Below are positions 1 through 64,000 of a DNA stretch of 64,000 nucleotides, piece by piece. This DNA is from Eledone cirrhosa (Eukaryota): positions 59,334,001 through 59,398,000 of the forward strand of contig OZ024743.1 in assembly GCA_964016885.1 (NCBI GenBank), read 5' to 3'. Position 1 is the stretch's first letter. Each line of letters begins with the position of its first letter. A program made the translations under genes and the position numbers. The notes below the pieces were generated by a model. It was not told the origin of the DNA. It did not search any database and saw only the letters and a program-made list of their open reading frames with translations.

Positions 1-103
1 CGCTCTCTCTCTCTCTGAATAACTAACAATCTAATTGTATCTATTTCTCTGTCTAACGGACTATCTCTCTCTGTAGATGTGTGTGTGTAGTTTTCCTAAT
101 CTT

Positions 104-176
<73 letters not shown>

Positions 177-269
177 GTGTATATATTGAAGGGAGATACG
201 GAAACTAAAACAGTGTTGTCATATAGAGAGTGAAGAGCGAAAGAGAGAGTAAAGCTGTTAAATTATAGA

Positions 270-1840
270 GACAACAAAGACACCTGCTTGGCAAAAGAGT
301 ACCGACCCATTGCATGCCAGAACCTGATGTATAAGATGTATACAGCCTGCCTGAACCTATTCCTCCAAGATTTACTGTGAAAATAATAACATCATAACAG
401 ATGAACAATCAGCTGGAAAGAAAGGGGTTTGGGGATGTGCTGAACAACTCCTAATCAACAAAACTGCGATGTCGGAGGTGCGACAACATAGGAGGAATAT
501 GGCTACATTCTGGGGGGACGACAGGAAACCTTTCGATTCTGTTCCACACTCTTGGATAATAGAGGCCCTCCAACTTGCTAAAGTCCCAGGCATTATTGTC
601 AGAGCCATAGAGAGGCTGTCTTCTTCTTGGGCCACTATCTTACGGTTAAAGACAGAGAGGGAGGACTCTATTTTCACTGATAAAATAAAATATTGCAGGG
701 GTATATTTCAGGGGGACAGTCTCGCTGTGATATTATTCATCTTGTTATTAAACCCCTTGTCCTTTCTGCTCAAGAAATGTGAGAGATACATCATTGGCTC
801 ACAGAAGGACAGAAATACGAACCTAACCCATAATTTATTTGTGGACGATCTGAAACTCTATGCCAAGAACATGGATGGGATGAAGAAAAATCTTGACCTG
901 GTTACAACGTTCTCAAAGGATGTAGGAATGGAGTTTGGCCAAAATAAATGCTCATACATGACTGTAAAGCGGAAAAAAACAACAATCCAATCTAGCAACA
1001 TTGTCATCAATGGCCTAACTGTTTCACCGATATCTGATGAGGACTGCTACAGATACCTGCAGATAGATGAGAACATACCCTATAATGGTATCTGTAATAA
1101 AGAACGCGTAACCAGGGAATACTACACCCGATTAAGAGAGATCTGGTGATCAGGACTCTCTGCGCAAAACAAAACAGTGGCTCACAATGTGTTTGCTGAG
1201 CCTGTCCTAACACCAACGTATGGAATACTCAATTGGACGATAGACGAAATCCGAGCAGTTAATGTTGGAACTCGAAAAATACTAAACAACACCGGAAACT
1301 TCCACATCAACAGTAACATAGACCGCCTTTACTTGAAACGTAAGCAGGGAGGTATAGGCCTAACATCAGTCCGGACAACATTTGAATATCGCATCATATC
1401 TTTCCGACAACATCTACGAACCTCGAAGCGTAGGAGCCAGTTTCTCGAGCAAGTCTATCTGCATGAAACAGATAAGATCATGAGAGTTGGGAAGGAAACC
1501 CTCGAGAGATATTCCCTGTGTGATAATCAAAAACTTACACCCAGGGATGTCGCTCAGCAGTATCGCAGTGAATCCATGGATGAAAAACTGCATACTTATC
1601 AGCAAAAAATCATGTATGGATATGTTGCCAGGAAGCTCCAGAGTCAGAGTAATATAGATAAGGAAAGTAGTCTATCTTGGACCAACAACCGCTATATTGG
1701 CTCCCACTTTGAAGGATACGCTTTTGCAATCCAAGAACAGGAGATTAACACGAAATACCTGATTCACAAAAGAGATAGGGATGCAGGCAAAACACCTAGT
1801 TGTGATAACAAGTGCAGACTCTGCAGAACTAACATCGAGG
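270..1840 (+). pseudogene. R4/Dong-like non-LTR retrotransposon remnant (RT, thumb, start of CCHC finger)
   Basis: Motifs EYRPIACQNLMYK, GCAEQLLINK, GIFQGDSL, LFVDDLKLY, QEQEINTKY and CRLC. ORFs 469-1149 and 1177-1929 are in one frame split by a TGA at 1147-1149. Homology stops at ~1840. Confidence 0.85.
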
Positions 1841-2259
1841 ATAGCAGCTCTTCAGATAGCTATTTCCATTCTATAGGACGTTATGTGTGGGTCACTTTAA
1901 CGGCCGGACTTAATACTATCGGGCAGTAAGCTATATATTTACAAACTGAGAGACTTTACGTCCTATAGAATGGACGAGCTGATCTTTCCGTTGGAAATTC
2001 TCCTAATTTCCAGTCTTTTGTGAAGCGAAACCGTCGGTAATAGCATTTTGGACAGGTGAATATTTAAATCGTATTTTAATTTATTTAAAAGATTGTTTAA
2101 TGTTTACTTGTTCCGCTGATCTCAATGTTATAGTTCTGGTATCTCAAATTACTACCATTGAACAACAAATGTATTATAGACACCCTATATATTTTCGTAG
2201 GTACTTCTTAGTACCTGTGGGGATGTTAATTTCATTTGTTATATATAAATAAATAAATA

Positions 2260-2260
<1 letters not shown>
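1841..2260. mobile_element. Non-autonomous PLE-type fragment with inverted segment and split HHR
   Basis: Inverted repeat tccattctataggacgt (~1865) / acgtcctatagaatgga (~1958). The minus strand has gctat-CTGAAGA-gc; the plus strand has gc-GAAAC-cgtcg-GTA-atagc at ~2025-2044. Confidence 0.55.
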
Positions 2261-2308
<48 letters not shown>

Positions 2309-2539
2309 AAAAAGAGATGAAATCAAAAATGCAACTGGAGTCTTATTTTTTTTTTAAATATATATATTTATATGGTTCCTTTACCGGTTTCGCAGTTCTT
2401 CTGCTTTTCAAAAGTAGAGTTGAGATGGAGGGTCTGTGGTTTTTCTCACTGTTGCATTTTCGATTTCATCTCTTTTTCTGTATACTTTCACTCGTGTAGG
2501 ACATCTCGGTCATTTTTCAATTTGTAAAAAAAACCTCAC

Positions 2540-2624
<85 letters not shown>

Positions 2625-2629
<5 letters not shown>

Positions 2630-3006
2630 CAAGAGTTGCCTCCCTTGTTGTGACGATCACATCACCAATAGAGTAACGTTCTCTAGACAGGAAGTAGCTG
2701 GAGTTGCTTCCCGTTGGGGTGGCAGAGCCCTTTTTGTCACTTCCGTCCCAGGACCTATAAAGGGAATAACTTTCAGCTCTCTACCTCTCTTTTCCCCTTT
2801 CGGCCAGGAACGTTCGTCTGGCAACCGTAACATGGCCTCTTGCGAGCTAACTTCAAAACGGTAACAAATAACTTTACTTCATTCTTTCATCTATTACTCA
2901 TTGACATGACAACTATACTGTTCTACATAACTTCAACTTGTTAATTAAACGTTATATACACAACGTAGTGTCTTGTTATATTCATACAATTCAGTATTTT
3001 GTTATA
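2625..3006 (+). repeat. 5' LTR
   Basis: Begins TGTAGCA and ends tgttata (decayed inverted terminus); near-identical to 4274-4669. Confidence 0.85.
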
Positions 3007-3008
3007 AG

Positions 3009-3020
3009 TGGTGACCCCGA
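3009..3020 (+). promoter_or_regulatory. Primer-binding site, tRNA-Trp type
   Basis: TGGTGACCCCGA, 2 nt after the LTR, is complementary to the 3' end of eukaryotic tRNA-Trp (UCGGGGUCACCA). Confidence 0.75.
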
Positions 3021-4273
3021 AAAAAGAAAAAAATGATACGATCTGGTGTTGTGTGAATATATATAAAAAATTAATTAGCAGTACCCCATTTTCGTTGGAA
3101 TGTGTCGACCAACATTTCGAATACGCAGCAACTTTATTAATAAACTAGGAAAAATTCGCAGCCACAGAAACGAACACACGCACATGTGAAATTCTTGTTC
3201 AGACAGACTCATTTTCAACATGAACATTTATTTTTGCTGAATCTCAACTATTGCTTATTCTTTCCACCAAGTTTTTTTTCATCGTTCACAAAAAAATTGA
3301 ACTCGCCATATTTGTTATACTAAGTGAAACCTTTCTTTCTTTTTCATCATATTGTCACGTTCACACACACATTTTTGAAAATGGCTGCCAACGACCTATT
3401 GCACTATCATTTTCGGGCCATTTTCTCGCGCAATAGAAATATATATTTTTTCAACTTGACTTTAACCTTGTTTCGGCACGTGTGCGGAGCACATATCTCG
3501 ACTCACTGAGATAACACACGCCATAGATAATGTTACTTGCCTAGGATTCTCCAGCCTTAAGCTATATTCTCATATTTGCCGGTTTAAACATTTACCTCGT
3601 AAATTTGCCATTGAAAACTGTGCATTTATCTAGAATGCTTATTTCTTTAGTCGCTGGCCTCTTGACCCTTCCAGGTCAACGCATTCTCAACATCGACCAT
3701 CAATTTGGCTGTTATTTCTAGCACTTTGCGCAACTCATTTTTTCTGGGAAAATTTTTACTGTGAATATAAACATCTAATAGGCTCACTCCGCGAGACAAC
3801 AATATCAACAGCAACACAGCTTCATCAACAACCAAAACCAGCAGAACAAGCCAGAGAATTTATTTTTGTAGCACTCTTCCTGTGAGAAAATCCCTTCTGA
3901 GGTTGGAAATTTCACGTTATACCACAGACCAGAAACCACCTGCATTCATTCTCTGGAACACACTTTCTTTCCTGCTGCCATGTGATTGCATTCCTGTGAA
4001 CTGTATTTTGAATATTTGAACTTTGATCTCTTCTTTTACTTTGATTACATTGTATCTTTGAGTGACGGATAGATAGATGTCCAGTCGTTCTCTGGCCAAG
4101 AGCGATTGGCTACCTTGATATCTATGATTGATTTTTGCATGCATATATTTTGCTGTTTTCCTTTTATTGCAAACATTATTTTTTTCGTAATTTTCATGCC
4201 TGTTACATGCTCGCCATCTTACTCCATACATGTTTCATTCGATTTTTATGTTTAAAAATCTGGCGGGTGATAA

Positions 4274-4664
4274 TGTAGCAAAAGTTGCCTCCCTTGTTGT
4301 GACGATCACATCACTAATAGAGTAACGCTCTCTAGACATGAAGTAGCTGGAGTTGCTTCCCGTTGGGGTGGCAGAGCCCTTTTTGTCACTTCCGTCCCAG
4401 GACCTATAAAGGGAATAACTTTCAGCTCTCTACCTTTCTTTTGTCCTTTGGGCTGCTGACCTTCGGCCAGGAACGTTCGTCTGGCAACCCTAACATGTCC
4501 CCTTACGAACTAACTTCAAAACGGTAACAAATAACTTTACTTCATTCTTTCATCTACTACTCATTGACATGTCAACTATACTGTTCTACATAACTTCAAC
4601 TTGTTAATTAAACGTTATATACACAACCTAGTGTCTTGTTATATTCATACACGCCAGTATTTTG

Positions 4665-4669
<5 letters not shown>
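4274..4669 (+). repeat. 3' LTR
   Basis: Direct repeat of 2625-3006 with a short extra segment near 4450. Confidence 0.85.
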
Positions 4670-4702
<33 letters not shown>

Positions 4703-4813
4703 GCATATATATATGTGTGTATGGGCGGGTGTGTGTTAAATATTCTTGTTTTTTTGGCTAAATCGTGAGTCTTGTAATTCAGAAGTCAACAGAAAAGGAC
4801 ACACCCACTCACT

Positions 4814-4854
<41 letters not shown>

Positions 4855-5683
4855 ACAGACACATACATATATATCTGTATATATATATCATCAGCGAATG
4901 ACCACATAAAACTTATCCGCAAGAAGAACTGATAACTGCATCCCTACATCGTCCGCAAACATTCGGAAGTGCAATATCGCACATTAAGGCCATATTGTAC
5001 GTTTAATTCCAGTATGTGGTTAGTGAACAACTCTATTTTTAGATGCATGCGAAACCATAACCAAATCTAGAATGAACAGGAATATTTACGGATGTTTTTT
5101 CATGAAAAAAATATATAAATACATCAAAATAGTACGACTACAAATATTAATAACGATTATTAATAAACGATTTTTCCCCCTTTTTTCAGCATGTAATTAG
5201 AGGGTGAACCTAATATGAGATTTTCTTCTACATTCCATATTTGAGAGAGAAATGGCAGAATGATGAGAGAAAGCGGTGACGAAAGAATAAAACCATAAAA
5301 TGTTGAGAGAGAACGGTAGCGAGACGGTGAGATAGTGACAGCGAAGAAGAAATTGAAATAGGAAAGAAGAGATTACACAAAGAAAAAAAGGTTAGTTATC
5401 GACAAAATGTGTCCCTTTGTGTGTATATAAATATATTATCAGCAAATGCACGCTTAATAGGTTCAGAATACTATTACATCTATACCTTGTTAGCCACGTT
5501 GGTTGCATGCAATTTTACATGTTAAGATGGTGTTGCACATGTAAGTTTCGTTTGCGCAACATATTGAAGAACATATGGCATGATGAATGTGAAGTGTCGA
5601 CAAATTAAAGCAAAGAAAAGACAGGGAAATTTAGGGAAGTCTTCCGACAGAAACAGGGTTGTATGTGTATATATACACACACC

Positions 5684-5725
<42 letters not shown>

Positions 5726-5824
5726 ATAATAATACATTTGAAGACTAAACTCCAAAGAGGGCTCGATAAGGATAAATATATATCAAATATATAAGAACCG
5801 TAGAGCAAATATTTATTAAAATAA

Positions 5825-5898
5825 CAGATTAAAGTTTAAGCAAAGAATCGCTGCTTTCACCCTTAACGGGATCTTCTGAAACTAACAAAGTCAATCTG
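5825..5898 (-). ncRNA. Type I hammerhead ribozyme, variant core CAGAAGA
   Basis: cagattga..agttt CAGAAGA t-ccc-gttaa-ggg-t GAAA gcag..ttgCTT aaact ttaatctg; stems I-III all pair. Confidence 0.65.
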
Positions 5899-6062
5899 TA
5901 AACGCTGAAGTGGATATTTCAAAAAAAGGTTGCAATTGGAGGAAGACAGGAAGACGATACTTTGGTTCGTGGAAACGTTCGCTATGCAAATAAGTAATGG
6001 TATAAACAAAACATATATTAAGCTCCCACATTAAGACATAAAATATCCACGTATAGATCGTA

Positions 6063-7290
6063 CTATCCGTTGGGGTATAACGTGGGGCTGTAATACAGGA
6101 AAGTTTTGTGCAATTTATGTTTACAAGCCGAAATTGCCTCAGATTTTTTGTTTAAGATGTTGTCTGTAGCGTAGAGTATTTCCAGGGCCTCAGCGGCGCA
6201 GAGGTCACATGGTCTTTTATTTCCGTTATACGATCTAGCCCTAGTTAGGATCTCCCAGTGTAACTTATATTGGGTGTGGTTGTCTTTTAGACTCCAGATA
6301 TAAGCTGAAAGTGACGTCATATTCCTTCTTAGAGGGTAACGAAAAGAATGGGTATGCATGTAAAGACGCTGCTTGAATCTATTGGCGGTTAACCCTATGT
6401 AGGCCCTACGGGACGTGGGTGTTTCAACCTTACATTTGTAGACAATGTTACTAGATAGGCATTTCCCGGATAGGGGGAAATCAACCCGATTCCTACAATT
6501 ACAGTTAGTACTAACTACAGGGTTGCACGTGTTCCTACGGCCAGGTAGATTAGCTAAATTTGAAGCTGTGATGTTATGTGCAAGGTTAGGAGTCGTAGAG
6601 TAATACATTTTAATAGTATTTATATTAAAAACTTTACTCTATTTATGTGTAGGGGAAAATGCTTCGTATTAATGGAAAGAAAGATCTTAGCTAATGGTGT
6701 GGCCACCTCCATATTATATGGTGGGTTATACCAACAAATGCGACGGGATCTATTTCTTCTAGGTCTATTTTCGTACTCTGTATATGCTACCTTATCGACA
6801 AATCCACTCCGAGCAAGAGTTTCATTGTAATAAGTGGAATGGTCGTAGAAAATATACTCGTTAGTAGATAGACGGGAAAGCCTCAACGAAACGTTTCTTA
6901 TCAGGTTCTTGGTTATGCTGGCGGGATGGTTAGAATGCTTACTTATGTAATTAAGCGTATCATTCGGCTTTCTATACGGGTAATACAACTCATTCAATAA
7001 ATTGAGGGTAACGTCGAGGTAATTAACGACCGAGAGATTGGCCTCAACCTGTATAGAGAGGTTGAAGCCTTTAAAGACGGCTGTGAGTTCTTTTCTGAAC
7101 CTGTCGCTAGCACGAGGTCCGCACTTAGTCATGGTCAAAAGACCATCATGACGGTACAAACCACCGCCCGCGTTGTGGAATGTGTCCTTGATAGAGAAAA
7201 GAAGGAAAAGGCCGATAAGATCAGTAACCTCCGCAAAATCGCTGGTGCCCATACTCACGTCGAATGGGGTACTATTGGATTTTTTAATCA
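6063..7290 (-). pseudogene. PLE RT C-terminal half plus GIY-YIG endonuclease, frameshifted near 6615
   Basis: FDVSMG, GLYRHDGL (decayed YRDD), YLDVTL, WYNPPY, CNC...PLSGKC, IVYKC...AYIGLT...FKQR..H. Confidence 0.9.
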
Positions 7291-7406
7291 AAATACTATA
7301 CGTACCTTCACAAGACAAATATATACTTACCTATGCCAATAAGTAATGGTATAAACAAAAGATATATTAGCTATCACATCAAGACTTAAAATATCCACGT
7401 ATAGTC

Positions 7407-8155
7407 GGAGTGGATTTGTCGATAAGGTAGCATATACAGAGTACGAAAATAGACCTAGAAGAAGTAGATCCCGTCGTATTTGTTGGTATAACCCACCATA
7501 TAATATGGAGGTGGCCACACCATTAGCTAAGATCTTTCTTTGCCTTATTACGAAGCATTTTCACCCTACACATAATTATAGTAAAATTTTTAATAGAAAT
7601 ACTATTAAAATTTCTTACTCTACGACTCCTAATCTTGCACATAACATCACAGCTTCAAATTTAGCTAAACTACCTAGCCGTAGGAACAGGCGCCACGCTG
7701 TAGTTAGTACTAATTGTAATTGTAGGAATCGGGTTGATTGCCCCCTATCTGGGAAATGCCCCTCTAGTAACATTGTCTACAAATGTAAGGTTGAAACTCC
7801 CACGTCCCGTAGGGCCTACATAGGGTTAACCGCCAATAGATTCAAGCAGCGTCTTTACATGCATACTCATTCTTTTCGTTACCCTCTAAGAAAGAATATG
7901 CCGCCATTTTTAGCTTATATCTGGAGTCTAAAAGACAACCACACCTAATATAAGTTACACTGGGAGATCCTAGTTAAGGCTAGATCGTATAACGGAAATA
8001 AAAGACCATGTGACCTCTGCGCCGCTGAGGCACTGGAAATACTCTACGCCACAGACCACATCTTAAACAAAAAATCTGAGGCAATTTCGGCTTGTAAACA
8101 TAAATTGCACAAAACTTTCCTGTATTACAGCCCCTCGTTATACCCTAACGGATAG
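7407..8155 (+). pseudogene. Inverted copy of PLE family 1 linker and GIY-YIG, premature stop at ~7948
   Basis: ORF 7505-7948 matches the 6063-6720 translation. Confidence 0.88.
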
Positions 8156-8996
8156 TACGATCTATACTTGGATATTTTACATCTTGATGTGTGGTAGCTA
8201 CGTATATGTTTTGTTTATACCATTACTTATTTGTATAGGTAAGTATATATTACCTGTATGTTTTGTGAAGGTACGTATACCTTCTCGTACTTATATTTGA
8301 TTGTATATGTTATGGCGTATAATTTTATATATTCTGGTACATATGGTTTGGTAATGTGTATACGGGAGTTTTGCGTCTGTGTGAGTATGCAGGTTCGTGC
8401 GTATGTAGGGTGTGTGTATATGTGTACATGATGTTTTGGTGGACTTACGTCTCTGAACATTTGTGTATTTACATGTAGGTATGTGAGCGCGCTTGTTATA
8501 TCCGTATTTATTTATTCATTTATTTATATACGTTTATTTAATTATTTATTTATTTGTATACACGCATACACACACACACATATTTATATGTGCGTGGTTT
8601 TGTATACCTATGGTAAGTGTTTTCGCGTATGCTTCTGAATGTACGTATTTGTATGCGTGTATGTATTTATTTAATTTCTATTACCTCTGTATTGTATTTA
8701 TTTACTTTGTTCTTAACTCTGAAGCCGAGAATCATTCGGTTTCCTAGTTAGAATTTTAGTCTACGACTTCTGCTATACCATTTACGTGGTTTTGTCTTTG
8801 CGTCCAATTTTACTCCACGCTCCACTTATGACGTATTATCTTCGTTTTTTTCGTTCATTGCCAGAGAACGTCTCTATGAACCACATAAGAGAACATTAGT
8901 CTACGACCTCTTTTATACCATAAACGTGGTTCTGTCTTTGCGCGTAATTGTTTTTCACTGCTCCTATTTCACCGCTCCTTTTAATGACGTATTATA

Positions 8997-9130
8997 GTTA
9001 CGTCCCTTTACGAGCTGAGTTCAAATCCCGCCGTGGTTGACTTTGCCTTTCATCCTTACGGGGTCGATAAAATAATGTACCAGTAATGCACTGGTGAATT
9101 GCTGGCCTTGTGCCTAAAGTAGACACAATT
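8997..9130 (+). mobile_element. 5'-truncated tRNA-derived SINE (Nin/Deu-like domain) inserted in the PLE 3' UTR
   Basis: gagttcaaatccc B-box and gactttgcctttcatccttacggggtcgataaa core; flanked by attata repeats. Confidence 0.8.
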
Positions 9131-9240
9131 ATATTCGTTTTTTCCCGTTCTTTGCCAGGGAACGTTTCCACGAACCAAAGTATCGTCTTCCTGGCTTCCT
9201 CCGGTTGCAACGTTTTTTGAAATATCCACTTCTGCGTTTA

Positions 9241-9314
9241 CAGATTGACTTTGTTAGTTTCAGAAGATCCCGTTAAGGGTGAAAGTAGCGATTCTTTGCT
9301 TAACCTTTAATCTG
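9241..9314 (+). ncRNA. Second copy of the family 1 HHR (slightly decayed)
   Basis: Reverse complement of 5825-5898 with two substitutions. Confidence 0.6.
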
Positions 9315-9390
9315 TTATTTTAATAAATATATATATATATATATATCAAAATAAAGATCCGAAGGCATGGTATAAATTTCCAATCATTTT

Positions 9391-9468
9391 AATCACGACA
9401 CATGTTTCAATAAGAAATAGATCGATCGTATGGTCATGATCGATTACCACTGATCTCATCAGCTGAAT
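9391..9468 (-). ncRNA. Minimal type I HHR, partly decayed stem I
   Basis: CTGATGA, extended stem II with atcgatc/gatcgat, then GAAAC atgt GTC. Confidence 0.6.
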
Positions 9469-9648
9469 AATGAAATACCTTCAAATCTTTGATATGAGGG
9501 AGGAAAAAAACAAACGATGTTCACTCACTAGAGTTTTATTCCCCATATGAAGATTCCGCAGCCAAAACACGCCAACTGCTATCGTCATCAGTCAAGTTAG
9601 CAATTTTCAACAGTTGAAAATTGCAAACTTGACTGTCACCTCACATTA

Positions 9649-9687
9649 TGAACCTGAAGATTGCGAAAGCATGAAAGTACTTGTTCA
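9649..9687 (+). ncRNA. Minimal type I hammerhead ribozyme
   Basis: tgaac CTGAAGA t-tgc-gaaa-gca-t GAAAG ta CTT gttca; perfect stem I and palindromic stem III (AAGTACTT). Confidence 0.8.
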
Positions 9688-9843
9688 ATTAACACTTAAC
9701 ATTTAATATTCTACCATACTATTTCATTCTAATACCATTATAAATTTTAAAGGATTGTGAATAAAACGAGTAAATCAGACAAAGTTGGAATTCCTTTTAT
9801 TAATATAATCTTCTATACTCAATCATACACACCCGTGTATATT

Positions 9844-10005
<162 letters not shown>

Positions 10006-10111
10006 GCATGCCAATTCTAACACATATATATCCTAGAAACGATCGTTAAATAATGAACTTTTTTTGTTTAATATAAGGAACTGTTTCATTGTTTTATTCA
10101 TTATCTTTTTA

Positions 10112-10186
<75 letters not shown>

Positions 10187-10195
10187 GTATATGTA

Positions 10196-10421
<226 letters not shown>

Positions 10422-10438
10422 TATGTATATATATATAT

Positions 10439-10525
<87 letters not shown>

Positions 10526-10527
<2 letters not shown>

Positions 10528-10637
10528 AACCAGTAAGACCCCGACAGCTGAGCTCAAGCCGTTTCGACGGCTAATTCTGGACTAAATGAAAATTTATCCT
10601 GGTATTTAAATAGCCGAACTTCTCAAGGGGTAATTCC
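10526..10637 (-). ncRNA. HHR of PLE family 2 (inverted arm)
   Basis: Reverse complement of 14399-14510. Confidence 0.7.
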
Positions 10638-11746
10638 ATATATGGTCAAAGTGATTGTCAAAAATCAGTAGTAATTCTGTGGTTGCAAATTAGTAGGGGA
10701 GATGGTGGCTAAACCTGCCAGTAGGAGAAAGAGGGGAGGGGGTGGAGTAGACCCAATCAAGCGTTGGTAGTGCCAGCTACAGCTGGGCATGAGGTCAAAG
10801 AAGATACAGGGGAGGGGGAGGGGGAGGAAGTCGGAACGGTAGGTAGAACAATGGGGGGTAGAAATATATAGGAAAGAAACAATACTGAGATTGAAGAAAA
10901 GCATATAAGTGTAAAGAAAAAAGTAGAGTAAATTAAATTCTACGACCTAGGTCTCTAGCTATTGTTAGGCTAGAATAAATAAATAAAGAAAGAAAGAAAG
11001 AAGTAAAGAAAGAAATAAAGAAATAACGAAATAAGTAAAAGAACTAGGTGGGACGTAATAGGCAAGGACCCTTTTAAGAGGTATAAGTACGTAAATGATA
11101 CGGTGACGGTTCAACAAAAGGGGCCAAAATACTAAAGAGACTACCACGAAATAAACAATAAAGGTTTCCATCCCGGGTACAATGCCAGCAACCACCCAGT
11201 GCAGCAAAGTGAACTAGTACGAGATAATAATTCTGAGTCCCGAGAAAAATATATACTAATGCTAACTCTAAAAGATCTAAAACAAGCTACATGAAAGTTC
11301 GTACGAAGTAAAGGTAGAATACGGAAAAATAAATTCAGAATCCACCCCGCCCAAAAGAAAAGCGAAGAAAGAAATACTGAAACGAAAAAATAAGGCATAA
11401 GTGCCACTAAGAAATATAGAGGGCACAGAGAATAGTGGGAGCGGTCGAAAAAAGGGTACAATTATCCGGGGTCTAAACCAACTGCTATAAAGGGCGGAGT
11501 CCGCCAAATCTATCATAGACTAGGGGAGGGGGTGGGGGTACTAAGGCTACAAGGGGCCAAAGGGCAGCCTCGGGTGGGCGAGAAAAGACGCCGACAAAGG
11601 AGAAGAGCTGGGGTAGAAGGACTAAGGAGAGAGGGGGGAAGGAAATAAAGGAAGCGATAAAAGAATACAAAGAAGATCTTACGTCTCCCTTGGCAAGCAG
11701 GGGTTACCCATTGCAAAATCGGCAAGTGGGGTGTTATAGCCCTAGT

Positions 11747-12995
11747 CTACACCCCCGGGTCATTATGGGGTTTGAGGGCGAGGTAAGTCCTACGCAATCT
11801 ATGTTTACATGCAGTAACCAGTTCATCTTTCTTGTTTAGGAGTTGGTCCGTCGAAAACAGCATTTGTAAAGTTTCCTCCGAGCATAAATTGCACGGACGG
11901 CGTCCTCCCGTGTAAGAATTGGCTCTGGACAGTAATCTCCAAGTGAGATCATAGGTGATGTTGTTGTCCTTGAGGTCCCATATGTGGCCCGAAAGTGTAG
12001 TGGCGTGACGCCGGGCCGGGTTTCGGAAGCTATGTCTATGTTGGTATAGCCGGGTCTTGAAGTCACATGCGGTAAGTCCTATATAGGCTTTGTTGGAGGT
12101 ATCCGTCCTCACGTTGCACTGGTAGATCACATTACGGTCTCTGCATCTATTGTCGAATGGGCAAATAGATCTATCCGGGCAGTTACACCTCCTGGTCGGT
12201 TCTCCACTGCTATTTAGGTTATTTCTGCCATCGGGGTTGAGTTTTTTGTTGTTAGAGGAGACGATGTTTTGTGCGAAGTTTGGTGTAGTGCTGTAAGAGA
12301 GTTTGATGGTATTTTTGTTAATTATGTTGTGGTAGCGGTGTTGCAATGGGAAGTGTTTTTCAATGAGCCTAAAGAATAGTTTCCCGATGGGAGTTGTCAC
12401 CTCTGCGTTGTGGGGAGGATTGAACCATGTTACATTGCGTGAGCGGCGGTGTCTCCTGCTGGTTCCGCTAATGGGAGCTGGACAGTAGGATATTTCCTCC
12501 CGGAAACCACTCCGCTTGAGGGCCTGGTTGTAATAAGGCGCATGTTCATCGAATATCCGCTCATTAGCTGACAAACGGGATGTGCGGAGGGAGATGTTTT
12601 TGACCAGGTTGTTTGTGATGTTCCTAGGATGGTTTGATCAGCGGTGGATGTAGTGCAGATTGTCATTAGGTTTCCTGTATGGGTAGTACAGGTCGTTTTC
12701 GAGGTCGAGGGTCACGTCCAGGAAGTTTACTCGGGTCAGGGACGTTTGTAGGGTTATTTTAAATCCCCAGTCGCGGAAGAATCTGATTAATTGTTTCCGG
12801 ACCCGATCTGTACTACTGGGGTTGTACCCTTTAAGGGTAAGGAGCCCATCATCACGGTACAATCCACCACCGAATGCAGGAAACATATCAGTGAGTTTGG
12901 CTATTAGGAATAATCCTATAAGATCTGTGACCTCCGCCGAATCCGTGGCGCCCATGCTGACGTCGAAGGGTGAGTCGGGAGCTCTTTTTATACCT
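11747..12995 (-). pseudogene. PLE RT C-terminal half plus GIY-YIG, frameshift near 12635
   Basis: FDVSMG, GLYRDDGL, FLDVTL, WFNPP, CNC....CPFDNRC, VIYQC...AYIGLT, CNLC. Confidence 0.9.
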
Positions 12996-14398
12996 TCCGA
13001 AACCCGGCCCGGCGTCACACCACTACACTTTCGGGCCACATATGGGACCTCAAGGACAACAACATCACCTATGATCTCACTTGGAGATTACTGTCCAGAG
13101 CCAATTCTTACACGGGAGGACGCCGTCCGTGCAATTTATGCTCGGAGAAAACTTTACAAATGCTGTTTTCGACGGACCAACTCCTAAACAAGAAAGATGA
13201 ACTGGTTACTGCATGTAAACATAGATTGCGTAGGACTTACCTCGCCCTCAAACCCCATAATGACCCGGGGGGGGGGGGGGGTAGACTAGGGCTATAACAC
13301 CCCACTTGCCGATTTTGCAATGGGTAACCCCTGCTTGCCAAGGGAGACGTAAGATCTTCTTTGTATTCTTTTATCGCTTCCTTTATTTCCTTCCCCCCTC
13401 TCTCCTTAGTCCTTCTACCCCAGCTCTTCTCCTTTGTCGGCGTCTTTTCTCGCCCACCCAAGGCTGCCCTTTGGCCCCTTGTAGCCTTAGTACCCCCACC
13501 CCTCCCCTAGTCTATGATAGATTTGGCGGACTCCGCCCTTTATAGCAGTTGGTTTAAACCCCGGATACTTGTCCCCTTTTTCCGACCGCTCCCACTATTT
13601 TCTGTGCCCTCTATATTTCTTAGTGGCACTTATGCCTTATTTTTCGTTTCAGTATTTCTTTCTTCGCTTTTCTTTTGGGCGGGGGTGGATTCTGAATTTA
13701 TTTTTCCGTATTCTACCTTTACTTCGTACGAACTTTCATGTAGCTTGTTTTAGATCTTTTAGAGTTAGCATTAGTATATATTTTTCTCGGGACTCAGAAT
13801 TATTATCTCGTACTAGTTCACTTTGCTGCACTGGGTGGTTGCTGGCATTGTGCCCGGTATGGAAACATTTATTGTTTATTTCGTGGTAGTCTCTTTAGTA
13901 TTTTGGCCCCTTTTGTTGACCCGTTACCGTATCATTTACGTACTTATACCTCTTAAAAGGGTCCTTGCCTATTACGTCCCACCTAGTTCTTTTACTTATT
14001 TCCTTATTTCTTTATTTCTTTCTTTACTTCTTTCTTTCTTTCTTTCTTTATTTATTTATTTATTCTAGCCTAACAATAGCTAGAGACCTAGGTCGTAGAA
14101 TTTAATTTACTTTACTTTTTTCTTTACACTTATTTGCTTTTCTTCACTCTCAGTATTTTTTCTTTCCTATATATTTCTACCCCCATTGTTCTACCTACAG
14201 TTCCGACTTCCCCCCCCTCCCCCTCCCCTGTATCTTCTTTGACCTCATGCCCAGCTGTAGCTGGCACTACCAACGCTTGATTGGGTCTACTCCACCCCTC
14301 CCCTCTTTCTCCTACTGGCAGGTTTAGCCACCATCTCCCCTACTAATTTGCAACCACAGAATTACTACTGATTTTTGACAATCACTTTGACCATATAT

Positions 14399-14510
14399 GG
14401 AATTACCCCTTGAGAAGTTCGGCTATTTAAATACCAGGATAAATTTTCATTTAGTCCAGAATTAGCCGTCGAAACGGCTTGAGCTCAGCTGTCGGGGTCT
14501 TACTGGTTCC
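14399..14510 (+). ncRNA. Type I HHR with U3-A8 core and long stem II
   Basis: acccc TTGAGAA g..cggcta(loop)tagccgtc GAAA cggct-tgagctc-agct GTC ggggt; predicted cleavage after C14493. Confidence 0.72.
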
Positions 14511-14605
14511 TATTACCCACTCTACTACCTCAAGTATTGAGTACTTTGGTGCGTTATGGTCCACCTGGTTCCTTACCACACTTCCTTCGTTATATATATA
14601 TATAT

Positions 14606-15698
<1,093 letters not shown>

Positions 15699-15711
15699 AT
15701 ATGTATACAGT

Positions 15712-15975
15712 GGAGGCACGTGGCCTAGTGGTATGAGTGTTCGACTTACGATCATAATGTCGTGGGTTGGATTCCTGGGTTGCGTGTTGTGTTCTTGAGC
15801 AAAACACTTCATTTCATTATACCCAGTTGAAAATGAGTAGCAGCAATAGCTGGAGGTTTAAACCTGCGATGGACTGGCGTCCTCTCCAGGGGAGATTCTT
15901 GTACTCTCAGTCGCTTTACGCCATGAAACCAGGATAAGCACCAGCCAAATGAGCTTTCTGGCTTAAGTCAGAATT
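15712..15975 (+). mobile_element. tRNA-derived SINE, second family
   Basis: A-box tggcctagtgg, B-box-like ggttggattcc, and a tgtgttcttgagcaaaacactt central domain; related copy at ~40312-40430. Confidence 0.75.
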
Positions 15976-15995
15976 TAGACTTCAGATAAGATATG

Positions 15996-16028
<33 letters not shown>

Positions 16029-16051
16029 GATAAGTATATATATATATATGA

Positions 16052-16125
<74 letters not shown>

Positions 16126-16127
<2 letters not shown>

Positions 16128-16311
16128 CGAAGGAACTGTGGTAAGGAACCAGGTGGACCATAACGCACCAAAGTACTCAATACTTAAGGTAGTAGAGTGG
16201 GTAATAGGAACCAGTAAGACCCCGACAGCTGAGCTCAAGCCGTTTCGACTGCTAATTCTGAATTAGCCGTCGAAACGGCTTGAGCTCAGCTGTCGGGGTC
16301 TTACTGGTTCC

Positions 16312-16312
<1 letters not shown>
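16126..16312. mobile_element. Tiny fold-back insertion of the PLE family 2 3' end
   Basis: Matches 14459-14592 inverted, followed by 14459-14513 direct; inside (TA)n. Confidence 0.85.
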
Positions 16313-16344
<32 letters not shown>

Positions 16345-16600
16345 GTAAATATATAAATATATATATATATATAAATGGAATAGAATGAATATATATGGTT
16401 CCTATATATTACTGGTTCCTATATATATATATATATATATATATGTAAATATATAAATATATATATATATATGAATGGAATAGAATGAAACGAAATTTCA
16501 TTTCTCACTCTTAAACGGCACTTACTTAAATGTAAGTATGTATGTATACGTACATATATATATGTATACAGACGTACAGCAACATGTATATGTATATATA

Positions 16601-16636
<36 letters not shown>

Positions 16637-16781
16637 GCACACATATATATATGTACTTATCAGTTTACCGAACTTTATTATAATGTTCGCTTTGTTCGTT
16701 TGTAAACAAACGGACAACCTGATTTACGCCGTACAGTGTTCAGGCAACCACGTCACCTTTTTGTTCAACACTGACACAGGA

Positions 16782-16824
16782 ACGATGTACTAGTTTCATG
16801 CTTGTTAGCTATCGTCAGCACCGT
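16782..16824 (-). ncRNA. Retrozyme HHR copy 1
   Basis: acggtg CTGACGA tagctaacaagcat GAAAC ta GTA catcgt. Confidence 0.8.
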
Positions 16825-17058
16825 ATACCTTTCTGCCAGATGGTTGAACGTCCGAAAGTATATACTTTCCTTATGAATATAAACGGCTGAGCAGCCTAAT
16901 TTTCATATCGAGTGAGTTCAGTCGGCCAGGCGCACCGAAAACGATAAATGGAATAGAATAAAACGAAATTTCATTTATCACACTTAGTACGGCACTTACT
17001 TAAATGTAAGTATGTATGTATACGTACATACATATATGTATACAGACGTACAGTGGCA

Positions 17059-17176
<118 letters not shown>

Positions 17177-17329
17177 CATACAGGCACACACATATATATG
17201 CACGTATCAGTTTACCGAACATTTATTATAATGTTCGCTTTGTTCGTTTGTAAACAAACGGACAGCCTGATTTACGCCGTACAGTGTTCAAGCAACCACG
17301 TCACCTTTTTGTTTAACACTGACACAAGA

Positions 17330-17372
17330 ACGATGTACTAGTTTCAAGCTTGTTAGCTATCGTCAGCACCGT
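17330..17372 (-). ncRNA. Retrozyme HHR copy 2
   Basis: acggtg CTGACGA t-agc-taacaa-gct-t GAAAC ta GTA catcgt. Confidence 0.85.
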
Positions 17373-17606
17373 ATACCTTTCTGCCAGATGGTTGAACGTC
17401 CGAAAGTATATACTTTCCTTATGAAAATTAACGGCTGAGCAGCCTAATTTGCATATCGAGTGAGTTCAGTCGGCCAGGCGCACCGACAACGATAAATGGA
17501 ATAGAATGAAACGAAATTTCATTTCTCACATTAAGTACGGCACATACTTAAATGTAAGTATGTATGTATACGTACATGCATATATGTATACAGACGTACA
17601 GTAGCA

Positions 17607-17733
<127 letters not shown>

Positions 17734-17910
17734 TATATATATATATATATATTTATACATACAGGCACACACATATATATGCACGTATCAGTTTACCGAA
17801 CATTTATTATAATGTTCGCTTTGTTCGATTGTAAACAAACGGACAGCCTAGTTTACGCCGTACAGTGTTCAGGCAACCACGTCACCTTTTTGTTCAACAC
17901 TGACACAGGA

Positions 17911-17953
17911 ACGATGTACTAGTTTCATGCTTGTTAGCTATCGTCAGCACCGT
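17911..17953 (-). ncRNA. Retrozyme HHR copy 3
   Basis: Same motif as copy 1. Confidence 0.8.
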
Positions 17954-18362
17954 ACACCTTTCTGCCAGATGGTTGAACGTCCGAAAGTATATACTTTCCT
18001 TATGAACATAAACGGCTGCGCAGCCTAATTTTCATATCGAGTGAGTTCAGTCGGCCAGGCGCACCGATAACGATGAATGGAATAGAATGAAACGAAATTT
18101 CATTTATCACACTTAGTACGGCACTTACTTAAATGTAAGTATGTATGTATACGTACATACATATATGTATACAGACGTACAGTAGCATGCATATATATAT
18201 ATATTTATACATACAGGCACACATATATATATGCACGTATCAGTTTACCGAACATTTATTATAATGTTCGCTTTGTTCGTTTGTAAACAAACGGACAGCC
18301 TGATTTACGCCGTACAGTGTTCAGGCAACCACGTCACCTTTTTGTTCAACACTGACACAGGA

Positions 18363-18405
18363 ACGATGTACTAGTTTCAAGCTTGTTAGCTATCGTCATC
18401 ACCGT
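18363..18405 (-). ncRNA. Retrozyme HHR copy 4 (C3 mutated)
   Basis: Core reads ATGACGA; the rest is intact. Confidence 0.6.
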
Positions 18406-18666
18406 ATAACTTTCTGCCAGATGGATGAACGTCCGAAAGTATATACTTTCCTTATGAAAATTAACGGCGGAGCAGCCTAATTTGCATAACGAGTGAGTTC
18501 AGTCGGCCAGGCGCACCCAAAACGATAAATAGAATAGAATGAAACGAAATTTCATTTCTCACTCTAAGTACGGCACTTACTTAAATGTAAGTATGTATGT
18601 ATACGTACATACATTTATGTATAGAGACGTACAGTAGCATGCGTATATATATATATATACATGTAT

Positions 18667-18709
18667 ACGGTGCTGACGATAGCTAACAAGCTTGAAACTA
18701 GTACATCGT
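18667..18709 (+). ncRNA. Retrozyme HHR copy 5
   Basis: acggtg CTGACGA tagctaacaagctt GAAAC ta GTA catcgt. Confidence 0.85.
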
Positions 18710-18885
18710 TCCTGTGTCAGTGTTGAACAAAAGGGTGACGTGGTTGACTGAACACTGTACAGCGTAAATCAGGCTGTCCGTTTGTTTACAAACGAACATA
18801 GCGAACATTATAATAAATGTTCGGTAAACTGATACGTGCATATATATATGTGTGCCTGTATGTATATATATATATGTATATATAT

Positions 18886-18928
18886 ACGGTGCTGACGATA
18901 GCTGACAAGCTTGAAACTAGTACATCGT
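18886..18928 (+). ncRNA. Retrozyme HHR copy 6
   Basis: Intact core and stems; one change in loop II. Confidence 0.85.
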
Positions 18929-19335
18929 TCTCGTGTCAGCGTTGAACAAAAGGGTGACGTGGTTGCCTGAACACTGTACGGCGTAAATCAGGCTGTCCGT
19001 TCGTTTACAAACGTACAAAGCGAACATTATAATAAATGTTCGGTAAACTGATACGTACATATATATATGTGTGCCTGTATGCATATATATATATATATGC
19101 ATGCTACTGTACGTCTGTATACATATATGTATGTACGTATACATACATACTTACATTTAAGTAAGTGCCGTTCTAAGAGTAAGAAATGAAATTTCGTATC
19201 ATTCTATTCCATTTATCGTTTTCGGTGCACCTGGCCGACTGAACTCACTCGATATGCAAATTAGGCTGCTCAGCCTTTAATTTTCATACGGAAAGTATAC
19301 ACTTTCGGACGTTCAACCATCTGGCAGAAAGGTAT

Positions 19336-19378
19336 ACTGTGCTGACGATAGCTAACAAGCTTGAAACTAGTACATCGT
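19336..19378 (+). ncRNA. Retrozyme HHR copy 7
   Basis: Intact core; one stem I mismatch. Confidence 0.8.
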
Positions 19379-19531
19379 TCCTGTGTCAGTGTTGAACAGA
19401 AAGGTGACGTGGCTGACTGAACACTGTACGGCGTAAATCAGGCTGTCCGTTTGTTTACAAACGAACAAAGCGAACTTATAATAAATGTTCGGTAAACTGA
19501 TACGTGCATATATATATGTGTACCTGTATGC

Positions 19532-19596
<65 letters not shown>

Positions 19597-19830
19597 TGCT
19601 ACTGTACGTATGTATACATATATGTATGTACGTATACATACATACTTACATTTAAGTAAGTGCCGTACTAAGAGTGAGAAATGAAATTTCGTTTCATTCC
19701 ATTCCTTTTATCGTTTTCGGTGCGCCTGGCATACTGAACTCACTCGATATGCAAATTAGGCTGCTCAGCCGTTAATTTTCATGAGGAAAGTATATACTTT
19801 CGGACGTGCAATCATCTAGCAGAAAGGTAT

Positions 19831-19873
19831 ACGGTGCTTACGATAGCTAACAAGCTTGAAACTAGTACATCGT
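19831..19873 (+). ncRNA. Retrozyme HHR copy 8 (G5 mutated)
   Basis: Core reads CTTACGA. Confidence 0.6.
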
Positions 19874-20026
19874 TCCTGTGTCAGTGTTGAACAAAAAGGT
19901 GACGTGGTTGCCTGAACACTGTACGGCGTAAATCAGTCTGTCCATTTGTTTACAAACGTACAAAGCGAACATTATAATAAATGTTCGGTAGACTGATACG
20001 TGCTTATATATATGTATGCCTGTATG

Positions 20027-20104
<78 letters not shown>

Positions 20105-20213
20105 TGCTACTGTACGACTGTATACATATATGTATGTACGTATACATGCATACTTACATTTAAGTAAGTGCCGTACTAAGAGTGAGAAATGAAATTTAGT
20201 TTCATTCTATTCC

Positions 20214-20286
<73 letters not shown>

Positions 20287-20762
20287 AAAGAGTACTTCAT
20301 ATTTACAGGAAAGCAAATAGATGTATATAAATGATTTTCAGAAAGTAAAATATATGGATAAGTTTGTGTTCGTCTAATTAGTTAAGATTACAAGACAGGT
20401 TGATTTCAAAGAGGGAAAATATGATTAATACAGCTTTCTACAAACGGGAATTGAATGTGTGTGTGTGTATGTATACACAGAAATATATATATATATATAT
20501 ATAAACGGAAAAATGAAACGAAATTTCATTTCTCCCTCTTAGTACGGCTGTTACTGAAATATAAGTATGTATACGTACATACATATATGTATACAGAGGT
20601 ACACTAGTATGTATATATACATACATGCACACATATATATGTACGTATGGATTCACCGAACATTTATGATAAAGCTCGGTGTGTTTGTAAACAAACATCC
20701 CGAATTAAGCAGTACAGTGTCTAGCAACCATCGTTGCTCATTTGTTCAACACTGACAAAGGA

Positions 20763-20805
20763 ACGCTGTACTAGTTTCAAGCTTATTAGTTATCGTCAGC
20801 AACGT
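20763..20805 (-). ncRNA. Retrozyme subfamily B HHR
   Basis: acgttg CTGACGA taactaataagctt GAAAC ta GTA cagcgt; stem I pairing is kept through a double change relative to subfamily A. Confidence 0.8.
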
Positions 20806-21003
20806 ATACCTTCCTGCCACATGATTGAACGTCTGAAAGTATATATTTTCCTTATGCATATTAACGGCTGAGCTGTCTAATTTGCATATCGAGTGAGTTA
20901 ATCGGCCGCGGTATCGAAAACGATAAACGGAAAAAATGAAACGAAATTTCATTTCTCACTCTTAGTAAGGCTGTTACTTAAACATAAGTATGTATACGTA
21001 CAT

Positions 21004-21438
21004 GGTGGCTGCCAACTCGTTTTCGAGTACGGCCACTACTTTATATCCATGTAGGAGAACCCCTACCGATACGCTGAACGAGTGTGACTTTTGAGTCCAG
21101 CCAGCGACTTGAAAACTCTGGTACAAAGACTACACTTGTGACAATTATTGACACATAGTGCTGGGCCCATGGTACCATGTGACGACAAGTGCAGAGAGAT
21201 CTCCAGATATAAAGCAATGCCTGTGCCATGAAGCTTTTATAGTGAGCAAAGGCACTGCACAAAGCCAGTCCCACTCTCTTAACCAAGATGATATTTACCA
21301 AAAAGAAGAACAAGTCAACATCATTGGATACCATCAGGGTTGCAGGTGTTATATCAGAGTTTTCCTTCTCCTAGAATTCTGCCTTGACAAAGGCTAAGGG
21401 GTCATCTCTCCCGGTGATTTTGGATGGCCATTGACTCT
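21004..21438 (-). mobile_element. Non-autonomous RTE-like derivative
   Basis: Target duplication tatacgtacat; encodes CSLCTRVFKSLAGLKSH (RTE-type terminal zinc finger); similar to 34400-34740. Confidence 0.7.
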
Positions 21439-21814
21439 TATACGTACATACATATATGTATACAGACGTACAGTAGTATGTATATATATATACATACATG
21501 CACACATATATATATATGTACGTATGGATTCACCGAACATTTATTATAATGCTCGGTATGATTGTAAACAAACATCCTGAATTAAGCCGTACAGTGTCTA
21601 GCAGTTCCTTTGTCAGTGTTGAACATATGAGCAACGATGGTTGCTAGACACTGTACGGCTTAATTCGGGATGTTTGTTTACAAACACACCGAGCATTATA
21701 ATAAATGCTCGGTGAAGCCATTCGTACATATATGTGTGCATGCATGTATATATATATATATATATACATACTAACTTACGTCTGTATACATATATGTGTG
21801 TACGTATACATACT

Positions 21815-21901
<87 letters not shown>

Positions 21902-21974
21902 ATGTGTGTGTGTGGGTGTGTGTGTGTGTGTGTGTATGTTATTATATATATATATATAGTAAAATAATTGTTTA

Positions 21975-22085
21975 AAATAGTTGTTTCTACTTTTTACACA
22001 AGGCCAGCAATTAACCAGTGCATTACTGGTACTTTATTTTATCGACCCCGTAAGGATGAAAGGCAAAGTGAACCTCGGCGGGATT
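21975..22085 (-). mobile_element. Partial Nin/Deu-like SINE
   Basis: Reverse complement of the SINE 3' half. Confidence 0.75.
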
Positions 22086-22351
22086 AAGAATAAGATGGCT
22101 GTACAATAGGTTTTATTTAACGTATTAACAATTGATTCATTCGACCGGTGTGTCTGAAAGTCGCTGATCGTTAGAAATTGCGTTACTTGACCTTAACTAC
22201 AGTCGATACCCAACCAAATCTTCAGCATACAGATTTGTCTACATAATACAGTGCGCTAGTATTTATAGATACATGGGAGATACTAATGAAACACTTGTTA
22301 ATACTTTAAATAAACCCTATTGTCTAGCCGGCCATGTTATACTTCATTATG

Positions 22352-22592
22352 ATTGGCACTATCGGTAGAGGGTCGGACGCCATGCTTCCCAGCATAGTTA
22401 CGTCCCTTTACGATCTGAGTTTAAATCCCGCCGAGGTTGACTTTGCCTTTCATCCTTACGGGGTCGATGAAATAAAGTACCAGTAATGCACTGGGTAATT
22501 ACTGGCCTTGTGCCTAAAGTAGAAACAATTATTTACTATTATCCCGCCGAGGTTAACTTTGCCTTTCATCCTTACAGGGTCGATAAAATATT
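22352..22592 (+). mobile_element. Nin/Deu-like SINE plus partial duplicate
   Basis: Full head and core, followed by a repeated core at ~22540-22590. Confidence 0.8.
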
Positions 22593-23325
22593 TACTTTTA
22601 TTAATTTACAATTATTTACTTTTATTACTTCAAGGACCGCCTGCCTAGGAACTTTCTGAAACCGGCCACCCGACAAGGGAAACATCTTGGTGAGTCAAAC
22701 AACGCTGTACGTTAAAATTATCCTCGATACAGAGTACTCATAACCTCTAGCCGTGTTACCTTAAACGATATCTTGTTATACTATATACATATTTATATAT
22801 ATATATATATACACATCTATAAAACATATAAATTAAACACCTATACATATATACATAAACATGCATATCTATACATATATTTATTGATATTTTCTCTCTC
22901 ACACACTCTCTCAGTACAATATAATTATTATAATCCAATATATTTCCAGTTAAAATATGCCTCATCATTATAGGACATATATATGACGTATAAAATACGT
23001 TTATAAACAATACATATATAGGTAGCCTCGCTGCCAAAGAAAAAAATCTTTTTCGTAACTAAAAATTTTCATTTTCCTCTATTTTCTTGCTTTATTCAGA
23101 CAAATATTATGGTGAAGCCTATTTCTATTTCGATATATATATATATATATATATACACATGTTACTTCATCGTAGGAAAACCGCCATCCTTGGAGCACTA
23201 ACGCCGAGGATCTCGAGAGGCACCGGCTCAAATAGGAATCGGTTTGTTAAATTCAACTATTCTGTTATTCTTCTCTCTTCTGCATTGCTGGTGTTTGTCC
23301 TCAGGCCCACACTGATGTTCTCCCC

Positions 23326-23369
<44 letters not shown>

Positions 23370-23409
23370 TATATATATATAAGGTAATTTATTCCGGGTT
23401 GAATCGGAG

Positions 23410-23552
23410 GTAACCACAGTAAGTAAGGTACTCAATACATAGCAGACTATAAAAATAAAAGTTTTAATATAGATGAGATTCTACAGGACTAGAACTGTTT
23501 CATTCTTGAGAAATCATCAGGAATCTGTAGAATCTCATCTATATTAAAACTA
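23410..23552 (-). mobile_element. Small fold-back PLE-type 3' end with HHR core
   Basis: Inverted repeat 23461-23486 / 23526-23551 enclosing minus-strand CTGATGA t-ttc-tcaa-gaa-t GAAAC agttcta GTC. Confidence 0.65.
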
Positions 23553-23693
23553 TATATATATATATATATACACATACAGGTATATTCTACAAGTCGTAGG
23601 AAGACTACTGGATGTATATATTTGACTAAACATCTATACACGCATACACAGGAACACACTGACACACATACTTACATATATATATATATAAAT

Positions 23694-23733
<40 letters not shown>

Positions 23734-23753
23734 CCATATATATATGTATATAC

Positions 23754-23846
<93 letters not shown>

Positions 23847-24759
23847 CACATATCATGTATCTCCTATCATTTTGCATATATGTACTGTATGTATTTTTTG
23901 TATTTATTGGATATTTTTTGTGTTTTTTTGTGTATTTTATATCTGTGTTTTTTTTTTGTTTTGGTCCATGTGATGGAAATACTAACTAGGTACCCGCCTA
24001 ACTATTACCTTTCATGCTGTAATTTACCCTCCGTCCTACTGTACGGTACTATGGTTCAGTATGTAGATAATATATCTGTAACATTGATGCCCCCTTTCCA
24101 AACTTCTTACTTAAACACCTCCCTACGTAGTAGATAGTATAGGTGCACATATTTTTTTTACTCACTTCAATCTAGATTCTCACATGTAAATTTTTGAATT
24201 TTAAATTTTTGATTTCTGATTTTTGATTTTAATTTTTAGTTTTAATTTCCAACTCTCCATTCATAATTTACACTGTGAAACCATAATACCTAGAATTAAG
24301 TATATTTTCTCTGAGATGTTGATGGTCAATTCTACTGTCCACGCTTAATGTAGGGTGGTATTGAGACCTATTGATACTCACACTCTCCCAACCCCACTAG
24401 CTTTCGGCTGACTGCAACTGATGTTGTGGCTAGCAGTAAGCTATATATTACAGGCCTGAGTAGGTCATTGTTTGGTTGAGTGGGGAAACTGCCTAGGGGA
24501 ATTTCGTTGAACACTGCGGTAGCTGATGGTCAAATTGCTTCGGACCTGCGCCTGCGCAGACCGGTGGGGATGAATTGGTACTCACAAGGGAACGGTCGAA
24601 AAACCCGAGAGCACACACTTCGTCCATTCCCATGTCGATTCAATTTGGTTTGCCTCGGAAACATAACCTTATTGTGTAGCCAGCTGTCTGACGATCTCGC
24701 GGCACTGGCGCACGAAATAGTGTGGCCACTGTCGCCATTGAAATATGTATCACAGCAAT

Positions 24760-24952
24760 GGCCAGTGGATTGGCAGTATCGGTAGAGGGTCGGACGCCAT
24801 GCTTTGACGCATAGAGTTACGGCCCTTGCCATTCTGAGTTCAAATCCCGCCGAGGTTAACTTTGCCTTTCATCCTTATGGGGTCGATAAAATAAAGTACC
24901 AGTAATACACTGGGTAATTGCTGGCCTTGTGCCAAAAGTAGAAACAATTATT
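24760..24952 (+). mobile_element. Nin/Deu-like SINE, full length
   Basis: tggcagtatcggtag A-box, gagttcaaatccc B-box, core, and tail agtagaaacaatt. Confidence 0.85.
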
Positions 24953-25070
24953 AAATGCCTTTAACATCTGTAACTACTTCGATTTTCCTTATTCGATATT
25001 TACTCCGTCACTCCTAAGTGGAATAAGTACGTTGAGTGCTTGAATTGAATTGTATCAATGTTTACCTAAA

Positions 25071-25118
<48 letters not shown>

Positions 25119-26446
25119 GGTTTGTTTGTTCGTGTGTATCTGTGCGCGTGTACGATACTAATTATTTGCACATATGGTTGAATATATTTATAAAAGTATA
25201 TGTATGGAATCTTGATTTGACTTGAATATACCCTTGAATTTGTTTATTTACACATTTGTCTATTTGTAAATAATTTCGCTTAATTTCCACTCGATTTCGT
25301 GACCAAACCACTCCCTCTACTTCTCCATCTACTTATCATTGTCTTTTGATAGACTTTCATCCGCCATCTTTTACTTCTCACTCATCCCAAATGTTTCCTA
25401 GTTTTTAATAGTAAATAGTATTTCATTCATTATTTATCACTTAGTTATCTATCTATTTATCATATTCCTTTCAGAAGTTAGATGTTTACTCAATGCCATT
25501 TATGCAAGCGCCGTTAACCAAAATAAGCAATGGAAAATATTTTCATCGAAAGTGACTGATCACAAATAAAAACATTTTTCCTGGCTTGACATCAACTTTA
25601 AAGTCTATTCTATGTAAAGTATTATCAAATTCTATGATTCATATCTAATAGATTTCATGTGATCGCGTTATAGGAACTGTCTATATGAAATTGTAAAACG
25701 TGATACTTGACGCATTTTGTAAATTATGGAACCAATTATTTCCTTCCTATATCTTGATCCATAAAATTATTTATGACTCTTCCTTATCAATATAAGTAAT
25801 GTTATCTAAATTTCCCTTGCTAACCCAATGGTTACATATTTATTTCGGATTATTAATCATATGGATTGAAAAAACATCAGTATATTTTTAAAGAGGTATA
25901 TGAGATATATGATGATAGATTTGGGAAAGTTAGAAGTACAATGGTGAAAACAAAGTTGAGTAAAGTAAGAAAAATAAAACAACACTTTATAGTTTTTACT
26001 TATATTTCGTGATTTTCCGAGGTAGAAATTGGATCGCAGTAATGTTGGCATTATTTTAGTACCCTTGAGGGCACACATATATATATGAAATTATATCAAT
26101 ATGTATAATATATATGGAGAGAGAGATAATATATTTAATTTATAGAACAAAAGTTTTAGTCATACAAAATATGCAAACGTTACGGTAGCCGAAAAGCATC
26201 AAATGCCACTATGCCATTCAGAGAGATATCAATACGAGCCAGATTAAACATAATGTTTTCTTCAATCATGGGGAAAAAAACGAAAAACAAATACGACAAT
26301 CACAGAAAAAAAACAATTACAAAACAAATCAAAGGGCAGACATGGAACAAGACCCCGAGCAAGATGGTTGGATAGCATCCATGAGGTTGGCTACCTACAT
26401 TTCAAAGCTTACATTGCATATGTCGTAGAAAAATTATGTTTAATGA

Positions 26447-26838
26447 GGCGGTGGATTGGCAGTATCAGTAGAGGGTCAGACACCATGCTTTGACGCAAAG
26501 AGTTACGGCTCTTGCCCTTCTGAGTTCAAATCCCGCCGAGTTTAACTTTGCCTTTCATCCTTATGGGGTCGATAAAATAAAGTACCAGTAATACAATGGT
26601 TAATTGCTGGCCTTGTGCCAAAAGTAGAAACAATTATATTTAATGAGGCGGTGGATTGGCAGTATCGGTAGAGGGCCGGACGCCATGCTTTGCAGCATAG
26701 AGTTACGCCCCTTTACGATCTGAGTTCAAATCCCGCCGAGGTTAAGTTTGCCTTTCATCCTTACGGGGACGATAAATAAAACACCAGCAATCCACTGGGA
26801 TAATTGCTGGCCGTGTGCCAAAAATAGAAACAATTATA
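26447..26838 (+). mobile_element. Two tandem Nin/Deu-like SINEs
   Basis: Copies at ~26447-26637 and ~26647-26838, each preceded by tttaatga. Confidence 0.85.
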
Positions 26839-26986
26839 TTTACTAGTATTGCTCATCATTCGGACAAGACTAGTCGTAGTTTTGCCTGAAAGATAAATAA
26901 CGCTACTAATCGTGGTGTTTCTGAAATTTTGGAAGTTCTGCGGAAGCACACACTCGCTCACTCACTCTCCCCCCTCTCTCTCTCCC

Positions 26987-27045
<59 letters not shown>

Positions 27046-28276
27046 ATATATATATATATTCTTCAATTTCAGGTTTTTATCGGTGCTAGGTGCTATAATA
27101 CGCACGATAGATTCTCCTAGTCTCACATGACACCCACTGCATATATATATTAGCATTAAAAAAATCTTCCCGGTGATTATCTACTTGTAAAAATGTCCAT
27201 ATATTGACATATCTTCTCATGTTTAATAAACATATAATATAGAATATCTTTGGTTTGAAAGTCATGAAATTGACAGTTAAAACCAAAATGCCGGATGCAG
27301 CCGCTTTGAGATGATGTATCGGATTTTTATTTTATTAGAATTCATGTTATTTAACTTGTGAAATAATATTAGCCTGTCAACATTTGAAAACACTCCAATA
27401 CAACATGGATAATGTACAGATTTTTAGAATAAACTATATGCTTTTCCAATGTTTCAACACATTACCGTCGTTTTTAAGATGGGTAACTTAATATTTACAT
27501 CTGCACTGCCTTTCGATTAGCGTAGTCTCCGATTTTATTCTAATGTCCTGTTCACTAACTTCAACCATAACCCCAAACTTCTATATGGAAGTTTTATTAC
27601 TAAACGTTAACACAGTAAGTCTTAGTTGTTGTCAATAAAATATTAAAAAATAATTTATTTGTTGTATCATATAATTTACCGCTTTCATTGCATACATTGT
27701 CTTAGCTGTTCTACCTTCTATATGAAATGTGTAATCTAGAACAACTGACTTTCTGGTTGGTGTGAATACTGGTTAACCCAACCGGTTTATTTGATGGTGT
27801 GAGTGTCAGAGACCCTGTTAAGATTAAAACCAAAAGCTGGCAAACTTTCAGAGAAGTCAAATTCCAATAATATCTAGAGTGAAGGCTATCACCACCAGGT
27901 ATTGTACTTAATGAAACAGAACATAAATCGTTTAGTGCGCAAGGGTAGATAAATGTAAAAGACGGTCAGAGGGGAGGTTGCACAGTGTTCACTAAGCTCT
28001 GGAGATTCATTCCATTGATTTAAAATAACATTTGGTGACACACCGAAAGTTTTCTTCAGTCAGTCTATGTACCTATGTAGATCATTTTTGTTAGTAACTT
28101 AGTTAATTCAGACAACAAATTTTGGAGATAGAATGGGAGAAAAAATTGAACGGAAATAAAAAGAAAACTTTACAATTTGATTTGATATTTCGAGACAATT
28201 TTAAATAAGACATTTATATCAAAACCAAAAGAAATGAGAATGCGATTAATACCGTAAAGTTTCTGGAATAGGTCAA

Positions 28277-28375
<99 letters not shown>

Positions 28376-28406
28376 TATATATATATATATATAATATATG
28401 GATTTG

Positions 28407-28458
<52 letters not shown>

Positions 28459-28463
28459 AATCC

Positions 28464-28611
<148 letters not shown>

Positions 28612-29857
28612 CCGTTATTGCAGCTAGCCGTCTACTAACCCCCAGAAAACACCCTGAACTGAACGATAGCCTGTACCCTTGACTCCTGCCAAACTAAACG
28701 TACTCACACTCCAAATTCGGCAAATAAACCCGGCACAACCCCTTCTTCCAAACTCTGCTTACGCAACCGGAGCGCAATGGCCACGAAATGGGGAAGACAG
28801 ACGTTATCCAGCTGCCGCTGCCATATTACGTAGATTCTATACAATAAAGCCAAAGCTATTTTTATCAGCAGCGACTACGCCTCCATTATGTAATAGGTAG
28901 TGCTCAATCCTCGCCCGTTGTCTCTTGACTTTAATCTCTCAAACTATCCATTTAGATGGCGTAATACCGTGCATCGGGAAATCTAGCTCTTACAACTTCA
29001 CATAAATATTATTTTAAAAATCAATATAGAAAATATCTAAGCCATTATAGAAATAAGTGGAATGAATATATACGTGTATGTGTCTGTGCATGCGTGTGTG
29101 TGTGTGTGTAAAATGTAAACAGCCATAAGAAAGCAAACGACAGAGCGCAGTGAAGAAATATGTTAGTTTAACCCCCGAAATAATAAGAAAACAGTCTTAA
29201 CGTTTCGGAAACTAGTCGTTCATCGGAAGATATAATGATAAATAAAAGATGAAAAAGAAAGACAGAGGGTGAGAAAATTAACGTAAGGACTACTTTGAGT
29301 ATATATTCCAAATTTAAAGTTTTCTTAGGAACTTTCAATGTTTATTTTCAGGCTTTGCTGTCTGATGAGCTGCGGCTAGCATGACTGATAGTCCTCAGTG
29401 TAAAACGTATAACGGAGTTTTAAATAAACCTGAATCAACTAAATATGGCCTCCAATCTTTTATTAATATATCTTGCTTCGACTTGCACCCTTTATACAGG
29501 TCGTTCAGCGCTTCTGTTTATCTGATTCACAACTGATAGACCATAATGTGGTCCGCACATCTCCGTTCGGTTAACCTCTCTCTCTTGAGAGAGAGAGAGA
29601 GGGGGGAGAGGGAGAGAGACAGTCTGCGTTGCTCAGATCGAGGAGATCACTAAACATGGGAGTACTCTGATCACTTCTCTGTCCATATACACTTACCACT
29701 GTCTGCCCCGCCCACATATTCTCAATCAGTACGGTTTACCACTTTGATAAACTCAACCAAAACAATGATATATTTTTTCCCACGTTACAAATATCACTAC
29801 ACACTTGGAAACGCTTGCTGAATACACAAATCTCTCTCACTCACTCTCCCTCTCCCT

Positions 29858-29924
<67 letters not shown>

Positions 29925-29925
<1 letters not shown>

Positions 29926-30510
29926 GCAAACTCCAGCTGCTGAGTCCGACTTGAATCTGGTGTGACAAAGCTCTTTGACATTATCTTCGGAGTCAGACAG
30001 GGTTGCTTTCTCTCTCCGGTGTTGTTCCTGTTGGTAGCCGATTTCGTGCTAAGGCCAACAGAAGAAGGATCCGTTCGAGGAATCCCATGGGCAGGCGAAA
30101 CTTGGAAGAGCACGGCAAAGATAGAGAGACGGCGGAACACTTTCCACCAGTGGTGCCTGCAAAGGATCCTTGGTGTGTCCTAGCGCGACCGAGTATGAAA
30201 CGAAGAAATTCTGCAGAGAGCCGAATCGTGGACGCTATAGAGGATGCTCCCGGATCGCCGGTGCCGGTTGGTTGGCTATGTTCTGCACCTGCTCAATGAA
30301 CGACACTCGAAAACATCGATGAACTGAACTCTACATGGTGGCACACGGAGGCGGGGTGGCCCCAGGATCACCTGGCAATGAACGTTCCGAAAAAACCTGA
30401 TAGCAGCCAGCATCACTTGGTACGGACGCGAAAAAGCCGGCGCTGATCATGATCGATGACGCGTATGTACTGCTCGATGCGCCGAACGGTGCGGAAGAAC
30501 CTAAGACTAA
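29925..30510 (+). mobile_element. Internally deleted RTE-clade LINE fragment
   Basis: GVRQGCFLSPVLFLL (RT motif B) joined to FHQWCLQRILGVS and a C-terminal remnant. Confidence 0.75.
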
Positions 30511-30525
30511 TATGTATATATATAT

Positions 30526-31335
30526 ATAATGTCTCATATAAAATAATACAACCAGCTATCCACGAAATACTGATTAGTTAGCACCTCAAACACTAAATTG
30601 GGATAATACTCAGGTATATCCTAATGTTTGTTGAGTGAGATAGAGTTGGTCGGAGTATCGCTTAAGGCTTCTCTGTTTGAATATATACTCTTGGTGGCCA
30701 GATACGATTTCCAGATATAAGGTATGACTCTCTTTATTATTATTATTTTTCATATTAAATACTGATTGATCTTCCTTGTATCCCATGTCGGATTTAGCCT
30801 TAGAGAATGGCTATGTGTTTATATAGGTGATCCATACATGTATTTATTATGTTTTAATATCTCTATGTGTGCATTGGTTGTGTATACATATGGTTATTCT
30901 TTTAATATCTAATTGAGTTCTTATACACGTGGTTAATACCTAACAGGTTTAAATGACCAGCGTGTATATTGTTTTATTTTAAGATGACCTCCCTTTACCC
31001 TTTTGGGGACTGCGTTTTTTTTTTTATCTTTGGGAGGATTGCTGGATTTTCTAATCTACCAGTCTCTTCTTAGCGCTGAGGGAGACCATCACCATTCTAT
31101 TAATGTCGATATAATTCTCATATCGATATTATTTGGGCATCCACTGATGAGTTTATAAGAGCCCGCTTGTGTATAACACTATGGAATATATACAAGTTTC
31201 TATATATCCTAGAAATTATTTATCCCAAATTGTAGAAATCTTATAACGAAACGGCCGTCTGGAAGGAAAGAGATATTTATTTAATAATGTCTCATATAAA
31301 ATAATACAACGAGCTATCCACGAAATACTGATTAA
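30526..31335 (+). mobile_element. Terminally redundant non-coding element with one HHR (retrozyme or solo pLTR-like)
   Basis: A ~50 bp direct repeat (aatgtctcatataaaataatacaac...gaaatactgatta) at both ends; flanked by (TA)n. Confidence 0.75.
31140..31263 (+). ncRNA. Type I HHR with canonical core and long loop II insert
   Basis: tcca CTGATGA gtttataaga...tcttataac GAAAC ggcc GTC tgga; predicted cleavage after C31259. Confidence 0.85.
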
Positions 31336-31422
<87 letters not shown>

Positions 31423-31927
31423 CTTAATAAATGTAACAACAAATCACTGGAGGCAATTTTTACACTGTTTATTAGGTGGAAGTGGAGGAGGTTTGGATGT
31501 TTCGGACAGAAGTTCTTCTTCAGAACAGTTCGGATAAGGAGAGAGCACGTACACGTAAGGATATAAGAGGAGATTATGGAAGGAAATTGAAAAAAAGCTT
31601 AAGTTACTGTCGATTTGGCAACAGCTCGGCCATCGGTCCTTGACACTCGACTATATATATGTAAAAGTTCTATTTAAATTGTTGGGATACAACAAGCAAA
31701 TATTTTTATAACTGATATAAAGCACTCAACAAATATTTGGAGTAAAAATACGATATTAACAAATGGAAACTATATTTATAAAACCATATTTATTTCATCA
31801 TACATATTTCAAGGACACCAAGTTAAATTATGGTTTGCTTTCATCACATAAAATATAATATAGATCAGTTCTATAAATAAATATTGACATACTTTTAAGA
31901 ATGCAAGCATTACTGTTGGAAGCTCCA

Positions 31928-32067
<140 letters not shown>

Positions 32068-32174
32068 CTGTGTGTGTGTGATTACATTTGGGAAAAGTAA
32101 ATAAGATAAGAAAAAAATCTTTACCTACTTAGTTTGAACGATATCTACACATCATTAATCAATTTGTAAATAAG

Positions 32175-32365
32175 GGCGTTGGATTGGCAGTATCGGTAGA
32201 GGGTCGGACGCCATGCTTTGACGCATAGGGTTACGGCCCTTGTCATTCTGAGTTCAAATGCCGCCGATGTTAAATTTGACTTTCATCCTTACGTGGTCGA
32301 TAAAATAAAGTACCAGTAATACACTGGTTAATTGCTGGCCTTGTGCCAACAGTAGAAACAATTAA
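32175..32365 (+). mobile_element. Nin/Deu-like SINE
   Basis: Close match to 24760-24952. Confidence 0.85.
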
Positions 32366-33554
32366 TTAATTTGGAAATTTCTCCCCTATAGCAGAGTATA
32401 ACAAATGGCTAAATCAGACTGTTTTTTTTCTGGCAGCCTACTATCTGCTATTGTCCACATTCCACTACCCTTCAATTGACCGTTGATCGCGTGATATTTT
32501 TCCATTTGAAATTATCACTCGTAGCGGTTAACAATGAATAATCTTTCTTGAACTTTCTCTTTTATTGGGAAGTTCCCCTGGAAACTGTGTTTCTCACAAT
32601 ACTCATAATATTGCAATTATTCAGCAAATCTGCAGTGGTGACATCAAAGTAATTAGGTAAAGCTCTTTTTCTTATCTTGTTTACCAAATATAATTTATAT
32701 TAATCTCTGAATAAATTGATTTCTGTTAATCTTTCATAGAGCAACACTGGCGTGGCTTGGACGTCCAGATATATATCTATATATCTATAATTGTGTAAAG
32801 ACAGATATATCTTCAATGAATTTATACACATACACACAGGCACACACACACCACACACATATATATATACACATACACACACACATACACACAGACACAG
32901 ACACACACACACACAAACCGCATAACAGTTTCCTCTCTTAAACAAAACCATATTTGATTTATTAGTATTAAATAACACTTTTAACGACACGAATATCACA
33001 TTTCTCCAATAAATCTAATCCCTTGTACAATATAAAAAAAATAGGTACTGCATTACCGTTGACGTAGCGTGATTAAGACGTTAGTTTCGCAATCAATAGC
33101 TCCCTAGTTACAACCCGTTTAAAGTTATTTTACGAGAGTTCTCGACATTCGCTCCATGCTTTTTCAGTGAAACAGTGTAGACGCAAACTATTTGGAGTCC
33201 GGTTTGAAAGCTTATATCTCTAATTCAAAGGGTCAACCATGTCACAAATTGTGTCACTCTGAATATCTCAGAGATTTAAGATAAGGTTATACGTTTGATC
33301 GAAAACAGAAACAATCATCGTCAAAACGACGGAAGTCCATCTATTATATTACCAACAATTATTCTATGACATTATGGAATATAATGAATTATTGCCTCGT
33401 AAAGTCGACAATGTAAATAATTAGAACTTAATGACAATATATATTATATAAAGGACAGTCTCGTGTTATCACTAAATTGGGACATGAATATGGATATATG
33501 TACATATGTATATATGTGTGTATGTATGTATGTATGGATGTATGTATGTATGGG

Positions 33555-34080
33555 AAACTTACAATTAATAATATTTATCTTATTTTTACGTTCAACAAAC
33601 GTCGCTTGTTGGCGTAATTGTTTCGCTGTGAAATAATTTAGCTCTGGGTGCATTTCGTCCCAGTGTAGCTTCATTCTATTCATATAGCCAATGGGGGATT
33701 GTTTTTTGCCATTTTATAACAATTAAATAAGTTCGCAACTCCACGAGATATGCGATTTATAATTTCGGTTTCTTCTGTAGCTACAACTGAATAAAGTTTG
33801 ATTACCTCCTTTGTCATTTGTCTTCGATACTTCCTTAATTTTCTTGTTGATGTTGTGTTCAGCCATGCTGTTTGTAGCAAATCCTTGTAAAATGATTTAT
33901 GTATTTAGTCGGAAATCTCTACGAATTCGAATAAAAGGTGTCTTCAGAAGAGATAGTTAGAAGAATAACCAGTTATTCAACCTGGATGTAGTTGTGGCAT
34001 TACTGTCGGAGATAGTATTCATCTTAAATTTAATAGTCTCCCACGCCAAAATATGCGATTGATCGCGTTGAGTGATGGAA
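33555..34080 (-). pseudogene. Degenerate 5' fragment of a non-LTR retrotransposon (R4/Dong-like N-terminus)
   Basis: WDEMHPELNYFTAKQLRQQA and RRQMTKEVIKLY resemble the N-terminal region of this clade; recalled similarity only. Confidence 0.4.
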
Positions 34081-34224
34081 TGTATGTATGTATGTATGTA
34101 TGTATGTATGTATGTATGTATGTATGTATGTATGTATGTATGTATGTATGTATGTATGTATGTGTGTGTGTGGGGGGGGTGTATGTGTGTGTGTGTGCGT
34201 GCATTTATGTATGTATGCATGATT

Positions 34225-34748
34225 TTTTATGTCAGGTGGCGCTTCAGCACTACTGGTAACATGTAACCCAGTACAACCTGTGCATGGTCGGGTCGTCAGT
34301 GTCTAAACCGGTAACCCCACCAAGCTTGCTTGGTGAGGATGGGGGATTTCGACACCCTACAGGATGAAAATAAAGAACCGTCAAAAGGCGGAGGAACACA
34401 CGAGAGTCAACGGCCATCCAATCAAAAATTTTCTTTTTTTGTGGAGTGAGAGACTTTTTGTCTTTACTAAGACATCTCTCTAGGAGAAAGTTTCTCTAAT
34501 ATAAACCTGCGACTTCGTGTGAATCCAACAATGAGGACCAGTTCTACAGAAAGTGGGATTGGCTCCGTACAAAGCCATTCCTCACTTTAAAAAGATACAC
34601 ACACAGGCATCGCTTGATATGTGACATGTTTCCGATGCACGGCATTGCAGGATTTAAAAGCCACGTCCGTGATGCTCAGGCTTAAGGATTAAGCGACGAC
34701 ATTACTTGAAACCGAGTTGCAGCCAACATCCTTATAGCCACGCAAGCA
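34225..34748 (+). mobile_element. Bipartite non-autonomous RTE-like element
   Basis: Shares gagtcaacggccatcca, ctaggagaa and the terminal AGFKSH remnant and tail with 21004-21438; flanked by (TATG)n. Confidence 0.6.
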
Positions 34749-35074
34749 TGTATGTATGTATGTATGTATGTATGTATGTATGTATGTATGTATGTATGTA
34801 TGTATGTATGTATGTATGTATGTTTATATGTATGTGTTTGCCACAAAGTCTAGAAACTAAATCCGAATCAATGTTTACAACCTGATAGACAGGCCTCTTA
34901 ATTGGAAGTTCTTTACGGGTCTTTAAATCTCTTATGAGTCCAGAGCAGCACTTGCAGATATTGCCGAATACATCGCAAGTAAGTGAGACTGCAATTATGA
35001 ACTTTCCATAGTAACAAATTGAGAAACTCTGCGAATCGCAAACAAATTTAGAAACGCTGGGTTCACTTTGTTTC

Positions 35075-35965
35075 CCTTGCAGGACAGATCTTTTTGTCTT
35101 TGTCCAGTTTATTATTATCTTTGCTTGAAATGATCAACATTGTTCATATAATTTTCTTCTCACACCTTTCTGTCACTAGCCTCCACTTCCCAGTCGTGAA
35201 GGCCGACAACAAGTTGCTGCACCGAGTCTTTGACACACTACTTGAAACGCTTCTTTGGTTTTTGCTGAGGCCTTTTTTACTTCAGCCAGCTCTTTGAAAA
35301 AACACATGCTTGGGTATGCAGCTACTGTCCTAGAAGGCAGTGTTTCTGTATAAAAGCTTTTATACTGAGTGTATCAGCTTGTTCCAGTACTTTGTGTCTT
35401 GAAAATGCGAGAACCAGTGGATGCCCAAAGTTGATCTTAGGCAGCCTAGGTGGAAGTGCTCCAATAATTTTAAATATTTCCTGTAGCCACCCGGAACTCT
35501 CAAGGGTAAAGAAGGCTTGTAAGAACACATGCATTATAAGCCTCTAGCTGTGTTTCCTTTTTCAAGCGTTTCTGAGACCACACACGGTCTCGAATAGCAA
35601 AAAAAAGCGTCAGTGGCTTTCTTTAGTCGTAAAGATATCTGATCATTGGTATGAGAAGCGACGGTTTAACGTACTATCAAGGTAGATAAATTTGAGGTTT
35701 TCCCATCGACGTAAATGAAATATTCTACATAGACTGTGTCTGATGTTAGTTGAAACATTGCAACTGTTATTTCCAGACTCATTGTTAGACCAAAGGACTT
35801 ACATTACTGGCAAAATCTGTCCATGAAATCTCTGCATATCAGTATCAGTGTACGAGACCAGGTCACAGTCATCAGCGTAGAGGAGATCACGGAACATAGT
35901 TAGAAGAAGTTTTGATTTAGTGGCAAAGCAGCCTATGTTAAAGACCATTACTGCACTGCGATATC
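35075..35965 (-). pseudogene. RTE/BovB-like LINE RT fragment
   Basis: FRDLLYADDCDLV catalytic motif and a downstream RLPK motif; several frameshifts. Confidence 0.75.
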
Positions 35966-36524
35966 TTACATAAACACAAACATATATATACATATATACA
36001 TATTTTTTTATGTATATATGTATACTACAAGCAACATTCCCGTATTAGTCCTACATATTTTCTTTAGGAAAGTAAATTCATGGCCTCATCAGTATTTTTT
36101 TTATATTCGCAGATTTGTTGAACATTTGTCGGTAACGATGATATGTGCGCCAGCTTTTAGCAAAATGGATCAGTTTTTTGAAGAAATTAACATGTAAATT
36201 ATCAAATATTCCACACAGATATGTACAGTTAACGTAATTTTCAGAGTAGTTCAGCATGACATAGTGTGTAACATATCTGTTTCTTTGGATTACAGGTACA
36301 ACTCAAATATTTTCAGTTGAAGGGGATAGGAAAAAGCGCGCCACTAGTTCCTTTAGGATAGACAAAACAACTAATTTACTAAGTCTTCACATTCGTACTC
36401 AGATATCTACGTTATAGGTAGTATCCCTTAATCCATTGCATATATCTGTAACTTCTGATGGAATCTTAAGGAAAATATCGTGATATAAGACGTATCTCAC
36501 GCATTTTAAAACTGGCGAAGCCCA

Positions 36525-36897
36525 ACAATAATAAAGCTGACAACCGTATGTATGTAACAAACTTTTCGCCAAACGGCTGGACCAAACGGCACCAGATTTG
36601 CACCATAGATGTAACTTTTTCCAAGTAATAAAGTGAGAGTATTTTTGTCTACTGAATTTTATTAAAACATTAAAGATATTATTTAAATATTCACTTCTTA
36701 AAAATATTCAAATGTGAACACTTCCGGTTATACGACATTCCTCTCTCTTAATCTGTCTTTGTAGATAGATACATAGCTATAACGTCGCGCCCTTATAATA
36801 TGTCTCTGTATGTCTGGCTGTCTGCATTATGAAAACCATTCTGTATATTGACTTCGCTATCTGTGAGTGTGTGGGTATAATATGTATATATAGTGTT

Positions 36898-36944
<47 letters not shown>

Positions 36945-38163
36945 TTAGTATCATAGATAAGAGACAGTTTAATATGTATATTTTATAACAGCATTCCTTT
37001 ATACGTATATATATACATACATAAGCATGTTATTTACAGTGGTATAAAAAAAGTATAATTGTTTCTACTTTTGGCACAAGGCCAGCAATTATTCCAGTAC
37101 ATTACTGGTAATTTATTATATATAATATATCTAATACGACATTCCTCTCTCTTTCTTACTCTGTCTTTTTAGATAGATACATAGCTATAACTTCGCGCGC
37201 TTAAAATATCTGTCTGAATGTCTACCTGTCGGCATTGACTTCGCTTCTAACAAAATTTTAATTAATTATATATATAATTATATATTCGTGTACATATTTT
37301 AAACAATAATACTATACTATATATTTTCAACAGTAATACTATACTATATGCTTTCAACAGTAATACTATACTACACATTTTCAACAGTAATACTGTACTA
37401 TATATTTTCAACAGTAACACTATACTATATATTTTCAACAGTAATACTGTACTGTACTATATATTTTCAACAGTAATACTATAGTATACTATATATTTTC
37501 AACGGTAATACTATACTATGTATTTTCAACAGTAATACTGTACTATATATTTTCAATAGTAATAATATACTATGTATTTTCAACAGTAATACTATAATAT
37601 AGTATATATTTTCAACAGTAATAGTGTACTACATATTTCCAACAGTAATACTGTATTATACAATATATTTTCAACAGTAGTACTGTACTATACTATATAT
37701 TTTCAACAGTAATACTATACTACACTATATGTTTTCAACAGTAATATTATACTATATATTTTTGAACAGTAATACTATATATTTTCAACAGTAATACTAT
37801 ACTATACTATATATTTTCAACAGTAATACTATACTATATATTTTCAACAGTAATACTATACTATATATTTTCAAAAGTAATACTGTACTATATATTTTCA
37901 ACAGTAATACTATACTATATATTTTCAACAGTACTACTGTACTGTACTATATATTTTCCACAGTAATACTATACTATATATTTTCAACAGTAATACTGTA
38001 GTGTACTATATATTTTCAACAGTAATACTATATATTTTCAAGAGTAATACTATACTATATATTTTCAACAGTAATACTATACTGTATATTCTCATCAGTA
38101 ATACTATATTACACAGACGGCTTATCGTCTGTTTATCCAAGCGAAGCTAGGTACGTCAGCTGG
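36525..38163 (+). mobile_element. Probable non-autonomous Helitron containing a minisatellite
   Basis: 5' aataataaagctga...aaacggctggacc and 3' ccaagcgaagctagg hairpin then cagCTGG resemble decayed Helitron termini. Confidence 0.5.
37308..38110 (+). repeat. Minisatellite, 20-30 bp unit tatattttcaacagtaatac(tatac)n, roughly 30 copies
   Basis: Directly visible tandem repeat with a variable 5-mer. Confidence 0.95.
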
Positions 38164-38918
38164 CTGCCGTAGAACACACCAATGGTAGCCTGACGCCTGC
38201 CGGACGGGTCAGATAGTGGCTAATAAATTTGAGAAATAAAAAGAGATGGAAAGAAATAGACTAGTGATATTGAATTGATCTTAAAAGTATAAAATGCATA
38301 TTTTACGTCAGCGGGATTTGAAATGAAAGAACATAGAGCTGGAACAAGTACTGCAAGATCCGACATCGTAACATGTCTGCCAATACACCACGCAGTATTC
38401 CTCACATTTACTATTCAAACCTGATCACAGACAAATCTGAGTCAGCTACATCTTCATTCTTATGATTAACGTTTTATTAATAAAATAACCCGGGAAAACT
38501 TGATTGGTCTAGAATGAAAATTCTGTTACCCACCTTTGTGCTTTTCCTACAAGGGAAAACAATTAATTTTCTTTTTTTTTTATTATCTCATTCAATGTAA
38601 ACGTTTTTTTTCAGAAAATGATATTTTTACTCCCTAGATTTTCTGACTCGGAATCCTGAGTGGCAAGAATATGGCATCGCAAAGATTAATAGACCTTATC
38701 ATTAGCTTATGTAGTGTTTATATATTTGCAGCAATTGCTTCTATCACTCTATCTTTATATGGTTTAAAAAAATAATAGCCCTGATAAAACTATCAGAGAT
38801 AAAAAAAAAAATATTCTGAAAAGTTACACACATACATATACACAGACACAGGCATACACACAAATAGGAACACACACAAGCACACACACAAATAGGAACA
38901 CACACAAGCACACACGCG

Positions 38919-38997
<79 letters not shown>

Positions 38998-39705
38998 AGG
39001 AAGGGAAGGAGAGAAGAGAGTGACAGAGAGTAAAATAGACCGAGAAAGGGAGATTCTCGTTTACTCTTTTATCTGTTCCAACGACAATCACATTTCGTAC
39101 GCTAGGGCGTGATCGTCTTATTATTGACCGGTTCTACCGCTTATTCATCTTTTTAGTTTTAGGTGCCGATGAGATGCATAAGAATATGAAACAAAATAGT
39201 AAACGAAGGGAATATTATAGAAACAGGTGAATTCAAACGTGTTTTTTCTAGTCGAACAGCACACAGAAATGTCAATGTGACATCGCATAATACAGGGATA
39301 TATCCGCATAAGGTCAGCGAAAGAAAGATAAAACAAGAAAAAGGCAGAAAGAAATGACAGAAGGAGAGCATGCGCATAAAAACAGATACGAGGCAAAAAA
39401 ATATGGACACTTGTATTCCTTTGTCATGTATGTACGTTTTAACACGTTTGCATTTATTGTATTGATAAATGCTAGGGACCTAATTTTCATTTGATTTAAC
39501 TATTTGCGTCTCAATATTTATGTATCTTTCTCTCTCAGTTCATTCTCTTTCGTTTTTATCTCTCGCATCTTCTACAATCCACCATACGCAATTGTATTTC
39601 CGAATGTTGGCTACAGAGGGAAAAGTCGCTTGTATTCGTTTGTCGTTTATGTTCGTTTCTGCGTGTGAACTTTATATTGGTAATTGCTACGCGTCTACTT
39701 TGATT

Positions 39706-39782
<77 letters not shown>

Positions 39783-39827
39783 AAGTACGAGGAAAGAATA
39801 GACAAAAATATACCTTTTTTTTTTTTC

Positions 39828-39925
39828 AAAGTGCCGACTGCAGTTTCGCCGAATTCGTTTGCAGCAATATTATTTTTAGAAGTGCATCACCGCTGTGAAT
39901 TTCATAAGGCTTATCAAGAGAATTC
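39828..39925 (-). ncRNA. HHR-like motif, U3-A8 core, weak stem I
   Basis: TTGATAA gcc...ggc GAAAC tgca GTC; related decayed copy at ~53820-53870. Confidence 0.55.
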
Positions 39926-40047
39926 TCAAAAGGACTGGTTCTTGACGCGTTCGTAGCAAGTGAGAAATTCTCTCGAGGTGGAGGGAGAAATTAACACGCG
40001 ATAGAGTGATTACAGACGGGTAATAAAGGTAGACAATAAACGAGTCC

Positions 40048-40103
<56 letters not shown>

Positions 40104-40311
40104 TGGGAGAGAAAGAAGATTGCATAGGTTGCTGGCTTTCTCTAATTCTTTAGATCTTTAGTTCATTTTACCTACAACAGCCTACACCATACTACAGCAC
40201 CAACTTTTAAAGATGTAATAGGTATCTGACCACCCCTCCTCTCTCTCTCTCTCTGTCTCTGTATATATATATACAGATAGAGAGAGAGGGGGGAGAGATA
40301 CCTATTAGTGA

Positions 40312-40430
40312 AGGCATGTGGCTGAGTGGTTAGAGAATTAGATTCGCAATCGTGAGATTGTGAGATCGATTCCCGGACAGGGCGATGCGTTATATCCTTG
40401 AGCAAGACACTTTATTTTACGTGGCTCCTT
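40312..40430 (+). mobile_element. Partial tRNA-derived SINE (second family)
   Basis: tggctgagtggttag A-box, gatcgattccc B-box, and ccttgagcaagacactt. Confidence 0.7.
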
Positions 40431-40553
40431 CTACCTGGAGTTGCGACCGATAGATAGTAGTAGCAATTGGAAAGACCAATGGAAACATTGTTTCCTCGGT
40501 CCGATTTGACGAAAGTCGATCGTTCCTTTTATACATATTTATATATATATTTT

Positions 40554-40605
<52 letters not shown>

Positions 40606-41189
40606 TATCTGTGTATGTATATAAATACCTCTATAACTATATAACACACGTATAAATCCAAAGACACTAATCCAAAGATATGTTTCACCAATAATTTGTT
40701 GAAAGAAATGGGTTAGCCTCGGTTCATCAGCGTGTGTAAGGCTATACATTTCAGATAACACTAAGAGAAAATGTTAAAATTGACTGTCCAGCTAGACATG
40801 GGAGAGAGAAGTTACAGCGTGTTTAAGGGCAGTGAACCAGTGGCCTCTGAGGGACGAACTGCTAGAAAGGGCAGCCCAAAGTCACTCAGAGAAGTGTGCT
40901 CAACCAAACAGAGATAGGAAAGACTGTTAATAGGAGCGAAATATCACGATAAATTAACGGAGGCATAGGCCCTCGCTATTCCCTGTAAATAATGTGCTCA
41001 AAGGAGAAGAAATCCCGAACTCTTTAAAATACAATATGTTGAAAAGGTAAAACATTTATTTACGCTTTAATTTATATTTTTAATTATCGTGTCTATAGTT
41101 TATAGGTTATAGATTCCATACACTGGTTGTTTTTCCCTGTCTTATTGATAACGCACTGTATATCTCTCTCTCTCGGTGAGTTACCTTTT

Positions 41190-41224
<35 letters not shown>

Positions 41225-41227
<3 letters not shown>

Positions 41228-42095
41228 GTTTGTATATGTATAATAAAGCCAAAATAATGCAGGTATGGACATAGAATAAAGAATGCAAATGCAAAAGATA
41301 TTGTTTACAATTAGTCTTTTACCTTAGATTTATTTAAATGTCCTTAATTTTCGAGATAATATCTCTCCTTCGGAGGGAAATAAAGCTCTCAAACCAGTGT
41401 TCTAAATAGCTTGCCAAGTCATGCTGATAGGAAATGTTATAGAGTATCTGTTCTATCTCTAATGTCAAAGAGTTAGAATTAGGTGGATAAACAGTAGTCT
41501 CCCTTTAAAAGGTTTTTTTTTTTTTTTTTATACTTGCCTGTTTAAGTGTGTGGGAGAATGCATGAAGGTGTAGGTATGTGAGTGTGTGTGTGTGTGAGTG
41601 TGAGAAGATATGTCTATTCGTAAATGTGGGGGATAGGTGTTATCTGGTGTTAGAACTGGTTTTGTGTGTGTATGTGTGAGAGAGAAAAAGTGGAGGTGTA
41701 TGCGTGTGTGTGTGTGTGCGTGCGTGTGTGTGTGGGGGTGGGGGGGTAAATATGGGGCTAGAAGCTCTATCAGGTTATGAATTGGGTGTTGAGTTCTAGT
41801 CTATTATTGATCGGTGGTTGTCTTTTATCTATAATTAGTGCTTCCTTAATTCTAAGATTGCCGAGGTTTCTTTCCTTAGTTTCTATCCTAACTGTTATGG
41901 TTTTGTCGGTGTTTTTGCATTTAACTAGAGAGCTTTATTTCCCTTTGAAGAAGAGATATTATCTCGAAAATTAAGGACATTTAAATAAATCTAAGGTAAA
42001 AGACTAATTGTCAACAACATCTTTTGCATTTGCATTCTTTATTCTATGTCCATACCTGCATTGTTTTGGATTTATTATACATATACAAACTTTAT
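41225..42095. mobile_element. PLE family 4 3' end (GIY-YIG tail and UTR) with inverted arm
   Basis: Minus strand ~41770-41925 reads NLRIKEALIIDKRQPPINNRLE; 41930-42095 inverts 41225-41388; HHR motif in both arms. Confidence 0.8.
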
Positions 42096-42134
42096 ACCTC
42101 ATTACACAATGCTTCAAATGAACTATAGCCTCCT

Positions 42135-42196
<62 letters not shown>

Positions 42197-42201
<5 letters not shown>

Positions 42202-42555
42202 GGGGCTCCCAAATGAGCACTGAGTGAAATGTCAACTCTGGATGTCGGTGAGCATGTCCAGCCAACCTCAGTCTCCACTGTGTCACTTTTGAGCTGACTT
42301 TTGGGATGCTCCCATACAGCTCTGAGTTTTTCATCCTCAGTGTATACTGATTAATGTTCAGAGCCATCCTCAGCATTCTCGTGTAGCACCTACATGGACA
42401 CACTAGAAGAGGAAGACCAAGGTTAACGTATGTTGATGCCCTAAGGACAGACATTGGTCTGTTGGAGACGCAGGACATGGCAGCGATAATGAGGGACATA
42501 GACCGCTGGAGAGAACTCGTCCATGGATCTCGGGAATTTTACCCGCCTTAGAATA
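42197..42555. mobile_element. RTE-clade LINE 3' end with 5' inversion
   Basis: The minus part CYTRMLRMALNI...RLAGH...WEPLH continues on the plus strand as LHGHTRRGRPRLTYVD...DRWR. Confidence 0.8.
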
Positions 42556-43968
42556 TATATATATATTTATATATATATATGTATGTATACACTAATATAT
42601 ACAGAAGTTGTGTTTGTCCTATTCGATAGCTTATATATATATATATATATATATACACTAATATATACAGAAGCTGTCCCTGTCTTATCCTATAGCTTCG
42701 TTTCATTACAATTCTAAACTCCCAGTGGATTAACACACTTTCAAATTGTAAGTTGAATATTTTTTGTTCTGTTTATTATAGTTTGATATGTTTATTAATT
42801 ATTTGCACCTATGTTTTGGCTTTCTATATCGAAGGTGCTCGTTGAGTTCTTCGTGGCACGTTCATTTATCGAAATTGAATTTATGCCAACATGTTCCGTG
42901 AGAACGATCAAGACTAGCTAACTTCCGGTGTATTCCGCTGGAAAGCTAGTCGGATGTATCCTTTCCATGGATGCTAATCCCACTGAAGACGTGATTCTAG
43001 CCCCTTACGCAATGTTTATTAACCATATCTATGTACTGTGCACAGTTGTTTTATTTGGACTGGCGCTAGCAGATGGTGTTGCAGAAACTAATGCATTGGT
43101 CCTTGGTCGGATAATCAAATTTACGACCTACACAAAATAATTTTACTCACTAATTAAATTATTGAGTTAGTTAGAAAACGACCGAATCCGTGTGCGTCAT
43201 ATACGATAGCTTCATTTCACTACATATGTATAAAAACAATGTATGAAGCCATATTTTCGGCTTATAAGAAGTACTATAAAGTAGGAATATGAAATAGAAT
43301 GAAGACTCTTAAAAGACGGAAAAAGTATTTCCCAACGCGCCGGTATGAGAATTGAACCCCATATACCGGTTAGATACTTCAACCATTAAGCTATGTAGTC
43401 GTAGACAGGACTATTCCCCTCATTTTAATTAGTTTGCTCTAAAGAGCTTTCAGATGTCACCAAACAGGCAGAGAGACTGATAGACAGACATCCGTATATA
43501 AACATACAAACGAAATTCCGGCTGTTAAGCGTTGAGAATATATTAGTGTAAAGAATTTGCTCAAAATCAGAAATGCTATAAACATAGTTTATGTAAAATA
43601 GGGTGAATACGGTATCTGAAAAATTTGGAGTTCAATTCCTCATAGCGGCATTTGGCAAATAATTTTTCCCTCATTGAAGTGTTTCGTCTTATTTTATATA
43701 GGCTAACTGTATAGCACTCATGTGCCAAATAATGTGGTATGTCATCACACCATACTCTTCTTTGAATAGTTTTAGATATTTTCTTAACGCTGCTACGCGC
43801 AAATATTGAAAGAATTTATATTTATTGTTGACGGGAAATTATTATGCATCAAATCAAGTATATGATATTCATAAAACTGTCATAGTTTAAGCCTCTGTGG
43901 ATAATGTGTCTTAGAAAGCTGGAAGTTGACCTTCATAGTAGTTCCGACCCTGTCCACTTCATGTGTGT

Positions 43969-44021
<53 letters not shown>

Positions 44022-44177
44022 GTTGAGTGTGTATATGTTTATGTTCTGGATATTTATTTTTGTTTATATTTATTTTTTTTCCCCTATTTCCTTTTCGCCC
44101 GTTTTTTTCAGCCTCAGTTTCATATTTCCTAAATTTTGTTTTCAAATCCATATTTAATAAAAGCACCATGTTATTTA

Positions 44178-44238
44178 TTCATTCTGACGACTGTAGGCAG
44201 ACACAACATCTGCCTTCAAGAAACCACTGGTAAATGAA
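44178..44238 (+). ncRNA. Type I hammerhead ribozyme
   Basis: ttcatt CTGACGA c-tgtaggcaga-cacaaca-tctgccttca-a GAAAC cactg GTA aatgaa. Confidence 0.75.
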
Positions 44239-44639
44239 ATAATTATCGTATGTTGTTTATTACATAACTAATAAGCTCTGTAGCCTACATAGAACACTCT
44301 TTTTCCCTGAATCTTTCCGACGGAAATACTTCATTCACACATATATATATTGATTTTGCACGACAAAAATAAACGTTAGAATTTCAGTCCAAATGAAATG
44401 TTCGGATTACGTTTCTTTGTATATCAGCTGTTGTATTTGGCGGGTTATTATACATCTTATCTGATATTGTGGCTACAGTAATTTCAATATGGGGATTCGA
44501 TTTCTATATCTTTAGAGGAAATATTATAAACTTTGTTATTTTCGTGTATGATGTAATTGTTTCTGATTCAGGAACAAGGTACACTATTTTTCAGGAAGAG
44601 GAAAGTCGAATAAATTCACCGCAGTGCCTTACATGAGCT

Positions 44640-44765
44640 TTATTTTATCGATAAATGATAAATGTCAAAGTTAACCTTGACGGGATTTGAACACAGAACG
44701 TAAAGAGGAGTAACTATATAGCGTAAAGGAAGTTGCTCGATGGTCAAATGACTCCGCCAAGCCAC
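44640..44765 (-). mobile_element. Old diverged Nin/Deu-like SINE
   Basis: Decayed reverse-complement core and B-box. Confidence 0.6.
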
Positions 44766-44999
44766 GGCCTTACTCATCTGTATAACATAGAAATTCATTA
44801 ATCGAACGAATACAATATCAAACATGTTATTTGGAGCGTAGCTTTGAAAGGAATAGATCAGAGAACCTTATCATGTTTATGGATTTTCACAGTGCCATAT
44901 ATATATATCGATTATATATATATATATATAAATACACACACACATATATGTGTATATATACATGCACACACACGCACACACATACATATATACACACAC

Positions 45000-45091
<92 letters not shown>

Positions 45092-45102
45092 CTGTTACCC
45101 CG

Positions 45103-45133
<31 letters not shown>

Positions 45134-46886
45134 CTGCACTGAACTTTCATTTTTTGTATTAGAGCGGAATAGATACTATTCCTAACGTTGCTGCAGTAAT
45201 TAATTAATTCAGCGCATTTTCATAGTAGCAGTATGTTGTCATTCTTTACTTTGAGCAATTCGCTCTTCTCATTTAGTATACTAATTATATTTGAAGCGTA
45301 CTGCCTTTTTCTATCAATTTTTCTATGATCAGGAGTTATCATCAATATATACTGATTTATGTCCATTCTTGTCCTTATTTTGAATTGTTTTTTGGTGTTT
45401 AGAATAATTCAGACCGTGGTCTAGGGGTCAGACAGATGTTAGTGGAGTCTCTTTACTAATATATCCGAATGTCTTTGTTCCTAATACCCAATGGGGAAGC
45501 AAATTATGCATATCCCTACACTGCATCTCAGGGAAATGTCAGTGGGGTTGGTTTTCGGATACAAGGGAGAGATATGGGCTTAGGTAATGAACAGATTTGT
45601 TTGTGATGTGTCAGTTGTTTAGTGGTGTTCTGGCTAGAGTGAAATCTACGAATGTTCGATTTAGTGGCTTAAGTATGTTTATGATTTTCATCTTATATTC
45701 AATATTTTCATTTGATGAAGCACTGAAACGTGATGGAAAGAAAACAATTCATATATTTATGTCAACAATAATTGCCATCTGTGTAAGTGACCCATATATT
45801 TGACAGTGGTATGAGGTATAGATACATGTCTGTAGTCATTTTAGACATTGGTCTGATTAAATGTATCTATTTAATGTATCTATATATATAGTATAATATA
45901 TCTATATATTACAAAACATAGTGGTGTTGTTTGCTGAGAGTAGATACATTTCTGCAATAGATGCAAGGAAGTTTAACAATGTGATGTGTGGTTTGACCCA
46001 ATGGAAACCAAACTCTATACATACTTCAACAAGAGACATACTCTGACGAGGTGGATGGCAAATTTACAGACCAGATATAAGCAGGAGGAGAAATAGTTGA
46101 TTGGTATTAAATAATCTAAGAAACTCACGCAATTCTGGTAGTTTCTTATCAACCTTTACCAACAAATATTTAAATGAAAAATCAATAGAGCAAGTCGACT
46201 GGCATAATTAGCAAACAATTGAACATTTTGAAAGAAAGCCACTCACACAGTGTAGAATTACACGAAGCAATTACACGAAACAATTACAGGAATAAGCCAA
46301 ACGCCACTTACACGAAAAAAGAAGAAAAAAATATAACAAGAATATATAAAATACGAATTCAATTGTTGTTAAAAAAGAAAGCTGAATTGGAAATTAGTAT
46401 GGTAAAGGAGGGGACGAGCAAGGACTACTAGACAAAGAAAGAAAGAAATGTGGAAGGGATGAGGATGACAGACTCTACACCTAGTTCAGAGCGGTGTTTC
46501 GGCTTCACTCCGTTGACAAAGTGGTAAAAGCATTTTACCGGAAGATGGCCAGTGACACGCGCTGCAACAGTCCCCTCCCGCCACCTTGCAGGGCTCCTTT
46601 CTAAGATGGGCTGCTATGGATCCGAGTTTTAAAAATCAAAATCAAAGATACAATTTTTATTCCTAAGAATTGAAAAATTAAGAGAATATTTTGAAGCAGC
46701 TAAAATATTTCTAAAATATAAACACAAATAAATGTACTTAGAACTTGCTTTGAGTGAAATCAAGAAAACCATAGAGCTTGAAAGATATAAAGTACAAACA
46801 TTTTGGTTGGTGAAATTTCAACTGAATTGTAGTACATGTTTGGTAAAATATTTCAGGGGTAACAAGTAAGAAGTAAAAGGATAATA

Positions 46887-47070
46887 ATTGTTTCTACTTT
46901 TAGCACAAGGCCAGAAATTACCCAGTACATTACTGGTACTTTATTTTATCGACCTCGTAAGGATGAAAGGCAAAGTTATCCTCGGCGGGATTGGAAATCA
47001 GAATGACAAGGCCCGTAACTCTGTGAGTCAAAGTATGGAGTTCGACCTTCTACCGATACTGTCAATCCAA
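46887..47070 (-). mobile_element. Nin/Deu-like SINE
   Basis: Reverse complement of the consensus seen at 24760. Confidence 0.82.
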
Positions 47071-47490
47071 TGACGATAATGATGGTGATGATGATGATGA
47101 TGTTAACGATGGTGACAATGAGGATGGTGACGAAAACATGATGGTGATAGTGATGGTGATGATAATGATGATGATAACGACTATGACAACGGTGATGATG
47201 ATGTTGTTGATGATAGTGATGATGATGATGATGACCATGAGGATGGTGACGAAGAGGATGGTGACAAGGACGATGATGCTGATGCTGCTGATGATGATGA
47301 TGTGGATGGTGACGAGGATGGTGATGACGATGGTGATGAGGATGATGATGTATGATAATGATGAAAGATGACGGTGATGACGACTACGACAACGGTGATG
47401 GTGTTGTTGCTGCTGATAGAAATGATGATTATTATGATGAAGATGAAGATGATGGTGATGACGTGGATGATGAGAATTATGAGAATGATA
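47070..47490 (+). repeat. Degenerate (GAT)n microsatellite
   Basis: Directly visible. Confidence 0.95.
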
Positions 47491-48175
47491 TTACAACATT
47501 GATGTGCATAACCAGTTTCTGTTCTTAAATCTTAACTACTCACATCAAAAGAATTTGGAATTATATATTTTTTTGCTACCACCAAGTAAAGCACTCCCTA
47601 CCTTCCTTTCTTCTCTGCACGATAAAGAAGACATATTTGTCTTCTTTCACTATGGAGATATATAAAAATCTCAAGTATGTCTGCTTCAATGGGTCTCGTC
47701 TATAATGTTGTCAATTCCATCATCAACATCCCACGCAATATTCCATCCAATACGTATCTGTCCTTATATTTATTTTATCCATTTAATAATTGCTTATCAG
47801 ACATATATTCACAATTATCTTGTTCATCAATTCAAACGGATTTTCTTTCAGTATATTTTCTTTTAATATTACCTCAACTACGATTTCTTGCCATTTCTTT
47901 CTATTTAGTCCTCATAATTTATCCTGTATAATGCTTTTTTCACTATACAAATATTGTTCACACTTTTTCTATTGTCTTAAATTTTCTCTTCGCTACTTCC
48001 GACAACACACAGAAAATATAACGTCCTTCCAGAATAAAATACACAAGTGGTACAAAGCACATATCTCATCGATCCGAGGGTGATTAACGACAAAGGAAAC
48101 CCTAGAAATATTTCAACTCAAAACGAGAAGTGCACTACAGTTTCTATTATAAAAAAAACAAATAGACTAACTCCC

Positions 48176-48271
<96 letters not shown>

Positions 48272-48280
48272 AGTGTGTGT

Positions 48281-48363
<83 letters not shown>

Positions 48364-48545
48364 GGCTGGGTGCTGGGAGGTGGTTTGCATTCATGTCTAC
48401 ATGTATATGTCCTGAATGTTGCAACCGCTAGTTATTTTCAGAAATGTAATGACAAATGAAATATTGGTACGTTGCTTGATTGGATATGACGATCAACTGA
48501 CACGTGTACACACACATACACACACACATACACACACAGACCAAC

Positions 48546-48607
<62 letters not shown>

Positions 48608-48687
48608 TATATATATAAATAAAGTATTTCCGTAGGAAAGTTAAAGAAAAAGAGAGTACTCTATGTAGGCCACAGAGCTTTTTAGTT

Positions 48688-48808
48688 ATGTAATGAACAA
48701 CATAAGATAATTATTTCATTTAGTATTGGTTTCTTGAAGACAGAGAAAAGTATATGTCTTCAAGAAACCATTGGTAAATGAAATTATTATCTTATGTTGT
48801 TTATTATA
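48688..48808. mobile_element. Fold-back of the 44.2 kb HHR family, centred on stem II
   Basis: ggtttcttgaagaca-loop-tgtcttcaagaaacc; the right arm matches 44210-44265. Confidence 0.75.
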
Positions 48809-48882
48809 TAATTATATATTTATATATATATATATATATAATATATTAACAAATGGAAACTATATTTATAAAGCCATATTTT

Positions 48883-48945
48883 ATTTCATTATATATATTT
48901 CAATGACACCAAAGCAAATTATGGTGCGCTTTCATCAGATAAAAT
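48883..48945 (-). ncRNA. Minimal type I HHR (AUA site)
   Basis: attttat CTGATGA aa..gcacca-loop-tggtgt..tt GAAAT atat ATA atgaaat; decayed homologue at ~31790-31855. Confidence 0.65.
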
Positions 48946-49025
48946 ATAATATAGATCAGTTTTTTAAACAAATATTGACATACCCTTAAAGAATGCGACT
49001 ATGTCGGTTGGAAGCTCCCGGATAG

Positions 49026-49098
<73 letters not shown>

Positions 49099-49139
49099 AA
49101 GAACACAAGAGCGTCTACAACGTCAACAGATTTTTATTG

Positions 49140-49184
49140 GCTTACAATGTTTCTTCCTTACGTAAACGTAGGATTCGTCAGAGC
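49140..49184 (-). ncRNA. Type I HHR (left arm)
   Basis: gct CTGACGA a-tcctacg-ttta-cgtaagga-a GAAAC att GTA agc. Confidence 0.72.
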
Positions 49185-51635
49185 TATAAAAGGGGTTTGA
49201 TTGGTGTTATGGACTCTACCAACCAAACATTCAAGAACAAAGAGTAAAGAGAGTAAAGAGCAAAAAGTAGGGGACGATAAGTCTAATTTTGGTGCAGGAG
49301 GGTGGGGTGTGGTTCCTTGTTTACTAGCTGCGGTCATATTCATTCCCGGGAGTCGGCTGGTTAGGTGAACCATAGATGGGGTGGCGTCGATAGTATGGTG
49401 CAGAGGGTGCGCAGAGGCTACACAAACACAAAGGGCGTACCATATATATATAGCGGAGGAGAAAGTACATGAGGTAATTAGAAAGGGAAAAAGAGTAATA
49501 ATAATAATCTATAATTAATAGTGTATAATAAGGCATGGGGAAGATTACACTATAATAAGGTATAAAAGTAATAATAAGGTAAAATATAAAGGAGGATAAA
49601 AGGATAAAAGGATATGATCAAGTGTGATTAGTTGAGAGAATATAAGATGATAATAGTTATGTCAAGTTTATACATCTTAATAATAGATAATTTGTGTATC
49701 AGAGTTGTAGAACCTTCAATTCACTTACGGGTTCAAGCCACGTGGCATGGTCCATTGTTTATTTGTGCGGTCATGTGCGTTTGTTTTTGACACCATAGCA
49801 GATGCACAAGTTTGTAAATTCCAATGCAGATAGAAATCTATTTTTGCTCACCCGGACATTGACGGAGGATCCAATATTCCTAGTTCAATATGTGTTTGGT
49901 ATTATTTTGGTCGCACAAATCAATCAATTGGTTCAATATATGGAGTATGGTTTTCTGGTCTTCGTAACAGTGTCAGTGGTTGTAGGACCAGAACACCATT
50001 CTCCGCAATAAGAGAGCGAAATGCGCTTGCCGGACTATTGATGACCATAACATCACATTCCAAGGTAATGGCAAAACACAGTGAATGCTATGCACGACCA
50101 GAACACCACAGCATGCATATCCGAGCAACACAGATATAATATCAATAGGGGAATCAACTGAATTTTTTGAGTTGAAATACATATGGATATGTGTCTGTGT
50201 GTATCGGACACATGTACACATAAAGAAGCTGTTGACCTAAATATACCTGTCATACCTGTCTGAATTCCTAAGGGAATTGTCGGCCAGTTACTGTCTTGAC
50301 CGATTGTAGTACCACTGGGTGAATCATTTGAGTTTTTTGAGTTGAAATACATATAAATATGTGTCTGTGTGTGTCGGACACATGTACACATAAAGAAGCT
50401 GCCGACCTAAATATGCCTGTCATGCCTGCCTGAATTTTCGGTCAGTTGCTGACTTGACCGATTAACCCCACAATTACTACGTAGCGCTCCTTGCACGTGA
50501 CTGCTGGACCCGGATGAAACGAAGACGAAGAATTTCCTTGCGTACCGTTTTGTACCACAGATGCGATCTCACCCTGCTTCGTTAATGTCCTATCGACACC
50601 AAAGTTCAACGTTCGGGCGAATAGATTTGAATCCAACCACCAACAACATAGCTGGATGACCGATAATCACACCAAACCGGAGTACTGTGATCCTTGTGAT
50701 TTCCAGATATACAACCACTGACACTGTTACGAAGACCAGAAAACCATACTCCATATATTGAACCAATTGATTGATTTGTGCGACCAAAATAACACCAAAC
50801 ACATATTGAACTAGGAATATTGGATCCTCCGTCAATGTCCGGGTGAGCAAAAATAGATTTCTATCTGCATTGGAATTTACAAACTTGTGCATCTGCTGTG
50901 GTGTCAAAAACAAACGCACATGACCGCACAAATAAACAATGGACCATGCCACGTGGCTTGAACCCGTAAGTGAATTGAAGGTTCTGCAACTCTGATACAC
51001 AGATTATCTATTATTAAGATGTATAAACTTGACATAACTATTATCATCTTATATTCTCTCAACTAATCACACTTGATCATATTTCTCTATCCCGTTTTCT
51101 CCCCCCATAATTATTATATTTTTATTATTATTTGAAAAAAATCGGTTTTTTTACATTGTGTTTTCCCCTCCAAATATTCGCTTATATTTCTTTATATATT
51201 CTCTATATATTTTTTTTATCTTTATTATTTCCACTTTTATCCTCCTTTATATTTTACCTTATTATTTCTTTTATACCTTACCCCATGCCTTATTATACAC
51301 TATTAATTATAGATTATTATTATTACTCTTTTTCCATTTCTAATTACATCATGTACTTTCTCCTGCGCTATATATATATGGTACGCCCTTTGTGTTTGTG
51401 TAGCCTCTGCGCACCCTCTGCACCATACTATCGACGCCACCCCATCTATGGTTCAGCTAACCAGCCGACTCCCGGGAATGAATATGACCGCAGCTAGTAA
51501 ACACGGACCCACACCCCACCCTCCCGCACCAAAGTTAGACTTATCGTCCCCTACTTTTGCTCTTTACTCTCTTTACTCTTTGTTCTTGAATGTTTGGTTG
51601 GTAGAGTCCATAACACCAATCAAACCCCTTTTATA

Positions 51636-51680
51636 GCTCTGACGAATCCTACGGTTACGTAAGGAAGAAACATTGTAAGC
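51636..51680 (+). ncRNA. Type I HHR (right arm)
   Basis: gct CTGACGA a-tcctacg-gtta-cgtaagga-a GAAAC att GTA agc. Confidence 0.72.
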
Positions 51681-51827
51681 CAATAAAAATCTTTTGATGT
51701 TGTAGACGCTCTTGTGTTCTTTTTCATATATACGGCTCTGCTCCAAAGCATAGAGCTAGTTATTATGCTGCCAATACCTTAATGGGACACGGGTATACAA
51801 TACCTAACTCCTATTAACCTAGGTATT

Positions 51828-51932
<105 letters not shown>

Positions 51933-52599
51933 TTATATATGAGTGTATATATTTATTCATTTAATATGACTAATTAATGCGTGTGCACAGCTGAAACTCC
52001 AAATATATATATAAATGGGTGGGGGTGTGGGTAATTTGTAGGATAATTTAATCTAAAATGTTGCACGGGCGTAAGGAAGAAGTGATAAATAAATCCCAGT
52101 GTTCGAACAAAATATACAACATTTTTATTAGTCGTTCACCTGTTTTATAGAAGTAAATTTAGGCAACCGACATAAACTTAACAAAACGTTTTGCAACAAT
52201 TAGTTGTATCTGTCTCATCAATTTCATTAGATATTTAAAAAAAAATACATTTAGCAGTGGCAATCATCTAATGAGGACAAGTTTGAATACCGCAATGCCA
52301 TACTGATAACAGGAGAGAAACACATAATATTATATGAGCCGTTAAACATGGAATAGTATGTATGAAAATAAATGTAAATGAAATCTGGATAACACCTGTA
52401 ATAATAGTAATACGTGTAATTTATTAAATATATTTCACCCATAATATGTTTAGATACGTATGTTTTATATCGTCACACGATCTATACACAGACACAAAGA
52501 GATACACATATACACAAACACAAAAAGGCAGACACACACATATATATATATTTTTTCCTGCTCTTATATATATACGTTGAGGGTTCATATTCCACTAAA

Positions 52600-52943
52600 A
52601 CAGACGACCAAACAGACGCATACTGCCACACACTTAAACAGGCATGTACAATAAAATCCAATTTAAAGGGAGACTACTCTTTATCCACCTAACCTTAACT
52701 CTTTGACATTAGAGATAGAACAGATACTCTATACCATTTCCTGTCAGCATGACTTGGCAAGCTATTTAGAACACTGGTTTAACCGCTTTACTTCCCTCCG
52801 AAGAAGAGATATTATCTCGAAAATTAAGGATATTTAAATAAATCTAAGGTAAAAGACTAATTGTCAACACTATCTTTTGCATTTGCATTCTTTATTCTAT
52901 GTCCATACCTGCATTGTTTTGGCTTTATTATACATATACAAAC

Positions 52944-52950
<7 letters not shown>
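52600..52950 (+). mobile_element. Another PLE family 4 3' UTR copy with HHR at 52795-52829
   Basis: Matches 41225-41550 inverted; cct CCGAAGA a gagat-att-atctc GAAAA TTA agg. Confidence 0.75.
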
Positions 52951-52990
<40 letters not shown>

Positions 52991-52998
52991 TAGATATG

Positions 52999-53055
<57 letters not shown>

Positions 53056-53294
53056 GTTGCGTGTCGTTTTAACGATACCTTTTGCCACCAATTTTCAATT
53101 GCATTTGTTACCTACATCGACAAACCTATCTCATACACAATGCCTACTCAGATAGACACAGTTAGGCTCCTTCACAAACTGTATGTATTTGAAACAGTCT
53201 TTTTCCTGACCGATGTATCAAATGTACATTTCTCCTCCACCTATCGTGATTTTGTCAATTGCTGCAAACGCGTCAAGGAAACACCTTTTTCCTG

Positions 53295-53541
53295 ATCCGT
53301 AACACTGATAATGTCGCAGATGTGCAACGAAAGAACTTTGATAGGCTGTATATATATATATATATATATTTATATCGGTATTTTTAACCGTTGGTCAATC
53401 AATGATAAACATTGATTGCCAAATAAATAAATTAACTATGGAGATATAAAATATACAGAAGCGAAAACCAACCAAACAGTGAGTGTGTTCTGTTATTATT
53501 TATGCCAATATTATTACAACAATATGACATTCCCCAAGTAT

Positions 53542-53550
<9 letters not shown>
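53295..53550 (+). mobile_element. Diverged relative of the Neptune-like pLTR
   Basis: HHR-like core, hairpin, gaagcgaaaaccaaccaaacagtgagtgtgttctg and ATG ACA TTC CCC AAG match 63020-63275. Confidence 0.75.
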
Positions 53551-53573
<23 letters not shown>

Positions 53574-53574
<1 letters not shown>

Positions 53575-53741
53575 ACGAAGGAAATGTAGTAAGGAACCAG
53601 GTGGACCATAACGCACCAAAGTACTCAATACTAAGGGTAGTAGAGTGGGTAATAGGAACGAGTAGGACCCCGACGGCTGACCTCAAGAATTAGCCGTCGA
53701 AACGGCTTGAGCTCAGCCGTCGGGGTCCTACTCGTTCCTAT
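53574..53741. mobile_element. Tiny fold-back insertion of the PLE family 2 3' end
   Basis: Same architecture as 16126-16312. Confidence 0.85.
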
Positions 53742-54624
53742 ATATATATATATATATATATACATATCAAATTACAAAATATGAGGAAATAATAGACAAA
53801 AACATACATGTTTTTTCTTCAAAGTCCCAAATGCAGTTTCGCCGATCCGTGAAAAAGACTGATCAGGAAAAAGACGGATCAGGAAATAATAAGACTGTTT
53901 CCTTGACGCGTTTGGAGCTGTGAGAAAATCTCTATAAGCGGAGGGAGAGATTAACATGTGATACATCTATCAAGAAAAAGGATCGTTTCTTTTGTAGAAG
54001 ACGGGTAGTAAGGTGGGCAGAAAGTGAATATCGTATTTGCTAGAATAATCAGTTATTATACTCTAGGGTTAACTCGAATATAGGGGAGTTAGAGAGAATA
54101 TAATAATGAATTACACACCATATTCCCACCATATATATATATATAACAGCAGAAGGCCGGAGAGTGAATATGGTTTGTGAAGTTTTAATGTTCCGAAAAA
54201 CATTATATATATTTCAATGACCAGGTTAAACCATCCGATTATAACGCAAGTACTTGGCGACATTGTCATGTCCGGATTCTCTGATTTTGGTTTACGTATT
54301 CATTTTATTGATTTTTTAAATAGGCAATCCGCCCTTCCCGATGTTGCTAGGGTCTTGCTCATAATCGGTTGATGTGTCTTGACTATTGAAATATGTGTAA
54401 TACTTTTTTTTACGTTAAAACTTTAAAAGGATATTTCCAGACCCAACTCATGTTGCTTTAAATAAAGATTTTATTCCGTTCCTGCACCGGCGACGGGATT
54501 CAACATCTACAATTGATGAGTTGCATAACATAGAATGCTTTTCTTACGATTCCATTGTGGTTTACTAACCATAAAGATCGGTCCTATCCATTGGTGAACC
54601 ACACAATCTAAATGGTGTATATAT

Positions 54625-54835
54625 ATATTTATTAAAATAACAGATTAAAGTTTAAGCAAAGAATCGCTGCTTTCACCCTTAACGGGATCTTAAGGGTGAA
54701 AGCATCGATTCTTTGCTTAAACTTTAATCTGTTATTTTAATAAATATTTGCTCTACGGTTCTTATATATTTGATATATATTTATCCTTATCGAGCCCTCT
54801 TTGGATTTTAGTCTTCAAATTTATTATTATTACTA
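54625..54835. mobile_element. Tiny fold-back insertion of the PLE family 1 3' end
   Basis: Matches 5722-5875; the inversion point lies in HHR stem II (~54690). Confidence 0.85.
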
Positions 54836-55431
54836 TATATATATATATATAGCGGCGATGAATTAGTTTTGCGAGGTTTTTTATATAAAATCGTGTGTCG
54901 AAACAGATATTGTTATATTTGGGGAGGGTCATATTTGCGTAATATTGCCAGAATTAATAACAGAACACACTCACTGTTTGGTTGGTTTTCGCTTCTCGCT
55001 GTCTTTTATATATATATATTTGCGATCTAACTTACTCGGTCCTCAATGTTGCCATTGACTGACCGGCGGTCAAAAATAATACAGATACAATATAGACACA
55101 AACACATATATATAGTTTACACAATTTACATAAATCTTTCGTTGCGCATCTGCAACATCGTCAGTGGTGTTATATTCATTGTTCCTCCTGTTGTGTTGTA
55201 TGTCTACGCCATTTTTTTGTTCAGTCTGTCTATATATTTATTTATTTATTTGCTTGTTTGTTTATCTTATTTTATTTTGTCTTCTTTGCGCATGCGTTTG
55301 CGTGTGTGTATAGTGTTATGTGTGATGTGTGACTAGTGTGTATAGTGTTGTGTCTGCTGGGTGACTAGTGTGTGTTTATGTGCTTGTGTATGTATTTATT
55401 TATCTTATTTTATTTAATTTTATTTACTTAT

Positions 55432-58400
55432 TTATACTTCTCTTAGGTCAGTGTTGTTTGTTTGGGTGTTGTTGTTGTTCCACTCATTCTTTCTGTTTAG
55501 CTTTGGTCTTCTAATTTCTATTTCACTGGCCTCTCTGATTTGCCTATCTGCTGGGTCATTCCTATGTTTAGATATTATTCTAATTTCTATGTTGTCTATG
55601 TTACCGTCATGTTGTTGTCTAGCATGTTCGTATAGTACTGACCCGTTTTTTCGTCCTTTTAGTTCCCCCCAGTGTTGGTCTATCCTTTCACCTATGCTAC
55701 GAGCTGTCTCACCTATGTATGTTGTTGTCATGTTTCTGCAAGTACCCTCTTTACATCTTATGCTATAGACTACGTTTCTAGTTTTACAGTTTATCCGGGG
55801 GTTCACCTTACATATGATACATTTCCTATTGGTACAGTGGGTTTTCTTAAAAGGGTAGGTTTTGCTGATCAGGGATTTTATGGTGGTTCCTGGCTTTTCT
55901 ACCACCTTTATTTTTAAGTGGGTCTTTCTCAGGGCCTTTCTACACTGGTTAGCTAATTTCCCTCCAGGGGTGGCGTCCACAAACATGACATTCTGATATC
56001 TCTGGTTGTCGTACCATGATGTGGCCTTCCCTATCTTATGTCTAGCCCTATCTAAGCTATTCCATGATTTGCTCCTGTATAGTGGGCAAATTCCTTTCAT
56101 GTCCAGTTCTATGAGGGTCTTATACTTTTCCATGGCTCCTTCGTATACTCTGACTCTGTCTCTTTGGTTGTAGCCAGAGAACTGCATGCGGTTGATGAAG
56201 TGTTGGATGTGTCCTTCCATTTCTGTTGGGTCGCACATGCTTGACACATTCTTCCTCACTCGTACCAAATCTGCGATCAGAATATTAAACTTAGCACTAC
56301 TGGACATTGCTGAGTTTTTGAGTATCAGGTATTTGGAGGCCATGGGTTTAGCATAGTGTGAGTGGAGAATTTGGGCTCTCTCGTCTATAGTGTTAATCCA
56401 GAGTTCTGTGTCTAATACAGGTAGTCTATTGTTAGGGTGTTTGGAAGGGAAGTCTATAGTTACAGTTAAACTCTGGTGTATGGAATTAGCTATCTGCTGG
56501 ATGCTTTCCATCGTGCTACGTTCTAAATCAAACTTGTTAGTGCTCTCTATTGGGGGTGTTCTTATAACTATATTGATATCGTCTACATAACGAGAGTACA
56601 TGATGAGGTCTATGGAGCTTTCATTAAGGAGACCTTTAAGTCTCCTTTCCCACCATACCATGAAAAGGTTGGCAACATCACCAGCTATGCTGACGCCGAT
56701 GGCTGCTCCCTCATTTTGGGTGTAGATTTTCTCATTGAACTTAAATATGTGGCCCTTTAGGGTAGTTTTGATACTAGCCCCTATTGCATGTGCGACCATT
56801 TTTCTTACCTGATCAGTGTTTTGGGGGGTCCGTATAGCTTTGGTCCACCCAATCCACCTTCCTATGGGGGTCTTTTTAGCCATTGAGGTTATGGTGGGGG
56901 GTCTACCTCTTATAGGTCTACTAGGGCAGAAACATCTAAGGTCATGGCTGTCTAGGTAGTCAGTGTCGTAGGTAAGTCTAAGTAGGAGGCCCAGTTCGTC
57001 TGTGTCGACGTCGCAGAACTCCACCTCACTCTCAATGATCATCTCCACACATCTTTTCACAGCAAAATCAATGTTAATGGATGGGTACAGTGACACCACA
57101 TCCATGCTGCCTATTATGCAGTTGGATAGGCTCCTGTTTTTGTTGCACTCACTGATTCTGCTGAGGAGGTCCTCTGTACTTTCACATACATCTGGGGACA
57201 TCTTGATTATGGGGCGTATAACCATTGAGAGGAAGTAGGAGATCCTGTAGTTGCTAGCTATATTAGCTCCGCATACGGGTCTTGTTGGTGGTCCTGTTGC
57301 CGGGTCGTCGACTGTCTTGTGGTCTTTGCGGAGCCCATACAAGGGTGGTATGCCATTGTTAGACGCCTGGAAGTTGTTGGCAGTGCGTCTGCTTGGCTTT
57401 ACGATGTCAGTCCACATCATCATGTGAGCGTTGAGGATTTTTTCTCTCCCATCGTGTGTTAGTTGTGCAACTTCGCTCGTGTTGGTGATGTGGGGTTGCA
57501 TTGCCTCGATGTAGTTCGGCATGCTATCTATTGACATCCTACCAGACTTATCTGTGGGTAGACACACTACCTCACCATCCCTTGTGCGCTGCTTGAGGCT
57601 AACCAAGCCTTCTACAGGTTTTATCCCAAGTTGTTGGGCCTCTGGTCTGCTCTGTCTCATAGTGTACCTGTCTACTACTTGTCTAATCTTATTTCTAGCT
57701 ATGGTGAACTGTGCCTCCGTCTCGTCATCTATTTGCTGTGGTATGCAAACTCTTTTATTAAAGGGTAACCTCGTAGGATAGATATTACCCATCTTATATG
57801 TTTTGTCAGCTGGGTTGAAAAATAGTTTCTCTAATGGGTTGTCGTTATTTCTATCGTCATAGTTGTGTGTGTTGCTATTATTGTTATCATGGTGGTTGTT
57901 GTTGTTTCTATCATTAGCATTAATATTATTATTGTTATGATTGCTAGATGTATTGTTGTTTACTTCACCGTTATTGTTGTTGTTGTTACTGCTATTTCTA
58001 CCATTGTGGTTGTTACTATTAATATGTTTCTTGTTTTTGTTGATGTTGCTACATGTACTATTTCCATTATTACCACTGTGGTTATTGTTGTTGTTGTTGT
58101 TCGTATTGTTACCGTTATTACTACTGTGGTCACTGTTGCTGTGTCTGTGGTTAACGTTTCTATTATTATTATTATTGTGGTTGTTGTTGTTCTGTCTATC
58201 GCTAGTATTATTGCCATTATCACTATTTCTCACTTTCCTGCCATTGTTATGGTTATGGCTGTTATTTCTATACCCAGAGTTATTGTTTATATTACTACTA
58301 CCGTTATTATTGTTGTTGTTGTTTACCTTTGCATTCCAACGTATTTTTGTGAAACACTTTTCCAGCTCCGTTTTGCATTCCATAGGGTTAATCTTTTTGT

Positions 58401-58671
58401 AGATGGCAAATTTTGGTGGTAACTTTAGGATTTGTTGTTCTTGTTCACTGATTAAAGTGTTCCCATAGATATTTACTGTGTGGTCATTGGTAAATTCTTC
58501 CGGTAGTTTTACATCACTCATACGGATGTTGTCGATGTTATCTGGGTATTTTTGAGAATATTCGATTTTCCTTTCTTGTAGTTTTTTCTTATTCATCCAT
58601 TCTAATTTCTTCTTGAAATGCCTACAGCATTCGTTTTGAGCATATTTCGTTTCGCGTCGGATGACGCTCAT
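55432..58671 (-). CDS. PLE polyprotein: Asn-rich insert, reverse transcriptase, Cys-rich linker, GIY-YIG endonuclease
   Basis: PTDKSG, LYGLRKDHK, RPVC, GSMDVVSLYPSI, QNEGAAIG, RYVDD, LPVLD, CxxxxCxxC linker, VVYSIRC...YIGETAR, REA.EI....P.LN; 1079 aa open. Confidence 0.93.
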   Translation of the reverse strand: MSVIRRETKYAQNECCRHFKKKLEWMNKKKLQERKIEYSQKYPDNIDNIRMSDVKLPEEFTNDHTVNIYGNTLISEQEQQILKLPPKFAIYKKINPMECKTELEKCFTKIRWNAKVNNNNNNNGSSNINNNSGYRNNSHNHNNGRKVRNSDNGNNTSDRQNNNNHNNNNNRNVNHRHSNSDHSSNNGNNTNNNNNNNHSGNNGNSTCSNINKNKKHINSNNHNGRNSSNNNNNNGEVNNNTSSNHNNNNINANDRNNNNHHDNNNSNTHNYDDRNNDNPLEKLFFNPADKTYKMGNIYPTRLPFNKRVCIPQQIDDETEAQFTIARNKIRQVVDRYTMRQSRPEAQQLGIKPVEGLVSLKQRTRDGEVVCLPTDKSGRMSIDSMPNYIEAMQPHITNTSEVAQLTHDGREKILNAHMMMWTDIVKPSRRTANNFQASNNGIPPLYGLRKDHKTVDDPATGPPTRPVCGANIASNYRISYFLSMVIRPIIKMSPDVCESTEDLLSRISECNKNRSLSNCIIGSMDVVSLYPSINIDFAVKRCVEMIIESEVEFCDVDTDELGLLLRLTYDTDYLDSHDLRCFCPSRPIRGRPPTITSMAKKTPIGRWIGWTKAIRTPQNTDQVRKMVAHAIGASIKTTLKGHIFKFNEKIYTQNEGAAIGVSIAGDVANLFMVWWERRLKGLLNESSIDLIMYSRYVDDINIVIRTPPIESTNKFDLERSTMESIQQIANSIHQSLTVTIDFPSKHPNNRLPVLDTELWINTIDERAQILHSHYAKPMASKYLILKNSAMSSSAKFNILIADLVRVRKNVSSMCDPTEMEGHIQHFINRMQFSGYNQRDRVRVYEGAMEKYKTLIELDMKGICPLYRSKSWNSLDRARHKIGKATSWYDNQRYQNVMFVDATPGGKLANQCRKALRKTHLKIKVVEKPGTTIKSLISKTYPFKKTHCTNRKCIICKVNPRINCKTRNVVYSIRCKEGTCRNMTTTYIGETARSIGERIDQHWGELKGRKNGSVLYEHARQQHDGNIDNIEIRIISKHRNDPADRQIREASEIEIRRPKLNRKNEWNNNNTQTNNTDLREV

Positions 58672-59063
58672 GAAGTCATCTCTCTCGTTTGCTGTGATGA
58701 GATTTCGGATTTCCTTACCGTTGATGCGTTTTTGTCTGTAGAGTGCGTTGACTTTTGTGTATGTTGTGTTTTCATATTAACTGTTATTGTGTGTTTTAGC
58801 CGTTCAGCTTGTGTTTTGTTCAATAATAAATTATTTACTTGTTTTGATATGTTTGTTGTGTATGTTTTGGAGGAAACACAGTGTTTTAAGAAGCGGATTT
58901 GTTCTGTTGTTATTGTAGTTTTTATATAACAGAAAACAGTGTCTTTCAATAACCTTTCAGCTTCGCACAAGCTAATGCCATAGCGGCGATGAATTAGTTT
59001 TGCGAGGTTTTTTATATGAAATCGTGTGTCGAAACAGATATTGTTATATTTGGGGAGGGTCAT
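58668..59063 (-). CDS. N-terminal part of the same PLE ORF, separated by a probable frameshift near 58770
   Basis: Starts right after the pLTR and has a QIRFLKHC motif; the main frame stays open ~38 codons upstream of its ATG. Confidence 0.7.
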   Translation of the reverse strand: MTLPKYNNICFDTRFHIKNLAKLIHRRYGISLCEAERLLKDTVFCYIKTTITTEQIRFLKHCVSSKTYTTNISKQVNNLLLNKTQAERLKHTITVNMKTQHTQKSTHSTDKNASTVRKSEISSQQTREMTS

Positions 59064-59562
59064 ATTTGCGTAATATTGCCAGAATTAATAACAGAACACA
59101 CTCACTGTTTGGTTGGTTTTCGCTTCTCGCTGTCTTTTATATATATATATCTGCGATCTAACTTACTCGGTCCTCAATGTTGCCATTGACTGACCGGCGG
59201 TCAAAAATAATACAGATACAATATAGACACAAACACATATATATAGTTTACATAATTTACATAAATCTTTCGTTGCACATCTGCAACATCGTCAGTGGTG
59301 TTATATTCATTGTTCCTCCTGTTGTGTTGTATGTCTACGCCATTTTTTTGTTCAGTCTGTCTATATATTTATTTATTTATTTGCTTGTTTGTTTATCTTA
59401 TTTTATTGTGTCTTCTTTGCGCATGCGTTTGCGTGTGTGTATAGTGTTATGTGTGATGTGTGACTAGTGTGTATAGTGTTGTGTCTGCTGGGTGACTAGT
59501 GTGTGTTTATGTGCTTGTGTATGTATTTATTTATCTTATTTTATTTAATTTTATTTACTTAT

Positions 59563-60353
59563 TTATACTTCTCTTAGGTCAGTGTTGTTTGTTTGGGTGT
59601 TGTTGTTCCACTCATTCTTTCTGTTTAGCTTTGGTCTTCTAATTTCTATTTCACTGGCCTCTCTGATTTGCCTATCTGCTGGGTCATTCCTATGTTTAGA
59701 TATTATTCTAATTTCTATGTTGTCTATGTTACCGTCATGTTGTTGTCTAGCATGTTCGTATAGTACTGACCCGTTTTTTCGTCCTTTTAGTTCCCCCCAG
59801 TGTTGGTCTATCCTTTCACCTATGCTACGAGCTGTCTCACCTATGTATGTTGTTGTCATGTTTCTGCAAGTACCCTCTGTACATCTTATGCTATAGACTA
59901 CGTTTCTAGTTTTACAGTTTATCCGGGGGTTCACCTTACATATGATACATTTCCTATTGGTACAGTGGGTTTTCTTAAAAGGGTAGGTTTTGCTGATCAG
60001 GGATTTTATGGTGGTTCCTGGCTTTTCTACCACCTTTATTTTTAAGTGGGTCTTTCTCAGGGCCTTTCTACACTGGTTAGCTAATTTCCCTCCAGGGGTG
60101 GCGTCCACAAACATGACACTCTGATATCTCTGGTTGTCGTACCATGATGTGGCCTTCCCTATCTTATGTCTAGCCCTATCTAAGCTATTCCATGATTTGC
60201 TCCTGTATAGTGGGCAAATTCCTTTCATGTCCAGTTCTATGAGGGTCTTATACTTTTCCATGGCTCCTTCGTATACTCTGACTCTGTCTCTTTGGTTGTA
60301 GCCAGAGAACTGCATGCGGTTGATGAAGTGTTGGATGTGTCCTTCCATTTCTG
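59563..60353 (-). pseudogene. Partial tandem copy (thumb plus GIY-YIG) forming the pseudo-LTR
   Basis: Near-identical to 55432-56225. Confidence 0.9.
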
Positions 60354-62757
60354 TTAGAGAAACTATTTTTCAACCCAGCTGACAAAACATATAAGATGGG
60401 TAATATCTATCCTACGAGGTTACCCTTTAATAAAAGAGTTTGCATACCACAGCAAATAGATGACGAGACGGATACATAGTTCACCATAGCTAGAAATAAG
60501 ATTAGACAAGTAGTAGACAGGTACACTATGAGACAGAGCAGACCAGAGGCCCAACAACTTGGGATAAAACCTGTAGAAGGCTTGTTTAGCCTCAAGCAGC
60601 GCACAAGGGATGGTGAGGTAGTGTGTCTACCCACAGATAAGTCTGGTAGGATGTCAATAGATAGCATGCCGAACTACATCGAGGCAATGCAACCCCACAT
60701 CACCAACACGAGCGAAGTTGCACAACTAACACACGATGGGAGAGTAAAAATCCTCAACGCTCACATGATGATGTGGACTGACATCCTAAAGCCAAGCAGA
60801 CGCACTGCCAACAACTTCCAGGCGTCTAACAATGGCATACCACCCTTGTATGGGCTCCGCAAAGACCACAAGACAGTCGACGACCCGGCAACAGGACCAC
60901 CAACAAGACCCGTATGCGGAGCTAATATAGCTAGCAACTACAGGATCTCCTACTTCCTCTCAATGGTTATACGCCCCATAATCAAGATGTCCCCAGATGT
61001 ATGTGAAAGTACAGAGGACCTCCTCAGCAGAATCAGTGAGTGCAACAAAAACAGGAGCCTATCCAACTGCATAATAGGCAGCATGGATGTGGTGTCACTG
61101 TACCCATCTATTAGCATTGATTTTGCTGTGAAAAGATGTGTGGAGATGATCATTGAGAGTGAGGTGGAGTTCTGCGACGTCGACACAGACGAACTGGGCC
61201 TCCTACTTAGACTTACCTACGACACTGACTACCTAGACAGCCATGACCTTAGATGTTTCTGCCCTAGTAGACCTATAAGGGGTAGACCCCCCACCATAAC
61301 CTCAATGGCTAAAAAGACCCCCATAGGAAGGTGGATTGGGTGGACCAAAGCTATACGGACCCCCCAAAACACTGATCAGGTAAGAAAAATGGTCGCACAT
61401 GCAATAGGGGCTAGTATCAAAACTACCCTAAAGGGCCACATATTTAAGTTCAATGAGAAAATCTACACCCAAAATGAGGGAGCAGCCATCGGCGTCAGCA
61501 TAGCTGGTGATGTTGCCAACCTTTTCATGGTATGGTGGGAAAGGAGACTTAAAGATCTCCTTAATGAAAGCTCCATAGACCTCATCATGTACTCTCGTTA
61601 TGTAGACGATATCAATATAGTTATAAGAACACCCCCACTAGAGAGCACTAACAAGTTTGATTTAGAACGTAGCACGATGGAAAGCATCCAGCAGATAGCT
61701 AATTCCATACACCAGAGTATAACTGTAACTATAGACTTCCCTTCCAAACACCCTAACAATAGACTACCTGTATTAGACACAGAACTCTGGATTAACACTA
61801 TAGACGAGAGAGCCCAAATTCTCCACTCACACTATGCTAAACCCATGGCCTCCAAATACCTGATACTCAAAAACTCAGCAATGTCCAGTAGTGCTAAGTT
61901 TAATATTCTGATCGCAGATTTGGTACGAGTGATGAAGAATGTGTCCAGCATGTGCGACCCAACAGAAATGGAAGGACACATCCAACACTTCATCAACCGC
62001 ATGCAGTTCTCTGGCTACAACCAAAGAGACAGAGTCAGAGTATACGAAGGAGCCATGGAAAAGTATAAGACCCTCATAGAACTGGACATGAAAGGAATTT
62101 GCCCACTATACAGGAGCAAATCATGGAATAGCTTAGATAGGGCTAGACATAAGATAGGGAAGGCCACATCATGGTACGACAACCAGAGATATCAGAGTGT
62201 CATGTTTGTGGACGCCACCCCTGGAGGGAAATTAGCTAACCAGTGTAGAAAGGCCCTGAGAAAGACCCACTTAAAAATAAAGGTGGTAGAAAAGCCAGGA
62301 ACCACCATAAAATCCCTGATCAGCAAAACCTACCCTTTTAAGAAATCCCACTGTAACCAATAGGAAATGTATCATATGTAAGGTGAACCCCCGGATAAAC
62401 TGTAAAACTAGAAACGTAGTCTATAGCATAAGATGTACAGAGGGTACTTGCAGAAACATGACAACAACATACATAGGTGAGACAGCTCGTAGCATAGGTG
62501 AAAGGATAGACCAACACTGGGGGGAACTAAAAGGACGAAAAAACGGGTCAGTACTATACGAACATGCTAGACAACAACATGACGGTAACATAGACAACAT
62601 AGAAATTAGAATAATATCTAAACATAGGAATGACCCAGCAGATAGGCAAATCAGAGAGGCCAGTGAAATAGAAATTAGAAGACCAAAGCTAAACAGAAAG
62701 AATGAGTGGAACAACAACAACACCCAAACAAACAACACTGACCTAAGAGAAGTATAA
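60354..62757 (+). pseudogene. Inverted 5'-truncated copy (RT plus GIY-YIG) with a stop at ~60478 and a frameshift at ~62345
   Basis: ORFs 60528-62363 and 62383-62757 match the main ORF. Confidence 0.9.
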
Positions 62758-63017
62758 ATAAGTAAATAAAATTAAATAAAATAAGATAAATAAATACATA
62801 CACAAGCACATAAACACACACTAGTCACCCAGCAGACACAACACTATACACACTAGTCACACATCACACATAACACTATACACACACGCAAACGCATGCG
62901 CAAAGAAGACAAAATAAAATAAGATAAACAAACAAGCAAATAAATAAATAAATATATAGACAGACTGAACAAAAAAATGGCGTAGACATACAACACAACA
63001 GGAGGAACAATGAATAT

Positions 63018-63090
63018 AACACCACTGACGATGTTGCAGATGCGCAACGAAAGATTTATGTAAATTATGTAAACTATATATATGTGTTTG
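63018..63090 (+). ncRNA. HHR-like motif in the family 3 pLTR (also ~55105-55170 and ~59240-59300, minus strand)
   Basis: CTGACGA t gttgc-agatgc-gcaac GAAA with a plausible stem III ending CTA; stem I is not convincingly formed. Confidence 0.5.
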
Positions 63091-63175
63091 TGTCTATATT
63101 GTATCTGTATTATTTTTGACCGCCGGTCAGTCAATGGCAACATTGAGGACCGAGTAAGTTAGATCGCAGATATAT

Positions 63176-63260
63176 ATATATAAAAGACAGCGAGAAGCGA
63201 AAACCAACCAAACAGTGAGTGTGTTCTGTTATTAATTCTGGCAATATTACGCAAATATGA
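63176..63260 (+). promoter_or_regulatory. Putative pLTR core promoter
   Basis: TATAAAAG ~30 nt upstream of an Inr-like ACAGT and ~75 nt upstream of the ORF ATG; layout kept in the diverged 53.4 kb copy. Confidence 0.4.
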
Positions 63261-63267
63261 CCCTCCC

Positions 63268-63334
<67 letters not shown>

Positions 63335-64000
63335 ATGATACTATTTATAGTTGTGTATATACTATACTATAAATAACTATAAACAGGAAGTGTCAGAAGT
63401 TTATTACTACCTTATTACCAGTAAGAGAAATAGTTCAATGTAAGAACATCAGGTGTTTTACAGAGCAGGAATATAAATTACACAAGTATCAAAGTTATGT
63501 TCAAATCATTTAATCGCTGCCAATTGTTTCTTCCAAACATTTGTTTGGCGAAATCGGAGCATTATCAATGTTTGTACATATAATTAACCTCCTATTCAAC
63601 TGAACAATAATATAGATACATATATATTGATGTTGTGAACACCAGTTTAGTATTTAAAGGTTGTAATGGATGCGATATATATTATACGAGAAATGTACAA
63701 TAATTAAAATTAAAATTAAAATTAAAATTAAAATTAAAAGCACGGTGTGGAATACATGCGACAGATAATACAAGAAAATAGTCTAATTATTAAAGAGACA
63801 ATGAGAATGGAGTACATATTCAAGCGAAGGAAACAAGGAAACAAGCAAAAGTATATATGGATACCCTATGGCAATGTATTACATAAAATACAAGCACTTT
63901 AAGCGAATATGTTAGAGTATTATGGAGGATGGAGTGCGAAATAGTTTCTGTAGAGTTCAAATTTGTATGTGTGTAGAATATGCAAGTTACTGATTTCCCA

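Follow-up and report, generated by a model that had tools for sequence, protein, structure and literature searches.

The window, which is the whole 64-kb stretch of DNA that was analysed, holds two arrays of a tandem, hammerhead-bearing repeat set among several Penelope-type elements (PLEs). The repeat unit is a non-coding 452-bp monomer (GC 0.38, longest ORF 47 aa) in which comparison with 150 PLE-related proteins revealed no coding remnant, and it holds its own (TA)n tract, which caps a long hairpin. Measured from cleavage site to cleavage site, the units of the first array, array A, are 450, 452, 495, 548, and 581 bp long, the differences arising because the internal TA tracts vary in length, from about 20 to 160 bp; pairwise, the units diverge by 2.6–7.6%. 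Array A consists of two arms of opposite orientation (Table 1), with the strand flip lying between 18662 and 18663, hammerheads on the minus strand to its left and on the plus strand to its right, and the RNA 3' ends pointing outward, just as the original prediction had described for a flip at about 18663.

Table 1. Coordinates of arrays A and B and of their parts, in positions of the window
Feature	Position	Strand	Description
Array A left arm	16472..18662	-	about 4.5 units; 5' end in internal (TA)n tract; long 3' end abutting (TA)n
Array A right arm	18663..20218	+	half unit R1, then units R2, R3, and a partial R4; long 3' end abutting (TA)n
Array A inversion junction	18662..18663	.	non-mirror join; no clear microhomology
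Half unit R1	18663..18883	+	219 nt between cleavage sites; spans hammerhead to internal TA tract; lacks the second half of the unit
Hammerhead R1, type I	18667..18709	+	predicted cleavage after 18703; lacks 5' strand of distal helix I
Hammerhead R2, type I	18886..18928	+	lacks 5' strand of distal helix I
Hammerhead R3, type I	19336..19378	+	extended helix I complete
Hammerhead R4	19831..19873	+	one core substitution
Hammerhead L1	18363..18405	-	one core substitution
Hammerhead L2	17911..17953	-	
Hammerhead L3	17330..17372	-	
Hammerhead L4	16782..16824	-	
(TA)n target left of array A	16421..16471	.	
(TA)n target right of array A	20219..20268	.	
Approximate 'tail'	20160..20218	+	about 59 nt from short-end to long-end register; hairpin kept in both subfamilies
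Array B left arm	20503..21603	-	about 1.5 units; long end on (TA)n; split by later insert
Array B hammerhead	20763..20805	-	one two-sided helix I change relative to array A
Insert in array B	21004..21438	.	435 bp, unrelated; exact 11-bp duplication flanks
Array B inverted right arm	21604..21816	+	starts 4 nt after cleavage register; stops at short end on (TA)n

Each unit of array A carries a predicted type I hammerhead, the core being intact in six of the eight copies, and at least two complete motifs follow one another directly. The motif is made up of a 6-bp proximal helix I with a distal helix, a helix II whose base carries a U-U, and a palindromic helix III of two pairs, and the distal part of helix I adds 8 further pairs, joining columns 8–18 with columns 66–74 according to folds and pair counts. 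In an alignment of nine copies, 91.8% of cells are paired, with one two-sided change, which lies in the sister subfamily; covariation support is weak (49/500 shuffles), and hammerheads folded in isolation were no more stable than shuffles. The same architecture is shared by the canonical metazoan hammerhead type (PMC4209133) and by the axolotl variant hammerhead (PMC7229834), but not by the minimal motifs that occur in families 3 and 4 of the window. Judged from its sequence, the name retrozyme is justified for the unit. An Rfam search returned no hits at the gathering score, and a scan with the family's hammerhead pattern gave no matches in metagenome, viral, or genome contigs. A looser pattern picked out one GC-rich metagenome contig, L001, which was rejected as unrelated beyond the motif; its positions 850–882 (minus strand) hold a hammerhead-core-like string within an inverted-repeat pair. 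The search of sequencing runs listed no RNA run, and its word sharing (0.33–0.39 in the three rows of one study, at most 0.13 in 12 rows) is not evidence.

A sister array, overlooked by the original prediction, lies at 20503–21816. This array B is about 79% identical to array A, with 6.9–10.3% divergence within it, and it is likewise head-to-head, with its junction (21603/21604) outside any TA tract. The start of its plus arm, so close behind the cleavage register, could be a self-cleaved 5' end, though this is a single case. The insert that splits its left arm is a mobile element with an exact target duplication and no second copy in the window.

The inversion might be suspected of being an assembly or library artefact, produced by a fold-back read or by the mis-joining of repeats, as inverted structures of the PLE type are known to trouble assemblies (PMC8557442) and the array A junction is known from the assembly alone. 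The two arms of array A, however, are not copies of each other: their longest exact match is 97 bp and their closest left and right segments differ at 5 of 195 positions. Together with the non-mirror join (mirror identity 0.25 over 200 nt), this makes a fold-back artefact unlikely. The same geometry is moreover found in the second, diverged array and in nine other elements, and array B has been interrupted later by an insert with its own 11-bp duplication, leaving an artefact with hardly any credence. A 12-bp palindrome at the array A junction was considered as evidence and rejected, a palindrome arm of at least 6 being present in 75 of 155 array windows.

The outer ends of the arrays are more telling than the inversion as such. 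Both outer ends of array A, 16472 and 20218, fall at the identical position of the unit (extension difference 0), directly on (TA)n, and the left end of array B has the same long register, so that three long ends share one position, at distances of 316, 351, and 267 nt beyond the final cleavage site. The right end of array B stops about 59 nt earlier, giving a tail of that length, or of 78 nt if the end is placed at the far side of the TA tract. Two fixed 3' registers, with the tail at one end only, are thus seen in array B, the one example on which the short end rests, whereas array A has long ends on both sides, unlike the other 10 head-to-head elements examined. All four outer ends of the two arrays lie on (TA)n and none of the four lies at the cleavage site. 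The window contains 131 TA tracts of at least 10 nt, and 1.1% of its non-tract positions are within 3 nt of one; in a SINE-like family used as a control, 0/18 ends were flush with a TA tract (these BLAST ends being approximate), and among its nine loci one pair is oppositely oriented, 255 bp apart and not abutting. Target-site duplications are unreadable inside (TA)n. Every structural count was made within this 64-kb window and, for the retrozyme, on its two arrays. The fixed ends, the (TA)n flanks, and the geometry, which is seen twice, are direct observations; the fixed internal position of the ends fits internal initiation by a PLE reverse transcriptase (RT) and not priming at a cleaved RNA end. 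The hammerhead does not set the insertion ends.

For comparison, 11 head-to-head elements were picked from the inverted pairs of the window, namely arrays A and B and nine others. In all nine non-array elements, the 3' ends face outward and abut (TA)n on either side; one end is long and the other short, the tails measuring 86, 91, 81, 79, 80, 66, 103, 41, and 166 nt, the last in an unclassified element. It had been claimed that the same geometry and (TA)n context occur in all PLEs here; this is borne out by 9/9 inverted elements, which were preselected and of which six are in families confirmed as PLE by protein, but 'all PLEs' is too strong, since the PLE-type copies at 52618–52947 and 53303–53549 lack an inverted arm directly beside them. 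Relatives of families 1 and 2 contain DKT and CxCx5C, motifs of the Hydra-clade PLEs, which insert into (TA)n (PMC8557442). Family 3 shows RT, CX4CxxC linker, and GIY-YIG-type motifs; its protein has its nearest named relative, at 68% identity, in a predicted protein of Octopus vulgaris, which makes a cephalopod source of this AT-rich animal DNA likely. The endonuclease-containing (EN+) PLEs of the window are of the Hydra clade (families 1 and 2) and of a type with a Neptune/Nematis-type linker (family 3). Family 4 is recognised by a minimal hammerhead only and family 5 by a weak protein match (E 0.03), while the ninth element is unclassified. The likeness to the arrays extends to spacing, the hammerhead standing about 300 nt before the long end in both (312 nt in family 3 and 296–323 nt in arrays whose tracts are short). 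At the inversion junctions, the arrays show 0 nt of overlap and the PLEs 1–2 nt in the four scorable of six, the main family 1 and family 2 elements, for which a longer reference would be needed, being left out.

Several of these insertions are noteworthy in themselves. The region 9888–21830 is a cluster of successive PLE-type insertions into neighbouring (TA)n tracts, comprising a family 2 element, the unclassified element at 14757–15658, a family 2 miniature, and arrays A and B. Miniature head-to-head PLE insertions of 160–210 bp occur at 16127–16312, 53575–53738, and 54629–54834, and are built from nothing but 3' ends, the long one and the short one, of families 2 and 1. Family 4 (49094–51829) is head-to-head as well, with a hammerhead of the minimal type 86 nt before its short end and a tail of 103 nt, and no match to it was found among 150 protein relatives of families 2 and 3. 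The family 3 PLE occupies 54852–63271, its tail overlapping the first codons of an ORF whose N-terminal part contains an asparagine-rich stretch, which recalls the N-rich inserts of Adineta Penelope elements (PMC3846280).

The unit is probably a non-autonomous hammerhead-bearing retroelement, an animal non-LTR retrozyme, that was inserted in trans by an endonuclease-containing PLE. A multimeric or circular transcript of the unit would serve as template, and a PLE protein would bind around the ~59-nt tail and cut both strands of a (TA)n tract. Each cut end would then prime internally on the RNA, in the long or the short register, some 270–350 nt past the cleavage site, and the two cDNAs would extend towards each other through several units until joined at their truncated ends, which would yield head-to-head arms with their 3' ends outward. 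TA-mediated slippage or deletion would later have altered the tract lengths and most likely produced the 219-bp half unit. The cutting and priming steps draw on PLE biochemistry: in vitro, a PLE protein cuts AT-rich DNA on both strands, and two internal initiation sites on the RNA bound the tail, without any need for hammerhead cleavage (PMC11167929). An inverted 5'-truncated copy and an optional tail at one end are typical of PLEs, which also mobilise pLTR-framed DNA in trans (PMC8557442, PMC3846280). The tail region of array A is named here as a candidate PLE recognition and initiation region. The original prediction, which took the inverted array as evidence that PLE machinery mobilises these retrozymes, therefore gains from the second array, the fixed internal 3' end, and the long/short tail. 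The inversion on which it relied is weaker evidence when taken alone, because twin priming on multimeric RNA or a DNA-level fold-back could also give an inversion.

One such possibility is mobilisation of the RNA by a LINE, such as one of the L1-Tx1 or RTE type, with twin priming on a multimeric template as the source of the inversion. Twin priming is known from L1, some LINEs target microsatellites, and LINE priming starts at the RNA 3' end. The 3' end of a self-cleaved RNA is the cleavage site, yet none of the four outer ends is found there; poly(A) is absent, and the pattern of long and short ends is common to the arrays and the PLE copies. LINEs have been named as alternative partners (PMC7229834), and a LINE-like RT remnant is present in the window, but internal initiation by PLEs has been contrasted with LINE priming (PMC11167929), and mobilisation by a LINE appears highly improbable.

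Alternatively, the arrays could have begun as direct tandem repeats, with fold-back or template switching of the DNA at the internal (TA)n hairpins inverting them afterwards; the likeness to PLEs would then be secondary. The left arm of array A does begin inside an internal TA tract, which caps a long hairpin, and the internal tracts vary in length. Exchange between units is also hinted at within this arm (16826–18642, minus strand), where segments two units apart share four variants and differ at 7 of 236 positions, as against 11–18 for other full-length pairs; a dimeric template is the other explanation at which these variants hint. A further observation on this side is a TA-bounded local duplication directly left of array A (16301–16389 and 16409–16489). 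Within 16301–16489, the family 2 short end, a TA tract, and the long end of array A follow one another twice, with 6–15-nt scraps of both ends in between, which may reflect a TA-mediated duplication on the spot, priming that was aborted, or a slip in the assembly. Inversion at the DNA level nevertheless leaves unexplained why the two ends of array A share one register with the long end of array B and why array B has a tail; the array B junction, moreover, lies outside a TA tract, and the joins are not mirror images. Such an origin is thus considered improbable, and insertion by a PLE remains the preferred reading. Points that tell against a PLE are the two long ends of array A, the single example of a short end, the lack of overlap at the array junctions, the unit's want of similarity to the PLE 3' regions of the window and of any coding remnant, and its (TA)n hairpin, which could favour rearrangement of the DNA itself.

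Within the plus arm of array A, a double restart had been offered as part of the same argument, the original prediction stating that the arm restarts twice exactly at the 5' stem of the hammerhead, at 18665 and 18884. There are indeed two starts near the proximal helix I, at 18663 and again at about 18884, 2–4 nt ahead of its six base pairs, but they fall within the helix I region rather than at the start of helix I. The restart position is 41 nt upstream of the predicted cleavage site, and both restarted copies, R1 and R2, have lost the 5' strand of the distal helix I; the restarts are for these reasons not ribozyme-made ends, and hammerhead cleavage was rejected as their cause. In both, a (TA)n tract is joined to TATA. 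Outside the internal tract, a monomer has about six TATA clusters, or seven counting the restart site, so that two independent restarts would coincide in roughly one of 5–7 cases, and coincidence is no remote possibility. Alternatively, a single event may have been duplicated: R1 and R2 share one variant missing from the other six copies, the tract ahead of the second restart has an extra interruption resembling the first junction, and a TA-bounded duplication is also present left of the array. Other shared variants conflict, however, R1 differing from L1 at 5 of 195 positions but from R2 at 10 of 195. The second restart is explained as well by another insertion into that tract, or by a microhomology deletion, as it is by duplication. 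The double restart is not good evidence for PLE mobilisation and is given little weight.

As to which PLE would have acted, the original prediction had singled out family 3, and this was not supported. The unit shows no sequence similarity to any of the seven PLE-type 3' regions of the window, that of family 3 included, since 46–294 of 300 shuffles scored as high, against 0/300 in the sister control; high z-scores obtained between the unit and PLE 3' regions were rejected as artefacts of masked TA runs. The arms of family 3 differ by 0.65%, compared with 1.5–5.8% for those of families 1, 2, 4, and 5 and with the greater divergence between the units of array A, and the family 3 copy looks younger than the arrays. 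Its ORF is frameshifted near 58.75 kb as assembled, with the N-terminus in another frame. Family 3 resembles the arrays only in spacing, that is, in the distance from hammerhead to long end and in a tail of 66 nt; as the mobilising partner, it is possible but unsupported.

A more far-reaching proposal is that the retrozyme, rather than being a reduced pLTR, is an RNA unrelated to it which attracts the PLE protein by mimicking the structure of the tail, the RT then initiating internally and running round a circular or multimeric RNA from both strands of the target. This is rather unlikely, but if it were true, the ~59-nt tail would act as a transferable signal for trans-mobilisation by PLEs, and the arrays would be a direct genomic record of animal retrozyme integration.

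Animal non-LTR retrozymes have been described as tandem units of 150–450 bp (PMC7229834) or 51–972 bp (10.64898/2026.07.22.740005). The unit agrees with those of Cervera and de la Pena 2020 (PMC7229834) in being a non-coding tandem repeat, in its GC content of 38%, and in its co-occurrence with PLEs, and it resembles axolotl HHR_Amex2 in having one type I hammerhead per unit in which helix I has 6 bp, helix II a basal U-U, and helix III is short and palindromic. It differs from the animal retrozymes as there described in that its units measure at least 450 bp, with an internal (TA)n of variable length, and in that its arrays show an inversion and have their outer ends at fixed registers inside the unit. 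The head-to-head arms, the tail at one end, and the (TA)n target are shared with the EN+ PLEs of Craig et al. 2021 (PMC8557442). In contrast to those elements, the unit has no ORF beyond 47 aa, no detectable homology to them, and a hammerhead of canonical rather than minimal type. The closest parallels for a non-coding cargo with PLE-type ends in multiple copies are Chlamydomonas MRC1 and the pLTR-framed DNA of Adineta vaga, non-autonomous systems in which the pLTR is sufficient in trans (PMC8557442, PMC3846280). In those systems, 3' or pLTR sequence is as a rule common to the element and an autonomous family, whereas no such match for the unit is present in the window, and Chlamys elements lack the canonical hammerheads that the unit has (PMC8557442).

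That a PLE might be the mobilising partner of retrozymes was proposed in 2020 (PMC7229834, PMC7761336) and has been reviewed since (PMC11722881). Li, Clavereau and Pollet 2026 (10.64898/2026.07.22.740005) report co-occurrence and, for 24/57 Xenopus families, pLTR homology, with one of nine tested dimers cleaved. Unlike 21 of the Xenopus matches in that preprint, the present unit has no pLTR homologue that could be found within this window. The statement in the original prediction that the link has been proposed but not demonstrated thus holds for the mechanism and overlooks the homology and co-occurrence evidence of that preprint. No analysis of retrozyme inversions or ends was found in the text of the preprint covered here, though its supplements could hold insertion examples. 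Minimal hammerheads lying close together on opposite strands have been noted (PMC4209133); an analysis of retrozyme inversion or tails was not found in the literature covered, which included PMC13282606 and PMC8490949 and had most subscription papers outside its reach. What is new here is a retrozyme family with PLE-type insertion anatomy, seen twice; the overall link to PLEs is already in print. The arrays support, and do not prove, the published idea that PLEs move retrozymes: their weight is limited by their number, two, and by the lack of a sequence match to any PLE of the window, and they do not demonstrate mobilisation. So far, the case for one mobilising enzyme or another has been built on hammerheads in common, on co-occurrence, and on pLTR homology, to which insertion anatomy adds an independent line of evidence. 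The fixed internal ends and the tail point to internal initiation by a PLE, with ribozyme cleavage not defining the inserted ends, and the ~59-nt region provides a defined target for the existing in vitro PLE assay. Elsewhere in the window, positions 37290–38115 are occupied by an AT-rich minisatellite with 27/59-bp periods.
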